Positions 1 through 55,690 of a stretch of DNA of 55,690 bases are shown here, piece after piece (positions within the stretch are counted from its first letter, which is position 1; each line of letters opens with the position of its first letter). The position numbers and the translations under genes were made by a program. The notes under the pieces were generated by a model. It had not been told where the DNA came from. It ran no database searches and saw nothing but the letters and a program-made list of their open reading frames with translations. The stretch is from the IMG/VR virus record IMGVR_UViG_3300049259_000141, positions 1 through 55,690 of that record; one strand, 5' to 3'. The stretch is from a virus (taxonomy: Duplodnaviria; Caudoviricetes).

Positions 1-66
1 GACGTTGAGCGGCTGCGTGCCGCTCAACGCCGGATCCTGGAATGGCGGATACGTGGGGGCTGTCAC
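1..66 (-). CDS. 5' part (codons 1-22) of the minor tail protein that continues at 55690 across the circular junction
   Basis: GTG at 66, one nt after the stop of 68..1255, reads MTAPTYPPFQDPALSGTQPLNV. The last 9 nt equal 55682-55690 and run in frame into the 54470..55636 ORF. Confidence 0.8.
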   Translation of the reverse strand, partial: MTAPTYPPFQDPALSGTQPLNV

Positions 67-67
67 A

Positions 68-1255
68 TCACACCGACGTGAATCGGCCGGACGGGGCGAC
101 CTTGGTGACCGTGAGGAACGTGGACGCCGTGTCCATGGTGTACGAACCAGTTCCGACCACGCGCTGAATCGAGGCGACAAACGTTTTCGTCACGGGCGCG
201 CCGGTCAGGTTCTGGAAAATGACCTCGGCCGTGTCGCCCACCGGATACGCGTCCAGGTTCCGGGGGATTATCTTTTCCAGCAGAATGGTGCCGGTCAGGT
301 TGGTGTCCCTGATCCGCATGTCGAAGTCGTTGCTCGGATTGGACACCTGCGCGTGCGCGGCGAACTTCAGAATGAAAGTCGAGTTCCGATCCAAGGTGAC
401 TGTGACGCTCAGCACCTGCGTTTCGGTGTTGGTGATCGCCGCCGACAGCGTGCTGCGGAACTGACCCGCGAGCACCTGGCCCGGCTCGACCACCCACGCG
501 GCACCGTCCCAGTAGTACGGGATATCGCCGACGTACACGCGCTGACCGGTCTGCGGGCTGGTGATGACGCTGGCCGCGTCCGCCGTCGAGCTGGCCAGAG
601 CGCCGCCAACCACGATCCACCCACCGGTGGCGGCCGAGAAGACTTCCAGCCACTTGCGGTCGATACGCCAGATGGCCATGCCGTCGTAGGGCGCGGTGGT
701 CAGCGCGCGGTCGGCCGCGTTGGCCACCGGCAGCACGATCCCCTGCGCCCCGGTGCGAGCGGCGATGGAGGACAGGGTCGGGTTGCTGCTGCCGGCCGGC
801 ACGCTGGCCTGAGAGAGCGGAATGAACGAGTTGGGGACCGCCGGCGGCGACGCGGTGCCCGAGACGCTGGTGCCCTGCACCACGGCCACGGTGGCCGAGT
901 TCAGGCCGGAGGAGTCGAGGAAGTTGTCCTTGATCTGCACGCCGATCAGGTCGATTCGGTTCAGCGTGCCCGAGCTGGCCGTCAACGTCACCGACGCGTT
1001 GGACGGGTTGCACCACTTGTAGTCGCCGACCGAGGCCGCCGAGTCGTTGGTGACCAGGCCGGCGCATGGGCCAACGGTGACGTTCCACGCCGACGGGTTC
1101 GACACGGCCGGCAGGCGGCCGACGAAGCAGCCTTCCCGGGCGGCGAAGGTCAGTGACTGGTGCGCCAGCGCGTCCGCCGTGAACTGGTGCAGCCGGTCGA
1201 GCGCCGCCGCGTAGGTGCCGCCCTGTGTGTATGCCGGTGGACTGGTCGCTACCAC
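68..1255 (-). CDS. minor tail protein
   Basis: 395 aa, directly downstream of the Dit-like gene. The 'RIDLIGVQIKD...VVQGT...PPAVPNSFIPLSQASVPAG' segment is typical of actinophage minor tail proteins. Confidence 0.75.
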   Translation of the reverse strand: MVATSPPAYTQGGTYAAALDRLHQFTADALAHQSLTFAAREGCFVGRLPAVSNPSAWNVTVGPCAGLVTNDSAASVGDYKWCNPSNASVTLTASSGTLNRIDLIGVQIKDNFLDSSGLNSATVAVVQGTSVSGTASPPAVPNSFIPLSQASVPAGSSNPTLSSIAARTGAQGIVLPVANAADRALTTAPYDGMAIWRIDRKWLEVFSAATGGWIVVGGALASSTADAASVITSPQTGQRVYVGDIPYYWDGAAWVVEPGQVLAGQFRSTLSAAITNTETQVLSVTVTLDRNSTFILKFAAHAQVSNPSNDFDMRIRDTNLTGTILLEKIIPRNLDAYPVGDTAEVIFQNLTGAPVTKTFVASIQRVVGTGSYTMDTASTFLTVTKVAPSGRFTSV

Positions 1256-1274
1256 AGCGGCCCCCTTTCATTGG

Positions 1275-2192
1275 TCACTTGAACGTGCTCCGCCAGTCGA
1301 GGCGCAGGCTCGCCGCCGGATCGTAGGCGGCGAGGCTGTCTGTCCATCGGATCGTGTTCACGCCCGGCGCGAGAGTGAATGGCCGACCGATCAGCCGAAT
1401 GTTACCGGGACTCACCGAGCCGGTGTTCGAGTCGATCACCACGGTCGATCCTGCGGCCACGGCCGCGTTCACCTGGAATGACTGGCCGGTGGTCACGTTG
1501 GTGACGGTCGGGAAGTTCACGGGGCCGGTGATGGTGAACACGGGATAGGCCGGTGAATCTCCCTGGTTGGTGGCCTGCATGACGCCACCGGGATTGGCCG
1601 ACGACCCGTAGGTGTAACTGTACGTCTTGTCATAGGTACGCCCGGTGATTAGGGCGGGGTTGACCAGGCCGACGCTGGCGTTCTCGCCGCCGCCCGACAG
1701 GTACTTCCACGGCGTAGCCGCTACCAGCGAGTAGGCGATTCCGATCGCCAGACCGCCAGGCACGCCGGACGGCACGGTCGTGGTGGCCAGCTTGCCGGTG
1801 GGCCGGGTGATCAGCGCGAGCGTCAGGCCGTAGCCGAAGTCGTACCACTCGAAGATCACCGGCTGCTTGGCCGCCAAAATCGTCCGCTGCGCCGCCACCT
1901 TCTGCCACAGCAGCTGCGGGGTGGGAGCGACGATTAGGGCTTTCACGTCCACCGTGCGGGGCCCGATCGACTGCGGCCCGATTAGTCCGCCGTCCCGGCC
2001 GCCTGCCTGGTCGATCGGCGTGACGAAGTCGAGGCCGTGCACACCCTCGGGGTCGGCGCAGATGGTGAACGTGCCGTCGGCGTGACGGGTGTTGTACACG
2101 AAGTCGACGGCGGACGCGGTGAAGAGCGGGCCGACGCGGTACTGCGCGGTCACCGCCGGCACCGGGAAGCTGGCCCAGGTGTTGGCTACCAC
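1275..2192 (-). CDS. distal tail protein (Dit-like) / minor tail protein
   Basis: Follows the tape measure gene, probable GTG start at 2192. 'NQGDSPAYPVFTITGPV...LAPGVNTIRW' resembles siphovirus Dit. Confidence 0.75.
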   Translation of the reverse strand: MVANTWASFPVPAVTAQYRVGPLFTASAVDFVYNTRHADGTFTICADPEGVHGLDFVTPIDQAGGRDGGLIGPQSIGPRTVDVKALIVAPTPQLLWQKVAAQRTILAAKQPVIFEWYDFGYGLTLALITRPTGKLATTTVPSGVPGGLAIGIAYSLVAATPWKYLSGGGENASVGLVNPALITGRTYDKTYSYTYGSSANPGGVMQATNQGDSPAYPVFTITGPVNFPTVTNVTTGQSFQVNAAVAAGSTVVIDSNTGSVSPGNIRLIGRPFTLAPGVNTIRWTDSLAAYDPAASLRLDWRSTFK

Positions 2193-2193
2193 G

Positions 2194-5100
2194 TCACACC
2201 CCCGAGACCGCGAGCAGGTTGGGGTTGATGCCGGCCTGCACGCCCAGTTGGCTGACACCGAGCAGGCTCGCGCCGCTGGACAACGCTGCCGCGCCGTTCT
2301 TCAGCACCGCATCGGCGAACTGGTTCACGTCCGTCCCCTGCTGCATGAGGTTGGTCTGGTTGACAGTGTAGTTGACACCGCCCGCCGGATTGGTGGTCAG
2401 ACTGTTCGCCGCCGCGCTGATCCCGTTCGCCACGGCTGTCGTGTTGACGGTGGGGTTCAGGATCGGCGACAGGCCGTCGAGGCCCGCCTGCGCCAGGTCG
2501 CCGGCGGCCGCACCCACCAGGCCGCGCGCGTCGCGCAGAGCGTTGGCCAGGCCGGCGGCCACGTCCTGACCGATCGAGTACGTCTCGCGGGACGGGCTGT
2601 GGCTGTTGAACCCCGAGGTGAAGCCCCCGAGGATGTCACCGACAAGGCCCTTCACCCATCCCAGGATGTTGCCTACGATGGACTTGAGTCCATTGAGTAG
2701 TCCATTTAGGGCGTCAACGCCGACCTGATACAGCTTGTTGCCCAGATTTCCGATCGCGTTGATGACGTTGCCCGGCAGGCTGCGCACAAAGCTGAGAACA
2801 TTAGCCACACCATTGTTGAATGCCGAAAGCGCTTGCGACCACACGTTCGCTCCCCATGAGATAATGAGGCCAACAAGCTGCTGCACTGCGGAAATGACGC
2901 GATTGGGAAGCGTCGCGGCGAACTGAATAACAGCCCCAACCCCGTTAAGAAATGCGATGTTGGCCTGAACCCAGACGCCAATTCCCCAGTTGTAGATGTC
3001 GATCGCGAGTGAGATAAGCGCGTCGATAATCTGTCCAGGAACCGTCGTGACGAAGGTGATAACCGCGTCGAATGCGGTCGTGAATCCGCTGATCAGGGTC
3101 AGGCCGAAGTTCACGCTGAACAAACCGATGTCCGTGATCAGGACGCCGACGGCGTTGACCACGTTCTGTGGCAGATCGATGAAGAATCGAAGGATCGCAC
3201 CAACGGCGAACCCGAAGTCGAATGCCAACTGCGAGATGAACGCGCCGGCTTGCGCGGGGATCGCAGCGATGAACGCCAGCACCTGCCCGGGGAGGGCGAT
3301 AAAGAAACTGATGATCGACAAGACTGCGGTACCGACGAACGTGACGACTGCGTTGAACCCATCGGCGAAGAACTGTCCGACAGCGCCAATGGCAGACGAC
3401 ACGGCAGAGCCAATGGCAGTTCCGATGCCGACGAAGAATGACACAACACCATTCCAGATGCCCTCGACGAAGGCGACCGCCACCCCGAATGCGTTCGCGA
3501 TCGTCGTGCCGAGGAACACGAAGAACTGGCCGATGGCGTCGAGGGCCGCGCCGACGGCAGCCTTGATCTTGTCGAAATTCAGGATGATCAGGATCACGGC
3601 AGTCACCACGGCGGCGACGATGGCGGCGACCAAACCCACCGTGCCGGCGGCGATCAGTGTGGTCACCACGGTCACGATCGGCACCAGGATGTTGAGCGCG
3701 CCGGCGAGCGCGATAGCCCCGAGCGCGATGTTCGCGAACAGCTCCGGGTGCGCGCCGATCGCCGTCAGCAGCCCCGACAGCAGCGGTGCCAGCACGTTGA
3801 TCGCCGACACCAGGTCATCCCCCAGGGCTTTGGCGAAGGCGGCGATGTCCGGGGCGTGGTCGGCCAGGATCTGACCGAGCGACTGCAAGAGGGCCAGGAA
3901 CACCTGCCCGGCGCTGGCCGCGATCTGCTGCATGGCTTGCCCCAGCGCGGTGATTGCCGCCTGTCCCTGGGCGGTGGCCAGGAAGGCGCGCAGGGCGTTC
4001 GTCAGGTCGAACAGCAGGCCGAGGATGCCAGCGCCGCCGCCGAACGCTCCGAGCAGTGTGTTCAGGATGCTCAGCACGTTCGCGATGATGTGGCCGAGCT
4101 CTTCGAAGGCGGCCACGCCGAGGGTGATGAAGTTGCCCAGCGCGCCCGACTCGCGCGCGCGGGCGACGAAGTCGGCGACCTTCTGCGCGGCGGCTGCGGC
4201 CCCGCCGGTGACGTTGGCGAAGGCCTCGGCCCCGACGGTGCCGAGGTCGCGGAAGATCGACAGCACCGAGGGCAAGGCCTGCAAGAGGTTGGCGACGCCG
4301 GCCTGTGCCGCCCCGAAGGCGGTCGCCAGGTCGTTTTTGACGGTGGCGGCGGAGAAGAACGCCGTCACCTGCTGCGCACCCGAGTTCAGCACCGTGGCCA
4401 TGCCGGACAGGCCGGTGTTCAGGATGGGGAGCAGCTGGCTGCCGAGGGTGCGCACCGCGTTACCGAGGCCTTCGAACAGCTGCTGCTGCACGTCGAGCTT
4501 GAGTTGGTCGAGCTGCGGCTTGATACCGGCGATTGCCTGCGCCGTGTCGCGGGCGGACGGTGCCAGCTTGGCCAGGTCCTGGCCGAACTTGTCTGTACCA
4601 ATGTCCTTGATGGCCTGGCCGAAGCCGGACACGCCGATCTTGAGGGCGGCGATGGCGGTCACGCCGGCGAACACGACGCCAGGCAGCACGCCGAGCGCGC
4701 CGGACAAGTTGATCACTGACGTGGCCGCCTGCGCCGCGCCGACCACGATCGAGGACCACTTGGACACCGAGAACACCGAGGAGAAGAACCCCGAGGCGAA
4801 CCCGTTGAACGCGCCCTGAAGGCCTGAAAGCTTCGAACGCAGGCCGGTGGCGAAGGTCTCGAAGTCGGCTTCGGCAGTCTTCGGATCGACCTTCGGCTTG
4901 ATCGTTGACTCGCGACTGGCAATCTCTGCGGCGAGTTTGACCTTCGCGGCCAGTGCGCCGGCGTCGATGTCGAGCCCGATCTTGATCTTGCTTACTTCGG
5001 CCTTGGCCTTCTCGACCGCGATCTGCACCGACTCGACGAAGCCGTTGTCGTCGAGTTCGATCTTCACCTTGAGTGCCGGCACATCCGCCTGCGCCAGCGT

Positions 5101-5475
5101 CAGTGACTTGCGCACCTCTTCGGCCAGCTGCGCCTGATCGACGCCGGCGACGCCCAGTTCAACCCCGAACTTGACGTCGCCGGCAATCGCCTGCGCCTTC
5201 TTCACCTCGGCCTCAACGGCGGGAATGAACCCGTCGTCGTTCAGCTCGACGCTGATCTTCAGATTGCCGGCCGTGGCCTTGGCCGCCTTGATCGCGTCCT
5301 GCAACTTGCGGGCCAGCGACGCCGTGTCGACGCTCAGGGCAAGCTGTGAGGTGGCCGCCTCGCGCACGGCGGCTTCGACCTTGCTGCGGATCTCCTCGGC
5401 CAGCCCGGTGTCATCGGCCGTGATCTCGACGCCCAATTCGCCGATAATCTTGGCCAATTTAGCCACCTCCCCCAT
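2194..5475 (-). CDS. tape measure protein
   Basis: About 1090 aa, Ala/Gly-rich and helical, with periodic aromatic residues and a C-terminal 'SHSPSR' motif. Lies after the tail chaperones. True start may be TTG at 5457 (SD GGAGGT). Confidence 0.92.
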   Translation of the reverse strand: MGEVAKLAKIIGELGVEITADDTGLAEEIRSKVEAAVREAATSQLALSVDTASLARKLQDAIKAAKATAGNLKISVELNDDGFIPAVEAEVKKAQAIAGDVKFGVELGVAGVDQAQLAEEVRKSLTLAQADVPALKVKIELDDNGFVESVQIAVEKAKAEVSKIKIGLDIDAGALAAKVKLAAEIASRESTIKPKVDPKTAEADFETFATGLRSKLSGLQGAFNGFASGFFSSVFSVSKWSSIVVGAAQAATSVINLSGALGVLPGVVFAGVTAIAALKIGVSGFGQAIKDIGTDKFGQDLAKLAPSARDTAQAIAGIKPQLDQLKLDVQQQLFEGLGNAVRTLGSQLLPILNTGLSGMATVLNSGAQQVTAFFSAATVKNDLATAFGAAQAGVANLLQALPSVLSIFRDLGTVGAEAFANVTGGAAAAAQKVADFVARARESGALGNFITLGVAAFEELGHIIANVLSILNTLLGAFGGGAGILGLLFDLTNALRAFLATAQGQAAITALGQAMQQIAASAGQVFLALLQSLGQILADHAPDIAAFAKALGDDLVSAINVLAPLLSGLLTAIGAHPELFANIALGAIALAGALNILVPIVTVVTTLIAAGTVGLVAAIVAAVVTAVILIILNFDKIKAAVGAALDAIGQFFVFLGTTIANAFGVAVAFVEGIWNGVVSFFVGIGTAIGSAVSSAIGAVGQFFADGFNAVVTFVGTAVLSIISFFIALPGQVLAFIAAIPAQAGAFISQLAFDFGFAVGAILRFFIDLPQNVVNAVGVLITDIGLFSVNFGLTLISGFTTAFDAVITFVTTVPGQIIDALISLAIDIYNWGIGVWVQANIAFLNGVGAVIQFAATLPNRVISAVQQLVGLIISWGANVWSQALSAFNNGVANVLSFVRSLPGNVINAIGNLGNKLYQVGVDALNGLLNGLKSIVGNILGWVKGLVGDILGGFTSGFNSHSPSRETYSIGQDVAAGLANALRDARGLVGAAAGDLAQAGLDGLSPILNPTVNTTAVANGISAAANSLTTNPAGGVNYTVNQTNLMQQGTDVNQFADAVLKNGAAALSSGASLLGVSQLGVQAGINPNLLAVSGV

Positions 5476-5537
5476 GAGCTGCTAGGAGGAGCGACGGCAG
5501 CGTCTGGCCGGTCTGTCCGGACACCGCCGCCACCTCC

Positions 5538-5846
5538 TTACTGCTCCTCGGCCAGCTTGGCCCAATCGCCCATCTGCGCGATCTGCTCGGGTTCGAGTCC
5601 CCACGTTTCCCGGTCGGGCGCGATGGTGACGGCGTGCTGGTCGACCACCTGGCGTGCCTTCTTGAGAACTTCGTGTGGTGCTGCTGTCCACAGCGCGTAC
5701 ACCGCATCAAGCCACTGGGGCAGCGGGGTGTGCAAGTCGATACGATTGAGGAGCAGCTGGCCGCGAAGGTACGGCCCGAGCGTTCGGTCTTCGGTGAGCC
5801 CGAGTATCAGGATCACCTCACCGTAGGGCGGTCTGCCGCTTCCCCG
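5538..5846 (-). CDS. tail assembly chaperone, C-terminal extension read in the -1 frame
   Basis: Open -1 frame overlapping the 3' end of 5813..6397 and ending just before the tape measure gene, as in the lambda G/GT arrangement. Confidence 0.65.
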   Translation of the reverse strand, partial: RGSGRPPYGEVILILGLTEDRTLGPYLRGQLLLNRIDLHTPLPQWLDAVYALWTAAPHEVLKKARQVVDQHAVTIAPDRETWGLEPEQIAQMGDWAKLAEEQ

Positions 5847-6397
5847 ATCAGCCACTGCCACAGCTTCATGATCGTCTTGGCTTCGACGACCAGATCGTTG
5901 TCGCCGTCCATCAGCTCGACCCAACGACGGCGGCTGCTGCCGGCGGCGAAGTCGGTGTACTTCTCGGCGTCGGTGAACGGGTGCACGGTGCCGTCGGGGG
6001 CGAGGAACTGCGGCGCTTCGTTCTCTTCGTCGAGGCCACCCACGATGGCGTGCACCGGCTCATCGTCGCTCGCGATCTCGTCCGCGAAAGACGGCCACAC
6101 GGCCAGCTCGTTGACGGTCACGTGCGCCTCGCGCGGCAGGGGCTGCGGCGACCACTCCAGTGGCGTGCCGTCGCTGTCGTCGAGCATGGTCCGGATGGTG
6201 TTTTTCACCAGGGTCAGCGATTCGACGGCCGTCCGGTCGTTCGAGGCGAGCTTGTTGATCCGCGCGATGGCGAACGTGTCGACCATCGGATACGCGAGGA
6301 AGCTGTGCGGAACTGGCGTGTTGCCGTCCCAGAAATCGATCTCGAAATCGACCTTCTTGGAGCCGGTCGGCCGGTCGGAGAACCTCTTACTTGCCAT
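5813..6397 (-). CDS. tail assembly chaperone
   Basis: 194 aa acidic protein upstream of the tape measure gene, ending ...GEAADRPTVR. Confidence 0.7.
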   Translation of the reverse strand: MASKRFSDRPTGSKKVDFEIDFWDGNTPVPHSFLAYPMVDTFAIARINKLASNDRTAVESLTLVKNTIRTMLDDSDGTPLEWSPQPLPREAHVTVNELAVWPSFADEIASDDEPVHAIVGGLDEENEAPQFLAPDGTVHPFTDAEKYTDFAAGSSRRRWVELMDGDNDLVVEAKTIMKLWQWLIGEAADRPTVR

Positions 6398-6420
6398 TGT
6401 TTCGTCCCCTTTTCAGTGGT

Positions 6421-6819
6421 TCACCCGGCAGCATAGATCATGGCGCGGTCAATAAAGTAGGTTGGCTGCGTGCCGGGGTGTTGGACGCGCTTCGCGAACA
6501 CGATCTGTCCGCTGCTCGTCACGAAGCGCAGGTACTTTTTGTTGCGCGCGGCAATCTCGTGTGCCCGGGTGCCGTAGTTCACGTACTGCGTGTAGTCGAT
6601 CTTCTTGGATCCGACCAGCACCGTCACCGAGCCTCGAACGTACGAACGCTGCTTGCGGATCGTCGACAGCAGATAGCCCGTGCGGACCGGCACGTAGGCG
6701 CGCATCACCGTCTGCACGCGGGTGGCCCGTCGGTCGAGGTCCGCCATGATGGGGCCGTTCTTCGACCGCACGTAGGCGGAGACGGCCGGCCCGTCGATTG
6801 TCAGCCTGGTCAGTTTCAC
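6421..6819 (-). CDS. HK97 gp10-like neck/tail completion protein
   Basis: 'VPVRTGYLLSTI...YTQYVNYGTRAHEI...VQHPGTQPTYFIDRA' pattern and position. Confidence 0.7.
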   Translation of the reverse strand: MKLTRLTIDGPAVSAYVRSKNGPIMADLDRRATRVQTVMRAYVPVRTGYLLSTIRKQRSYVRGSVTVLVGSKKIDYTQYVNYGTRAHEIAARNKKYLRFVTSSGQIVFAKRVQHPGTQPTYFIDRAMIYAAG

Positions 6820-6820
6820 G

Positions 6821-7360
6821 TCACACCAGCGCGGCCGTGACGACCACCTGGCCCTCGACGCCGATCAGGCCACCCTGTGGGCCTACGGGGATGATCGCGC
6901 CGACGCCGGCGGTGAGGATGCCCATGGGGCCGTCCGGGGACACGGCGCGTGTCGCCCACTCGAACAGGGCCTGCGAGACCAGGCCGGCGTCCCGCATGGT
7001 CTGCAACCCGACCGCTGTGATCATCTCCTGCGTGGGGGGCTTCATGTTCGGGCCCGACCCGGTGGGCGTGGCCGCGCACCGGATCACCTGCACAGTGAGC
7101 GCGACGTGCCGTAGCGCGGTCGCCTTCAGCATGCCCGGCGTGGTCGGCGTCTGCGCCGGCACGTCGATGTCGATGCCGGTCAGCGACACGGTGAACTGGT
7201 CGCAGTCCCAGGCCACAAGCCGGATGTCGCCGCCGCTGATCACCTGCCGGGCCGGCAGCGGCTCAGTGTCGGTGGCCACGCTGTAGGCCTGCTGCACGTA
7301 GTCGAACAGGGACTGCGCGAGCTGCTTCGTGTTCAGCCCCTGGCCGGTCGGCGCGGTCAC
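6821..7360 (-). CDS. tail terminator / head-tail connector protein
   Basis: 179 aa in the neck block, with 'AWDCDQFTVS...QVIRC...GPQGG' motifs typical of actinophage connectors. Confidence 0.6.
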   Translation of the reverse strand: MTAPTGQGLNTKQLAQSLFDYVQQAYSVATDTEPLPARQVISGGDIRLVAWDCDQFTVSLTGIDIDVPAQTPTTPGMLKATALRHVALTVQVIRCAATPTGSGPNMKPPTQEMITAVGLQTMRDAGLVSQALFEWATRAVSPDGPMGILTAGVGAIIPVGPQGGLIGVEGQVVVTAALV

Positions 7361-7608
7361 CGGTCACTCAACTTGGCCAGAGCCTCGGCGAGATCGCTCG
7401 CCTTCTTGCGCGTGGGCGGCTTCTTGGCCACGGTCTTCTTGGGCGCAGGCGGCACGCTCACCGCCTCGACCGGCACGTCGGGCGGCTGCTGTACCGGCGG
7501 CGTCGGCGCGTCCACCACGACGCCACCAGGGGCCAGGAACACAGGGGCCCGCCAGTTGTGCGGGTGCTGCGCGCTGTCGTACGGAGCCTTCGGATCGATG
7601 TGCGTCAC
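7357..7608 (-). CDS. hypothetical Pro/Lys-rich protein
   Basis: 83 aa ORF with a GGGGA SD and 4-nt overlap with the next gene. Confidence 0.6.
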   Translation of the reverse strand: MTHIDPKAPYDSAQHPHNWRAPVFLAPGGVVVDAPTPPVQQPPDVPVEAVSVPPAPKKTVAKKPPTRKKASDLAEALAKLSDR

Positions 7609-7617
7609 GGTCGTCCC

Positions 7618-8406
7618 CTACCGTTGCGTCACCGGGAGATCCGGTGACCAGATCTGCGCCCGCTGCTTGCGGGACTCAGGATTGATCGCCGACAGCCAGA
7701 GATCGACCGAGATCAGGCCGGTACGGCCCTTGTCGAGGAACTGCTGCGGGTCGATCACCGTCATGGTGATGCCTTCGCGGCTCACCGAGGTGGTGCGGTT
7801 GGGCAGCTGGCAGTTGTCCAGACCGTACATGTCCTTGGCGAACTCGGTCCCCAGCGCCACGCACGCCTCGACACCGCCCATCGGCGGCGGCGTGCCGTAC
7901 TGGTAGACGATCACCGTCTCGTCACCGCACACCGGCCAGCCGTGGCCGTCGGTGCGCCGCAGCCAGTTGTCCCGGGTCAGCTCGAAGTCGGCGAAAGCGT
8001 TGCCGCCGATGGTGACCGAGACTATCGACGTCACCTCGGATCGGGGCAGCTTGATGGCGAACGGCCGGGCGATGTGCGAGCCGCCCCATCCGAGCGGCGG
8101 GTACAGCCAAGAGCCGGACCAGCTGCCGAACAGCCAGCACTCGCAGAAGCCCCAGGTCCGCGAGTACGGCCACGTGCCACGGCCGGCGGTCTGGCCGGTC
8201 GACCGCAAGGTGACGGTCTCCTCGCAGCCCACACCGAGCCAGCGTCGGCCGGTGAGCATCCACAGGATCTCTGACGCCAGCTGCAAGGGGCGCAGCCACT
8301 GATCATCATCGGTGATCCCGGTGTCCTCCTTGACCTTGTCCGGGACGTCACCAGGGGTAGCCCACGGCCCGCACAGGACCGCGCTGGTCGGTGCTGGCGT
8401 GGCCAT
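7618..8406 (-). CDS. head-to-tail adaptor
   Basis: 'ASEILWMLTGRRW...CQLPNRTTSVSREGITM...GRTGLISVDLWLSAINP' matches actinophage adaptor proteins. Confidence 0.8.
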   Translation of the reverse strand: MATPAPTSAVLCGPWATPGDVPDKVKEDTGITDDDQWLRPLQLASEILWMLTGRRWLGVGCEETVTLRSTGQTAGRGTWPYSRTWGFCECWLFGSWSGSWLYPPLGWGGSHIARPFAIKLPRSEVTSIVSVTIGGNAFADFELTRDNWLRRTDGHGWPVCGDETVIVYQYGTPPPMGGVEACVALGTEFAKDMYGLDNCQLPNRTTSVSREGITMTVIDPQQFLDKGRTGLISVDLWLSAINPESRKQRAQIWSPDLPVTQR

Positions 8407-8463
8407 GGGCTACTCCCTGGTTCGGTCCGGCCGAGGGGACGTTTCGGCCAGTCTATGGCGAGA

Positions 8464-9120
8464 TCAGGCGACGACGACGAAGCCGGGCGTCAGCGTCGGC
8501 AGGGTCGCCTCGCGCTTGTACTGCCACACCCGCGAGCTGTCGCCCGACCACGCCGTGTTGGGGCCGGTGCCCCAGTTGGCGTTCTCGGACAGGGTGGCGT
8601 CGAACACCGGCAGAAGCGGGTTGCTCTCTTCGGCGGTGAACTCCGACGACAGGGTGACGGTGGCCCGGGGCAACACCCAGTGGAAATAAGGAAGGCTGGT
8701 CGCCGCCGCGCCATTGAGGATGGCCCGCGTCCAGAACTCGATGCTGACGCCGTTCGGCACCGGCGCGGCCCCAACAGCGGGGGCCTGGTAGCCGATGTCG
8801 GGCACCGGGGTTCCCGTTCCCTCGATGACGGTTCCGCCGAGGAGGAACTGCATCAGGTTGGGGTCCGGCGTGCACAGCGTCATATTCTTGAGTGTGCCGC
8901 CCTGGACCGTGGAAGGGGCCTGGAAGAACATGCAGACCGCGCCCGCGCCGTTGTTCTGGCTGACCGCGTTCGGCGTGTTCATCGAAAGGCCGACATCCAT
9001 CTTGACCAGGACATCGGATGTATAGCACACGTTCGCACCGGTCGGAACCGAGCCGTCCGCCGCGAGCTTACACACCCGCATCCCCAGTGCGAAAAGGGAA
9101 CCTGCACCGTCGTAAGCCAT
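8464..9120 (-). CDS. major tail protein
   Basis: 218 aa, 'MRVCKLAADG...CTPDPNL...GVSIEFWTRA...YFHWVLP...NANWGTGP', and position. Confidence 0.8.
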   Translation of the reverse strand: MAYDGAGSLFALGMRVCKLAADGSVPTGANVCYTSDVLVKMDVGLSMNTPNAVSQNNGAGAVCMFFQAPSTVQGGTLKNMTLCTPDPNLMQFLLGGTVIEGTGTPVPDIGYQAPAVGAAPVPNGVSIEFWTRAILNGAAATSLPYFHWVLPRATVTLSSEFTAEESNPLLPVFDATLSENANWGTGPNTAWSGDSSRVWQYKREATLPTLTPGFVVVA

Positions 9121-9147
9121 TTCACCTACTCTTTTCGCCGGCGGACA

Positions 9148-9996
9148 TCACGTGATGCTGCCCGGAAGGGTTGTGTTGATTGCGAAATGCACGCAGGGGT
9201 CGAAGGTGGCCGCCCCTGCCCGTTCGGCCGCCACGGTTCGCGTGTTGTCGGCGACCGTGTGGAACTCGAACGTGTCGATGTCCGACAGCCGCACCTGGAC
9301 GGGCGCGGTCGCGTACATCCACACCGAGGTGAGCGACGGGGCCTGACCGGCGGGACCGCTGCCGTCGTAGCCGGCGTCGCTGATCACCAGCGCGCCGCCG
9401 GGTGTATACCACTGCTGACCCTGCTTGACCAGGATCTGGCCGTACTGCGGCAGCAGCGCACGCGGAACGTGCAAGTGCACGTCCTGACCGAGGGCTGCGC
9501 GCGTCGCAGCCTCTTCGAGCAGACCGAGGGCCTCGACCGGATCCGGGGTCCCGGCAATCACGTTGGCATCAGCGCTGGCCAGATACGCGTTGATGATATT
9601 GGTGCCGCCGGTCGGGGTGTCGTAAGGATCATCCTGCGTCGCGGTGCCGAGCCACAGCTCGTTCGCGAGCAGGTAGGACGAAGCCGCCATCAGCTGGCGT
9701 CGAGCGCGCGCTTCGTCGTCTGCGGTCGAGTTGAACCGGTTGCGGCAAGTCGTCTCGACGTGCAAGCCGATCGGGCGGTAGTACACCAGGCCGCCATCGG
9801 TGCCGCCCTGGTCGGCCTGGTGCGTGTTGCCGCACACTTCCATGGTGCGTGCGGGGAAACACGTCTCAGGCCGCCACACCATGCCGTTGGCCCACCGGCT
9901 GTCGCCGTCGTTGGTGACGCCGACCGAGGCGACAAGGCCGCCCTTCGGCGCGGTAGCCGTCACCGGCGAGACGGTGGTGAACAGTGAGGTAGTCAC
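9148..9996 (-). CDS. second capsid protein (capsid pentamer-type / minor capsid)
   Basis: 282 aa directly after the ~600-aa capsid gene, ending 'NTRTVAAERAGAATFDPC'. Same two-gene layout as cluster-B-like actinophages. Confidence 0.65.
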   Translation of the reverse strand: MTTSLFTTVSPVTATAPKGGLVASVGVTNDGDSRWANGMVWRPETCFPARTMEVCGNTHQADQGGTDGGLVYYRPIGLHVETTCRNRFNSTADDEARARRQLMAASSYLLANELWLGTATQDDPYDTPTGGTNIINAYLASADANVIAGTPDPVEALGLLEEAATRAALGQDVHLHVPRALLPQYGQILVKQGQQWYTPGGALVISDAGYDGSGPAGQAPSLTSVWMYATAPVQVRLSDIDTFEFHTVADNTRTVAAERAGAATFDPCVHFAINTTLPGSIT

Positions 9997-10033
9997 GTCG
10001 TTTCCCTCCCTTCGGGATGTCGAACGGACCGGT

Positions 10034-10069
10034 GCCGGCCGCCCCGATCGTTACTCGGGGGCGGCCGGC
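10034..10069 (-). terminator. GC-rich hairpin between the two capsid genes
   Basis: GCCGGCCGCCCC...GGGGCGGCCGGC inverted repeat right after the major capsid stop. Confidence 0.6.
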
Positions 10070-10075
10070 GGCCGA

Positions 10076-11863
10076 TCAGTCGTTCGCCTGCCCGGCGGAG
10101 GTGATCGTCGTGACGGTCTCGACGGCGACGGTGGCAGCGGCCGCGCCGGTCGGCTGAAGCGACATGGCGATGTGCAGGGACTCGATGCCCCGGAACGCCG
10201 TGTGTTCGAAGCCCTCGGAGAACGTCTGGTAGCGGTTCTCGCCCACCAGCGTGCTGTCACGGATGACACCGACGTCGAGGGTGCCGCCGTCCATCAGCAG
10301 CCAGTCGCCCTCGGCGAACAGCAGCGTCGACACGACGTCCGGGAAACCGGGGATGACCTGGCCGGCGACGACCGGCGAGTAGAACTGGTTGGGGATCGTC
10401 AGCGCCGGGGTGGTGATGTTCGCCGGCTTGATGCCGTCGAGGTGCCAGGTGACGGCGACGTTCCTCGCGCTGAACCAGTCGGAGATCATCGCATCGGTGG
10501 CGGCCAGCGTGACGAGACCGTCGCCGGGCATCTGCCGCAGCAGGTCGACGCGCAGCAGGTCCTTCATCCACAGGGGTGCGATGAACCGCAGGTTCCGGTT
10601 GCTGTTCAACCGGTGCACGTTGCGGTAGTAGGCCAGCACGTGATCGATGGTGGCGAGGGTGTCGCGCACCGCGCCGAGCAGCTGCTTGGACTGCACGGTG
10701 GTCGAGCCGGTGGTGAGCTGCGTGATCAGCTCGTTCTCGGCCTTCTGCGCGTACGCGATGTTCTGCGCCTTGACGATCGAGTCGGCCCACTCGGGGTCGA
10801 AGCGCGACGACATGTTCGAGATGGTCAGGCACTGATAGATGGCCTGCACCTCGGCCTCGACGACACCGGGGCACGCGATTTCGACGCAGGACTTCGGCAC
10901 GATCGGCGACGCCGTGTCGCTGTCGGTGGTCCAGATGCCGATGCCACCCGTCTGGGCCACACCCGAGATCGCCGGACGGTAGGTGATGCCGCCACGGTCG
11001 GCGGTGACGCGGTTGAGCGCGTCACGCACCGGGCGGTCGACGTCACCGATCACCGGGATGTCGTAGAGCACCTGAAGCGGCGCGCAGAACCCGCCGGCAG
11101 CGGTCAGCACGTCGCCGGTGGCGGCCTGCTCGGACAGCTGCTCCAGCTGGAGCTTGTTGTCGAAGGCATCGGCCCCGGCGCGGAAGACACGCGACTCGGG
11201 GAAGTCGGTGCGCTGCCGGATCACATCCGTGCGGCCGTTCAGGCCGGCACTGAGCTGGCCGACGCGCCGGAAGGCCTCCGCGAACGCGTGCGCGACGCCA
11301 CGGCGGTCGAGCTGGACACCGCTCTCCGAGCCGGGCCCGGACAGTGCCATGGTGCGGACGTTGGCAACCTCGCCGCCAACGCCGGGGCGCAGCCCGGACG
11401 CGCGGCCGCCGAGTCGCCGGCCGGCCGCCTGCACGCCGTCGCCCTTGTCCTCGGTTGACTCGCCGCCCTCGGGCTGTTCGGCCCCGGCACCGTCGCCGCT
11501 CTCCGTCTTGTCGTTCTCGGCCGCGCGCCGCTGGCCCGGGTTGGCCGGGTGCAGCTCATTGCCGGCGGGGTCGGTCGCCAGCTCGGCCAGCTCGGCCAGG
11601 GAGGCCTTGCCGTCGGCGGCGAGCTTGTCGAGGTTGGCCTGCGCGGCCTTGATCTCGGTCAGCGCGGCAACGTGCGCCTGCACGACCGGCACCTCTTCGG
11701 CCGCCAGGTCGCCGGCCTTCGCGCTGAACGGCGCGGCCGACTTCAGCACCTCAGCGCGGATGGCGGCCAGTTCGGCCGGGGTCTTCGTCGCGAGTGCGGC
11801 CTTCGCCTCTGCCAGCTGATCTCCGCCGGCAGCGAAGGCGGCGAGAATCTGTGAGACGTCCAT
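10076..11863 (-). CDS. major capsid protein (hexamer-type) with N-terminal scaffold-like region
   Basis: 595 aa, coiled-coil/low-complexity N-terminus, then 'LTAAGGFCAPLQVLYD...RGGITY...LDVGVIRDSTLVGENRYQTFSE'. Confidence 0.88.
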   Translation of the reverse strand: MDVSQILAAFAAGGDQLAEAKAALATKTPAELAAIRAEVLKSAAPFSAKAGDLAAEEVPVVQAHVAALTEIKAAQANLDKLAADGKASLAELAELATDPAGNELHPANPGQRRAAENDKTESGDGAGAEQPEGGESTEDKGDGVQAAGRRLGGRASGLRPGVGGEVANVRTMALSGPGSESGVQLDRRGVAHAFAEAFRRVGQLSAGLNGRTDVIRQRTDFPESRVFRAGADAFDNKLQLEQLSEQAATGDVLTAAGGFCAPLQVLYDIPVIGDVDRPVRDALNRVTADRGGITYRPAISGVAQTGGIGIWTTDSDTASPIVPKSCVEIACPGVVEAEVQAIYQCLTISNMSSRFDPEWADSIVKAQNIAYAQKAENELITQLTTGSTTVQSKQLLGAVRDTLATIDHVLAYYRNVHRLNSNRNLRFIAPLWMKDLLRVDLLRQMPGDGLVTLAATDAMISDWFSARNVAVTWHLDGIKPANITTPALTIPNQFYSPVVAGQVIPGFPDVVSTLLFAEGDWLLMDGGTLDVGVIRDSTLVGENRYQTFSEGFEHTAFRGIESLHIAMSLQPTGAAAATVAVETVTTITSAGQAND

Positions 11864-11866
11864 GAC

Positions 11867-11983
11867 GTCGTTTCCCTTCCGCTCAAACGTTCCGATACGC
11901 GGGGTAGCTGGCTATGCCTGCGTCCGGCGTTTCGGCTAGGCCGACCGGATCGATACCCGTTGTTGAGCGGAAGGGTAACCGTC
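11867..11983 (-). promoter_or_regulatory. structured 5' leader of the major capsid gene with an SD-sequestering stem
   Basis: 11963-11975 pairs perfectly (13 bp) with 11874-11886, which contains the GGAAGGG SD. The interior has GGCCTAGCC and GGCATAGCC. Confidence 0.6.
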
Positions 11984-12007
11984 TATGGAGTCAGGCGGTT
12001 CGGTGAA

Positions 12008-12424
12008 TCAATTGTGGCAGGTGGTCGCACCGGTTCCGTCGGGCAGGCACACGGGGACGGGGCTGGTGGTCGTGGGGGACGTCACGGGGGATGCGATCGG
12101 TGCGTGGGTGCCGTCGCCGCCGGTCACGGTCGTCGCCGGGGGCGCGTCGGTGGTGGTGACCACGGGCGGCGCGGTGTCGGTGCTGGTCGCCGGCGGCGCG
12201 GCCGGGATGGTGCCCGGGTCGGTGGTGGTCGGGTCGGGGGTCGTCGGGTCCGTGCTGGTGTCCGTTCCGACGGGGTCGAGCTGCTGGACGAAACCCGCCG
12301 GCGTCTGTGACGGCAGTGGGGCGTTGGTCGGTCCGTGGACCAGCATGATGCCGGCGGCGACGCCGAGCACCGCAGCGGTGGCGACGCCGAGCACGGACGC
12401 GCCGATGGCCTTGGCCTTATTCAT
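12008..12424 (-). CDS. membrane-anchored Thr/Pro-rich protein
   Basis: N-terminal hydrophobic helix, long T/P/D low-complexity stalk, two C-terminal Cys. Confidence 0.7.
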   Translation of the reverse strand: MNKAKAIGASVLGVATAAVLGVAAGIMLVHGPTNAPLPSQTPAGFVQQLDPVGTDTSTDPTTPDPTTTDPGTIPAAPPATSTDTAPPVVTTTDAPPATTVTGGDGTHAPIASPVTSPTTTSPVPVCLPDGTGATTCHN

Positions 12425-12437
12425 GATCGTTTCCCTT

Positions 12438-12731
12438 TCAGGTGATGCGGTGCGAGCCGCCGCGCTTCACGCAGACGTCGCTGTGCACGGTGTAGAGCTT
12501 GACGCCGGCCGCGCGCATGGCGGCCAGCTTGGACTTTTCGGTGACGACATTCCCCCTGTACCCGTTGGACGTCGAGGTGACCGCAACGGTTCCCTCAGCG
12601 CCGGGAATCGGGTCGACGTATTCGATCTTCGGCTGTCCTTTGCTCACGCGCGTGGTGGTGACGTCGCACAGATCGGCGTGGCAGTGCTGGCAGCGGCGGC
12701 CCGGCGTGGTGTTCAGCGGCCCCGACTCCAT
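12438..12731 (-). CDS. hypothetical Zn-binding protein
   Basis: CQHC near the N-terminus and HSDVC near the C-terminus. Confidence 0.6.
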   Translation of the reverse strand: MESGPLNTTPGRRCQHCHADLCDVTTTRVSKGQPKIEYVDPIPGAEGTVAVTSTSNGYRGNVVTEKSKLAAMRAAGVKLYTVHSDVCVKRGGSHRIT

Positions 12732-12733
12732 GA

Positions 12734-13030
12734 CTATCGTCCCCTCGGTTCGATCTCGATGCGGCCAACCTCGGGGATCAGGGTTACACGGCAGGCCCAG
12801 GGCAGGGCGTCGCGCAGCTTGTCGAACCAGGTCTGTGCCTCGGCGAGGTGGCCGATGGGCAGGGGGATGACGACCCGTTCGAGGTGTCTTCCGGTGGCCA
12901 CGGTGTGCACCTGGAAGGTGTGTCCGGGCGGCCGGACGCCGATGTCGGTCAGGACCAGGCGTACGCGGTCGCGGGCGGCGGCCGGCGTCTTGGGCATGGC
13001 CCGGGGGGTTGTGGTGGTGTAGGTCTGCAT
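12734..13030 (-). CDS. hypothetical protein, probably on a leaderless mRNA
   Basis: ATG at 13030 lies 7 nt downstream of the -10 box of the promoter at 13037-13065. Confidence 0.6.
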   Translation of the reverse strand: MQTYTTTTPRAMPKTPAAARDRVRLVLTDIGVRPPGHTFQVHTVATGRHLERVVIPLPIGHLAEAQTWFDKLRDALPWACRVTLIPEVGRIEIEPRGR

Positions 13031-13036
13031 GACCTC

Positions 13037-13065
13037 AAGGTACGCCCGGCCAACATGGGTGTCAA
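13037..13065 (-). promoter_or_regulatory. SigA/HrdB-type promoter (GTTGACACCC family)
   Basis: TTGACA-17 bp-TACCTT. Confidence 0.75.
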
Positions 13066-13114
13066 CACCTTGCGGTAGGGTCGCCATGCTCTCGGCGGAG
13101 CGACGGGGGAAGTG

Positions 13115-13154
13115 CGAGAGCCCCCACACCCTCGGGGCGGTGTGGGGGCTCTCG
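13115..13154 (-). terminator. intrinsic terminator-like hairpin
   Basis: Perfect 16-bp stem CGAGAGCCCCCACACC / GGTGTGGGGGCTCTCG with 8-nt loop, after the portal-protease operon. Confidence 0.8.
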
Positions 13155-13172
13155 TCACGGAACGATAACAGA

Positions 13173-13373
13173 TCACTCGCTGGATGCCTCACGCTCAGCC
13201 CGGGTGCCCTGCCACGCCCCGATGTGCAGCCACGCGTTCGCATATAGCGAGCACCCGGCTACCCACAGAACCGAATCCTTCCACCACAGCACCGTTGGCA
13301 CCGCGAGCACCGCCCACACGGCGGCGAGCCCGAGGTGCAGCACGCCGAGACGGCGCGCTGCACGCTTCGGCAT
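13173..13373 (-). CDS. small membrane protein
   Basis: 66 aa, two hydrophobic Trp-rich segments. Confidence 0.6.
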   Translation of the reverse strand: MPKRAARRLGVLHLGLAAVWAVLAVPTVLWWKDSVLWVAGCSLYANAWLHIGAWQGTRAEREASSE

Positions 13374-13376
13374 CCG

Positions 13377-13613
13377 TCAGTCCTGCTCGCCCTGCGCCTC
13401 GCTGCCCGACTTCTCGAACGTCAGCGTCACGGCGTCGCCAACCTCGAACTGCTCGGCCACGTCACCGAGCCACGTTGTCACCAGGTGCAGATTCGGGGTC
13501 GCCTCGGCCCACGCCCGATTCCGGCCGTCCTGGTAGTCGGGCTCGAACGTGAGCGTCGACCCATTGCCGTACGGCTGCTTGTTGGTGAGCTTGACCTTCG
13601 CTGTCACTGCCAT
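13377..13613 (-). CDS. hypothetical protein
   Basis: 78 aa, AAGGAG SD, phage-like 'NRAWAEATP...QFEVG' motif. Confidence 0.7.
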   Translation of the reverse strand: MAVTAKVKLTNKQPYGNGSTLTFEPDYQDGRNRAWAEATPNLHLVTTWLGDVAEQFEVGDAVTLTFEKSGSEAQGEQD

Positions 13614-13627
13614 CGTTATCGCTCCTT

Positions 13628-16405
13628 TTAGTCGGCGTGGCTCTTAGCCTTCTTGGCTTCCCAATCCGCTGCGGCGGCACACCATTCGGCCCTGGTGCCG
13701 GCGTTCACTTCCTGCTGACCCGGCCAGTTCAAATCGCCCGTGGCACAGCCCTTCTTGACCACGTTGACGGCCGTCGCGATCGCCCGCGACTTGTCCATTC
13801 CCTTGGCCTCAAGGTGCTTCTCGATCTTCTTGACCGGCAGAGGCAGGCCGCCGGCGTCCTCGACCCAGTTGAACTGCCCGTCACCTTCGGCGAGCAGTTC
13901 GATCTCGACGGCCAGCTGCATCAGCGGGTCCTCTTCGAGCTCGACCGAGTGGCCGCTGAGCTCGGCCAGCTGCGAGAGCGCGGCCACCCCCTGGGCGCGC
14001 AGCGCGTCCCGGGCGTCCATGCGGCGCACCACGGCCTCGGCCAGCGCCTCCATGTCGACCGTGACCGGCTGCATGACCGGCACCTGCTCCAACCGGCCAG
14101 CGGCCACCAGGGCGAGCTGCACTCCGGACGCCACACGGGCGCGCGGCACCGGGAACCCGGGCGTGTTCACCCCGAGCACGGCGACCAGTTCGAGCGTGCC
14201 GCCGATGTTGCGCCAGTCGCCCGACGGCGGCGCGGCCCGGAACGCGCGCCAGTCCTTTGCCGACAGGCCGTCGCGCACCGCGCCCGAAACCCAGATGCCG
14301 TGTGCGTCCTCCCCGCACACCACGTCCGCCCCCACGGTGCCGGTGTCGTCGTAGTGGCGCACCGTGCTGGCCGCCGACAGCTTGCCGCCGGCGTGCCCGG
14401 TGCCGAACGTGAGGTGCCCGACCGCGACCGGGCCGGCGTCAGTCAGCACCTCGCCGGTGTGGAAGTAGGCGTACTTCGTGGCCGACTTGGGCGGCGTGAC
14501 GCACTGGCCGCCGAAGCCGATGTGACAGGTGCCCCACGTGGCGATATGCCCGAACACGCGGCCGTCCTCGGCGAAGGTCAGCGGCGTTGGCCCGGCCAGC
14601 TTCGGGTCCTCGAAGTGGCTGGCCGGCAGGACGCGCGCCGAGCTGGCCACCATGGACGGCTTGCCGCCGTTCAGCGGGTAGTCGACGGTGTGCTGCGGGG
14701 TGGCGACGCGCACCTTGCTGAACTTGACCGGGCCCGGGTGGTTCAGCTTGGGCAGGACCTTCGCGGCGTCCGGGGACTGCTTGGCGGTGACGTGCGGCAC
14801 GAACGGGGTGTGCTGTTCGGGCAGCTTGCGCCGGCCGCCGAGCATGGCCGTCACGTGCTGGTGCACCTTGTCGCGGAAGTCTCCGACGTCGGCCGAGTCG
14901 CCGAGCAGGTGCACGGCGGCCGGCGTCTGCTTGCCGGTCTTGCCGCCGTTGGGGTTGAACAGCGATGGGCCGAGCACGTGGGCTTTGATCGGGCCGCCGC
15001 GCTTCTGCGGGGGCTTCGGCCGTGGCTGCGGGATCTGAGGAGTCGTCGTCTTGTCTCCCGCATCTCCTTCTACGCCAGGTCCGGACGCGTCGGCGAAGTC
15101 GCCCGGCTGCTCGCCGGCAGCGGCCGGGAACACGTCGTGGTCGGTGTCGCCCTCGGGCGTGGTGTCGTCGTCGCCATCCCCGTCGGGGTCCATGGCCGAC
15201 GAATTGTGGTGCGCGATCGCCTGATTCACACCACTGTGCACGTCGGCGATGTCCTGCGGCGACCACTCAGGCAGGTCGTCGCCGAGGTACAGCATGGTGC
15301 AGTGCATCTCATCGGCGGGGTCGCCGCCGGGCACAGTGAAGGCTTCCGGGTTGTCCGGCATCAGGGCCACCATGCCGGACGTCGGGTACTGGTCGCCGGC
15401 CGCGCGGAGATCCTGCTCCCACGGAGCGGTCTTGCCCATGCGCCGGTAGGTGAGCGCGAGCACCGTCTTGGCCCGCTCCTTGTCGGCGGTCGGCATGTTC
15501 GAGCCGTCCAGCCGACCAGCGGCGGCCGACACGGCGGCCGGCACGATCTTGGGCTTGCCGTCGATGATGTCGACCAGAGGGAACCCCCACGCACCGATGG
15601 TCTTCGCGTCGGCGGCGTCGTCACGATACAGAAACGCGGTGCTCAGCTTGCCCGTGTCGTTGCCGGCCCAAGCCTCGATTCGCTTGGTGGCTGCGCCCGC
15701 GTCCCATGCCGTGCTGTCGGACGCGAAGGGCAGGCTGGCGAAACCCGCCGAGTTGACGGCGGCCACCAACTGCCCCGCCAGGCACGGTGAGCAGGCGTCG
15801 CCGAGGTCGGCCGAGCGCCACATGGGTGTTGCCGAGGCGGCCAGGGCCTGCGCGTTGGGCTCGATGGTCTGGCCGTCCAGCACCACGTAGGCGTCCGGGA
15901 ACGCCGGCAGGCCGACCAGGGTCGTTGCGCCGATGACACCCTCGACCATGTTGAGCTGCTCGTTGCCGTCGTCAGCCATGGACACGTCTGCGACCACGGC
16001 GGACAGGTCCACCGAGTTGCCGGAGAGCGCGCCGTCCTTGACCATGCGGAACGCCGGCACGTCGTTGTACATCCACCCCTTGCCGGACCACACGAAGGTG
16101 CCGTCGGGGAACGGCTGGCCGGTGGACTTGCTGACCACGTCCGGGCCCGGAGTGCGGGTCAGCTCGGTCAGCGCGCCGACCACGTCCGCGTTGTCGTGGC
16201 CCTGACCGCCGTCGGGCGTGCGCGTCTGGGCGTAGAGGGTGAGTGGCACGGCGCGGTGGGTCAGCGCGCCGGGCTCGATGTACCGGCCGTCAGCGGTCGC
16301 CATGCCTTCGATAGCGAGGCAGGGGAAGCTGATCGGCGCGGCGTTCTCGGGGGTTGCCGGCGCGCTTTGCGTGGGCTGCGTCGACTCAATCACGGGGGCA
16401 GTCAC
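13628..16405 (-). CDS. capsid maturation protease polyprotein with an internal 2H phosphoesterase domain
   Basis: Downstream of portal. Protease-like N-terminus 'EGMATADGRYI...GATTLVGLPAF', internal HCT and HVT motifs, second conserved block 'GRVFGHIATWGTCHIG...GDWRNIGGTLELVAVLGVNTPGFP'. GTG start at 16405 overlaps the portal stop. Confidence 0.8.
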   Translation of the reverse strand: MTAPVIESTQPTQSAPATPENAAPISFPCLAIEGMATADGRYIEPGALTHRAVPLTLYAQTRTPDGGQGHDNADVVGALTELTRTPGPDVVSKSTGQPFPDGTFVWSGKGWMYNDVPAFRMVKDGALSGNSVDLSAVVADVSMADDGNEQLNMVEGVIGATTLVGLPAFPDAYVVLDGQTIEPNAQALAASATPMWRSADLGDACSPCLAGQLVAAVNSAGFASLPFASDSTAWDAGAATKRIEAWAGNDTGKLSTAFLYRDDAADAKTIGAWGFPLVDIIDGKPKIVPAAVSAAAGRLDGSNMPTADKERAKTVLALTYRRMGKTAPWEQDLRAAGDQYPTSGMVALMPDNPEAFTVPGGDPADEMHCTMLYLGDDLPEWSPQDIADVHSGVNQAIAHHNSSAMDPDGDGDDDTTPEGDTDHDVFPAAAGEQPGDFADASGPGVEGDAGDKTTTPQIPQPRPKPPQKRGGPIKAHVLGPSLFNPNGGKTGKQTPAAVHLLGDSADVGDFRDKVHQHVTAMLGGRRKLPEQHTPFVPHVTAKQSPDAAKVLPKLNHPGPVKFSKVRVATPQHTVDYPLNGGKPSMVASSARVLPASHFEDPKLAGPTPLTFAEDGRVFGHIATWGTCHIGFGGQCVTPPKSATKYAYFHTGEVLTDAGPVAVGHLTFGTGHAGGKLSAASTVRHYDDTGTVGADVVCGEDAHGIWVSGAVRDGLSAKDWRAFRAAPPSGDWRNIGGTLELVAVLGVNTPGFPVPRARVASGVQLALVAAGRLEQVPVMQPVTVDMEALAEAVVRRMDARDALRAQGVAALSQLAELSGHSVELEEDPLMQLAVEIELLAEGDGQFNWVEDAGGLPLPVKKIEKHLEAKGMDKSRAIATAVNVVKKGCATGDLNWPGQQEVNAGTRAEWCAAAADWEAKKAKSHAD

Positions 16406-19152
16406 GACGCCACCTTTCCACCATTGATAAAGCGTGCCTGCAATTTCTGAATGCGTTCCCACTGATCCCGCATGGCTTGCGCATTCGTATTCTTTCGACC
16501 GGCCTGGTCATCCATCTGCGCGAGAGAGATGATATTCGCCATGTCGACCGACGGCTTCGTGAGCCGCTGCGCCACCTGCTGGCCGTATTTCGGCACGGCG
16601 TAGGCCGGCACATAGTCGCACATGCAGCCCTGGTGGTCGCCGGGGTGCATATGATCTCCGAGCCATTCGTATCCGCTCGGCGGGTCGAGTTGCGGGTCCG
16701 ACCAGTCGGCGAAGCGAATGCCCTCGATGTTCAGGTGCGGAATGAAATTGTCGGGGGCCAGGGTGACGCCGTAAACCCACAGGTAGCCGAGGTTCACCGC
16801 GCCGCGTTCCGCCAGGGTGGCCTGCACCGTCGAGCCGGACGCCAGGCCGGCCGCCGGCGCGCTGCTGCGCCCTGTCGAGTTGACGTGTGCCGCGCCCTCT
16901 CCGATGCCGCCGATGTCGGCCAGCACCGCCCGCACCATGCCCGGCGGTACCCGGGTGTCGGCCAGCTCGCTGTTGGTGGGCGGCGTGTACTCGCCGTGCA
17001 GCACCTTGTCGGCGAGCTCTTCGAGGTCACCGTTGAGCCGGTGCCAGCCGTTGTTCACGCGCCCAGCCATGTCGGCGTGCACACGGTCGTGCAGCTGGTG
17101 GGCCTGGTCGCTGCCGGCGGGGATGCGCAGCATGCGCACCAGCTTGGTGGCGATCCGGTCGATGGCGGCCAGCGTCCACTGCGTGAACTTGCCGCCGAGC
17201 GTGGCGAACGCGCCGGCGATCAGGAAGTCGGCTGTCGCCCCCGCCGTCAGGGCCCGGTCGCGGCCGATGAACGCACCCCACTCTTCGTACGGCCGGGCGC
17301 GCAGCTCGGCCGAGATTGCCGTGTCGCCGCTGAACTTCGAACGCAGCTTGCTCGCGCCCCGGCGCACCGCGTCGGCCAGCATGGTGTCCGCAGCTGTGAT
17401 GATGCGCTCGCGCAACGCCTGCTCGATGGCCACAATGTCCCGGTAGTCGTCGAACACCAGGTCGTAATCGGGGTCGTCGTAGACGGCGGCGGCGACCATG
17501 GACAGCTTGGCCGAGAGCCGTTCGAGCACGGCGTGCCCGTCGGCGGCCAGGCCGGGCGGTGTCGCCGGCGGTGCACCGACACCGCCGCTGGGGCCAGCCG
17601 GCAGGCCGGCGGGCTCGGTGACCTCCTTGGTGATGCCGTCGGCCGGCGCGCCGCCCTTGTCGCCGATGCTGACCGTTTCGCGCGTGGGCAGCACGATCGG
17701 TTCCTTCGGCGTCAGCACGCGCTGAATCAGCTGGGACGCGGTGAGGGGGTCGAAGGCCGTCTTGAACAGCAGCATCCGCAGGGTCTCGTCATCGGACGGC
17801 TTGTCGCCGTCGTTGAACCCGAGGGCCTGCAACAGGGCGTCGTACCCGATTCCGCCGACCGCGAAGGCGTCGAGGGCATCCTGCCGGCGGTTGGTGTTCT
17901 CGGTGATGTTGCCGGCGTCGTACCAGATGCGGATCCGCTTGACGTCCTTCGGGTCCCACCCGTCCTCAATCAGGTTGTACCGCAGGTAGGCGACGGTCAG
18001 CGAGTCGACCATGCGCCGCGCGCCCGGCTCCAAGTGGTAGCGGAACGTGCTGGCGTCGATCTGCCACGCCGACCAGTGGTTCGAGTCGCCCAGGCCGGCG
18101 ATGATCTCGGGCGGCAGGTCCATGCCTCGGCCCATGCGCCGCAGGGCCTCTTCGAGTTTCGCGGCCAGCTCGGGTGACGTCTCGCGCGCGAGCTGAAGGT
18201 GCGTGACAGCCTTGATGTCCTCGGCGTCGCCGGTCAGCACCAGGGGCACGACCGCGCCGGCGTCACCTTCGTTGGTGATCGGCGCGAGCAGGGCGGACGT
18301 CAGCTCGCCCATGAATTCATCGGAGTCCACCGACACGCCGTCGACTTCGCCGTTGGTGTTGCGGGCGAGCGTCATCGTGTTCGGGAACATCAGCAGCCCG
18401 TTCGCGGCGATACGCGAGCGGGCGGCGGCCCGGATCTCTCGGCCGATCAGCACGATGTCTTCGAACACGTCGAGGGCGGCCTGACACGGCGAATCGGCGA
18501 GGATGCCCCGGCGGGGATGCGGGACCCACAACCTGTACAACTCCTCTTCGTCCCACTGGACGTAGCGGCGCTGCCCCGGGTTGTCGTCGTCGTCGATCTG
18601 GCACGTGCGGCCGTCCTGCCCGGGCCACACTTCGTCGATCGACCGGATGCGCCACTGCTCGTCACCGGTGTCGGGGTCGATGGTGCCGTGCAGCCAGCAC
18701 TCGCCGGCGGCGTCGAAGTTCTCCGACCACGCGCCGAGGAAGGTGAAGCCGTCGTCGAGCGGCAGCCGGTCGAGCATGGCCTGTGCGGCGTCGACCAGGT
18801 CTGGCGGCAGGTCGATCTGGGCCGCCTTTTTCGGGTCCTTGTCGTGGATCAGCGACAGCGGGATCGGTTCGTCGTCGTCGCTGATGACCAGCGCAGGGAA
18901 GAGCCGGATACGGCTGAGGGCCGAGGAGCGGTAGCCCATGGCGAACCGCAGCTCGGGGATACTGTCCCGGTAGCGCCAGGCGAGCGGCTGCCACTGCTGC
19001 CGTGCCTGCGCGACGGCGCGCAGCTGGTTGCCGCCGCCCTCGGTCGACGGCTTGATGCGCATGCCGGCGGCCCGCATGGCGCGCACGTGCCGTGACTGGC
19101 CGGGCTCGGTGACGTCGCCGCTTCGCCATCCGAAGCGCTGGAAGATACCCAC
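16402..19152 (-). CDS. portal protein with C-terminal MuF-like extension
   Basis: 916 aa, 'WQPLAWRYRDSIPELRFA...LWVPHPRRGILADSP...GDSNHWSAWQID'. The C-terminal 'HPGDHQGCMC' resembles the MuF Cys motif. Confidence 0.85.
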   Translation of the reverse strand: MGIFQRFGWRSGDVTEPGQSRHVRAMRAAGMRIKPSTEGGGNQLRAVAQARQQWQPLAWRYRDSIPELRFAMGYRSSALSRIRLFPALVISDDDEPIPLSLIHDKDPKKAAQIDLPPDLVDAAQAMLDRLPLDDGFTFLGAWSENFDAAGECWLHGTIDPDTGDEQWRIRSIDEVWPGQDGRTCQIDDDDNPGQRRYVQWDEEELYRLWVPHPRRGILADSPCQAALDVFEDIVLIGREIRAAARSRIAANGLLMFPNTMTLARNTNGEVDGVSVDSDEFMGELTSALLAPITNEGDAGAVVPLVLTGDAEDIKAVTHLQLARETSPELAAKLEEALRRMGRGMDLPPEIIAGLGDSNHWSAWQIDASTFRYHLEPGARRMVDSLTVAYLRYNLIEDGWDPKDVKRIRIWYDAGNITENTNRRQDALDAFAVGGIGYDALLQALGFNDGDKPSDDETLRMLLFKTAFDPLTASQLIQRVLTPKEPIVLPTRETVSIGDKGGAPADGITKEVTEPAGLPAGPSGGVGAPPATPPGLAADGHAVLERLSAKLSMVAAAVYDDPDYDLVFDDYRDIVAIEQALRERIITAADTMLADAVRRGASKLRSKFSGDTAISAELRARPYEEWGAFIGRDRALTAGATADFLIAGAFATLGGKFTQWTLAAIDRIATKLVRMLRIPAGSDQAHQLHDRVHADMAGRVNNGWHRLNGDLEELADKVLHGEYTPPTNSELADTRVPPGMVRAVLADIGGIGEGAAHVNSTGRSSAPAAGLASGSTVQATLAERGAVNLGYLWVYGVTLAPDNFIPHLNIEGIRFADWSDPQLDPPSGYEWLGDHMHPGDHQGCMCDYVPAYAVPKYGQQVAQRLTKPSVDMANIISLAQMDDQAGRKNTNAQAMRDQWERIQKLQARFINGGKVAS

Positions 19153-19155
19153 TGC

Positions 19156-19455
19156 TCACTCCCCTGTCGGCAGTAGGGCGGTCACCGAGGATGCGGCCAG
19201 GGCGACCGCGATCGGGTGCCACAGGGCGCGCGGCAGCACGCTGGCGGCCAGCACGACGGCGAGCGACACCCACCAGCCCAGGCACCACGGACAGGTGAGC
19301 AGTTCGGCGATGTAACCGTCAGGCTTGCGGTTGATCAACTTCTCGCGCAGCGCACCGAACGGCACCCGGTCGAACAAGGCCAGACGGGTCAAGCGGTGGA
19401 CGGCCAGCGTGACGATCAACACGGCGAGCGGCTCGCGAGTCCACGCCGTGTTCAC
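19156..19455 (-). CDS. DUF1360-like membrane protein
   Basis: 'RLTRL...LLTCPWCLGWWVS' motif with transmembrane segments. Confidence 0.7.
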   Translation of the reverse strand: MNTAWTREPLAVLIVTLAVHRLTRLALFDRVPFGALREKLINRKPDGYIAELLTCPWCLGWWVSLAVVLAASVLPRALWHPIAVALAASSVTALLPTGE

Positions 19456-19622
19456 GTCACCACCAGGTAGACGACCAGCGCGACCACGACAGCCAGCGCA
19501 TCGAGAACGGCGATCACGCGCAGGGTTCGCGAGTTGGCCGGCGCGGCCAGGGCCAGCAGCAGGGCCAGCAGCGCCAGCACCGGCAGCAGGTAGATGAGCA
19601 CGGCAGCTTGGTCAGGACGCAT
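19452..19622 (-). CDS. small two-TM membrane protein (56 aa, not in the ORF track)
   Basis: MRPDQAAVLIYLLPVLALLALLLALAAPANSRTLRVIAVLDALAVVVALVVYLVVT, overlapping both neighbours. Confidence 0.6.
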   Translation of the reverse strand: MRPDQAAVLIYLLPVLALLALLLALAAPANSRTLRVIAVLDALAVVVALVVYLVVT

Positions 19623-20019
19623 TGCCCTCACCCCACGGGATCGTCCGGGCCGCCCACATCGGAACCCAGTTCTTCAGCGGCCTCTGTCCGCACCCGCAGC
19701 CCATCATCTGCGACACAGCGACGGTGCCGGCCTCGGTCTCCAGCGTGAAGCCGACCCTCGGCTGCGGCAGGCGCGGCTGGAACTGGAGAGTCGACGTCCA
19801 GTTCATCGGCGAGAAGAACAGGGCCTGCGACAGGTCGTCATCACTGGCAGGCCGGGCGGCGAACACGTAGAGACCGACGTCGGTGACAAACACGCGGACG
19901 GTGTGGCGGTTGGTGCCGTCTGGCAGAACCACGTGCGCCGGGTACCACTGCGCGACGATCGCGCGAGGTGTGGGTGCGCTCGGCTGTGCCGAGTCGATGC
20001 CGTCGAGCTGGGCCGTCAT
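19612..20019 (-). CDS. hypothetical protein
   Basis: 135 aa with a C-terminal GCGCG motif, first gene of the portal operon. Confidence 0.65.
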   Translation of the reverse strand: MTAQLDGIDSAQPSAPTPRAIVAQWYPAHVVLPDGTNRHTVRVFVTDVGLYVFAARPASDDDLSQALFFSPMNWTSTLQFQPRLPQPRVGFTLETEAGTVAVSQMMGCGCGQRPLKNWVPMWAARTIPWGEGNAS

Positions 20020-20204
20020 GGCATCCCCCTTTCGGTTGGATGCCAGGATAGCCAGCGGCCCCGGCGCGCAGTGCGTACCGGGGCCGCAATCAATCGGTCA
20101 GGTGCTGATTCCAATGAGCAGGGCGACTATTGCGGCCGCCACGGCTCCGAGCGCAATGCTGCACCCGTGTTTCTGGCGTCGATGGCTCATGAGAGCAGGA
20201 CGTT

Positions 20205-20543
20205 TCACCGTGCGGGCCGGTTGGCATCCATGGCCGTCAACACCTCGGCGGCCAGCTGCTGCCGCTCGGCGTCACCGGTGTGCACCGCGTCGCCGTACTC
20301 GCGCTGCCACCACGCGATGTTCTCGTCCCGCAACTGCTGCTCGGCGGTGTGCCGGCGCGCGGTGACTTCGGTCTTCACGGCCTTGCGGGCGCGGTAGCCA
20401 CGCGCGATCAGCCACGGCCAACTGAACGGCGCGAGGAACGCGGCGAAGAACACCGTCCAGAACCTCGCCGTCCACGTGGTCGCGGCCGGCATGGCGTACC
20501 AGGCGGTGCCGCCCATGGCCAGCAACAACAGGAAGCCGCTCAT
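20205..20543 (-). CDS. membrane protein
   Basis: Start MSGFLLLLAMGG overlapping the upstream stop (ATGA), two TM segments. Confidence 0.6.
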   Translation of the reverse strand: MSGFLLLLAMGGTAWYAMPAATTWTARFWTVFFAAFLAPFSWPWLIARGYRARKAVKTEVTARRHTAEQQLRDENIAWWQREYGDAVHTGDAERQQLAAEVLTAMDANRPAR

Positions 20544-20947
20544 GTCGTCAACCCACTCTCGAACGCGTCGGCGAGCCCGTCGATCAGTCGTGGGGACGCG
20601 GTGTCGAACCGCGTCCACCTGGTGCCGTCCCCGGCGAGGTACGGCTGCGAATCCTTGCCGTGGCGGGGCCGCAGCAGGACACGCAGGGTCTTGCCAGCAC
20701 GCCGTACCGTCGTCTGCCCGGGGCTGCCGGCGCGGGCCTCCACGCCCTGGTGCGTCAGGGGCAGCCAGACGATCACCGGTGCGGCCGGGCTGGCGTAGCC
20801 GTCGTTGCGGACGTGCTTCGCCCGAATGCCGTAGGCGTGCGGGGTGAGGCCGTTGTGGAGTACCTGGACGATCTGCCACCAGCCGCCGTTGTACTTGACT
20901 TGCATCCCCGGCTTGACGCTGGTGACGGCAATCTTCCTGCTGTGCAT
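20540..20947 (-). CDS. hypothetical protein
   Basis: 135 aa with GAGGAG SD. Confidence 0.65.
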   Translation of the reverse strand: MHSRKIAVTSVKPGMQVKYNGGWWQIVQVLHNGLTPHAYGIRAKHVRNDGYASPAAPVIVWLPLTHQGVEARAGSPGQTTVRRAGKTLRVLLRPRHGKDSQPYLAGDGTRWTRFDTASPRLIDGLADAFESGLTT

Positions 20948-20966
20948 GGCTCCTCAATTCGAGAGG

Positions 20967-20995
20967 GGCCGGCCCGGGGATTGTCCGGGCCGGCC
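20967..20995 (-). terminator. hairpin terminator
   Basis: GGCCGGCCCGG-7 nt-CCGGGCCGGCC after the 21005 stop. Confidence 0.6.
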
Positions 20996-21004
20996 GGGTG
21001 GTGA

Positions 21005-21409
21005 CTAGCGGGCGCGCTGCGGGTTGCGGGCGTTCCAGGCGTCGAAGTAGGGCTGCGCCTCGGCGACGGTGAGGTTCCACTCGCAGGGGTTGTCACCGTG
21101 GCCGCCGGCGCAGAACCAGCCGATGTGCTCGCCGGAGACGAAGGCGGGCCGCAGGTCGACGGTGGTGGCCCAGGCGTAGCGCTGGCCATCCTCGCGGACG
21201 TAACCGGCGTTGTCGCCGAACATGTGGCTGTGGCCGATGACTTTGCCGTCGTGGAAGAGGCCGAAGCAGCGCGAGCAGGTCGAGGCGTAGCCGCCGCTGT
21301 GCCGGCCCGGCTCGTTGTCGTACTCGGTGGGCTGGCCGCAGGTGAAGCACTTGCCGTCGGGGGTGTTGAGCATCCGGCGGTTGAATGCGGCGTTGGTGTG
21401 GTTCAGCAT
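21005..21409 (-). CDS. hypothetical Zn-binding protein
   Basis: CFTC and CSRC pairs, own promoter and terminator, GGAGA SD. Confidence 0.7.
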   Translation of the reverse strand: MLNHTNAAFNRRMLNTPDGKCFTCGQPTEYDNEPGRHSGGYASTCSRCFGLFHDGKVIGHSHMFGDNAGYVREDGQRYAWATTVDLRPAFVSGEHIGWFCAGGHGDNPCEWNLTVAEAQPYFDAWNARNPQRAR

Positions 21410-21448
21410 CTTGGTTCTCCGTTCGGGCTGTTCTGATCTGGTGTAACC

Positions 21449-21478
21449 AGATTAGCCCGATCAACCAGTGGGTGTCAA
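21449..21478 (-). promoter_or_regulatory. promoter (GTTGACACCC family)
   Basis: TTGACA-18 bp-TAATCT. Confidence 0.7.
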
Positions 21479-21486
21479 CACCTATC

Positions 21487-21669
21487 TCAGCCGAGTTTCT
21501 CGATCAACTTCCGAGCCGCCGCATGCGCCCGCGCCGACCGCATCGACCGACCAGCCGCCACGACGTCACCGCGCTGGCGGTCGTTCCTGGCCACCGCAAG
21601 ATGCAGCTCCCACAGCATCCCGTTGTCGACGGGGCCGTGCTCGGATCGGGGTATCGGTGGAGTGATCAC
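21487..21669 (-). CDS. hypothetical protein
   Basis: 60 aa, GTGA overlap with the upstream gene, GGAGG SD. Confidence 0.5.
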   Translation of the reverse strand: MITPPIPRSEHGPVDNGMLWELHLAVARNDRQRGDVVAAGRSMRSARAHAAARKLIEKLG

Positions 21670-21923
21670 TTCACCTCCTTGGCCAGCTGGGCCATCAGGA
21701 CGTGCAGGCGCAGGAACAGGTCACCCACCACGGCCAAGTCCTCGGCCGGGACCCACATCGGCGAGTCGCCGTCGGGGTTGTGCAGCACGATGCCGGCGGG
21801 GGGGCGGCCGCCGGCTGGGCAGTCGCCGCCATGCTCGTCGAGGATGTCGACCATGTAGCCGCGTTCCTCGGCGGGTCGGCGAAATACGGGGTGCGTCTGC
21901 GTGGTCTTGTTCACGGCGGTCAC
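21666..21923 (-). CDS. hypothetical protein
   Basis: 85 aa, translationally coupled. Confidence 0.55.
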   Translation of the reverse strand: MTAVNKTTQTHPVFRRPAEERGYMVDILDEHGGDCPAGGRPPAGIVLHNPDGDSPMWVPAEDLAVVGDLFLRLHVLMAQLAKEVK

Positions 21924-22067
21924 TCGCCGTCCGGGTGCGGCCGGTCGTCATCCGGGTTGACCATGCGGTCGCCCAGTTTGAGGAACTCGGCGAGTTCGAT
22001 CATGTCGATGTCGGTCATAGGTCCATTGAACCCCACTCGCCGATGGGTGTCAACACCAGGGGACAAC

Positions 22068-22105
22068 GAAGGCCCGGGGATACCGTTAAGCAGCCCCGGG
22101 TCTTC
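22068..22105 (-). terminator. terminator of the putative long ncRNA
   Basis: GAAGACCCGGGG...CCCCGGGCCTTC followed by GTTGT on the minus strand. Confidence 0.65.
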
Positions 22106-22196
22106 GCGTGCAGGTCCGCCACGCGTAACGGATCCCTGCGGACTAACAGCTTGACGGGGGCCACGGCGTTCCCGTTCATCACTGCGCGTGCGTCCT

Positions 22197-22275
22197 GCGG
22201 GTGGCCGGGACTCGAACCCGGATCTCGGTTGTCTTTGTCAGCGCGCGCCCGCTCTGGCCATTGAGCTACCACCCA
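22197..22275 (-). tRNA. tRNA-like element with unpaired, enlarged anticodon arm (pseudo-tRNA; loop CU-GAC-AA is Val-like)
   Basis: TGGGTGG/CCACCCG acceptor, TAGCTCAATGGCCAGAGC D-arm, CCGGG-TTCGAGT-CCCGG T-arm. 29 nt between D and T arms with no anticodon stem. No encoded CCA. Confidence 0.65.
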
Positions 22276-22403
22276 ACGGTGTGCACCAGCCCCCGTACTG
22301 GTCCCCTGACCGGGTGCGAGCCGGAAACGGGGAGTGTTCGGGGGGCCGGTGACCACCCGGCGGTTGGCTATCGCGACCCGCCGGTCGCGACTCCTGCCGC
22401 CTT

Positions 22404-22480
22404 GCGTGCTGCCACGGACGCGAACCGTGGATCCCTGACTGACTCCTGCTCAGCCTGCTCTGCCGTTGAGCTACAGCACT
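22404..22480 (-). tRNA. tRNA-like element with non-canonical anticodon loop (pseudo-tRNA)
   Basis: GTGCTG/CAGCAC acceptor, TAGCTCAACGGCAGAGC D-arm, 6-bp GGCTGA/TCAGTC stem with loop GCAGGAG (no U33), CCACGG-TTCGCGT-CCGTGG T-arm (no A58). Confidence 0.65.
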
Positions 22481-22956
22481 CCATCCGGCTGCGTCACCCC
22501 GGTGTTGGCGAGCGGCCCCGCCTCACGCAGTCATCCTGTGCGTTCTGTCCTGACCGCCTGCCGGGTGTCCGCAGATGGTTCAAGTCGGGCGGCGGCGGGG
22601 CCTTGGGAGGACCTTCCCCGGTGGCGACCCGGTTCCGTTCCCCTTGCCGCCCCGCCTCCGAATGTGGTAGCCGAGGCCCCCGCCGACCCTAGCTGTGTCC
22701 TCGGCCCGACGTGCCACGCGCCCGGGGACTCCCTACCTCACCTCACCGCTGCCGTTCCGGTCTATCGTTAGGCTTGCCTAACTGTTCGGATCTCGGGGGC
22801 GGGTCTCGGTGTCTATGGAGTTGTTGTCCCGGCCAGCAGCCTAGCGAGCTTCGGCGTTCAAGGCGACCGCTGGCCGAGGATTATGGATCGGGCACTGCTC
22901 GGGGCTCTCACCCGCAGTGGCGGCAATGCTCGCTGGCTCTGTGCCCGATGACTGCG

Positions 22957-22985
22957 ACGCTACACCCCGACATCGGCGGGGTCAA
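22957..22985 (-). promoter_or_regulatory. promoter driving the non-coding region
   Basis: TTGACC-17 bp-TAGCGT, predicted start near 22950. Confidence 0.65.
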
Positions 22986-23220
22986 CGCCGGTCGGAAGGA
23001 TCAGCAGCGACGGCACGGGCACGTCGCAGCGGCGCACCTGGAAGCCGGCCCATGTCAGCACCGCCGGCCCCCAGAACTTCGGCACCACCACGACCACGCG
23101 TCCGGGGACCAGCACGGCCATGCCGAGCATGGTCAATAGGCAGTCAAGCTGCGCCTGCCACACGTCCGGCAGCGGGCCATCACAGACCGTGAAGGTCGGT
23201 GCGGCATCGGGCGTCAGCAC
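22960..23220 (-). CDS. hypothetical protein
   Basis: 86 aa, overlaps the upstream stop; its 3' end contains the ncRNA promoter. Confidence 0.45.
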   Translation of the reverse strand: MLTPDAAPTFTVCDGPLPDVWQAQLDCLLTMLGMAVLVPGRVVVVVPKFWGPAVLTWAGFQVRRCDVPVPSLLILPTGVDPADVGV

Positions 23221-23642
23221 AGCTCACCGGGGTACGGCCGGTATGCGTCGATGATCTCGGCGACGTACGGGAAGTCGACGGCCTTCACCTTCCGGTAGTC
23301 GGTGTCCTTCGCGAGATGCCGGTTCGTCCACTCGTGCGGAAGGTCCTCGAACTCGACCAGCAGGTCGGACCGCTCCGAGACGTTGCCCGACTTGAGGCGT
23401 CGCCAGGCGAGCATCTCGACGTTCGTCAGCCGCCAGTCAGTCCGTTCGGTGACGTGGCTGCCTGCATAGAGGGTTCGCCGCTTGAATTTGATCACCAGTT
23501 CCTGTGGGGCCCACCTGACGTCATCACCACCATGGGGGTGCCAGAAGTCGGGACGGCCGGCCAGGTTGTACCGCACGACGCGCTCGACGTTGTCGTCAAT
23601 GCTCGGGAGCTGCGTGTCCGTCGTCGGCTCGATGTCGGTCAC
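23214..23642 (-). CDS. hypothetical protein
   Basis: GTG start coupled to the upstream stop, normal high-GC codon pattern. Confidence 0.65.
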   Translation of the reverse strand: MTDIEPTTDTQLPSIDDNVERVVRYNLAGRPDFWHPHGGDDVRWAPQELVIKFKRRTLYAGSHVTERTDWRLTNVEMLAWRRLKSGNVSERSDLLVEFEDLPHEWTNRHLAKDTDYRKVKAVDFPYVAEIIDAYRPYPGELC

Positions 23643-23905
23643 GACTCGACCCCGGCCAGCTTGCGTCGGGCGTGCGCCCGAACGCCGGGACGGCTGCTGC
23701 GGGTGGCGTCGATCCACTGATCCCACAGGCCGCTGAGCGGGTGGCCGCCCATCACCTGTGTGTCGCGGCTGCGGGTAGTGCCTCGATAGCGGCTGCGCCG
23801 CGCCTTGGTGCGCACGGCGGCGCTGGCCATGTTGCGCCGGGCAGCCTTCTGCGTGTGCCGCTGGCCGCGCCGTGTTCCGGTCTCGCTCACTGGGGTGTCC
23901 TCCAT
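23639..23905 (-). CDS. basic hypothetical protein
   Basis: Arg-rich ORF right after a promoter. Confidence 0.5.
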   Translation of the reverse strand: MEDTPVSETGTRRGQRHTQKAARRNMASAAVRTKARRSRYRGTTRSRDTQVMGGHPLSGLWDQWIDATRSSRPGVRAHARRKLAGVES

Positions 23906-23917
23906 TCGATAGCTTTC

Positions 23918-23946
23918 ACGATACGCACTCTACAGCGGGGTGTCAA
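23918..23946 (-). promoter_or_regulatory. promoter (GTTGACACCC family)
   Basis: TTGACA-17 bp-TATCGT. Confidence 0.75.
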
Positions 23947-24074
23947 CCGCGAAGTCCGCAGCAGCACGTCGTGCGCACGCAGCGGCATCCGCAGTTGAAA
24001 CACACGTTGCGCGACTGGCTACCCCGATCGTGGTCGCAGTTGCACACCTTGCACTTGCGACGCCGGCCCGTCAC
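23943..24074 (-). CDS. 43-aa Cys-rich peptide (not in the ORF track)
   Basis: MTGRRRKCKVCNCDHDRGSQSRNVCFNCGCRCVRTTCCCGLRG, 10 Cys, GTGA overlap with the upstream gene. Confidence 0.55.
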   Translation of the reverse strand: MTGRRRKCKVCNCDHDRGSQSRNVCFNCGCRCVRTTCCCGLRG

Positions 24075-24370
24075 TTCGCCTTCCACCACACCTTGATGGT
24101 GCGGCCGAGCAGGCTCGCTTCGATCTTCGCGTCAGCGGCCGGCACGCGGTCGCTCTTCGCCAGCGCGTTGAACAGGTCGGCGGGGTCGACTCCGCGAACC
24201 GGGCGCACCGTGGTCAAGGCCCAGTACCCGGGCTTCCGATTGGTGACGGCGCTGGATGCGGCGGCGAGCACGTCGGCGTCGCTACAGGCGGCCATGACGA
24301 CGCGCGTGCACAGGGCGGCGGCCATGCGGTCTCGCTTCTGCGCGTCTCGCTTCTCCGCGTTCAAGATCAT
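24071..24370 (-). CDS. hypothetical protein
   Basis: ATG at 24370 preceded by GGAGG. Confidence 0.6.
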   Translation of the reverse strand: MILNAEKRDAQKRDRMAAALCTRVVMAACSDADVLAAASSAVTNRKPGYWALTTVRPVRGVDPADLFNALAKSDRVPAADAKIEASLLGRTIKVWWKAK

Positions 24371-24414
24371 TCCTCCATACTGGTTGCATGCAGCAACCAT
24401 TGATTGGCGCCCAA

Positions 24415-24436
24415 GTAAAATCGTTAGTTGCGGTAA
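24415..24436. repeat. left copy of a 22-bp perfect inverted repeat
   Basis: GTAAAATCGTTAGTTGCGGTAA is the reverse complement of 26120-26141. Confidence 0.9.
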
Positions 24437-24450
24437 TCAACCACTCTGGC

Positions 24451-24783
24451 TCACGCGGCCAGCGACGACACCGCCAGCCGGTGGTAGCACTCCCGGCCCC
24501 GCACGCCCGCCGGGCACGTGCAGGCGGCCGGCGCGGTGCGGTACACCTCTCCACCCTTGCTGCTGACGACCAGCCACACACGGCCCGGACGGAGCACCTC
24601 CACCGCGCCATCGGCCAGCAGCTGCTGCGCCTTGTCCAGCTGGGCCGGCTGGGCGGTGCTCGCGGCGAGCTCGGCCTTGGCCTTGCGGTCGCATACCGGG
24701 CCGCGACCGAGGGCGACCGACTTCGCGTCGCGCAGTGTGCGGCCACAGCGGGTGCACTTGCGGGTGGTGGACTGGTCGCTCAT
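24451..24783 (-). CDS. DUF6011-like Zn ribbon plus SWIM-type zinc finger protein
   Basis: 'CTRCGRTLRDAKSVALGRGPVC' and 'CTCPAG...CYH'. Confidence 0.75.
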   Translation of the reverse strand: MSDQSTTRKCTRCGRTLRDAKSVALGRGPVCDRKAKAELAASTAQPAQLDKAQQLLADGAVEVLRPGRVWLVVSSKGGEVYRTAPAACTCPAGVRGRECYHRLAVSSLAA

Positions 24784-24819
24784 CTTGGTTCTCCTTGTGG
24801 CTGCTGGGCTGATACGGCA

Positions 24820-24862
24820 ATACTACACCCCGGGTCGGGGGGTGTCAACACCCGACCCGGGG
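24820..24862 (-). promoter_or_regulatory. promoter with the -35 box inside a 12-bp palindrome
   Basis: TTGACA-17-TAGTAT, arms 24828-24839 / 24851-24862. Confidence 0.8.
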
Positions 24863-24867
24863 GAGTC

Positions 24868-25245
24868 TCAGCCGTTCAGCTTCCGCAGGCCGGCTCGCTT
24901 GGTGGCGAAGGTGCCCTTCTCGCCCTCCATCGTGTAGGTGACCATCGAGGCCGTCAGCGCGACGATCGTGCCCTGGCCGATCCGGGTAGTGACCGTCTGG
25001 CCAACCTCGAAGGTGTCTAGGGCCGGCTTGACCCGCTTTGCGCCCGGCAGGGTCTTCGGGGCCTCGATACCCAGGATCCGGCAGCAGTCCAGGCAGGTGA
25101 CGGGGGCGTTCACGACGGAGAACCCGGCCTCAATGGTCTCGTAACCCGACGCGCGCCGCATGTTGGAGCAGAGGACCGGGTTGCGGTCGGTGGTGGCGGG
25201 GGCGTGGATGGCGGTTCCATTCTTGGCGACCAGGTTCTTCGACAT
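24868..25245 (-). CDS. hypothetical protein
   Basis: 125 aa with H..C..CxxC motif, AAGGAG SD. Confidence 0.7.
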   Translation of the reverse strand: MSKNLVAKNGTAIHAPATTDRNPVLCSNMRRASGYETIEAGFSVVNAPVTCLDCCRILGIEAPKTLPGAKRVKPALDTFEVGQTVTTRIGQGTIVALTASMVTYTMEGEKGTFATKRAGLRKLNG

Positions 25246-25284
25246 TTCCGGCTCCTTGTGGGCTGTTGTTCTCTTGTAAGGACA

Positions 25285-25331
25285 ACACTACGCTCTCTTC
25301 CGGTGGGTGTCAACACACCCACCGGAAGAGA
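25285..25331 (-). promoter_or_regulatory. promoter with the -35 box at the centre of a 17-bp perfect palindrome
   Basis: TTGACA-17-TAGTGT, TCTCTTCCGGTGGGTGT-CAAC-ACACCCACCGGAAGAGA (25294-25331). Confidence 0.85.
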
Positions 25332-25352
25332 TTCCCAAGTCACCCGATCGGA

Positions 25353-25658
25353 CTAGCCGAGAACAATCACGTCCCGGCCGTACTGGTCAAAGCTGTAGGA
25401 CCGCTCGCCCGCGCCCTGCATGTAGGGGACGGCGCAGTTGAACCGGTGGCCCCAGCGTCCGTCTGCCGTCTCGGCGCACCCCTCGCACTGGCCGATCACT
25501 CGGGCGTGCAGGGTGTCGATCTTGGCCTGCCGGCTGATGGCGGCGTCCGGGATCTTGTCCGTCTCGCCGGCCTGCGTCCAGGCGGTGATGTGATCGGTGA
25601 GTCGCACGACCTGGTCGGTCAGCTCTTCGTCGGTGAGGACGGTGCGGAGGTTCTGCAT
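25353..25658 (-). CDS. hypothetical protein
   Basis: 101 aa, CEGC...HRFNC motif, AAGGAG SD. Confidence 0.7.
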   Translation of the reverse strand: MQNLRTVLTDEELTDQVVRLTDHITAWTQAGETDKIPDAAISRQAKIDTLHARVIGQCEGCAETADGRWGHRFNCAVPYMQGAGERSYSFDQYGRDVIVLG

Positions 25659-25696
25659 TTTGGTCTCCTTGTTCTATTCTCTGCCTGACAAGAAGG

Positions 25697-25739
25697 ACAT
25701 TACACGCCCTACCGGTGGGTGTCAACACCACCGGTAGGG
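25697..25739 (-). promoter_or_regulatory. promoter with the -35 box inside a 12-bp palindrome
   Basis: TTGACA-17-TAATGT, arms 25707-25718 / 25728-25739. 25697-25728 is identical (32 bp) to 28007-28038. Confidence 0.85.
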
Positions 25740-25753
25740 TTCACTCGATCGGA

Positions 25754-25999
25754 CTAGTTCGCCACCAACGACTGCCAGTCCAGGCCAAGGGACTTCGCCA
25801 GCTCCACCCCCGTGACCGTGAAGTACGCGAACGCAATACCCCGATCTGAGTGCGTCGTGAGCAGGCCGGCCCGCTTCAGATCGGTCAGGTTGCCCTTCTG
25901 CGCCCGGGTGACCTCCACAATGGGGGTGCCGGACCAGTTGCCGGCGTCGTCGACCAGGGCACGGAACAGCTGGTCGGATGCGGGAGTTAGGTTGGACAT
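25754..25999 (-). CDS. small winged-helix-like protein
   Basis: 'GNLTDLKRAGLLTT...AYFTVTGVELA' resembles a wHTH wing. GGAGG SD. Confidence 0.6.
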   Translation of the reverse strand: MSNLTPASDQLFRALVDDAGNWSGTPIVEVTRAQKGNLTDLKRAGLLTTHSDRGIAFAYFTVTGVELAKSLGLDWQSLVAN

Positions 26000-26042
26000 T
26001 GTGTCCTCCGTTGGGGCTGTTCGTTTCTCTCTGACATGGACT

Positions 26043-26079
26043 ACATTACGCACCCTGTTGCGTGGGTGTCAACACGCAA
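26043..26079 (-). promoter_or_regulatory. promoter with the -35 box inside a 7-bp palindrome
   Basis: TTGACA-18-TAATGT, arms TTGCGTG/CACGCAA. Confidence 0.75.
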
Positions 26080-26119
26080 TCGGCGGGACCGCTCGAATGG
26101 AGCAGTCCCGCCGAAGTGC

Positions 26120-26141
26120 TTACCGCAACTAACGATTTTAC
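26120..26141. repeat. right copy of the 22-bp perfect inverted repeat
   Basis: TTACCGCAACTAACGATTTTAC. Confidence 0.9.
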
Positions 26142-26390
26142 CTACCCCACCACACCGCCGTGATGTGAGCACGCACCCTGACGGTGCGCCGCCATACTGG
26201 TCGTGCCGTCGGCGCAATGCCAGCCGGACGGCGCTGACGGGGTCGAGCTGACCGGCGGCGCTGACGCGGCTGTGGCCGGCGCGGGCACGCTGGTTGTGCG
26301 CTCTGCGGGCACCGGATCTGGTTGCTGTTCGCAACTAACGACCGTCATCCCCAGACACAACGCGACCGCGAGCAGGCCGGCCCTATGCAT
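26142..26390 (-). CDS. DUF3761-like lipoprotein
   Basis: Signal peptide ending VVSC, C-terminal 'CADGTTSMAAHRQGACSHHGGV'. Confidence 0.7.
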   Translation of the reverse strand: MHRAGLLAVALCLGMTVVSCEQQPDPVPAERTTSVPAPATAASAPPVSSTPSAPSGWHCADGTTSMAAHRQGACSHHGGVVG

Positions 26391-26928
26391 CGCGCAACGG
26401 CTTCCGCACCCTGCGCCGCTCGCCGAACACCGCATCGGCCCGCCGCAGAGCCTCACGCTCCACAGCCTCGCGACGGGTGACGGCACCCCGCCCGGCGGCT
26501 GCGGCACGCACAGCGGCCGCCACAGCGCGAGCACGGCGGGTCGACGGCTCCTCGCCCATCACTTCGCCCCGATGGCGCGGCCGTGCTTCGGGCACTCGGG
26601 CCGGCGCAGCGTCACCAGCTTGCCGTTGGCGTCCCGATCCCGGTACTTGGTCTTCCGCAGCCGTCTCATGCAGGTCACCCCGTTGACCAGGGCCAGGCAC
26701 GTGCCCAGCTGTTCGGCCTTCGCAATGCTCACCGATGTCCCCTTCCTAGATCGCCCGGGCGGCAGTCGCCCCCGGGCTGTGCTTGCCGGCCGCGTTCCTG
26801 ACCCAATCGCGTCGGGCCGCCGCCGTCATGGTGCCCCAACCGGCCGGTGCGGTCACCCAGCAACGCGACCGCCTGCCGCCCTGCTTGACGAACTCGATGT
26901 GCACCCGCACGCCCTGCTTGGCCATGCT

Positions 26929-27138
26929 TCACCTCTTCACTCGTGCGACGAACCCGTTGCGGGCCGGCGCTAGCTTCAGACTCCCCACGATCCGCCACCC
27001 GTCCGAGCGGATCGCCTTCGCCACGCCCCGTGTGGTCACCCCCGACCAGGTGCCGGCGTGGCGGCCGTCATCGGTGGTGATGGTGGCCGACCCGTTGCCC
27101 AGGTCGACCACCAGTCCACCGCGCTGCCTGCGGCTCAC
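26929..27138 (-). CDS. hypothetical protein
   Basis: 69 aa, coupled to the upstream gene. Confidence 0.5.
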   Translation of the reverse strand: MSRRQRGGLVVDLGNGSATITTDDGRHAGTWSGVTTRGVAKAIRSDGWRIVGSLKLAPARNGFVARVKR

Positions 27139-27599
27139 CCGGACAGCTCGGCGAGGTGTGCCGCCACGTGCGCGGCCACGTGCTCCCCCGGCGCGTCGCT
27201 GAACCAGTCGGAGTGGTCATCCCCGCGGCACAACTCGGCCTCGCGTGAAGCCAGCTCGGCCCGCATGAGCCGGGCCCGCCGCGCCTTCGTCCACGGGTCG
27301 ACCGATGACGCGTTCTCATAAGCCGGTGACAGCCAGCGGCGCAAGTCCACCGTTCGGGCTGCGCGATAGGAGCGCTGGGCGTTGCGGTCGGCGGCGTCCG
27401 TCTCGTTCGCCCGCTGGTGCAGTTCGGTCAGCAGCGCGGCGAGGAGAACGACGTTCTCGGCCCGGTATTCCTCGACGCTCACGTTGCTCTCGCGCGACTC
27501 GGCCCGGAGCCAGTGGGTCCATTCGCGGTCGACCAGCTCGTTCAGGCGGTCGATGTCCACGTTGCGGTAGGGGCGGTCCGTGGTGATTTCGTTCAGCAT
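27135..27599 (-). CDS. hypothetical protein
   Basis: ATG at 27599 with AAGGAG SD, downstream of a promoter. Confidence 0.65.
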   Translation of the reverse strand: MLNEITTDRPYRNVDIDRLNELVDREWTHWLRAESRESNVSVEEYRAENVVLLAALLTELHQRANETDAADRNAQRSYRAARTVDLRRWLSPAYENASSVDPWTKARRARLMRAELASREAELCRGDDHSDWFSDAPGEHVAAHVAAHLAELSG

Positions 27600-27642
27600 G
27601 GCTATTCGCTCCTTGGGGGCTGTCCTTTTGCTGACAAGTAGA

Positions 27643-27671
27643 ACACTACATTCCCAGTCAGTGGGTGTCAA
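27643..27671 (-). promoter_or_regulatory. promoter (GTTGACACCC family)
   Basis: TTGACA-17-TAGTGT. Confidence 0.8.
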
Positions 27672-27690
27672 CATCGTGTGGGGCGACGCC

Positions 27691-27966
27691 TCACACAGCC
27701 ACCCACACCAACGCATTGGCGCGGACCGAAACGGTATCAAGGGTGCGACGGTCGTAGTCGAACGCCAGGAAACTGACCTCACCGGAACCGCGCGCCGTGC
27801 GGGTCTTGTGATCCAACGATGCGGCGGGGGTCTTCAGCTCAGGGTCAAGCAGCACCATGCCGGCACACAGCTTGGAGCCGAGAACCTGCACACCCGGCAG
27901 CTCGGCCAGCGTATCCAGGCTAGGGTGTTCGCCAGGCCAGATCCGGGGCGTTGCGGTGCTGGTCAT
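27691..27966 (-). CDS. hypothetical protein
   Basis: Single-gene unit between two promoters, AAGGTGG SD. Confidence 0.65.
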   Translation of the reverse strand: MTSTATPRIWPGEHPSLDTLAELPGVQVLGSKLCAGMVLLDPELKTPAASLDHKTRTARGSGEVSFLAFDYDRRTLDTVSVRANALVWVAV

Positions 27967-28006
27967 TTCGTCCACCTTCGGGTCTGTTCGGTTGCTGACA
28001 ACAGGA

Positions 28007-28038
28007 ACATTACACGCCCTACCGGTGGGTGTCAACAC
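28007..28038 (-). promoter_or_regulatory. promoter, 32-bp direct repeat of 25697-25728
   Basis: TTGACA-17-TAATGT. Confidence 0.85.
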
Positions 28039-28040
28039 GG

Positions 28041-28280
28041 TCAGTGCCAGACCCTCGGACTGGTCATGTGCACCGCGCCATTGTCCCGCTGCACCACCTG
28101 AAACCACGGCCACTCATCGTTCAACCAGCCCGCCACCCGCAGCCGCTCGTGCCGATCCTTCCCCACAATCACCGTCGTCACGTACCGGCCGAGCGCGTTC
28201 TTCGTATCCACCGACAGATGCCCGTGGCCGTGCCGGGACAGCAGAGCCTTCACCGCGTAGGTGACGCCCTTCTTGGTCAT
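28041..28280 (-). CDS. hypothetical protein
   Basis: 79 aa from ATG 28280. Confidence 0.55.
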   Translation of the reverse strand: MTKKGVTYAVKALLSRHGHGHLSVDTKNALGRYVTTVIVGKDRHERLRVAGWLNDEWPWFQVVQRDNGAVHMTSPRVWH

Positions 28281-28784
28281 GCGTCGTTCGGTAATCACTC
28301 TCCTGTCGCCGAGACCGGCCGCACCCCCGAGCGAATACAGGTGCGGCCGGTCTCGTGATTCGGTCAGTAGTCCCGTGACCGCAGGGCCCGCTTCCGGCCG
28401 CCGGCGGCCTTCGCGCAGGCCGTACACAGCTTCCACCGCGCACTACCCACCCCGACCACACTGCCGCCCGTCATGGACACCAGCCAGGCGGCCGAGCGCG
28501 CCGCGCAACGCTGGCACGCCGGCAGCGGCCGCAGACCTTGGTCATCCATCTGCCCGGACATCAGGTCCACCGGTCCATGGGCGGAATGTTCCGGTTTGGG
28601 ATCGGCTTCTTGCTGCCCGTGCAGTCCAAGGCCTTGCCGGACTTCGGATCGACATACATGCCCTTGTGTGTCCCCCACTTCGCGGTCACGCCACCTTCAC
28701 GGCGAACCTCGATCGACATGGACACGTTCTCCTTGTTGCAGTACGGACACTTGCCCCTGGCTTTCGCCGTGCGTCGCGCCACAG

Positions 28785-29135
28785 CTACCACCACCCCTTT
28801 TTCTTCGGGGGCTGCTCCTGCTTGCCGCGCACGTTGCCCAGCTGCCGGACCATCTTGAGATCCTTGACGCGGTCCCGCTTCAGATCCGCCTTGCGCTGGT
28901 CGCGTTCCTTCGCGGCCTGCGCCCGGGCGGCGATCTGCTTCTGTCGCTCCCGGGCCTTCGCGCTGGCCTTCGCCTCGGCCGCCGCCCGCAGGGACTTCGC
29001 GGCATCGTCCTTGCGTTTCTGCTCGGCCAGCTCGGCCGCCATGTTCGAGCGGTAGCCGCCGCCGGCCCGGGCGCACGTACCGCAGTGCGTCGCCCCCCGA
29101 CTGATGCGCTTGCCGCATTCGCACTTGTTCGCCAT
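28785..29135 (-). CDS. basic Zn-ribbon plus coiled-coil protein
   Basis: CECG...CGTC followed by a K/R/A-rich helix, AGGAG SD. Confidence 0.65.
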   Translation of the reverse strand: MANKCECGKRISRGATHCGTCARAGGGYRSNMAAELAEQKRKDDAAKSLRAAAEAKASAKARERQKQIAARAQAAKERDQRKADLKRDRVKDLKMVRQLGNVRGKQEQPPKKKGWW

Positions 29136-29418
29136 TGTCTGCGCTCTCCTATCGGCGCTTGAGGTCTCCGGGTCCGAGGCCGTGCTGCCTGTACCAGCTC
29201 TGCAAACAGCCTGCGCAGAGCTGGTCTCGGGTCAGCTGGCCCCGTCGCCGCTTCTTTTCGACGTAGATCGCTGCGCGTGTTTCGCACACGTCGCATCGGT
29301 CACCTTTGGCGACCTTCTTGGCGCACATCCGATGTTTCCTCCGCCGGGTGTCGGCAATCCCCGGGCTCGGATCGCGCCGGGCCGTGCTGGCCTCCGGATT
29401 GATCGGAGGTCTGTTCGA

Positions 29419-29823
29419 TCAGGTTGGCCCGGTACTCTCTCTGCCGTCACCGCTCACCCTACGCCCCTTGTCGGTGGGTGTCAACTTGCTGGCCGTGTAC
29501 AGGTGCCAGTGCTCGCCCTCGATCGCCGTCGGCCCCGTCCGCCTGCACAGATACGGATCCAGCCCCGTAGCCTGCCCGAACTGCCCCAACACCTCCGCCA
29601 CCCGCTCCGCCACCTCGCGCGACGGATACCCCGGCTTGCTCCGGCCGTTCAGCTGCCGGCACCACCAGATCCTGCGCACCGTGTGCGAACCGGGATACAG
29701 GATCGCGTACCGGCTGATCACGTCGCTACGGACCCGCTCCGGAGCGCCAGCTTCCTGCTCGGCCCGCGTCACCTCGCGTTGCTTCACGCCAAAGCGGGCC
29801 ACGCGCCGCCAGCCGCGCGTCAT
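29419..29823 (-). CDS. hypothetical protein
   Basis: 'KPGYPSREVAE...PYLC...HWHLYT' Zn-binding-like motif common in actinophages. Confidence 0.55.
   Translation of the reverse strand: MTRGWRRVARFGVKQREVTRAEQEAGAPERVRSDVISRYAILYPGSHTVRRIWWCRQLNGRSKPGYPSREVAERVAEVLGQFGQATGLDPYLCRRTGPTAIEGEHWHLYTASKLTPTDKGRRVSGDGRESTGPT
29456..29484 (-). promoter_or_regulatory. promoter embedded in the 3' end of the upstream gene
   Basis: TTGACA-17-TAGGGT. Confidence 0.65.
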
Positions 29824-30293
29824 CCGACGGTGTCCGCAGTGTCCGCGACGGCCTGCGCCACCCGGGCCAACGTGATCTTGTTGTTCAGGTGCTGGGCCAT
29901 GGCGCGCGCCGAGTCCTCGGCGTCGATCCCGTTCGGGCCGCTGTCGATCGACGCCACCACGGCCAGCTCGCCGATCCGCGCGTCGGTGTCGACCACCTGC
30001 CACTGCGGGACGTCGAGGTCACGGTCCCGCCCGGGCTGCGCCTGGTAGCGCTCGCTTACCAGCCACTGCCACAGCTCGCGCTGGTGGCTGAACGTGGCGG
30101 CGAACACGCGGCTCAGGGCTTCAGGCTCGGTGCGGGTGGCGGCGGCCAGGGCGACACCCTGCGGCCCGTAGGTTTCGCCGAGCTTGTCCAGAGCGGCGAT
30201 CAGGTTGGGGTCGAAGGTGCGTTCGGTGTACCCGCAGCCTTCTTCGACCACTCCGAAGAAGCCGCTCGGGTGCGGGATGGACGGGTGTTCCAT
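29820..30293 (-). CDS. hypothetical protein
   Basis: 157 aa with GAAAGG SD, downstream of a promoter. Confidence 0.65.
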   Translation of the reverse strand: MEHPSIPHPSGFFGVVEEGCGYTERTFDPNLIAALDKLGETYGPQGVALAAATRTEPEALSRVFAATFSHQRELWQWLVSERYQAQPGRDRDLDVPQWQVVDTDARIGELAVVASIDSGPNGIDAEDSARAMAQHLNNKITLARVAQAVADTADTVG

Positions 30294-30332
30294 GGGGTGC
30301 CTTTCTGTTGTGCGGCAACACTTCCGATGTTG

Positions 30333-30361
30333 ACGTTACGCCCCGTAGGCAGGGGTGTCAA
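30333..30361 (-). promoter_or_regulatory. promoter embedded in the 3' end of the upstream gene
   Basis: TTGACA-17-TAACGT. Confidence 0.7.
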
Positions 30362-30752
30362 CTTCGATCCACTGCCGGTCCTCATACCGGAACCGCTGGC
30401 CCAGCACCTCGACCTCGGTCGCCGCCGGCCGCAGCAGGACCTCCATGAACTGCTGGCGGTCCCGATCGCGCCGCTCCGCCTCGGCCAGCTGCGCGGCCAT
30501 CTCCGCCCCGACCCGGCCCGCCGGCGTGCCGAAGGCCTGCTCCAGCAGGTGGGACGCCATCTGCCGGCGCTGCGCGTGCGGCACCCGCCAGGTACGGAGG
30601 ACGGCGTCGGCTTCGGCGGCGAGCTCGGTGGTCATGTGCCAGGCGATGGCAACCTGTGCGTCGGTGCGCCGGTACTCGGCCACGTCGGGGTTGCGTTGGA
30701 GGTAGTCGGCGGCCACGAGGTCGATCATGTCGAGTGGTTCGCTCGGGATCAT
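30336..30752 (-). CDS. hypothetical protein
   Basis: ATG 30752 with GGAGG SD. Confidence 0.6.
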   Translation of the reverse strand: MIPSEPLDMIDLVAADYLQRNPDVAEYRRTDAQVAIAWHMTTELAAEADAVLRTWRVPHAQRRQMASHLLEQAFGTPAGRVGAEMAAQLAEAERRDRDRQQFMEVLLRPAATEVEVLGQRFRYEDRQWIEVDTPAYGA

Positions 30753-30910
30753 TTGTCCTCCCCGAGGAGTCGCTTGCGTTTGGCGGCGCGCCGGCCGCAG
30801 ATCTCGTGTGCGATCTTGGTTCGGTCGTCGGGGTTGCTGCGGACGCGGGTGCCGGCGCTGTACGGTTTGCCGCAGACCGAGCACACGCCGTCCGTTTGTG
30901 CCTTGGCCAT
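30749..30910 (-). CDS. small Zn-finger-like protein
   Basis: MAKAQTDGVCSVCGKPY...HEIC, 53 aa. Confidence 0.5.
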   Translation of the reverse strand: MAKAQTDGVCSVCGKPYSAGTRVRSNPDDRTKIAHEICGRRAAKRKRLLGEDK

Positions 30911-31304
30911 TGTGTATGCCTCTCTGGGAATGTATGAATGGCGGGCCCGGGGTCGATGTTGGCGTCCCGGTCACCGGCTTAGTGATGCGGCGATGGCGAG
31001 TGTCCACAGCGCGGCGGCCACGGCGAGTAGGCCGGCGACGATGCGCCAGCGTCCGGCCACGGTGCACACGTAGGCGAGCGCGAGCGCCGCGATGGCCAGC
31101 GCCGCCCAGTACGCGGCCCATCCGGGTGTCATGGGTGTTGGGCGGCCAGCGCGCCCATGATCGTTATCGTGCAGTAGCAGACGATCGTGATCAGCGCGCC
31201 GGCCAGTTGGGTGCGCCGGTCGTTGTGCTCGATGCCGGCCATCAGCATGCCGAAGCCGCAGCCGCCGACCGCACTGACCGCCAGCAGCAGCACTGTGAAG
31301 GTGT

Positions 31305-31946
31305 TCACGGCTTCGGGCCCGGCCATGCCACCATCAGGCCCCCGCAGCCCGGAAGGCCGCACCGGCTGCCCAGCGTGCGCCGCAGGTTCCAGCACGGCAC
31401 GGCGCACTTGCCGCACACCGTGGACGGGTCCGCGCCGTGGTAACAGTGGCGGCACCGGCTGGGGCTCGCCCCGTGCCAGCACGGTTCGGTGTCGCCGATC
31501 TGAAGCCGCCGGGCGTACCGGGCATGGTAGGTTGCTCTACCGGTTTGGCCGCAGCCGTCCGGATCGTCCATGGCGCAGAGGGCCACGCCGTCGATGGTCT
31601 CCCACGAGCTGACTGGGGTGGGGCGCTCAATGCTGCCCTCGGCGTTTGTCCGGAACAAGACTCGGCTGCACATGCCGCACGCGTACTCAGTCGTCACCCG
31701 AACGTGCCGTTCGGTGTCGACTTCCCGCTTCCATCGGTCGAACTGGACTTGCGGCACGGTGGCGAGCAGGGCGTGCACGTGGGCGGCCTGGACCAGTTCG
31801 GCGCGGGCGCGCTGAATCTCGGTGACGAAATGCTGGCCCTGTTCGATCTTGTCGAACTTCGACAAGCCCTCAGTGATCATCCGTGTGGCCGCCCCGTAAT
31901 GCTGGCGGGGAGTCATCATGTCGATCGGCTCGCGCTCGGCCATCAC
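31305..31946 (-). CDS. Cys-rich hypothetical protein
   Basis: 213 aa with several CxxC pairs. Confidence 0.6.
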   Translation of the reverse strand: MMAEREPIDMMTPRQHYGAATRMITEGLSKFDKIEQGQHFVTEIQRARAELVQAAHVHALLATVPQVQFDRWKREVDTERHVRVTTEYACGMCSRVLFRTNAEGSIERPTPVSSWETIDGVALCAMDDPDGCGQTGRATYHARYARRLQIGDTEPCWHGASPSRCRHCYHGADPSTVCGKCAVPCWNLRRTLGSRCGLPGCGGLMVAWPGPKP

Positions 31947-32094
31947 CGGTCACCCTTCCTTCGCTGGCTGTCGGCGATACGCCGGCGTTCATTGGCCTTG
32001 AACAGGCACGCGCGGTCACCGCACGTGCCACGCTGGCGGCTGCACTTCTTGGCCGAGATCATGGTTCCGCACACCGAGCACCGCAGTTCTCCGG

Positions 32095-33036
32095 TCACGG
32101 CTGCTCGTCCTCCACCGTCTGACGTTGCTCGCCCGTCACTGGATCGGTGGCCGCCTGCGCGGCTTCGACCGCGCGCCGGATCTCCTTCACGCACTTCGCC
32201 ATGGCCTGGCCGACGGCATACGCCAGGGCCGGCCAGCCCAGCAGTGCGTTCCGGTCCAGCACCGCCTCCACGGAGATCGGCACCGGGGCGTTGCGCAGCA
32301 GCACGCGCAGGCGCGGAGCCGCGCCGGACGGGCTGTCCATCTCGAACAGCAGATCGACGCCGTCGCCCTTCGCGCCCATCGCCCGAAGTGACTCCTCACT
32401 AGCGCGCGCCTCGGCGAGGTGGTGGGCCAGGAAATACTCGTCCAACTCGTCATCGAAGAACGTCGACTGCCGCAGCAGCTCGCCGGCGCTATTCCGGATG
32501 CCACCCCACGGGGTTTCACCCAGCGGGTGTTCCGGGGCCGTGATGCCGAGACGGCCCGGCGCAGGGGGCACGGTGAACGAGCTTTCGTGACGGAACTGCC
32601 ACGGCGGCGGCTCGGCGCTGGCGCTCTTCCCCGGCCACGGGCCATTCAGCCGCTCGCGGGTCTCCGCGTCCATTTCGGCCCGCGTCGGATACTGGGGCTG
32701 ACCGGTCACCCGCTGCATGATCTCGTGCGCCTCGGCCGGGGAGACGCCGGCGTCGGTCGGTGTCAGATCGACCGTCACGGTCACGTCCTTGCCGAACAGC
32801 ATGGACTCACCGGTCGGCTGGCCGTCGGCGTCGAGCTTTGTCAGTCTGGCCGGCCCGGCTATGCCGGCCGTCGGCCGGGCCGACTCGGCGGCCCTGCGCT
32901 CGGCCACCTCGGCTTCAGTCAGCAGCTCCTGCCCGCAGGTGCCGCAGCTCGGCCACACCCCGTCCACGTCGACATCGTTGACGTCTCGCACGTAACCGTG
33001 CGTTGGGCACACGTTCGACGCGTCGTGCTCGCTCAT
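32095..33036 (-). CDS. hypothetical protein
   Basis: 313 aa with an N-terminal Zn ribbon (CPTH...CGTC). Confidence 0.65.
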   Translation of the reverse strand: MSEHDASNVCPTHGYVRDVNDVDVDGVWPSCGTCGQELLTEAEVAERRAAESARPTAGIAGPARLTKLDADGQPTGESMLFGKDVTVTVDLTPTDAGVSPAEAHEIMQRVTGQPQYPTRAEMDAETRERLNGPWPGKSASAEPPPWQFRHESSFTVPPAPGRLGITAPEHPLGETPWGGIRNSAGELLRQSTFFDDELDEYFLAHHLAEARASEESLRAMGAKGDGVDLLFEMDSPSGAAPRLRVLLRNAPVPISVEAVLDRNALLGWPALAYAVGQAMAKCVKEIRRAVEAAQAATDPVTGEQRQTVEDEQP

Positions 33037-33500
33037 GAGCCGGTCACCCGCTGCCAGGCCTGCCGCAGGGCGGACAGCTGCTGTTCGGCGGTCAGGGCTC
33101 GGCGCTTCCACTCGGCCAGGTCGGCCGCAAGCTTCTCGATCTTCGTCGACTGGTCCGGGGCGGCGGCGCTCAGCGCGGTGCGGAGCGTGGCCCGCACCAG
33201 CTCGGTCACCTCAGGGTCCTGCTTACGGTGCTTGTTGCGGTGCGGCCGGATGCTGTTCGCGCTCTTGTTGACGTACGAGCAGTCCGCGCAGGCGTACACG
33301 ACCAGGTTGTCATCCTGGTCGAGCCGCAGGCGGCGCACCGACGGCCACACAACCGGATTGCCTCTGCGGTCGTTGAGCGCGGACGGTGTCGGGTCGTTGG
33401 CCAGCACCGGGAACACGCCGAGCCCGTCGACTTCGACGAACTCCTTGCCGTCCTTGTCGGTGAACCAGGCCATTCCGGTCGGTTTCGTTGGCCAGGCCAT
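33033..33500 (-). CDS. C2H2 zinc finger plus coiled-coil protein
   Basis: YACADCSYVNKSANSIRPHRNKH fits C-x2-C-x12-H-x3-H. Confidence 0.7.
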   Translation of the reverse strand: MAWPTKPTGMAWFTDKDGKEFVEVDGLGVFPVLANDPTPSALNDRRGNPVVWPSVRRLRLDQDDNLVVYACADCSYVNKSANSIRPHRNKHRKQDPEVTELVRATLRTALSAAAPDQSTKIEKLAADLAEWKRRALTAEQQLSALRQAWQRVTGS

Positions 33501-33514
33501 GATGGTGTCCCCTT

Positions 33515-34123
33515 TCAGACTGTGGTGAGGCGTCGGGCCCGGGCCTGCTTGACGCCGTACTTGCCGCCCTGGTGGCTCTGGCAGTGAGAGCATGCGGGCT
33601 GGATGTTGTCTCGCCGGTAGGTGCCGCCGAGGTGGCCGGGCACGATGCGGTCGACCGACACGGTGTCGACGGTGAGATACCCCGTGCAGCCGGGCAGGGC
33701 CAGGGCGCAATCCGCCACGATGCCATCACCGAACATGTCGATCAGCCACTGCCGCCGCCGTCGCCGGCTCTCGGCGTTCCCCCGAGCATTGGTGTTCGAG
33801 CAGCCGCGCCGTGCCCGATAGCCCTTCGTCCACCAGTCCCGGCCGTCGTCTGTGGTGAACACGCGCCGGACGCCCTTGGAGCGGCCGGAGCGCGGTGCTG
33901 CCGCGCTGATCCGGATCAGCTTCGCGTCGAGCATCTCGCCGAGCGCCTTGGACTCGGCCGAGGTGAGCGCATCCGTGGTGATCACACCGTCCCAGCTGGC
34001 GAACAGGTCCTTGACCTCGGCGCGCCACTGCCAGCCGTCGCGCTGCGGAACGGTGACGATCTTCGCGTCGAGGACCATGGACATGACCGCGTGCCGGTGC
34101 TTCGTGCATGAGAGCGCTCTCAT
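33515..34123 (-). CDS. HNH endonuclease-domain protein
   Basis: 'VSVDRIVPGHLGGTYRRDNIQPACSHCQ'. Confidence 0.8.
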   Translation of the reverse strand: MRALSCTKHRHAVMSMVLDAKIVTVPQRDGWQWRAEVKDLFASWDGVITTDALTSAESKALGEMLDAKLIRISAAAPRSGRSKGVRRVFTTDDGRDWWTKGYRARRGCSNTNARGNAESRRRRRQWLIDMFGDGIVADCALALPGCTGYLTVDTVSVDRIVPGHLGGTYRRDNIQPACSHCQSHQGGKYGVKQARARRLTTV

Positions 34124-34349
34124 GAGCTTCCCTTGCGAATCCGGTAGGCCGACATCACGGCGGACATGTGCGGCGAGTTGCCGCGCACCATCAGGTCGGC
34201 GTGAGCGGCGCACATCAGCTCACGTTCCGGCCAGCCCGGGTAGCTCTTCCATCGGGCCACCACGCGGTGGGTGACCGGAGCACCGCACATGGTCGGCCTC
34301 GGCCACGGTCCGCCGATCCACCAGTCGCGGCACCGGCGCTGCTGCGGCT

Positions 34350-34525
34350 TCACTGGCTGGTCCGCAGGGCGGCGACGGTGAGCAGCACACCCAGGATGGC
34401 GATCACGATGCAGACGGGGGCGGGGATCGAGGCGATGAGCTGCGGTGTGCGGATCATGAGCTCGACCAGGTGCCCCAACACCAGGGAAAGCCACTGGGCG
34501 ATGGTGGTGAGGATGAGAGCCATGA
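34350..34525 (-). CDS. small membrane protein
   Basis: Two hydrophobic segments, GAAAGGA SD, downstream of a promoter. Confidence 0.5.
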
Positions 34526-34558
34526 TGGGGGTCCTTTCCCTGCTGGTCTGGTAGGGCA

Positions 34559-34587
34559 AAGCTACACCCGACCTAGTGTGGTGTCAA
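34559..34587 (-). promoter_or_regulatory. promoter
   Basis: TTGACA-17-TAGCTT. Confidence 0.7.
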
Positions 34588-34750
34588 CTCTTGCGGCCGC
34601 AGATCTTGCACAGCTTCATGGGGAACACTCCGCCGATCTTCCTGAACGGCCCCCAGCACCGGCCGCCATTCTTGCACTGCCCCTGCACGGCCTTCCCGGG
34701 CCGGTCGACCGGAGCGGCCGGCCCGGGAATCACCTTCGGCTGCCGGGCCA

Positions 34751-35047
34751 TCACACCGCGTCCGGCAGCAGCAAGCCGGGAGGCGTCACCATGCCGGCGT
34801 TGCCGAGCAGCGTGCGCGCCACTTCCTGACACTGCTCCCGATCCGACGGGTAGAACTGCTGCTCGTACACCTCGCCCAGCGCATACAGCACCAGGGCGGC
34901 CGCGCCGGCCACCTCGCGCACCGTCAGCCGGGCCAGGGGACCGCGCTCGCCGCCGGCCTCGATAGCCACGTGCAGCGCGTTGTTGATGATGCTCGCCGTC
35001 TTGGCCGTGTCGGTGTACTCCGTCACTAGCCGCTGTCGCTTCGCCAT
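34751..35047 (-). CDS. hypothetical protein
   Basis: 98 aa ORF in a tightly packed operon. Confidence 0.6.
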   Translation of the reverse strand: MAKRQRLVTEYTDTAKTASIINNALHVAIEAGGERGPLARLTVREVAGAAALVLYALGEVYEQQFYPSDREQCQEVARTLLGNAGMVTPPGLLLPDAV

Positions 35048-35051
35048 CGAG

Positions 35052-35171
35052 TCACTTCCCCTGACTGGACTTGCGGGGCCGCTTCGGACAGACCGCCTCG
35101 TGGGCGGTGCGGGTCGCCTTCAGCACGAACCGACGCTGGCAGTGGAAGCAGATGTATCGGGCGATCGGCAT
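35052..35171 (-). CDS. 39-aa C2HC zinc finger peptide (not in the ORF track)
   Basis: YICFHCQRRFVLKATRTAHEAVC fits C-x2-C-x12-H-x3-C and fills the gap between neighbours. Confidence 0.55.
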   Translation of the reverse strand: MPIARYICFHCQRRFVLKATRTAHEAVCPKRPRKSSQGK

Positions 35172-35174
35172 GGG

Positions 35175-35357
35175 TCAGCCCTGCCAGGTCGCGGAGTCGA
35201 TCGACGCGTCATAGTCGTCGCCGTCGTAGTGGTCGGCGAGCTGGTCGCCGTTCAGCTCGGCGACGGCGGACGCGATCATCTCTTCGACGGTCGGCACGTC
35301 GTTCTGCTCGGTGTAGCCGTCCGGCACGGTGACGCGCACGGTGAATGTCTCACTCAT
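35175..35357 (-). CDS. small acidic protein
   Basis: 60 aa, D/E-rich. Confidence 0.55.
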   Translation of the reverse strand: MSETFTVRVTVPDGYTEQNDVPTVEEMIASAVAELNGDQLADHYDGDDYDASIDSATWQG

Positions 35358-35632
35358 GACTCGTTACCCTGCGAAATGAACGCGGACAACTGCTCGTACG
35401 GCGTCTCTGCGTTCAGCAGCTCGTGAACCGGAATGGGGTTCGGGCCGGCAGTCATAGGGACTTCGGGCTTCGGCACGAATAGGCGGTCATACTCGCTCCG
35501 GAGCAGTCCCTGTGTCGCGTATACCTCGGACTTCCAGCCACGGAAGTCGTGGTAACTGACGAATCGGCGCAACAGCTCCTGCAATTGGAGAAACTCGTCC
35601 CGGTCCAGTGGGCCGACCTTGTGGATACTCAT
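35354..35632 (-). CDS. hypothetical protein
   Basis: 92 aa downstream of a promoter. Confidence 0.55.
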   Translation of the reverse strand: MSIHKVGPLDRDEFLQLQELLRRFVSYHDFRGWKSEVYATQGLLRSEYDRLFVPKPEVPMTAGPNPIPVHELLNAETPYEQLSAFISQGNES

Positions 35633-35673
35633 GGTGATCTCGATTCACGTATCGGGTGGCTGGTTCACGAGTG

Positions 35674-35702
35674 ACGGTACGCCTCATGCGCGTGGGTGTC
35701 AA
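35674..35702 (-). promoter_or_regulatory. promoter (GTTGACACCC family)
   Basis: TTGACA-17-TACCGT. Confidence 0.75.
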
Positions 35703-36146
35703 CTACGTGGACAGGCCGCGCTCCCGGCGTAGCCGCAACACGTTCTGCACCACCTGCGTGTCCGCCCTGAACCGCCGCCCCCCCGGGGCCTGCCAGGAAC
35801 CGTCATCCAGCTTCGCCCAATCCGCCGGATCATGCCGAGGCTTCGGCGGCTTCCCCGTCCGCACCGGACGATGCGTCGGCGCGGCCCTCACCGAGGCCGT
35901 CAACGCCGTGCGCGGATCACCGTCCACCTGCGCCGTCAGCTTCGACAGGTCATATTGCTCGTTGCGCACCCTGGCGTAGCCGGCGATCGTCACCTCGACG
36001 AACGCGGCCTGGATCGACCGCACCAGCTCGTGCGGGGTTCGCGCCACCGACGACCAGCCGCGCGTCAACGGCGTCTCAATGCGCAGGGTGCCATCCGGCA
36101 GCTCCTGCACCGTCAGGGGGATCATGGTGGGCCGGTGCCGAGCCAT
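35703..36146 (-). CDS. hypothetical protein
   Basis: 147 aa immediately after the terminase gene. Confidence 0.65.
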   Translation of the reverse strand: MARHRPTMIPLTVQELPDGTLRIETPLTRGWSSVARTPHELVRSIQAAFVEVTIAGYARVRNEQYDLSKLTAQVDGDPRTALTASVRAAPTHRPVRTGKPPKPRHDPADWAKLDDGSWQAPGGRRFRADTQVVQNVLRLRRERGLST

Positions 36147-36148
36147 CG

Positions 36149-37672
36149 CTACCGCCTTCCCGACATCGCGTGTCGGATACCGCTGGTCATCTGGTGTCGT
36201 TGGATCTGCCCCTGCGCGCGGCGCGGCGGCTTCGGAATGCCGGCCTTGACCAGCCACAGCACGGCGTACACGAAGGCATCGAGCCGGTCCGGGGACTCGG
36301 TCTCATCGGTGGTCCACGTGGTCAGCTGGTCTTCGAGGTACTTGAAGACACCCACGTGGTGGGTGCGGTGCTGCTCGGACACCACGGAGACCGGCTCGGC
36401 CCGGACGCGCTTGCCCTGCTTGGCCCGGATCTTGTGGATGGCGGCGGGCAGGGTGCGGCCGTGCAGCTTCTCGGTGGTGCGGATCAGGTCGACCAGGGCC
36501 TGCCCGCCGTTGTTGACCTCGATGATGATCTCATTGCAGTTCCACAGGTCGTAGACCCGCAGGATCTCGGCCGCCCATTTGGCCGGCGAGTCGCGCATCG
36601 AGTAGTCGCCGAGGATGTACACGTGGCCGTCGCTGCCGAGGCCGGCGACGATCAGACCCGTTTCGTCGGGGTCCTGCCGGCCGCGCCGGCCCTTGTGCTC
36701 ATCGTCCGACTTGCGGTCCTCGACGGCCGGGTCAACGGCGAGCACGATGCGCACCAGGGCAAACTCATGCACGTGACCGTCGGCGTCGACCCACGTGCGC
36801 GGCAGTTCCTCGCGCCGGTCGTCGTCGATCTGCTTCTGCTTCCACAGCGCGCCCTCGACCTCTTCGAGCAGGTCGGCGTCAAGCTCTTGGCGGCCCTTGG
36901 CGGTGCCGTCGAACTTGGCGTGCAGCGCGCGCAGGGTGGACGCAGGCAGGTTGGCCCGGTTCGAGTCGGTGGTGCCGCGCCGGGTCTCGCAGTACGGATC
37001 CTTCAGCAGGTCCTTAATCACCGACAATGGAAGCGGTGTGGTGGTTGCGACAATTTGCGGATGCCGTCCGAGTCGCATTCCAAACAAAAGCATTTCCCAA
37101 GCGTCGACCGCCCGCTTGGCCACTTGTGCCAATTCATCTACCCAAGCCCTATGGTGCTGCGGGCCGCGTAGGCGGGCCGGTTTCTCCGCGCTGAAGAGCT
37201 TGTACCGGCTGCCCGTCATCGGAATGATCAGCTCGCCGATCGACCGGTTCCACGTGTACTGGACCCCCATGCGCAGCAGCACCGACTCAAGCCCGGACTC
37301 ACCCTCGACGCAGGTGTCCCGGGCGTCCGCGAAGGTCGGGGCGACGATGGCCATCCGCCAGTTACTGTTCAGCACGCCGGCCGCAGCCATGTCCTCGGCG
37401 GCCGAGCGCGTCTTGCCGGCACCACGGCCAGCCAGATACAGGGTGACGTCCCAAGCCTGGCCGAGCGGTGTGCGCTGCTCGGGGCGGCACGTCGAGCAGG
37501 AGTGGCACAGCGTGCCCGGCACGCGCTCCCAGTGCACCGCCAGCTCGGGAGATGGCCAGTTGGCCGGGTCCGGATCCTGGCAGCTGCTGTCACGCCAGTC
37601 GCGCAGCACGCGCAGCCAGTCGGCTTCCGCCTCGGCGTCGAGCATGTTCGCTGCGACGCCGAGGAAACTCAC
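36149..37672 (-). CDS. terL: terminase large subunit
   Basis: Walker A AGRGAGKT, 'LRGPQHHRAWVDE' Walker B, nuclease motifs 'LAVDPA' and 'SPDRLDAFVYA'. GTG start overlaps the terS stop. Confidence 0.95.
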   Translation of the reverse strand: MSFLGVAANMLDAEAEADWLRVLRDWRDSSCQDPDPANWPSPELAVHWERVPGTLCHSCSTCRPEQRTPLGQAWDVTLYLAGRGAGKTRSAAEDMAAAGVLNSNWRMAIVAPTFADARDTCVEGESGLESVLLRMGVQYTWNRSIGELIIPMTGSRYKLFSAEKPARLRGPQHHRAWVDELAQVAKRAVDAWEMLLFGMRLGRHPQIVATTTPLPLSVIKDLLKDPYCETRRGTTDSNRANLPASTLRALHAKFDGTAKGRQELDADLLEEVEGALWKQKQIDDDRREELPRTWVDADGHVHEFALVRIVLAVDPAVEDRKSDDEHKGRRGRQDPDETGLIVAGLGSDGHVYILGDYSMRDSPAKWAAEILRVYDLWNCNEIIIEVNNGGQALVDLIRTTEKLHGRTLPAAIHKIRAKQGKRVRAEPVSVVSEQHRTHHVGVFKYLEDQLTTWTTDETESPDRLDAFVYAVLWLVKAGIPKPPRRAQGQIQRHQMTSGIRHAMSGRR

Positions 37673-38247
37673 GCGGCCTCGACGATCCGCAGGTGGCGCG
37701 CGAACACCTTCGCCGCCTCTGCCCGCTGCTCGGGGCCGATGCCGAGCTCTTCGAGGCCGGCGGTGAACGCCTGCCGCACCATGGCCGCCTGCTGCTCCTC
37801 GATACGGGCAAGTCGTTCGTCGATGTTGAGCCGGGCCAGCGTGGCCAGCGCGGTGATCGCACGGTCGAGGGCGCGTTCCCACACCAGGATCTCGGCGCGC
37901 ACCGTCTCGACGCCCAGCTCCGAGAAGGTGGACACGCTGGTGATGTTGTCCAGCTCTTCGCGGCACAAGTTCTTCCACTGCACCACTTCGCCGGCGAGCT
38001 GTTGCAGGGCGTGCAGCGGGTTCTCAATCGAGGGGGCGAGTCCGAGGCGTGCGGCCGCGTTGCCGATCCTCTCCTCGATGCGCGCCTTTTCGGCGGCTAT
38101 GCGCGGACCGGGCAGGTTGCCGCCATGCGTGGGGCAGCGTGTCTGATGGTCCCGGGGGAAGCGACGGCACAGGCCGGTCGGATTCTTTTCGGTGACCTTC
38201 TGCTTGGCACCGCACCGTGGCTTGTCTGATGTCTGATTGTTCGGCAT
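37669..38247 (-). CDS. terS: terminase small subunit
   Basis: Directly upstream of terL, 'RCGAK...C...RCPTHGG' N-terminus and helical C-terminus. Confidence 0.75.
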   Translation of the reverse strand: MPNNQTSDKPRCGAKQKVTEKNPTGLCRRFPRDHQTRCPTHGGNLPGPRIAAEKARIEERIGNAAARLGLAPSIENPLHALQQLAGEVVQWKNLCREELDNITSVSTFSELGVETVRAEILVWERALDRAITALATLARLNIDERLARIEEQQAAMVRQAFTAGLEELGIGPEQRAEAAKVFARHLRIVEAA

Positions 38248-38325
38248 TGCGTCCCCTCCGTCCCCAGGGCACTGTCAAGCCCTAACGAAACGGTACACGA
38301 CGTTTGATCGTTCACGCACTGTCGG

Positions 38326-38733
38326 CTACAGCGCGTAGTGCGGCATATCGTCGTAGGCGCAGGTGTTGACCACGAGGAACATAGCTGGCACGCGGCGGTC
38401 GTGGGGGTCGAGCTTGCGGGGTATGACGCGCTGTGAGGTGCGCACCACGTACTCGGGGGAGTCGTTGGGTAGAACACCAGTTCGAACCAAGGCGTCGATG
38501 CAGTGTTTCAAAGTGGCAGCGATATTGTCGGAATCAGCCACCCTGTTGTCACCCTTGTACCACACCAATTCGACCGTGATCGGATGGATATCACGCGGCA
38601 CTTTTCCCTTAGCGACCAGTGCGGTGCCCTTGAGAATTGCCTTGGCGAGGCGTCGCTGCTCGGGCCATGAGTCGCGCGAGTTCATTGTTAGCGGCGGCTT
38701 CAGCCACGGCAGGGGCACGACATACTCGGTCAC
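38326..38733 (-). CDS. rusA: RusA-like Holliday junction resolvase
   Basis: 'DSDNIAATLKHCIDALVRTGVLPNDSPEYV' catalytic motif. Confidence 0.8.
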   Translation of the reverse strand: MTEYVVPLPWLKPPLTMNSRDSWPEQRRLAKAILKGTALVAKGKVPRDIHPITVELVWYKGDNRVADSDNIAATLKHCIDALVRTGVLPNDSPEYVVRTSQRVIPRKLDPHDRRVPAMFLVVNTCAYDDMPHYAL

Positions 38734-38752
38734 CCCACCATGGTAGCCGGTG

Positions 38753-40108
38753 TCAACGACGAAGGAACACCGGCAGCACAAAGCCCACCCCCGAGACCAG
38801 GTCGGCCGCCACGTCGATCGTCGCTGGCCACGTCGCGAAACCGCCCGACTTGTACTTGCCGAACAGCACGCCGATCGAACTGGCACCGGCGTCAGCGAAG
38901 TCGGCGAAACCGAACGTCGGCGCATCCGAGTAGCCGCGCACCGACACCACCACCAGCCGCAGCCCGTCCACCGCCGGCGTCGGAACCCCGCTGATCGGCT
39001 TGTCCACCTTGCCGGCGGTCTCCCACATCACGTCATCCGAGACCGAGGTGCCCAGCAGCGCGCCGGGCCCCCCGCCGGCGGGAACGTCGTAGACGGCGAA
39101 GCCGTTGTTCCCGGTGATGCTGTGCGTCGCCGGATCGTTGGTGCTGAACGTGAACGCCCCGCCGATCGGGACACCGGCCTTGACCGGGACCAGCGCCGCC
39201 CACGCCTCGTTGTTGATCGTCGACACTTTGGTGACCGCGTGCAGCGGCAGGTTGCAGCTGTGGCCACCGAAGCGTTCGGCGTCAGGGTTGGGCTGCGGCG
39301 GCACCGACTGCAAGGCTGTGTCGGCGAGACCGAGGCTGGCCGAGACGGCGGCCGTCAGGTCGGCCTCGGGGATGCCGGGGCCGGGCTTGACGTATGCGGC
39401 GTTGGCGGCTGTCTGCGCCGTGCCGGCCGCAGACAGGGCTGACGCCGCCGCCGTGGCCGCCCCGGCCGCCGCGTTGGCCGCCGCCACCACGTCGTCATCG
39501 TTCTGCGCGAGGCGCGACGTCAGCCCCGAGACGGAGCCCTGCGGGATGCCGGTGCCAACACCGACGGCAGGGTTCAGCGGGTCGGTGTCGTCGACCGTGA
39601 TCGTGCCGTTCAACGCCGCCACCGACTCGATGCCCGACCCACCACCGCCGGGCGGTAGGAACTGCGAGGGGACGTGGCCGCCCACCAGCGGGGCCACCAT
39701 CACACCCACCGCAGAGAGCGGGAGGTACGCGTACGCCGGGCTGGGGGTCGGCGCGGCGGCGGCGAGCAGCTGTTCGAAGCTGGCGTCCGCGTTGATCTGC
39801 ACGAAGAACTTGCGGTAGAACACCGAGGCATCGGCCAGCACGGCCCGAACGGTGACCTCATAGGCCCATCCGGATGGGGACACACCGCTGATGACGGCGG
39901 CCGGCATCGGGTCCGACGCGGTGTTGATCGTGCCGTCGGACCCGATGTCGAACGACCAAATGCCGGGGGCGAGCACGATATGGTCGATGCCGTCGCTCAA
40001 TGCGTACGGCATTCGGAAGGTGACCGTGCCGCCGGTGGCGGTCACACCCTTGTGGTTGGCCACCGTTCCGGTGACTGTGATCGGCGTGACGCCACCCGGC
40101 AGGGCCAT
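38753..40108 (-). CDS. tail fibre-like / minor virion protein
   Basis: Actinophage fibre N-terminus ('VTGTV...GTVTF...PSGWAYEVTVR') and 'AYVKPGPGIPEADLTAAVSASLGLADTALQS' fibre motif. Confidence 0.7.
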   Translation of the reverse strand: MALPGGVTPITVTGTVANHKGVTATGGTVTFRMPYALSDGIDHIVLAPGIWSFDIGSDGTINTASDPMPAAVISGVSPSGWAYEVTVRAVLADASVFYRKFFVQINADASFEQLLAAAAPTPSPAYAYLPLSAVGVMVAPLVGGHVPSQFLPPGGGGSGIESVAALNGTITVDDTDPLNPAVGVGTGIPQGSVSGLTSRLAQNDDDVVAAANAAAGAATAAASALSAAGTAQTAANAAYVKPGPGIPEADLTAAVSASLGLADTALQSVPPQPNPDAERFGGHSCNLPLHAVTKVSTINNEAWAALVPVKAGVPIGGAFTFSTNDPATHSITGNNGFAVYDVPAGGGPGALLGTSVSDDVMWETAGKVDKPISGVPTPAVDGLRLVVVSVRGYSDAPTFGFADFADAGASSIGVLFGKYKSGGFATWPATIDVAADLVSGVGFVLPVFLRR

Positions 40109-40111
40109 CGG

Positions 40112-41074
40112 TCAGTTGCTCGCCGAGACGGCCGCCGAGGGCGGCGGCGTGTCGACGCCGACCCGCGAGATCCGCACCCACTCGGCCAGCGTCGCCTGCG
40201 ACACCCACGCCGTTTTCGCTTCGGGGAACGCCCCCAGCAGACTTTCCTGCTCGGAATTGGGGCCGCTGCTGACCAGGCCCACGTACACGCCCTGGTCGTT
40301 GCGCCACACACCATGGGGGTACAGCGGCTCGCCCTTGTTCACGTTCGGGTCGGCCTCGGCCAGAAACAGCACCTGCTGAAACGGCATGTCGTCATCCCCT
40401 TCGTCATCCGGCCCGGGGGCCGGGGGCTTGCTTCCCGGCGTCAGATCTGCCTGCGTGAAGGCTACCTGCCGGGACCGGTCGCCCAGGCCTTGCATGCCGG
40501 CGACCGGTGCGGCGTCGGTGTACTGCCAGACGGCGAGTCGCGGGTGCGAGTACCCGGACTGGTTCAGACCATTCGCCCAGTCCACCGAACCGGGGTAGGC
40601 CGCGACCATCAGGTACACGTCGGCGTCGGCCCAATCATCGGGCCGCATGATCGTCTGCCAGAACGAGCGCGACGCATAGATGATGATCTTTCGCTGGCCG
40701 GTGCGCTGCCGGTACGCCGTGATGAACCCCGCCACCCACGTGTTGACGTTGCCGGCCGTCCACGTCACGCCGGTCGTGTCCTCGACATCGAGCATCGGCA
40801 GCAGCGCGCCGTCGTCGAACGCGCCTACCGGCCCGGCCACGTCGAAGAAGTGGCCGAAGTCGGCGGCCGGGCTGAACCGGGAGTCGGCGAAATGGTAGGC
40901 CCCGACCAGACCCCCGGCGGCCCGTGCGCCAGCGAACTGGCCGACGAACAGCGGGCTGGTGTAGGCGGCCGAGCCGGACGCCTGCGTGGCCTTGGCCCAC
41001 ACCGCCGGCGTGTCGCGGATGTAGGCGGCCCAGTCCGTCACGTTGTTGTGGCTGCTCACGTCACCAATGAACAT
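40112..41074 (-). CDS. endolysin, GH25 muramidase
   Basis: 'DVSSHN...KATQ...GAYHF...PMLDVE...IIYAS...WQYT', then a Pro linker and C-terminal domain. Confidence 0.9.
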   Translation of the reverse strand: MFIGDVSSHNNVTDWAAYIRDTPAVWAKATQASGSAAYTSPLFVGQFAGARAAGGLVGAYHFADSRFSPAADFGHFFDVAGPVGAFDDGALLPMLDVEDTTGVTWTAGNVNTWVAGFITAYRQRTGQRKIIIYASRSFWQTIMRPDDWADADVYLMVAAYPGSVDWANGLNQSGYSHPRLAVWQYTDAAPVAGMQGLGDRSRQVAFTQADLTPGSKPPAPGPDDEGDDDMPFQQVLFLAEADPNVNKGEPLYPHGVWRNDQGVYVGLVSSGPNSEQESLLGAFPEAKTAWVSQATLAEWVRISRVGVDTPPPSAAVSASN

Positions 41075-41107
41075 GGTCGTCCCCTTCCCTGCTGTGGCCA
41101 CGGTACG

Positions 41108-42439
41108 TCAGTCCACGTCGGTGATGTCGCCCCAATGCGCCCGCCAGCGCAACGTCACCGTGCCGGTCGTGCCGTGCCGGTTCTTCGCCAAGATGAACTC
41201 GACGTCACCGGTGGGCACCTGCTCGCCGGTGGTCGTCTCCGCCGTCGGCCGGTGAAGCAGGATGATGCCGTCCGCGTCCTGCTCCAGTCGACCGGTCTCG
41301 CGCAGATGCTCTTTGCGCGGAACCCCGTCAGCACCGGACCGGTTGAGCTGGGCCAGGGCGACGACCGGGATCTCCAGTTCCTTGGCCAGCCGCTTCAAGC
41401 CAGACGACATCTCAGCGACTTCTTCTTGCCGGTTGCGACCGCCGCTAGACGTGAGCAGCTGCACATAGTCGACCACGATGAAGTCGAGTCCGATGGTGCG
41501 TTTGCGGGTGCGCGCCGTGGACGCGATCAGCGGCACAGAGATGTCTGAGGCGTCCACGATGCCCAGGCGCAAGCCGGCCGAGCGCATCCACTCCACGTGG
41601 TCGGCGGCCGACCGCAGAACCCGCTGTGACGGGGCAAACGAGGTGAACTCGGACAGCTCCTCGCGCAGGGCCCGGGCGATCCACCGGTCCATGATCTCGC
41701 GCCGGGTCATCTCGGCCGAGAAGAACAGGCCGCTGTACCCCGATTCGGCCGCCGTCATGGCCAGCGCCCCACCGGCCAGGGTTTTGCCGTCGCCGGGTCG
41801 GGCCCCGAACACGTAGAAGCCGCCGGGGCGTAGGCCGCCGCCGCTGAACTTCTCGTTGATTGACGCCCACGGGGTGGGGATCACCTCGGCCGGCGGCCCC
41901 TCGGTGAGCCCGGCGAGATATTCCGGCCCGTAGTCGGCGACTTCGACCACGAGATCCGGCGTGCCGCTGTCGTGCGTGGCTTCGATGTCGCGGAGCAGCT
42001 CGCGCAGCTTGGCCGCGTGCTGCGGGTCGTCGAGGCCGCCCTGCTCGGCCAGCTGCGCCAGTCGTTGCCCGTGCTGGGCCAGCTTGCGGGACCGGGCCGC
42101 GCCGGCGACCCGGGAGGCAGCCAGCAGGGCGTGTTCGGCGACGGGGGCCGTGGTGCACTCGCGGGTGATGATGTCGAGCGCCAGACGGGTGCTGATGCCG
42201 GTGCCGTCGGCGGCGAGCGCCGCGTGCACGGCGGCCACGTCGATCGGTGTGCCGTTGTGGCGGAAGGTGCTGGCGATGTGCCAGATCAGCCCGCGCGCGG
42301 GGCTGAGAAAGTCGCCCGGCTTCACCAGGCGCAGCACGTCGTCGAAGACCTCGACCAGATCGGGGAACATGATCAGACCGAGCAGGGTCGCTTCGTCTTG
42401 GTTGACGATTGCCTGCCGGTCGGCGGTGGACAGGGTCAC
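41108..42439 (-). CDS. dnaB: replicative DNA helicase
   Basis: 'GARPGDGKT', 'FFSAEM', 'VVDYVQLL', 'LAQLNR', 'LRETGRLEQDAD', 'AKNRHG'. Confidence 0.95.
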   Translation of the reverse strand: MTLSTADRQAIVNQDEATLLGLIMFPDLVEVFDDVLRLVKPGDFLSPARGLIWHIASTFRHNGTPIDVAAVHAALAADGTGISTRLALDIITRECTTAPVAEHALLAASRVAGAARSRKLAQHGQRLAQLAEQGGLDDPQHAAKLRELLRDIEATHDSGTPDLVVEVADYGPEYLAGLTEGPPAEVIPTPWASINEKFSGGGLRPGGFYVFGARPGDGKTLAGGALAMTAAESGYSGLFFSAEMTRREIMDRWIARALREELSEFTSFAPSQRVLRSAADHVEWMRSAGLRLGIVDASDISVPLIASTARTRKRTIGLDFIVVDYVQLLTSSGGRNRQEEVAEMSSGLKRLAKELEIPVVALAQLNRSGADGVPRKEHLRETGRLEQDADGIILLHRPTAETTTGEQVPTGDVEFILAKNRHGTTGTVTLRWRAHWGDITDVD

Positions 42440-42903
42440 GACTCGGCCCGGAAGTTCTTCCGGTTCTCCGCTGCCCACTTCTTCCACTCGGCCGGCGGCA
42501 GCTGCCGCAGCACCTTGTCGGCGATTCCGTTGAGCCATTCGTGACGGTAGTTCTGCCAGAACCGCTCGGCCGTGTCGAAGTCGACTTCGCGGCCGAGGTG
42601 TTCGTTGATCACCTGGCGGCCGATCTCGTGCTGCCAGCAGAAGAACCGGGCCAGCCGGTACAGGCCGCGCTGCTCTTCGATCTGGCTGTGCACGTGAGCG
42701 ATCTTCACGTAGCCGGTGTGATTGAGGTTCAACCAGCGAGCGGCGGTCATGGCCTCTTCGACCGTCCACTGCCCGTCCTCGATCGCGTAACGCCACCGAA
42801 CACTCTGCGTCTCATCGAAGGCCTGCCCCGTGTCGAGCATGGACAGGAACTCGCGAATAGCGGCGTTGGGGAACGTCTCACTGGGGGGTAGAATCGGCAG
42901 CAT
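42436..42903 (-). CDS. putative helicase loader/inhibitor
   Basis: Position between the initiator and dnaB; function inferred from synteny only. Confidence 0.5.
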   Translation of the reverse strand: MLPILPPSETFPNAAIREFLSMLDTGQAFDETQSVRWRYAIEDGQWTVEEAMTAARWLNLNHTGYVKIAHVHSQIEEQRGLYRLARFFCWQHEIGRQVINEHLGREVDFDTAERFWQNYRHEWLNGIADKVLRQLPPAEWKKWAAENRKNFRAES

Positions 42904-42984
42904 CAGCCGTACACCTCTTCCGGTTGATCACACCCCCGGACCCTGCCAGGTCGCGGGGGACTTTCTTGCACCGTAGCACGGTGA

Positions 42985-44082
42985 TCACGCATCCGGGAAC
43001 AACGCGGCCAGGGACACCGCACGAGCCTGGTAGGCCGTCGCACCCTGCGGCAGCGAGATCGTGCGATCGTTCAACACGACCTGACGGCCGGGACGCTGCG
43101 CCGACCAGTTGCCCGGCTGCACATCGGCCATGGCCCGCATGACCCACGCACCGCGCTTCTCGGCCGCGCGCCGGACAGCGGCCAGGATGTGCACCGGGTT
43201 GTTGCCGGCAGCCACCAGGCCCTTGACTTCCTTGCCGACCTGGCCGATCTGCCGGCCCGACGGCTCAAAGCCGAAACCACGAGCGGCCTCGACGAACAAC
43301 CCGACCAGCGTCTTTGTCCACTCGGACGGGGTGTGCTGCTCGCGGGGCATCTGCCACGCCTCAGCGTCGAAGCGCGGAGCGTCCACCGGGGCCGAACGCT
43401 TCCGCTTGCCCGTCTCCGCGACCTCAGGCAGCAGCCACGACTCGGAGAGGTTCGGCACGGCCGGCACAGCCGAGACGGGCACCAGATCGGTGGACGGCGG
43501 CTCGATGGCCAGGAGCGGTGGACCTTCGAGGCCGGGCAGTTCGTCGTCGATCAGCTCGGCGTCGAGGACATCCTCGGCCAGTGACGCGGCAGCGGCATCG
43601 GAAAGAGGGGAAGGGTGATCTTTTACGGGTAGGTCAGGGAGGGAAGGTAGGTACGCATCAACTGCGTTGGGGTCAGGGTCTACAACGCAGTTGGTGCGTA
43701 CCCCCTGCTGCCTCTGCTTGTAGTTGCGCCACCGCTCTGCGGCTAGTTCGGCGCGGTGTTGCTGCGCCTCGACGAACGGCTTGCGCAAGGCTTCGAAGTC
43801 GGCCAACAAATTCAGGTGGTAGCGCCCGCTACCACCTGGGCCCTTACCGTCCGGGATGAGCAGGTCAGCCTCCACGGCAGCCTTGACAATGCGGGGGATG
43901 GACCGGACCCGAAGACCTGTCGCCTCAGCGATCGTGGCGTACGACGGGTAGGCGTTGCGGCCGGTCGCGTAGTCGGCGTGGTGGATGTAGACCTTGATCA
44001 CTTCTTTCATCCGCCACAGTGCGCGGTTGTGTCCGTCGATCAAGGTTGGCAAGCGGAGTGAGTACTCCGCTACGGTCAGCAC
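42985..44082 (-). CDS. replication initiator with N-terminal HTH
   Basis: 'TGRNAYPSYATIAEATGLRVRSIPRIVKAAVEADLL' wHTH, upstream of dnaB. Confidence 0.75.
   Translation of the reverse strand: MLTVAEYSLRLPTLIDGHNRALWRMKEVIKVYIHHADYATGRNAYPSYATIAEATGLRVRSIPRIVKAAVEADLLIPDGKGPGGSGRYHLNLLADFEALRKPFVEAQQHRAELAAERWRNYKQRQQGVRTNCVVDPDPNAVDAYLPSLPDLPVKDHPSPLSDAAAASLAEDVLDAELIDDELPGLEGPPLLAIEPPSTDLVPVSAVPAVPNLSESWLLPEVAETGKRKRSAPVDAPRFDAEAWQMPREQHTPSEWTKTLVGLFVEAARGFGFEPSGRQIGQVGKEVKGLVAAGNNPVHILAAVRRAAEKRGAWVMRAMADVQPGNWSAQRPGRQVVLNDRTISLPQGATAYQARAVSLAALFPDA
43650..43702. repeat. 20-bp inverted repeat inside the initiator gene (candidate origin)
   Basis: GGTACGCATCAACTGCGTTG-13 nt-CAACGCAGTTGGTGCGTACC, 19/20 match. 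Confidence 0.75.
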
Positions 44083-44495
44083 TGGACGGCCCCCCGGCGA
44101 GCGGCACAACGGCGCTCCCGAGCCTCTCGCTCGGCGCGGCGCAAGCGCCGTTCAGTGAAGCTGTCTCGCACGGGATACAAGGCGTCACCGTCTCGGCGCA
44201 GCAACCCAGCAGTCACCGCTATACGCACCGTGGCCAGCAGTGAGCGACGCGAGTGGTGACCGTTCAGCCTGGCGTCGCGACCCTCCAGCACTCGCGTGGG
44301 GTCGTCATAGATGTCGATGGCAGCAACTGCCGCCATGACCAGCATATTGACCGCGTGGTTCGGTTTGCCGGCGGGCGTCCTGTATACCGGCAGCTCGGCG
44401 GCCCAGTAGATAAGCGGATGCTGAGCTACGTACTGCAACCGCTTGGATTCTTGGGCGTCAACCTGCTTCGTGGCATTGCCTTGCGGGTCCGTCAT
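44076..44495 (-). CDS. hypothetical (possible wHTH) protein
   Basis: 139 aa, 'SRRSLLATVRIAVTAGLLRRDG'. Confidence 0.55.
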   Translation of the reverse strand: MTDPQGNATKQVDAQESKRLQYVAQHPLIYWAAELPVYRTPAGKPNHAVNMLVMAAVAAIDIYDDPTRVLEGRDARLNGHHSRRSLLATVRIAVTAGLLRRDGDALYPVRDSFTERRLRRAEREARERRCAARRGAVQC

Positions 44496-44657
44496 CGATA
44501 GACTCCCTGCTGAGTTCTTTGGACAGCCCCGGCATATGGGTCGCAAGCCCGCCGGGGCTGTTTGGCGTTTGAGGTCCGATCCTAGCCGTCGGCGGGCCGC
44601 CGCGACAGTGCGTCACGGCGGCCCGAACGATCAGAATGTCACGGACTGGCAACAGGT

Positions 44658-45092
44658 CTAGTCCGATAGCCGATGGCCGAGCGCGAGTTCCAGCGTGCGG
44701 AAGTCGGTGATGTAGCAGCCCAGTGGCAGTCGGTCACCGTTCTCCCCGAGCAGGCACCAGCGCCAGCCGCCGAACGCGTAGACGCAGACCGGCACCATGT
44801 GCAGCGGGTCGGGGCTCAGCTTGGGGATCAGCCAGCCCAGAGCCTCCGATCGGGGTCGGTCGGCGTGCACACTGCCGGGGCCGCCGTTGTGCACGATCGG
44901 ATCGAGCGCAAGCAGGTTCGACAGGGCGTCAGTGTCGGGCCGCGAGGTGCCGCCCATGCCTTTGTTGCGCCTGTGGTGCAGGTCGAAGGTGTCGAAGTCG
45001 AGCGGTTTCCCGCTCACCTCACACCGACCACCGCACCGCTCCCACGCGGTTGCGCGCAGGGCTGGCCAGTTGGCGCGAGCTCGCTTCGTCAT
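44658..45092 (-). CDS. HNH endonuclease-like protein
   Basis: 'RCGGRCEVSG...DLHHRRNKGMGG...LSNLLAL...HN'. Confidence 0.75.
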   Translation of the reverse strand: MTKRARANWPALRATAWERCGGRCEVSGKPLDFDTFDLHHRRNKGMGGTSRPDTDALSNLLALDPIVHNGGPGSVHADRPRSEALGWLIPKLSPDPLHMVPVCVYAFGGWRWCLLGENGDRLPLGCYITDFRTLELALGHRLSD

Positions 45093-45096
45093 CGTG

Positions 45097-45158
45097 TTGA
45101 CTCCCCTCAGTCCAGTGGGTACGATCCACAGTATGCGAGCACGGCGAAGGGAGGTCAA
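45097..45158. promoter_or_regulatory. face-to-face promoter pair at the strand switch
   Basis: Plus: TTGACT(45097)-17-TACGAT. Minus: TTGACC(45158)-17-CATACT. Confidence 0.7.
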
Positions 45159-45164
45159 CCACCG

Positions 45165-45767
45165 GTGAGCACCACCAAGCGACCGACCGTCCGGATCAAG
45201 TCCCCGGACGAACTGACGGGCCAAGACCGCGAGATCCTGCGACTCAAGGCCGCCGGCAAGAGCTTCCGCGAGATCGGCGCACAGTTCCACATGACCCGCC
45301 AGGCCGCCCAGCTGGCCTACCGGCGCGCCGGCGGCCAGACCGACCGGCAGTGGCCCGTGACGAAAGACCCGAACGACGATCACATGGTCGAGGTCCGGGT
45401 GCACGAGGATGTTCACGCGGCGGCCGTCGCCCGGCTGACGGTGATCTGCGACGAAGCCGGCCTGATCGCATCCTCGCGGCCCACCCTTTCGGCGGTGTGC
45501 CGCGAGCTGCTGCGGCAGCCGCTACTGCGGCGCGAGTTCCCGCAGCTGGCCGAGCCGTTCACCAGCTCGCCGCCCGGCAGTCACGGCGGCCCGACGCAGA
45601 TCGTGCGCTGGCGGGACATCTGGGGCCGGTTCAGCACCGCACAGAACAAGATCCACCACCGTGGCTACTCGGTGAGCCAGGTGATCGAGAAGCGGCTGCG
45701 TGAGTTCGCGCTGTCCGGCAAGCTGCCGGGCGCGCTTCGGGGACATCAGACAGGGGACGAGAAGTGA
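45165..45767 (+). CDS. DNA-binding regulator: sigma-4/LuxR-like HTH plus two RHH-like segments
   Basis: 'DREILRLKAAGKSFREIGAQFHMTRQAAQLAYRRA', 'MVEVRVHEDVH...TLSAVCRELL', 'IVRWR...SVSQVIEKRLREF'. Confidence 0.7.
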   Translation: MSTTKRPTVRIKSPDELTGQDREILRLKAAGKSFREIGAQFHMTRQAAQLAYRRAGGQTDRQWPVTKDPNDDHMVEVRVHEDVHAAAVARLTVICDEAGLIASSRPTLSAVCRELLRQPLLRREFPQLAEPFTSSPPGSHGGPTQIVRWRDIWGRFSTAQNKIHHRGYSVSQVIEKRLREFALSGKLPGALRGHQTGDEK

Positions 45768-47344
45768 CGGACGTGAAAGAAACGCCGAAGCGCACCGCGA
45801 TGCAGGTCGCGCTCGACGCCGAGAGGATGGCGCGACAGGCACTCGACGGCGGTGAGGGGCCCGATTTCACCGGACCGTTCGACCAGCTGCGCGAGCGCGT
45901 CAGTGAGTTGCTCGCCTGGCGGGACGGCTTCCTTGGTGCTGACGGCCCCAGGGGTGTACTGAAGGCGGCCGAGCGGGGCGAATCCAACGCCCTGACGCTG
46001 CGCGAGCTGGTCAAGGACGTCGGCGACATCCGGGTGACCGTTCAGAAGCTGGTCAACTTGGTGCCCGCCGACCTCTGGTCCGGCCGGGGTGGCGCGCTGG
46101 CGACACGACAGCAGGTCGACGCAACCATTGACGCGACCCTTGCCGTCGACGAACGGCTGCGCAACGTCGAGGAGTGGCAGGCGGCCGAGCTGGACGAAGA
46201 CAACGCGGACAACGTCGGCGCGCTGCGCGAGCGGGTCGCAGCCCTGCAACACGACCTGGCCTCCTACGCCAACGCCGGCGTCGTCGACCACATGATCCAA
46301 CAGCTGCGCGAGCGCGTCGACATGGTGGAGCGCAAAACCCACGGAATGAATGGCCCCCGATCGGCGCAGGGCGACGCGCCGCACGTGCTGGGGTTGATCG
46401 CGCGGCTTCAGAAGCTCGTACACGAGATCGCCAAGGGTCGCGAGTTCAAGGCCGAAAACCAGCGCGGTGAGACAACACAGCGCTACAGCTTCCGGGGCAT
46501 CGACGAAGCCCAGAACGCGATCGGCTCGGCGCAGCGCGAGATCGGTCTGATCGGCCCCAAGGTGACGATCGTCGAAAAGGCGGTTAGCACCACCGAGGTC
46601 AACAAGGGCAGCTACACGCAGGTGTGGACCACAGTTAGCGTGACCGCGCGCTACACCTTCCAGTCCCCGATCGACGGCTCGGAGTGGTCGACCGAGGGCT
46701 GCGGTATGGGGCGCGACCTGGGCGACAAGGCCGAGTCGAAGGCTCTGGCCGGTGCGTTCAAATACGCCCTGTTTCACGGCCTGAACATCCCCGTGAAGGG
46801 CGTTTTCATCGACGCCGAGACCGAGGACCCGCGAATCGAGCGCGAGCACGAGCAGCCGAGCGAGCAGGGGCGCACCTACGGCCACGGCCAGCCGCCGACG
46901 CAGACGGCCGAGGACCGCGAGCGCGCGGCGTGGCGTGATCAGGCAGGCTCGACCCCGGGGCCGGTGGACCAAGATGGCCGGGACGGCTTCGACGGCGGTG
47001 ATATTTCGCGACGCACCGGCCGGTCGCCGGCGGAGCGGCTCGACAACTGGACCGGCGAGGAGCCGCCGCAGGACGTGCAGGCCGCTGCCCGTGCGGAGCG
47101 GCAGACCGCGCAGCGCGAGCCGGACAAGCGGTCGCCCGAGGAGCTGGCCCGCGACGCGCTGAACGCGGTGCGTCGGGCGGCCAACGCCAACGAGGCGGCC
47201 AGCGTGTGGAACTGGATCTACCAGCGCCAGCTGCTCGCGGTGCCGGTCGACGGGGTACCGGTCGGACAGCACATGCTGGCCGCTATCCGCCTGCTACCCG
47301 GCGGCGGCCAGGTCGAGTTGCCCGGGTGGGGGCAGTTCCGGTGA
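45764..47344 (+). CDS. erf: ERF-family single-strand annealing protein with long N-terminal coiled coil
   Basis: 'YSFRGIDE...GMGRDLGDKAESKALAGAFKYALFHGLNIP'. Confidence 0.85.
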   Translation: MTDVKETPKRTAMQVALDAERMARQALDGGEGPDFTGPFDQLRERVSELLAWRDGFLGADGPRGVLKAAERGESNALTLRELVKDVGDIRVTVQKLVNLVPADLWSGRGGALATRQQVDATIDATLAVDERLRNVEEWQAAELDEDNADNVGALRERVAALQHDLASYANAGVVDHMIQQLRERVDMVERKTHGMNGPRSAQGDAPHVLGLIARLQKLVHEIAKGREFKAENQRGETTQRYSFRGIDEAQNAIGSAQREIGLIGPKVTIVEKAVSTTEVNKGSYTQVWTTVSVTARYTFQSPIDGSEWSTEGCGMGRDLGDKAESKALAGAFKYALFHGLNIPVKGVFIDAETEDPRIEREHEQPSEQGRTYGHGQPPTQTAEDRERAAWRDQAGSTPGPVDQDGRDGFDGGDISRRTGRSPAERLDNWTGEEPPQDVQAAARAERQTAQREPDKRSPEELARDALNAVRRAANANEAASVWNWIYQRQLLAVPVDGVPVGQHMLAAIRLLPGGGQVELPGWGQFR

Positions 47345-48006
47345 CCGACGCCATGGGCCACGCCGAGGCCGTGCAGCGCGCGCTGATTGCCGTGCTGCGC
47401 GACTCGGGGCACGATGTCGACGACTGCCTGAACTTTCACGGCACGTCAAGGCCGCCCCAGGTGCGGGCCGACAGTGACGGTACCCAACTGGCCGTGTGCG
47501 GCTGTGGCGTGGTCGCGGAGATTCCGGGCGGCCTCGAAGTGCAGCTGCGCGGCCGGGGCCTCACCCCGGATGCGCAGCCGCCGACCGCCGCCGACCCGGT
47601 GCAGCCCGGACTCCCGCTGATCGACCCGTCCGAGATCGCCACGCCCGAGCAGCTCGAAGCGCACCTGCTGGACGTGATCCAGCGACTGGAGACGGGCCAG
47701 CTGTTCGAACGGGAGTGCATCGAGGCCGAATACTCGGCCCGGCTGGCGTGGGAGTTGGCGAAGGCGAGGCAGATCGCGAAGGGCGGCGCGGCGGCGGACG
47801 TCCGCATGGCTGCCGCGCTGGCCGAGCACGGCGACCTGTATGAGGCGTATCTGCGGGCCGAGATGATGCGCAAGGCGACGCAGGCCGCTATGCACAATTG
47901 TCGCTCGATGCTGTCGGGCTATCAGACGGTGGCCCGCTCGGTGCTGACGACCTATCAGGCCGGCGGCTCACCGGGTCCGAACAGCCAGCCGCAGAGGGGA
48001 CGCTAA
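47341..48006 (+). CDS. helical hypothetical protein (possible recombination accessory factor)
   Basis: C-terminal long amphipathic helices, adjacent to ERF. Confidence 0.55.
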   Translation: MTDAMGHAEAVQRALIAVLRDSGHDVDDCLNFHGTSRPPQVRADSDGTQLAVCGCGVVAEIPGGLEVQLRGRGLTPDAQPPTAADPVQPGLPLIDPSEIATPEQLEAHLLDVIQRLETGQLFERECIEAEYSARLAWELAKARQIAKGGAAADVRMAAALAEHGDLYEAYLRAEMMRKATQAAMHNCRSMLSGYQTVARSVLTTYQAGGSPGPNSQPQRGR

Positions 48007-48230
48007 TGGAAATGACCCCCGACTACGGGCTGCCGTACGGCTGCAACTGCGACGGCATCACCGGGCGACCGGGGCGCGGTTGCCCTTCGCACGTCGGGCC
48101 GAAGCGCACTTCCCGGACTTACCGCCGCTGCGACACGTGCTCGGCCGCTGGTCACCGCCATCCGGCCAGCGGCTGCGCCCTGTCCAACTGCCCGTGCTGC
48201 GCGCGAGGCGCTCGAACGAAAGGAATCTGA
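48006..48230 (+). CDS. small Cys-rich protein
   Basis: 74 aa, 9 Cys, TAATG overlap with the upstream gene. Confidence 0.5.
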   Translation: MEMTPDYGLPYGCNCDGITGRPGRGCPSHVGPKRTSRTYRRCDTCSAAGHRHPASGCALSNCPCCARGARTKGI

Positions 48231-48232
48231 CC

Positions 48233-48619
48233 ATGGGCTGGTGCAGTGCGACGGAGATCATGGACCGGGCCTTGAAGACAGCCGAGGAGGCCGTGCTCGC
48301 CGGAGTGGCAGTGGTTGTCGGCGGCGGCTCACCCGGAGCGCACGAATGGTTGCTCGCAAACGAACCCGAAGCCCTCGACAAGGCCTTGTCGCCGTTCGTC
48401 GTCGAATTGGCTGCCGTGCTGCGCGACGGTGACTGGGACTGCATCGAGGAATCGGAATACTTCGACCGATTCACGCAAGAAATGTTCGGCCACACCGACG
48501 ACGAACATCGGGCGTGGCTGGTCGAGCAAATCAAAGACTTCGCCGACGACGACCAGACCGATCAGGTAATCGCGTGGTCGAAGCGGCTGGCCGAGTTCCA
48601 ACGGAAGACAGGAAACTGA
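48233..48619 (+). CDS. hypothetical protein
   Basis: 'MGWCSATEI...LRDGDWDCIEESEY', GAAAGGA SD. Confidence 0.7.
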   Translation: MGWCSATEIMDRALKTAEEAVLAGVAVVVGGGSPGAHEWLLANEPEALDKALSPFVVELAAVLRDGDWDCIEESEYFDRFTQEMFGHTDDEHRAWLVEQIKDFADDDQTDQVIAWSKRLAEFQRKTGN

Positions 48620-48622
48620 TCA

Positions 48623-49207
48623 ATGGGTGCGTTGAAAGTGAGCGGTGTGTGCCGCCTCGGGGCCGACCCCGACCTGAAGTTCACACCGTCGGGGGCGGCC
48701 GTCTGCTCGGCGCGCGCGATCTTCCAGGACCGTTACCTCGACCGGCAGACCAACGAATGGAAGGACGGCACCGCGCAGTGGGTCACGCTGACCGCGTGGC
48801 GGCAGCTGGCCGAGAACATGGCCGAGTCGTTCAAGAAGGGCGACGACGTTGTCGTTCTCGACGGAACGCTGGCCGTCCGCGAGTTCGAGCTGCGCGACGG
48901 CGGCAAGGGCTACTCGGTCGACATCACGGTGCGCGACCTGGGCCCGTCGATCCGGTTCCATGCGGCCAAGTCGGCACGCGTGGACCGACAGTACGACGGG
49001 CCGGCGGCCGGTCAGGGCGACCCGTGGAATGAGCCGCCGCAGGACAACCGCCAGCGGCCGCAGCCGGCGCAGCGCGGCACGTGGCAGGGATCGGGCCAGC
49101 CGGTGAACCAGCGGCAGGCTCGCGCCGATCAGCGCGCGGCGCAGTCGGTCGGCACGTTCCCGGATGAGCCGCCGTTCTTCCACCGCACCCCCGGTTTCCA
49201 GCCGTGA
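48623..49207 (+). CDS. ssb: single-stranded DNA-binding protein
   Basis: 'RLGADPDLKFTPSGAAVC...TAWRQLAENMAESFKKGD', tail 'DEPPF'. Confidence 0.95.
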   Translation: MGALKVSGVCRLGADPDLKFTPSGAAVCSARAIFQDRYLDRQTNEWKDGTAQWVTLTAWRQLAENMAESFKKGDDVVVLDGTLAVREFELRDGGKGYSVDITVRDLGPSIRFHAAKSARVDRQYDGPAAGQGDPWNEPPQDNRQRPQPAQRGTWQGSGQPVNQRQARADQRAAQSVGTFPDEPPFFHRTPGFQP

Positions 49208-49476
49208 GCGGCGAGCGGCTGGTGGTGACCGGAAACGAGGTGGGGATCACCTCGGCCGAGCAGGCTGAGCTTGACAACCTGTTCAGCTATCACGCGCCGG
49301 TCGGCGACCAGGTCGATCGTTACGGGGTCATTCGCGCGCAGGCGCGACAGCTGGCCCGGGTGATCATGGCCTATTCGCACGACAGCGAGGAACGGCGTCA
49401 GGCCTTGTTCGCCGTGCGCGCTGCGGTGATGTGGGCAAACGCGGGGATCGCGTGCAACGAAGTGACCGATGAGTAG
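49204..49476 (+). CDS. Acb2/Tad1-like helical-hairpin protein (candidate signalling-nucleotide sponge)
   Basis: 'LDNLFSYHAP...RYGVIRAQARQLA...SEERRQALFAVRAAVMWANAGIACN'. Confidence 0.65.
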   Translation: MSGERLVVTGNEVGITSAEQAELDNLFSYHAPVGDQVDRYGVIRAQARQLARVIMAYSHDSEERRQALFAVRAAVMWANAGIACNEVTDE

Positions 49477-49622
49477 GCACCGCTCGGGGGCCGGTCGCCA
49501 TGGCGGCGGCCGGCCCTGGCGCGTGCCGCGCATTCTGCGACACGTGGGCGGTGGGCATCGGCGAGGTGTCGGCTGCCTGGGTTGGCTGATGGTCGGCCTT
49601 ACGGTGGCCGTCGTACTGCTTG

Positions 49623-49651
49623 TTGACACCCACTAGTTGGAGGCGTAGCGT
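49623..49651 (+). promoter_or_regulatory. promoter (GTTGACACCC family), probably leaderless transcript
   Basis: TTGACA-17-TAGCGT, ATG at 49659. Confidence 0.75.
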
Positions 49652-49658
49652 CATCGCC

Positions 49659-49925
49659 ATGACAAAGACGGTACTCGACCCCACGCTCTACCTGGTGCAG
49701 CAGATCGCCGAGCTGGACATCACGCTGCGCGCCGTCAACAGCACCGACAACCAGGGCGAACCCTGCCAGCACTGCCAGGTCCTCGACCACCACAACGCCG
49801 TCACGCTGCACGGCTTCGGCCCCGACGGCGAGGCGGGCACGGCTGACTGCTGCGTGCACTGCATCCCGGCCGCCAGCGAGTGGTTCAACCCGCTGTACTC
49901 GATGGTCGCCGAGGTGGCCCGGTGA
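49659..49925 (+). CDS. hypothetical Zn-binding protein
   Basis: CQHC and CCVHC motifs. Confidence 0.65.
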   Translation: MTKTVLDPTLYLVQQIAELDITLRAVNSTDNQGEPCQHCQVLDHHNAVTLHGFGPDGEAGTADCCVHCIPAASEWFNPLYSMVAEVAR

Positions 49926-50200
49926 CCGATCCGGCCACCGTTCCTGGCTACGGGGACGCCCTGGCCGCCCTCGAAGAATGGCAGCACCAGGCCGGCATGG
50001 ACGGCTCGTGCTGGTGCTGGTCCAACGACCACGTGGAGTCGGCCGTCGCTTTGATCATGCTCGTGGCTCGGCCGCACATGCAGGCCGAACTGTTCGCCGA
50101 CCTGTCGGACAAGCTGGCCGACGACGGCTTCGAGCAGGTGTCGCTGATCCTGGACCACACCAGCCACGAACTTCGAAGGAGGCTCGATGGACACCGTTGA
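49922..50200 (+). CDS. hypothetical protein
   Basis: GTGA-coupled, 92 aa. Confidence 0.6.
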   Translation: MTDPATVPGYGDALAALEEWQHQAGMDGSCWCWSNDHVESAVALIMLVARPHMQAELFADLSDKLADDGFEQVSLILDHTSHELRRRLDGHR

Positions 50201-51119
50201 GCTGAAGCCCACCCGGCTGTGGTCGCGCGGCACGGTCGAGGTCGCCCTGTTCGAGGATGTGCGGCAAGGGCCCGCGTTCGCCGAGCTGGTGAACGGCCGA
50301 TGGGCCCCCGATGACAAGGTGCCGGCCGTGTGGCTCCCCTCGGCCGGGAACCTCAAGCCTCGACTGACCGTCGGTGACTGGCTGGTGCGACAGGGCACAC
50401 GCTTCGAGGTGCTCTCGCCGGCGATCTACGCGGAGCGGTACGAGCCGGCGGGCGGTGAGGTTGCGTCGCTGGAAAGCATTGCCGGCACGCTGCCAGACCC
50501 CGTCGACTTCCGCCGTCGTGTGCTCGAAGCGGCCCGGCGCAGCTACGCCGATGCGGTCGACGGCCAGGAAGTGCACACCGTCGAAGACACCTTCGAGGTG
50601 CAGCGCATGCTGGCCAAGACTCGTGAGCTGGCCCGGCAGTACGCCAGCACCTTCACTGCGGTGGACAAGGCCCTGGCCGAGTTTCAGCGTGACCAGCTCG
50701 AACTGCTGCCGGCGGGACCCGGCGCGGTGAAGATTCCCGACGCCGAGGGTGATGTCACGGTCCAGCTGGACCAAACCAACAGCTACAGCTTCGATGAGGA
50801 GCAGCTGTCTTCGGTGATTGCGGCCGAGATGATGCCGCCCGACATGCTGCTGCACTTGATCAACTTGATCGAGGATGCCCAGGACGAACACCAGCAGCTC
50901 AATGACGTGGCCGCATGGCTGGCCGAGATGATCACCTCGGTTATTGGCCGAGTGCGCAGCCTGGGCAATGTGACGGTGCAGGTCACCAAGGTCCGTGCGT
51001 TCGCCGACCAGCTCGCGCGAGACGGACAACTGGGACTGTCCGGTGTGGTCCGGGATGCCATCATCAAGACGACCACGACGAAGCCGGGTGCGAAGTTCAC
51101 CCGCAAGGAGGCGAAGTGA
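50187..51119 (+). CDS. hypothetical two-domain protein
   Basis: 310 aa, GGAGG SD. Confidence 0.7.
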   Translation: MDTVELKPTRLWSRGTVEVALFEDVRQGPAFAELVNGRWAPDDKVPAVWLPSAGNLKPRLTVGDWLVRQGTRFEVLSPAIYAERYEPAGGEVASLESIAGTLPDPVDFRRRVLEAARRSYADAVDGQEVHTVEDTFEVQRMLAKTRELARQYASTFTAVDKALAEFQRDQLELLPAGPGAVKIPDAEGDVTVQLDQTNSYSFDEEQLSSVIAAEMMPPDMLLHLINLIEDAQDEHQQLNDVAAWLAEMITSVIGRVRSLGNVTVQVTKVRAFADQLARDGQLGLSGVVRDAIIKTTTTKPGAKFTRKEAK

Positions 51120-51625
51120 CCGAGAACGAGAACGCCGGTTGGGCCGGCGACCGCTACGGCCTGGCCAAGCCGGACGTGCCCGCCGGGCACCAGGCGACGC
51201 TGCGGCCCGTCGAGGGCAGCGACGTGCCGCAGGTGTCCATCGAGCCGGTGCCGGACAACCCCGAGCCGGACATGAGCGAACCGACCACCAAGGCCTCGGT
51301 CGACGCGCACACGGCCACTCAGGCCGAGGTGGCGCAGGCCTTTGCCGCCGAGCACGACAGCCAGTTGCAGGCCCGGCAGGACGCCGAGGTTGCGGCCGCC
51401 GGGGAGCCGGCGAACATCGGCACCGACGGGAAGCCGCACTTCCCGCTGATCACCGAGCGCGAGAAGAACGACCCGAGCGAGCCCGACCACAACCCGGCCG
51501 AATGCGGGACCTGCGGCACTGAGTGGCCGTGCGAGCAGGCGAAGGAGATCGAGCGCCAGCAGGCCGAGGCGCGCGGCGAGCAGCCGGTGCAGGTACAGCA
51601 GCCGGACACCCCGGAAACGCCGTGA
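51116..51625 (+). CDS. acidic protein with C-terminal Zn site
   Basis: H...CGTCGTEWPC motif. Confidence 0.65.
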   Translation: MTENENAGWAGDRYGLAKPDVPAGHQATLRPVEGSDVPQVSIEPVPDNPEPDMSEPTTKASVDAHTATQAEVAQAFAAEHDSQLQARQDAEVAAAGEPANIGTDGKPHFPLITEREKNDPSEPDHNPAECGTCGTEWPCEQAKEIERQQAEARGEQPVQVQQPDTPETP

Positions 51626-51777
51626 ACGCGCACGAGCTGATGCAGCTGCTTGCCGACACCGAACTGCCGGAGGCCGAAGTGTTCATGCGCTCGACGTCAT
51701 CCGGCGACGATCCGGTCAGCGCTGTCGAAGCGAACGTCGACCGTGGATTCATCATGCTGATCGGCTCGGACAGCTGA
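51622..51777 (+). CDS. hypothetical protein
   Basis: 51 aa, coupled at both ends. Confidence 0.5.
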   Translation: MNAHELMQLLADTELPEAEVFMRSTSSGDDPVSAVEANVDRGFIMLIGSDS

Positions 51778-52022
51778 TGTCGGCCGAGCAGGTGGACAGA
51801 GTTGCCCGGTCGCTGCTGCGCACCGAACTGCTGCTGCGCCTGCTCGACAGCGACCGCAGGCCGGACACCGTCGAGCAGACGGTGTCCGGCCTGCGGATCG
51901 AACTGGCCTTGCAGCGCGACAACGTGTGGCTACAGCTGGACGAGTTGGGCCTGCCGGAGCCGGAGCCGCCGGCGCTGACCGCGCGTCCGCCGATGCGGCC
52001 GAATCCGGATGCGCTTTTCTAG
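51777..52022 (+). CDS. hypothetical protein
   Basis: 81 aa, last gene of the plus-strand block. Confidence 0.55.
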   Translation: MSAEQVDRVARSLLRTELLLRLLDSDRRPDTVEQTVSGLRIELALQRDNVWLQLDELGLPEPEPPALTARPPMRPNPDALF

Positions 52023-52369
52023 TCGGCGCGTCCGTCGCTCACCGGCCCCGGCGGCACGGCCGAGGCGACGCGTCCGGTGAGCGGGTACACCGGCGGCGTG
52101 TTCGATCCGAGCACGATGACGGTGAGCCAGGCGGGCAGCATCGGTTCGATCTTGCGCATCAGGGCGTACCAGGCGCTGGCGAGCACGGCGGCGACGGCCG
52201 GCCCGAAGCCGATCACATTTGCGGGATCGATGAGCTGGGCCACGCCCGGGATCAGCGACACCAGGTAGGTGATCAGGGCCCCCCACAGCACCGGAACCAC
52301 GGTGCGAATGAGGCTCAGCACGTAGTCGGACACGGCCTGTCCGGGCTGGTAGGGCGGGATCGGTGTCAT
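52019..52369 (-). CDS. holin
   Basis: 'SLIRTVVPVLWGALITYL...AWYALMRKIEP...WLTVIVLGS', 2-3 TM segments, end of the tail operon. Confidence 0.7.
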   Translation of the reverse strand: MTPIPPYQPGQAVSDYVLSLIRTVVPVLWGALITYLVSLIPGVAQLIDPANVIGFGPAVAAVLASAWYALMRKIEPMLPAWLTVIVLGSNTPPVYPLTGRVASAVPPGPVSDGRAD

Positions 52370-52385
52370 GGTTTTGTCCCCTTCG

Positions 52386-53195
52386 CTAGCTTGGGATGCA
52401 GGTCCAGATAGTGACCGACTTGTGCCCGAGGGGATTGGACGGATCATCCACCCGCACCCCGTCGAGCTGTGTGAACTTGCCTTTGCCGGCGCACAGGATG
52501 TCCGGGCTCTGTGCGGCCGCTGTGTTGAACGCGTCCATGATGTCCTGCGCCGTCGGTGCCGGCCCCGGCGGACCCGTATCGCCCTTCGGCCCGGCGGGCC
52601 CGGTAGCGCCAGGCTGGCCGGGCGTGCCGGCCGCCCCCGGCTGGCCGTCGGTGCCGTTCTTCGGCGGGTTGACGGCCAGGTAGGCGGCGACGGCGTTTGC
52701 GATCTGCGTTGGGGTCACCTGCGGCGGCGGATTGGACGCGTAGTAGCCGGCGACGGCAGCCGCAATGCTGGCGGCGGTCGGCGGGGTGCTGACCGTCGGC
52801 GGCAGGCTGGCCAGCACCTTCGCCGTGGCGGCCGCCACGATGGTGTCAGTCGACTGTGTGTCGGTCGGCTTCGGCACCGGCACCGTCGGCTGCCCGCGCT
52901 GCTTCAGCTGCTCGTTGGCCGCCTGCGCCGCTGTATACGCGTCGTCGGCGCGCTTCTTGATCTCGGCCTGCGTCTGCACCTGCGCCGCCGTGGCCGCCCG
53001 CTGATCGGCGATCTGGGACAGCGCTATCGAGCTGATACCGACCGACACGGCGACTGCGAAGACCGAGGCGATGAAGGCGGCTTTCCAGACGAACGAGGTG
53101 TTCGCCTTCCGGCCGAGAGCGTTCCCGAGGGTGGTCGCGGCGGCGCTGGCGACGACCGCGTTCTCCTCCATGGAGTTCCGATGCTGCTCGCTCAC
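52386..53195 (-). CDS. membrane-anchored protein with coiled coil and collagen-like repeat
   Basis: N-terminal TM, G-X-Y run 'GTDGQPGAAGTPGQPGATGPAGPKGDTGPPGPA', two C-terminal Cys. Confidence 0.75.
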   Translation of the reverse strand: MSEQHRNSMEENAVVASAAATTLGNALGRKANTSFVWKAAFIASVFAVAVSVGISSIALSQIADQRAATAAQVQTQAEIKKRADDAYTAAQAANEQLKQRGQPTVPVPKPTDTQSTDTIVAAATAKVLASLPPTVSTPPTAASIAAAVAGYYASNPPPQVTPTQIANAVAAYLAVNPPKNGTDGQPGAAGTPGQPGATGPAGPKGDTGPPGPAPTAQDIMDAFNTAAAQSPDILCAGKGKFTQLDGVRVDDPSNPLGHKSVTIWTCIPS

Positions 53196-53635
53196 GGCCT
53201 GTCACCCCCGTTGAGCTTGGTGCGCAACTCCTCGACATGCGCACGGCACCGGCCGAGGTCGGCGTTCGCCCGGTTGGCCACTCGACGCGCCTCTTCCAGC
53301 TCCACCATTGCCTGCTCGTACCTCGCCCGTAGTGCCCGCGTTTCCGCTCGTGCCTCGACGGCCTCGGCGCTCTCTCGCCGGGCCTGCTCGATGATCGCAG
53401 TCACCGAGGCGTGCAGCACATCGGTAGGCCCAACTGAGGAAGACGGTACCCCCTGCGGGAGGGCGGCAGTGGCTTTGGCGTCGTTGTCAATCTCCCGTTT
53501 ACGCTTCTTGCGGGCGCGCCTCTCTCCGCCCTGCAAGATGGCACCGGCGATTGAGCCCGCGACCGTGAGCCCGGCGACGACCACGATTACCCACGGGGGC
53601 TGGCCACTCAAGTCGGGCAGGGAATCCGCTGCCAT
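53192..53635 (-). CDS. membrane protein with coiled coil (lysis cassette)
   Basis: N-terminal TM followed by a charged coiled coil. Confidence 0.7.
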   Translation of the reverse strand: MAADSLPDLSGQPPWVIVVVAGLTVAGSIAGAILQGGERRARKKRKREIDNDAKATAALPQGVPSSSVGPTDVLHASVTAIIEQARRESAEAVEARAETRALRARYEQAMVELEEARRVANRANADLGRCRAHVEELRTKLNGGDRP

Positions 53636-53694
53636 CACCGTCCATCGATCCACAGGGGCAGTGTCACATATCTTGACGGTGCGTCACCGCGCGC

Positions 53695-54459
53695 TCAATC
53701 GGAGTAGACGGTCAGCGCGGAGCAAGCGCAGTAGATGAAGCCGGTGCCGGTCAGCACCTGGGCCTCGACATACACCTGTGCGTCGAGGTGGCCACGGAAC
53801 GCGCTCACATCCATCGTGGTGTCGAAAATGACATTGCCGGACGCCGGCACCGGATGCCACGGGCCGACAACGTCGACAGCGCCGTCAATGCTGTGCATTC
53901 GCACCTGCGCGGTAACGCCGGCGTCGGTGAGAGCCCACAGCTTATAGTGCATGACAACACCAGTGCCCGAGTAGCGGCCCTCGAATAGGGTCCACACCGT
54001 GGTGGTGTTCGTCTTGGCGAAGTTGGCCGTAATACCATCGACCTTATTCATGGGGATCTGTTGGCGGGGGAAACTGATGCCGCCCTTATTCCTAGACTCC
54101 CCGAGCAGGGCCTGACCGTCCCAACTGGTCACTGCGATGGTCTGCCGCAGCGGTGATGCCGGATTGCGGTCGTACATCGAAATGGCGGTCATGTGCGTGG
54201 GGTCGTCGCGGACCAGAGAGAAACCCCTCTGCGCCACACCGCCCATGTTCGGGTCGGCCGGCAGGAATTCACCGATCCATAGGAAGTTTACCTTCGACCC
54301 GTCCACGTTGGTGTAGTTTCCGTACCACTTCATCAGACCCTTGGGGATGACCGCATTCACCAAGGGGTTGTTCCGCATGATCTGGTCAGCCAGCTGCTGA
54401 GCATAGGCGATGTTGTCGACCATGCTCGGCGGATACGGGGTGAACTGCGGGTATGTCAT
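53695..54459 (-). CDS. minor tail protein
   Basis: 254 aa beta-rich, after the baseplate hub-like gene. Confidence 0.65.
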   Translation of the reverse strand: MTYPQFTPYPPSMVDNIAYAQQLADQIMRNNPLVNAVIPKGLMKWYGNYTNVDGSKVNFLWIGEFLPADPNMGGVAQRGFSLVRDDPTHMTAISMYDRNPASPLRQTIAVTSWDGQALLGESRNKGGISFPRQQIPMNKVDGITANFAKTNTTTVWTLFEGRYSGTGVVMHYKLWALTDAGVTAQVRMHSIDGAVDVVGPWHPVPASGNVIFDTTMDVSAFRGHLDAQVYVEAQVLTGTGFIYCACSALTVYSD

Positions 54460-54469
54460 CGGCGTCCCC

Positions 54470-55690
54470 TCACGACGACGCTAGCAGAAGGTCCACCGTC
54501 TCGGACGCGCTGCCTTCTGGTGGCGTGATCGTCCAACCATACACGCGCACCAGCGACTCGAAGTAGCCCGACGAAGTGTAGTAGTCGGGTGGCCACGTGG
54601 CGTCGTTGGTGGCGAAGATCATCTGATCACCGATGACATACGAGCTATAATAGGGAAACAGGTCCCCCCGAATCTTCAGGTTCGCAATGAAAGCCTGATT
54701 GCTCAGTGACTGATACATCTGCTGGTAGCACTGATCGTTCAGGGTGCCAACGTCAGACACGTCGGGGTTCGAGAATCGTCCCTCGGTCTGCATGAAACCG
54801 AGATTCCATTCGTTGATACCGTTCGGGGTGTACTGAACCTGCGTTTTCACCTGCAAGTCCGAATAACCACTGCCGCGACCCCACACGATATTCGTCACAT
54901 TTGACGCGTCGTTCTGCGGCGTGAACGACAGCACGTTCCCCGTTCCGTTCGTGTCGAACAGCAGGCGCGGCACCGGCTGAAGCTGGCCGATCTGACGGCC
55001 GAGCTTCGGGAACCCCAGCACGAACTGACACCGGAACGACTGTGCTGACTCGCCGTCCGTACCGGACAGCACCCGCGTGGTGGTGGTCCACTCATACGGG
55101 TTGGTGGCCAGCTGCGAACGGTCCTGGTGCGCGGACAGGAGATTAGTCTCCTGACCGTCCACGTAGGAGAAGGTGCGCGCCACACCGGTGGGGACCGTCG
55201 GCGGGTCAACGTTGATCCAGCCCGTGTTCGGGTTGGCCCCGAGGGGAATCTTCGACCACACGGCCGGGTTGAGCAGGTCGGCGGCGATCTGCTGTTGGTC
55301 GATGCCGTTCCACGTGATGGCCTGCGTGATCAGCCTGCGGGCCCACAGGCCGGGCACCGTGACGGCGGTGATCTTCATGCGGCCAGTGGCCGGCTCGGTT
55401 GGCGCGGCCACCACCCAGTAGTGCTCGACCCATGAGGTGCCCCACGTGGCCGTGGCCGGGTCCTGCGTGCTGCGCACGGCCACGATGCCCGTCATCCGGG
55501 GAACGATCTTGTCCCACGGATACAGGGCCCGCACGGACGGGTCGCTCAGCTGAAGCGAGCCCTTCAGCTGGCCGACGGCGCGCATGCCGACGGAGCACTG
55601 CACCCCGCCGAGCGGCAGTGGCGCGTTGCCGAGCACCGTCGGGTCGCCGTTGACGTAGTTGACCGGCCAGTAGGTCCACCGGACGTTGAG
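54470..55690 (-). CDS. minor tail / baseplate hub-like protein (5' end continues at 1-66)
   Basis: Frame is open to the window end. 'GLWARRLI...DQQQIAADLL...LGFPKLGR...YVIGD' is typical of actinophage gp37-like tail proteins. Confidence 0.75.
   Translation of the reverse strand, partial: LNVRWTYWPVNYVNGDPTVLGNAPLPLGGVQCSVGMRAVGQLKGSLQLSDPSVRALYPWDKIVPRMTGIVAVRSTQDPATATWGTSWVEHYWVVAAPTEPATGRMKITAVTVPGLWARRLITQAITWNGIDQQQIAADLLNPAVWSKIPLGANPNTGWINVDPPTVPTGVARTFSYVDGQETNLLSAHQDRSQLATNPYEWTTTTRVLSGTDGESAQSFRCQFVLGFPKLGRQIGQLQPVPRLLFDTNGTGNVLSFTPQNDASNVTNIVWGRGSGYSDLQVKTQVQYTPNGINEWNLGFMQTEGRFSNPDVSDVGTLNDQCYQQMYQSLSNQAFIANLKIRGDLFPYYSSYVIGDQMIFATNDATWPPDYYTSSGYFESLVRVYGWTITPPEGSASETVDLLLASS

Follow-up and report, generated by a model that had tools for sequence, protein, structure and literature searches.

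A soil actinophage of the lytic type carries a non-coding transcription unit on the minus strand of its genome (22063-22985), which is delimited by a conserved promoter and a conserved GC hairpin and whose predicted RNA contains two tRNA-like elements, designated tL1 and tL2, among a series of hairpin modules. All positions refer to the window, i.e. the whole stretch of 55,690 nt analyzed here (positions 1 to 55,690 of IMG/VR record IMGVR_UViG_3300049259_000141). Judged by comparison of homologous sequences, the two elements are selected mimics of the top half of tRNA, neither decoding tRNAs nor decaying pseudogenes, and the locus is grouped with its relatives into a small, modular family of RNA loci.

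Extent, transcription signals, and relatives of the locus

The initial annotation had proposed a structured RNA of about 890 nt with its own promoter and terminator but no credible open reading frame (ORF). The latter point is borne out by a lack of GC3 periodicity and of codon-position bias. In a GC3-periodicity scan of the whole 55.7-kb window, positions 22151-23025 (875 nt) were the longest non-periodic stretch, those ranked second and third having lengths of 550 and 400 nt, and the substitutions between homologues are distributed over the codon positions as 9/11/11, 13/17/18, and 19/24/22, compared to 31/25/44 in a coding control. What the homologues keep is base pairing and not an ORF. 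The locus is non-coding and represents a real transcription unit, transcription itself being predicted to start near 22950. No RNA run containing the locus sequence was found among the listed sequencing runs.

The promoter (22957..22985, minus strand) was confirmed as annotated, with the -35 hexamer TTGACC (22980-22985), a 17-nt spacer, and the -10 hexamer TAGCGT (22957-22962). The arrangement TTGAC-17/18-TAG[C/G][G/T]T was recovered by a script search in four of four loci and was also recognized by eye in that of genome G006; it differs from the GTGTTGACACCCA promoter motif that is repeated in this phage. At the opposite end, a terminator-like GC hairpin (22063..22106, minus strand) is followed by UUCGUUGU and directly thereafter by the promoter of the next small gene. 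The terminator, which had been placed at 22068-22105, contains a 13-nt inverted repeat with 92% complementarity (22067-22079 / 22094-22106), and the hairpin with its TTCG tail is conserved in all five close loci, G006 having a stem pair in which both partners are altered. A conserved pattern derived from the terminator pulls out every close relative. As a consensus scanner reported 0 promoters and 0 terminators over 21500-23500, both assignments rest on conservation instead.

A search for homologues, as suggested in the initial annotation, revealed related loci in four further distinct IMG/VR genomes of uncultured soil phages (L002/G031, G001, G005, and G006), which share the promoter type, the terminator, and the downstream gene with the window. 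Three more distant relatives (G011, G008, and G009) carry loci with tRNA-like elements, so that the known set consists of five close and three distant loci that are mutually related. With model R1, built for the tRNA-like elements, new matches were obtained in 4 of 22 other related records: one in G011 with 49.5 bits, located within a promoter-to-terminator gap of ~660 nt, two in G008 and one in G009 with ~24 bits each, located in gaps of 1.1 and about 2 kb, and a doubtful partial match in G024. Two additional tRNA-like elements, a second one in G001 and one in G011, were recognized by eye only and are missed by R1. Each close locus carries one or two such elements, or more. The 6-mers AGCTCG/GCTCGC and GTTCGA/GGTTCG are present in all eight loci, mostly on the transcribed strand, which was matched by none of 200 shuffles; GCTCGC also occurs on the opposite strand in five of the eight.

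The idea of one fixed RNA of ~890 nt had to be abandoned, as the homologous loci are 581-964 nt long and modules are missing, added, or reordered between close relatives according to BLAST blocks, a shared-k-mer map, and soil contigs. Wider searches added little to the family. In cultured phage records, no match was found to the 1051-nt region (blastn in distant mode) or to a neighboring 170-aa protein (tblastn), and a homologue search with the latter returned four proteins. Exact-pattern scans for the Y and H2 motifs described below led to the L002 contig only, a degenerate H2-loop pattern retrieved 11 stretches (four known loci and seven chance matches in coding DNA), and a metagenome scan yielded nothing beyond a second copy of the G001 contig. 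When the ten neighboring small proteins were compared with PHROGs and Pfam, the outcome was limited to DUF6011 and weak matches to PHROG families of unknown function, all on one protein, and therefore no protein could be linked to the RNA.

The tRNA-like elements tL1 and tL2

tL1 (22404..22480, minus strand) has acceptor and T stems of 6 bp each, a D arm, and the T loop UUCGCGU, in which C takes the place of A58. At the position of the anticodon arm, it has a 6-bp stem with the loop GCAGGAG, which carries C33 instead of U33. ARAGORN labels 22404-22479 as 'tRNA-Pro AGG' and misses the second cloverleaf, whereas the Rfam tRNA model does not report tL1 even at E<=10; model R1 assigns 66.9 bits to it, although tL1 belonged to the R1 training set. 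Orthologues of tL1 are present in G006 and G005. tL2 (22197..22275, minus strand) has intact acceptor, D, and T arms and the T loop UUCGAGU, but an unstructured stretch of 29 nt replaces the 23 nt of anticodon arm plus variable loop. It has a score of 38.7 bits with the Rfam tRNA model (RF00005; gathering threshold 29 bits), the homologous elements scoring 24-40 bits and a good tRNA-Glu in G009 51.7 bits. Positional orthologues of tL2 were identified in all five close loci.

Eight elements, orthologues mixed with paralogues, were aligned, and in none of them is CCA encoded. The elements have the cloverleaf form, with the elbow nucleotides and with pairing in the acceptor, D, and T stems: 93.3% of the cells are paired, compared to 72.9% in shuffles, none of 500 of which reached the observed value, and to 39-49% in slid controls, but as the five close and three distant loci are related, the shuffle controls can overstate covariation. 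The acceptor pairs 2:71-7:66 are paired in 100% of the cases, four of the six with changes on both sides, and the same type of change is seen in three of five T-stem pairs; the pair 1:72 is Watson-Crick in none of the eight. The D-loop GG, the T-loop UUCG, G53-C61, and A21 of the elbow are found in all eight elements, U8 and A14 in seven. Folding energies of tRNA-like elements are no better than those of shuffles (z -0.17, +0.24, and -0.24).

The anticodon region presents a different picture. Its length is 18-32 nt in the eight aligned elements (15-32 nt in the genomes read) compared to 23 nt in tRNA, a 7-nt loop can be formed in only two of the eight, and U33 occurs in a single one, tL1 of G006. 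The combination of a 5-bp anticodon stem, a 7-nt loop, U33, and a purine at position 37 (here G37) is seen in the latter only, which has a canonical-looking CAG anticodon loop, so that decoding, past or present, is possible for that one element. The earlier description of two cloverleafs with defective anticodon arms holds; six of the eight aligned elements cannot form a 7-nt loop, and tL1 of the window lacks U33. The anticodons assigned by ARAGORN are AGG (tL1 of the window), CAA (tL2 of L002), and CAG (tL1 of G006), and its 'Leu' calls have no long variable arm.

The same division is apparent from substitution rates. Between the window and its nearest relative L002, there are 2 differences in the 50 positions of the top half, compared to 118 of 384 third codon positions (31%) in three flanking genes (binomial P = 2.8e-6), which places the conservation of the top half far above that of neutral sites; in the middle region, 5 of 29 positions differ. 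The corresponding numbers for the window and G006 are 6/50 and 23/29, and in more distant orthologue pairs the differences in the middle region range from 15/27 to 25/32. In the soil contigs of further relatives, the middle region accounts for all 7 substitutions and 13 of the 18 inserted letters in tL2 and, in tL1, for 7 of the 8 substitutions and all 4 deletions. In one soil relative, 18 nt are inserted into the tL2 of the window, which would extend the arm to ~47 nt if all of them lie within it. The position of the anticodon arm is thus free to shrink, to grow, and to lose structure, which argues that the elements do not decode, and together with the covarying acceptor and T stems, the retained elbow, and the low rate of change in the top half (2/50 vs. 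31%), this argues for top-half mimics.

The hairpin modules

In the order of predicted transcription, the first module is the 5' hairpin H1 (22885..22950, minus strand), which is closed by AUCGGGCAC/GUGCCCGAU, a perfect 9-nt inverted repeat. The closing stem is kept in three of the five close loci with one A-U to G.U change; G006 has no H1, and G005 has a different hairpin in its place. H1 was also considered as a riboswitch because of the motif GGUGARAGYCC, a candidate rejected for lack of Rfam support. The adjoining H2 (22828..22878, minus strand) is a 13-bp stem with the conserved loop AACGCCGAAGCUCGC (~22842-22864). It is present in all five close loci with 95.2% of the cells paired, compared to 16-41% in slid controls, and with changes on both sides of four pairs, the loop being nearly invariant. 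The small hairpin H3 (GUUAGG/CCUAAC; 22767..22782, minus strand) is common to G001 only, where the loop differs. According to the shared-k-mer map and BLAST blocks, the GC-rich stretch that follows (22531..22766, minus strand) has no counterpart in other loci, except for its first part, which is common to G001; it contains several inverted repeats. Module X (22489..22530, minus strand), a CUGCGU...ACGCAG stem around a small hairpin, is shared by the window, G005, and in part G001, with one pair changed on both sides. In G005 the second tRNA-like element precedes it, and in a soil contig X and tL2 are directly adjacent.

Between tL1 and tL2, two further hairpins are located. S (22371..22391, minus strand) consists of UCGCGACC/GGUCGCGA followed by UAGCCA, and its stem, as read directly, is kept in G006 with one change on both sides and one change on one side. 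Y (22278..22357, minus strand) is a long three-tier hairpin with the conserved internal loop GAACAC / AGUA and the apical hairpin CCGG-CUCGCAC-CCGG (22310-22324). Its outer arms form a 17-nt inverted repeat, its consensus fold shows changes on both sides, and in G011 the apical loop has been retained although the stem beneath it is another one. The complementarity of Y to the T arm of tL2 is strong in the window and L002 (1/500 shuffles), weaker in G011 (11/500) and G005 (27/500), and not significant in G006 (155/500), and the pairing registers differ between the loci. Downstream of tL2 follow the conserved trailer Z (CAGG..CACGCGCAGUGAU; 22173..22196, minus strand), with shared blocks in the window, L002, G006, and G001, and the 3' hairpin W (GUCCGC...GCGGAC; 22110..22147, minus strand), which includes the conserved CGCAGGGAUCC and has blocks in the window, L002, G005, and G006.

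All seven helices listed in the initial annotation are present in the sequence. Five of them are supported by one homologue or more: ATCGGGCAC/GTGCCCGAT, CTGCGT/ACGCAG, the H2 stem, GTTAGGC/GCCTAAC (in G001), and TCGCGACC/GGTCGCGA (in G006). CGCGTG/CACGCG is present in the sequence of the window, and GCCGAGG/CCTCGGC lies inside the window-specific insert without homologous counterpart. No conserved long-range pairing was found among the loci, and the complementarity of the H1 and H2 loops is specific for the window, not being kept in L002 or G001. A scan of the minus-strand RNAs of the phage itself for antisense targets of the tL middle regions and the H2 and Y loops gave a longest perfect complementarity no better than that of shuffles (30-122 of 200 as good).

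Possible functions and comparison with known systems

The explanation that we tentatively prefer is a precursor RNA that tRNA-like elements would punctuate and that the tRNA-processing enzymes of the host would cut. RNA polymerase would start at ~22950 and stop at the hairpin near 22063, giving a primary transcript of ~890 nt in which the structured modules (H1, H2, X, Y, W, tL1, and tL2) would be lined up as independent units. Under selection are the helix stack of acceptor and T stems, the D arm, and the elbow of D and T loops, and it is exactly this top half that host tRNA-maturation enzymes would recognize. RNase P would cut at the 5' side of each mimic, trimming of the 3' side would fall to RNase Z or exonucleases, and, as CCA is not encoded, the CCA-adding enzyme is proposed to complete the 3' end. 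The expected products are stable tRNA-shaped RNAs and flanking hairpin RNAs, with the single-stranded loops AGCUCGC (H2) and CUCGCAC (Y) as putative contact sites for partners. The data are compatible with a role of the elements as processing signals and also with tRNA-shaped RNAs that may themselves be the product. A distinctly improbable reading is a natural 'tRNA scaffold', in which a constant L-shaped chassis would recruit host processing, end protection, and CCA addition to yield a stable RNA, and an exchangeable payload arm would substitute for the anticodon arm. Together with the loop-presenting hairpins (AGCUCGC, CUCGCAC), the elements would then constitute a reshuffling operon of small phage RNAs, whose role would be either to affect some target in the host or to titrate abortive-infection enzymes directed at the acceptor end.

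AbiEii/MenT-type nucleotidyltransferase toxins modify tRNA 3' ends, and it is conceivable, though unlikely, that the tRNA-shaped modules, processed or not, serve as decoys or sponges for a host factor binding the acceptor end or elbow of tRNA, e.g. such an abortive-infection toxin or tRNA-modifying or -degrading enzymes, and would thereby protect the host tRNA pool needed by the phage. Selection on the acceptor/T/D top half only, the presence of one or two such elements, or more, per close locus, and a phage without decoding tRNA, for which ARAGORN finds only tL1 in the window, are consistent with this function. Actinobacterial toxins that target the acceptor end exist (PMC7450476, PMC10435456), and a role against host tRNases has been suggested for phage tRNAs (PMC10264068). 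Anticodon nucleases are improbable targets of a decoy, since the loop that they recognize is absent and the anticodon region is the one part not conserved, and a decoy for enzymes acting on the CCA end would need prior processing, as CCA is not encoded. Quite unlikely is a single large folded RNA, in which the whole transcript of 581-964 nt would remain unprocessed, ornate like GOLLD or ROOL and possibly multimeric, with the tRNA-like domains in a linker between 5' and 3' domains. A phage-borne transcript of this size with tRNA-shaped parts inside a larger conserved RNA would fit, but neither the region 21900-23200 (E<=10) nor the six homologous loci L002, L010, L014, L067, L078, and L079, plus L080 (E<=1), gave an Rfam match to GOLLD, ROOL, or any large RNA. 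Moreover, pairing over long range is not conserved, the H1-H2 complementarity is window-specific, and a single global fold should not tolerate modules that are missing, added, or reordered.

The preferred precursor reading must also be weighed against working but unusual tRNAs with non-canonical anticodon arms, e.g. for escape from host anticodon nucleases. This is very improbable in spite of the three anticodons called by ARAGORN, the stem-loop of G006 tL1 with U33 and G37, and the anticodon-loop mutations that occur in phage tRNAs (PMC10264068), as a 7-nt loop is impossible in six of eight elements, the anticodon region is the least conserved between orthologues (23/29 and 15/27 differences), tL1 has C for A58, 1:72 is never Watson-Crick, and the 'Leu' calls come without a long variable arm. 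Equally improbable is a decaying remnant of a tRNA cluster with cloverleafs as pseudogenes and the rest as junk spacer; actinophages often carry tRNA clusters and the Rfam tRNA scores are low (24-38 bits) compared to the 51.7 bits of the tRNA-Glu of G009, but decay is at odds with the conservation of the top half (2/50 vs. the neutral 31%, P = 2.8e-6), with stems kept by two-sided changes and intact elbow nucleotides, and with the non-tRNA modules H2 and Y, which also covary and keep their loops. A DNA-level element (an attP site on a tRNA-like core or an origin) or hidden small ORFs are hardly credible. Phage attP sites often overlap tRNA 3' halves and the stretch accommodates frames of 45-163 aa; however, PF00589 and PF00239 (tyrosine and serine integrases) had 0 matches in the window, host searches gave 0 matches for the 24-nt 3' half of tL2 in 185,579 species genomes and no prophage relative by capsid profile, and neither GC3 periodicity nor a codon-position bias of substitutions was observed.

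The usual view of phage tRNA genes is that they serve as codon supplements or provide nuclease-resistant replacements. In the clade of soil actinophages described here, selection maintains just that half of tRNA which does not decode, within a conserved modular non-coding operon that is described by no RNA family. If the elements are processing signals, the logic of 'tRNA punctuation' known from mitochondria, MALAT1, and a herpesvirus would extend to bacteriophages; if they are decoys, they would draw attention to host factors that, during infection, attack the acceptor end or elbow of tRNA or make use of it; and if the scaffold reading were true, a new class of phage counter-defense or regulatory RNA built on tRNA mimicry would be at hand. 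The locus offers short defined substrates, i.e. two elements of 77-79 nt and two conserved hairpin loops, which can be tested in vitro without phage culture.

In a comparison with Rfam by cmscan, tRNA was the only family matched (no tmRNA, RNase P, Y RNA, GOLLD, or ROOL), and no such actinophage locus was described among the papers listed by literature searches, supplementary files, which may contain relevant tRNA tables, being outside their scope. A tmRNA was detected neither by ARAGORN nor by Rfam, and the cloverleafs of the locus are contiguous and not split around a tag frame. The stable RNAs co-transcribed with the T4 tRNA cluster and the RNase P-matured C4 antisense RNAs of P1/P7 are non-coding phage RNAs whose maturation relies on tRNA-processing enzymes of the host; they belong to unrelated phages and sequences. 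YrlA works with Ro60, and its tRNA-like domain is closed by its long Ro-binding stem, whereas the cloverleafs described here are local and self-contained, no Y RNA was matched in Rfam, and, in agreement with the initial annotation, no Ro60/TROVE gene is present (PF05731 with 0 matches in the window genome and matches in control genomes). The murine gammaherpesvirus 68 TMERs and the mascRNA of MALAT1, in which RNase P and tRNase Z use tRNA-shaped elements as cut sites, are eukaryotic Pol III and Pol II systems, and the Rfam family mascRNA-menRNA (RF01684) scored 17.4 bits, below its gathering score of 42.5. In its substrate-like shape, the locus may be compared to them, as tRNA-shaped non-decoding elements adjoin hairpins in a longer non-coding transcript. 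With ordinary phage tRNAs, the elements share the cloverleaf shape, the elbow nucleotides, the T loop, and the phage-borne location, but those tRNAs keep a 7-nt loop and a defined anticodon, whereas the arm here comprises 18-32 nt and is often unstructured; changes in the anticodon loop are known for mycobacteriophage tRNAs (PMC10264068). Long (>600 nt) non-coding RNAs are also known from phages and prophages in the form of GOLLD and ROOL, which are associated with tRNAs; in GOLLD, the 5' part is variable and the 3' part conserved, and the linker can carry tRNAs (PMC12286853). The present locus differs from them in that the embedded elements are not real tRNAs and in being modular and reordered rather than one ornate fold. 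With YrlA, finally, it shares a domain that mimics the acceptor/T/D part of tRNA within a non-coding RNA and has no anticodon function (PMC4201824).

Setting of the non-coding locus

A scan for GC3 periodicity over the whole window identified 22151-23025 (875 nt) as the longest stretch without coding signal, followed by 25901-26450 (550 nt) and 30826-31225 (400 nt), the only others of at least 350 nt. These two may be further non-coding loci; R1, a covariance model built from eight aligned tRNA-like elements, found no such element in them. The minus-strand genes flanking the locus have a GC3 of 0.82-0.96. The locus itself has no coding function, a coding stretch being ruled out by the GC3 scan and by the substitutions between homologues, in line with the initial annotation, which had seen no credible ORF. 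On the minus strand, it extends from a putative promoter (22985-22957; TTGACC, 17 nt, TAGCGT) to a terminator-like GC hairpin (22106-22063; 13 nt, 92% complementary) with UUCGUUGU, directly followed by the promoter of the next small gene. Since a consensus promoter/terminator scanner called neither, both assignments rest on conservation.

The window (IMG/VR virus record, 55,690 nt; estimated completeness 98%) has a GC content of 64-73% in most 1-kb windows and encodes siphovirus-type structural proteins, namely tape measure (2194-5475), major head protein (10076-11863), portal (16402-19152), and terminase (36149-37978), in addition to a DnaB-like helicase and a GH25 lysin. Its capsid shares 33-39% identity with capsids from Gordonia, Arthrobacter, and Microbacterium phages. 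Terminase and portal are separated by ~17 kb of small minus-strand genes with unassigned function, a layout unusual for a siphovirus-type genome, and the locus sits inside this interval. Among the neighbouring small proteins, only one of 110 aa (24451-24783, minus) has a Pfam family, an N-terminal DUF6011 match (E = 7.7e-12). A 944-aa protein (13628-16462, minus) has no Pfam family and matches portal-like, protease-like, and 'RNA ligase' PHROG families, the last label covering residues 489-598. The 13-mer GTGTTGACACCCA (at most two mismatches) occurs at 14 sites in the window versus 1.67 expected, 12 of them on the minus strand (for example 22044-22056, 21469-21481, 25304-25316, 26063-26075, and 28026-28038), and most sites precede small genes on the minus strand in the 20-29.5 kb interval. 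Copies at 22044-22056 and in L002, G001, G005, G006, and G008 (related genomes) are followed by the complement of ACCCA and a -10-like hexamer. The motif looks like a phage-specific promoter or operator; the promoter of the locus is of a different type.

Related loci and their modules

Searches of uncultured viral contigs with a flanking protein, the capsid, and a pattern combining terminator and promoter added four distinct genomes that carry a homologous locus in the same position, namely L002/G031 (606 nt), G001 (964 nt; identical copies L019 and L021), G005 (820 nt), and G006 (about 580 nt); cultured phage records contained nothing similar. Contigs of further relatives are present in other soil runs. 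Promoter type, terminator, and downstream small gene are common to all close loci. Shared blocks define the modules H1, H2, H3, X, tL1, S, Y, tL2, Z, W, and terminator, of which tL1 (22404-22480) and tL2 (22197-22275) are tRNA-like. H2, tL2, and the terminator are present in all five close loci, Y in four, and tL1 and H1 in three each. The position of X changes: in the window it precedes tL1, in G005 it follows the second tRNA-like element, and in one 10-kb soil contig it lies directly beside tL2. About 230 nt of the window locus (22531-22766) have no counterpart except for a first part shared with G001. Because modules are missing, reordered, or confined to the window, a single global fold of the predicted RNA is unlikely. 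Homologues support base-paired stems as proposed initially, but not one fixed structured RNA of ~890 nt.

The 13-bp stem of H2 is paired in 95.2% of cells (slid controls 16-41%), with four pairs changing on both sides; the loop it carries hardly varies. The long hairpin Y has three tiers, internal loops of conserved sequence, and an apical hairpin that presents CUCGCAC, a loop that the more distant phage G011 carries on a wholly different 6-7-bp stem. In an unbiased 6-mer count, GTTCGA/GGTTCG (T loop) and AGCTCG/GCTCGC stood out in eight of eight loci and mostly on the transcribed strand (GTTCGA, GGTTCG, AGCTCG, and GCTCGC on the opposite strand in 1, 3, 1, and 5 loci, respectively), a result matched by none of 200 shuffles. 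CAAGGC occurs in seven of the eight, forming the trailer after several tRNA-like 3' ends. The apical part of Y (22310-22320) is complementary at 10 of 11 positions to a segment of tL2 made up of the T loop and the T stem's 5' strand (22211-22221), suggesting that an alternative pairing may open the mimic. The complementarity is pronounced in the window and L002; in G011 and G005 it is weaker or uses another register, and in G006 it does not reach significance.

Of 27 related viral records scanned with R1, five returned the elements used to train it and 4 of the other 22 gave new matches: one of 49.5 bits in G011, two of about 24 bits in G008, one of 23.7 bits in G009, and a partial, doubtful one in G024. 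The G011 element has a middle (the stretch at the anticodon-arm position) of only 15 nt; the ~660-nt gap that contains it is bounded by a promoter-like site and a terminator-like hairpin. Gaps without coding periodicity are found in G008 (1.1 kb; L079, reverse strand, about 630-1745) and G009 (about 2 kb; L080, reverse strand, about 1-2020), and ARAGORN reports the tRNA-like elements inside them as 'tRNA-???'. These elements score 24-32 bits in Rfam versus 51.7 for a good tRNA-Glu(CTC) in G009. One more tRNA-like element in each of G001 and G011 was recognised by eye only.

Structure and conservation of the tRNA-like elements

ARAGORN calls one tRNA in the locus, tL1 ('Pro AGG', 22404-22479), and Rfam detects tL2 with 38.7 bits; further Rfam hits at E<=10 were sub-threshold noise, including mascRNA (17.4 bits). 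Cloverleaf folding energies were no better than those of shuffles. In an alignment of eight elements from five genomes (A11), scored for acceptor (2:71-7:66), D stem, and T stem, 93.3% of cells are paired versus 72.9% for shuffled sequences (0/500 reach the observed value) and 39-49% for slid partners. Every cell of the acceptor is paired, with changes on both sides at four of its six pairs; three of the five T-stem pairs also change on both sides. The elbow (D-loop GG, T-loop UUCG, G53-C61, A21) is present in all eight elements and U8 and A14 in seven, the T loop of tL1 in the window and G006 being UUCGCGU with C at the A58 position. None encodes CCA. Among the eight, position 1:72 is never Watson-Crick (U.G once), from which nothing is inferred because the G011 element, read directly, does pair there. 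Between D and T stem lie 18-32 nt, compared with 23 nt in tRNA. This middle is unstructured in tL2 of the window and L002; in three elements it forms a stem of 4-5 bp and a loop of 4-5 nt, and in one a 10-bp stem. A 7-nt loop is possible only in tL1 of the window and G006, with U33 only in the latter.

Between the window and L002, 118 of 384 third codon positions (31%) differ in three flanking genes, whereas the top half of tL2 (acceptor, D and T arms, elbow) differs at 2 of 50 positions (P = 2.8e-6) and its middle at 5 of 29; against G006, the values are 6/50 and 23/29. Within soil contigs, changes to tL2 concentrate in the middle, which takes all seven substitutions and 13 of 18 inserted letters; the remaining five letters are at the D arm's 3' side. 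The middle of tL1 takes seven of eight substitutions and all four deletions. Judged from these comparisons, the 11-12-bp acceptor/T stack, D arm, and elbow are under selection, and the pattern is the opposite of that of a decoding tRNA. Nor does it match a decaying pseudogene.

Possible functions and known systems

RNase P, RNase Z, and the CCA-adding enzyme recognise the surface formed by acceptor/T stack, D arm, and elbow, which the ribosome decoding centre does not. As the conserved parts are those used by tRNA-maturation enzymes, we tentatively favour a tRNA-punctuated precursor, in which each mimic would direct cleavage and protect the ends, releasing RNAs of tRNA shape as well as hairpin RNAs whose loops are conserved. 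The same evidence would suit a decoy for host factors that bind acceptor or elbow, which we consider rather unlikely. Anticodon nucleases are an unlikely target for a decoy, as the anticodon loop they recognise is missing. A single GOLLD-like fold would agree with the size and tRNA association described in PMC12286853, but not with the module shuffling, and appears quite improbable.

The Rfam search proposed in the initial annotation matched no family other than tRNA, and the locus is therefore not GOLLD, ROOL, tmRNA, RNase P RNA, Y RNA, or a riboswitch as modelled there; the window also has no Ro60 gene, as had been noted. An attP site was rejected, since the window has no tyrosine or serine integrase, the 3' half of tL2 occurs in no host genome among 185,579 species, and no prophage relatives were found. 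No antisense target was found within the phage itself.

The literature covered yielded no description of such a locus. Closest in print are reports of phage tRNAs whose anticodon loops are altered (PMC10264068) and of GOLLD/ROOL in the vicinity of tRNA islands (PMC12286853). The family is in no database; the locus represents tRNA mimicry within a viral non-coding RNA, a kind that is already known.
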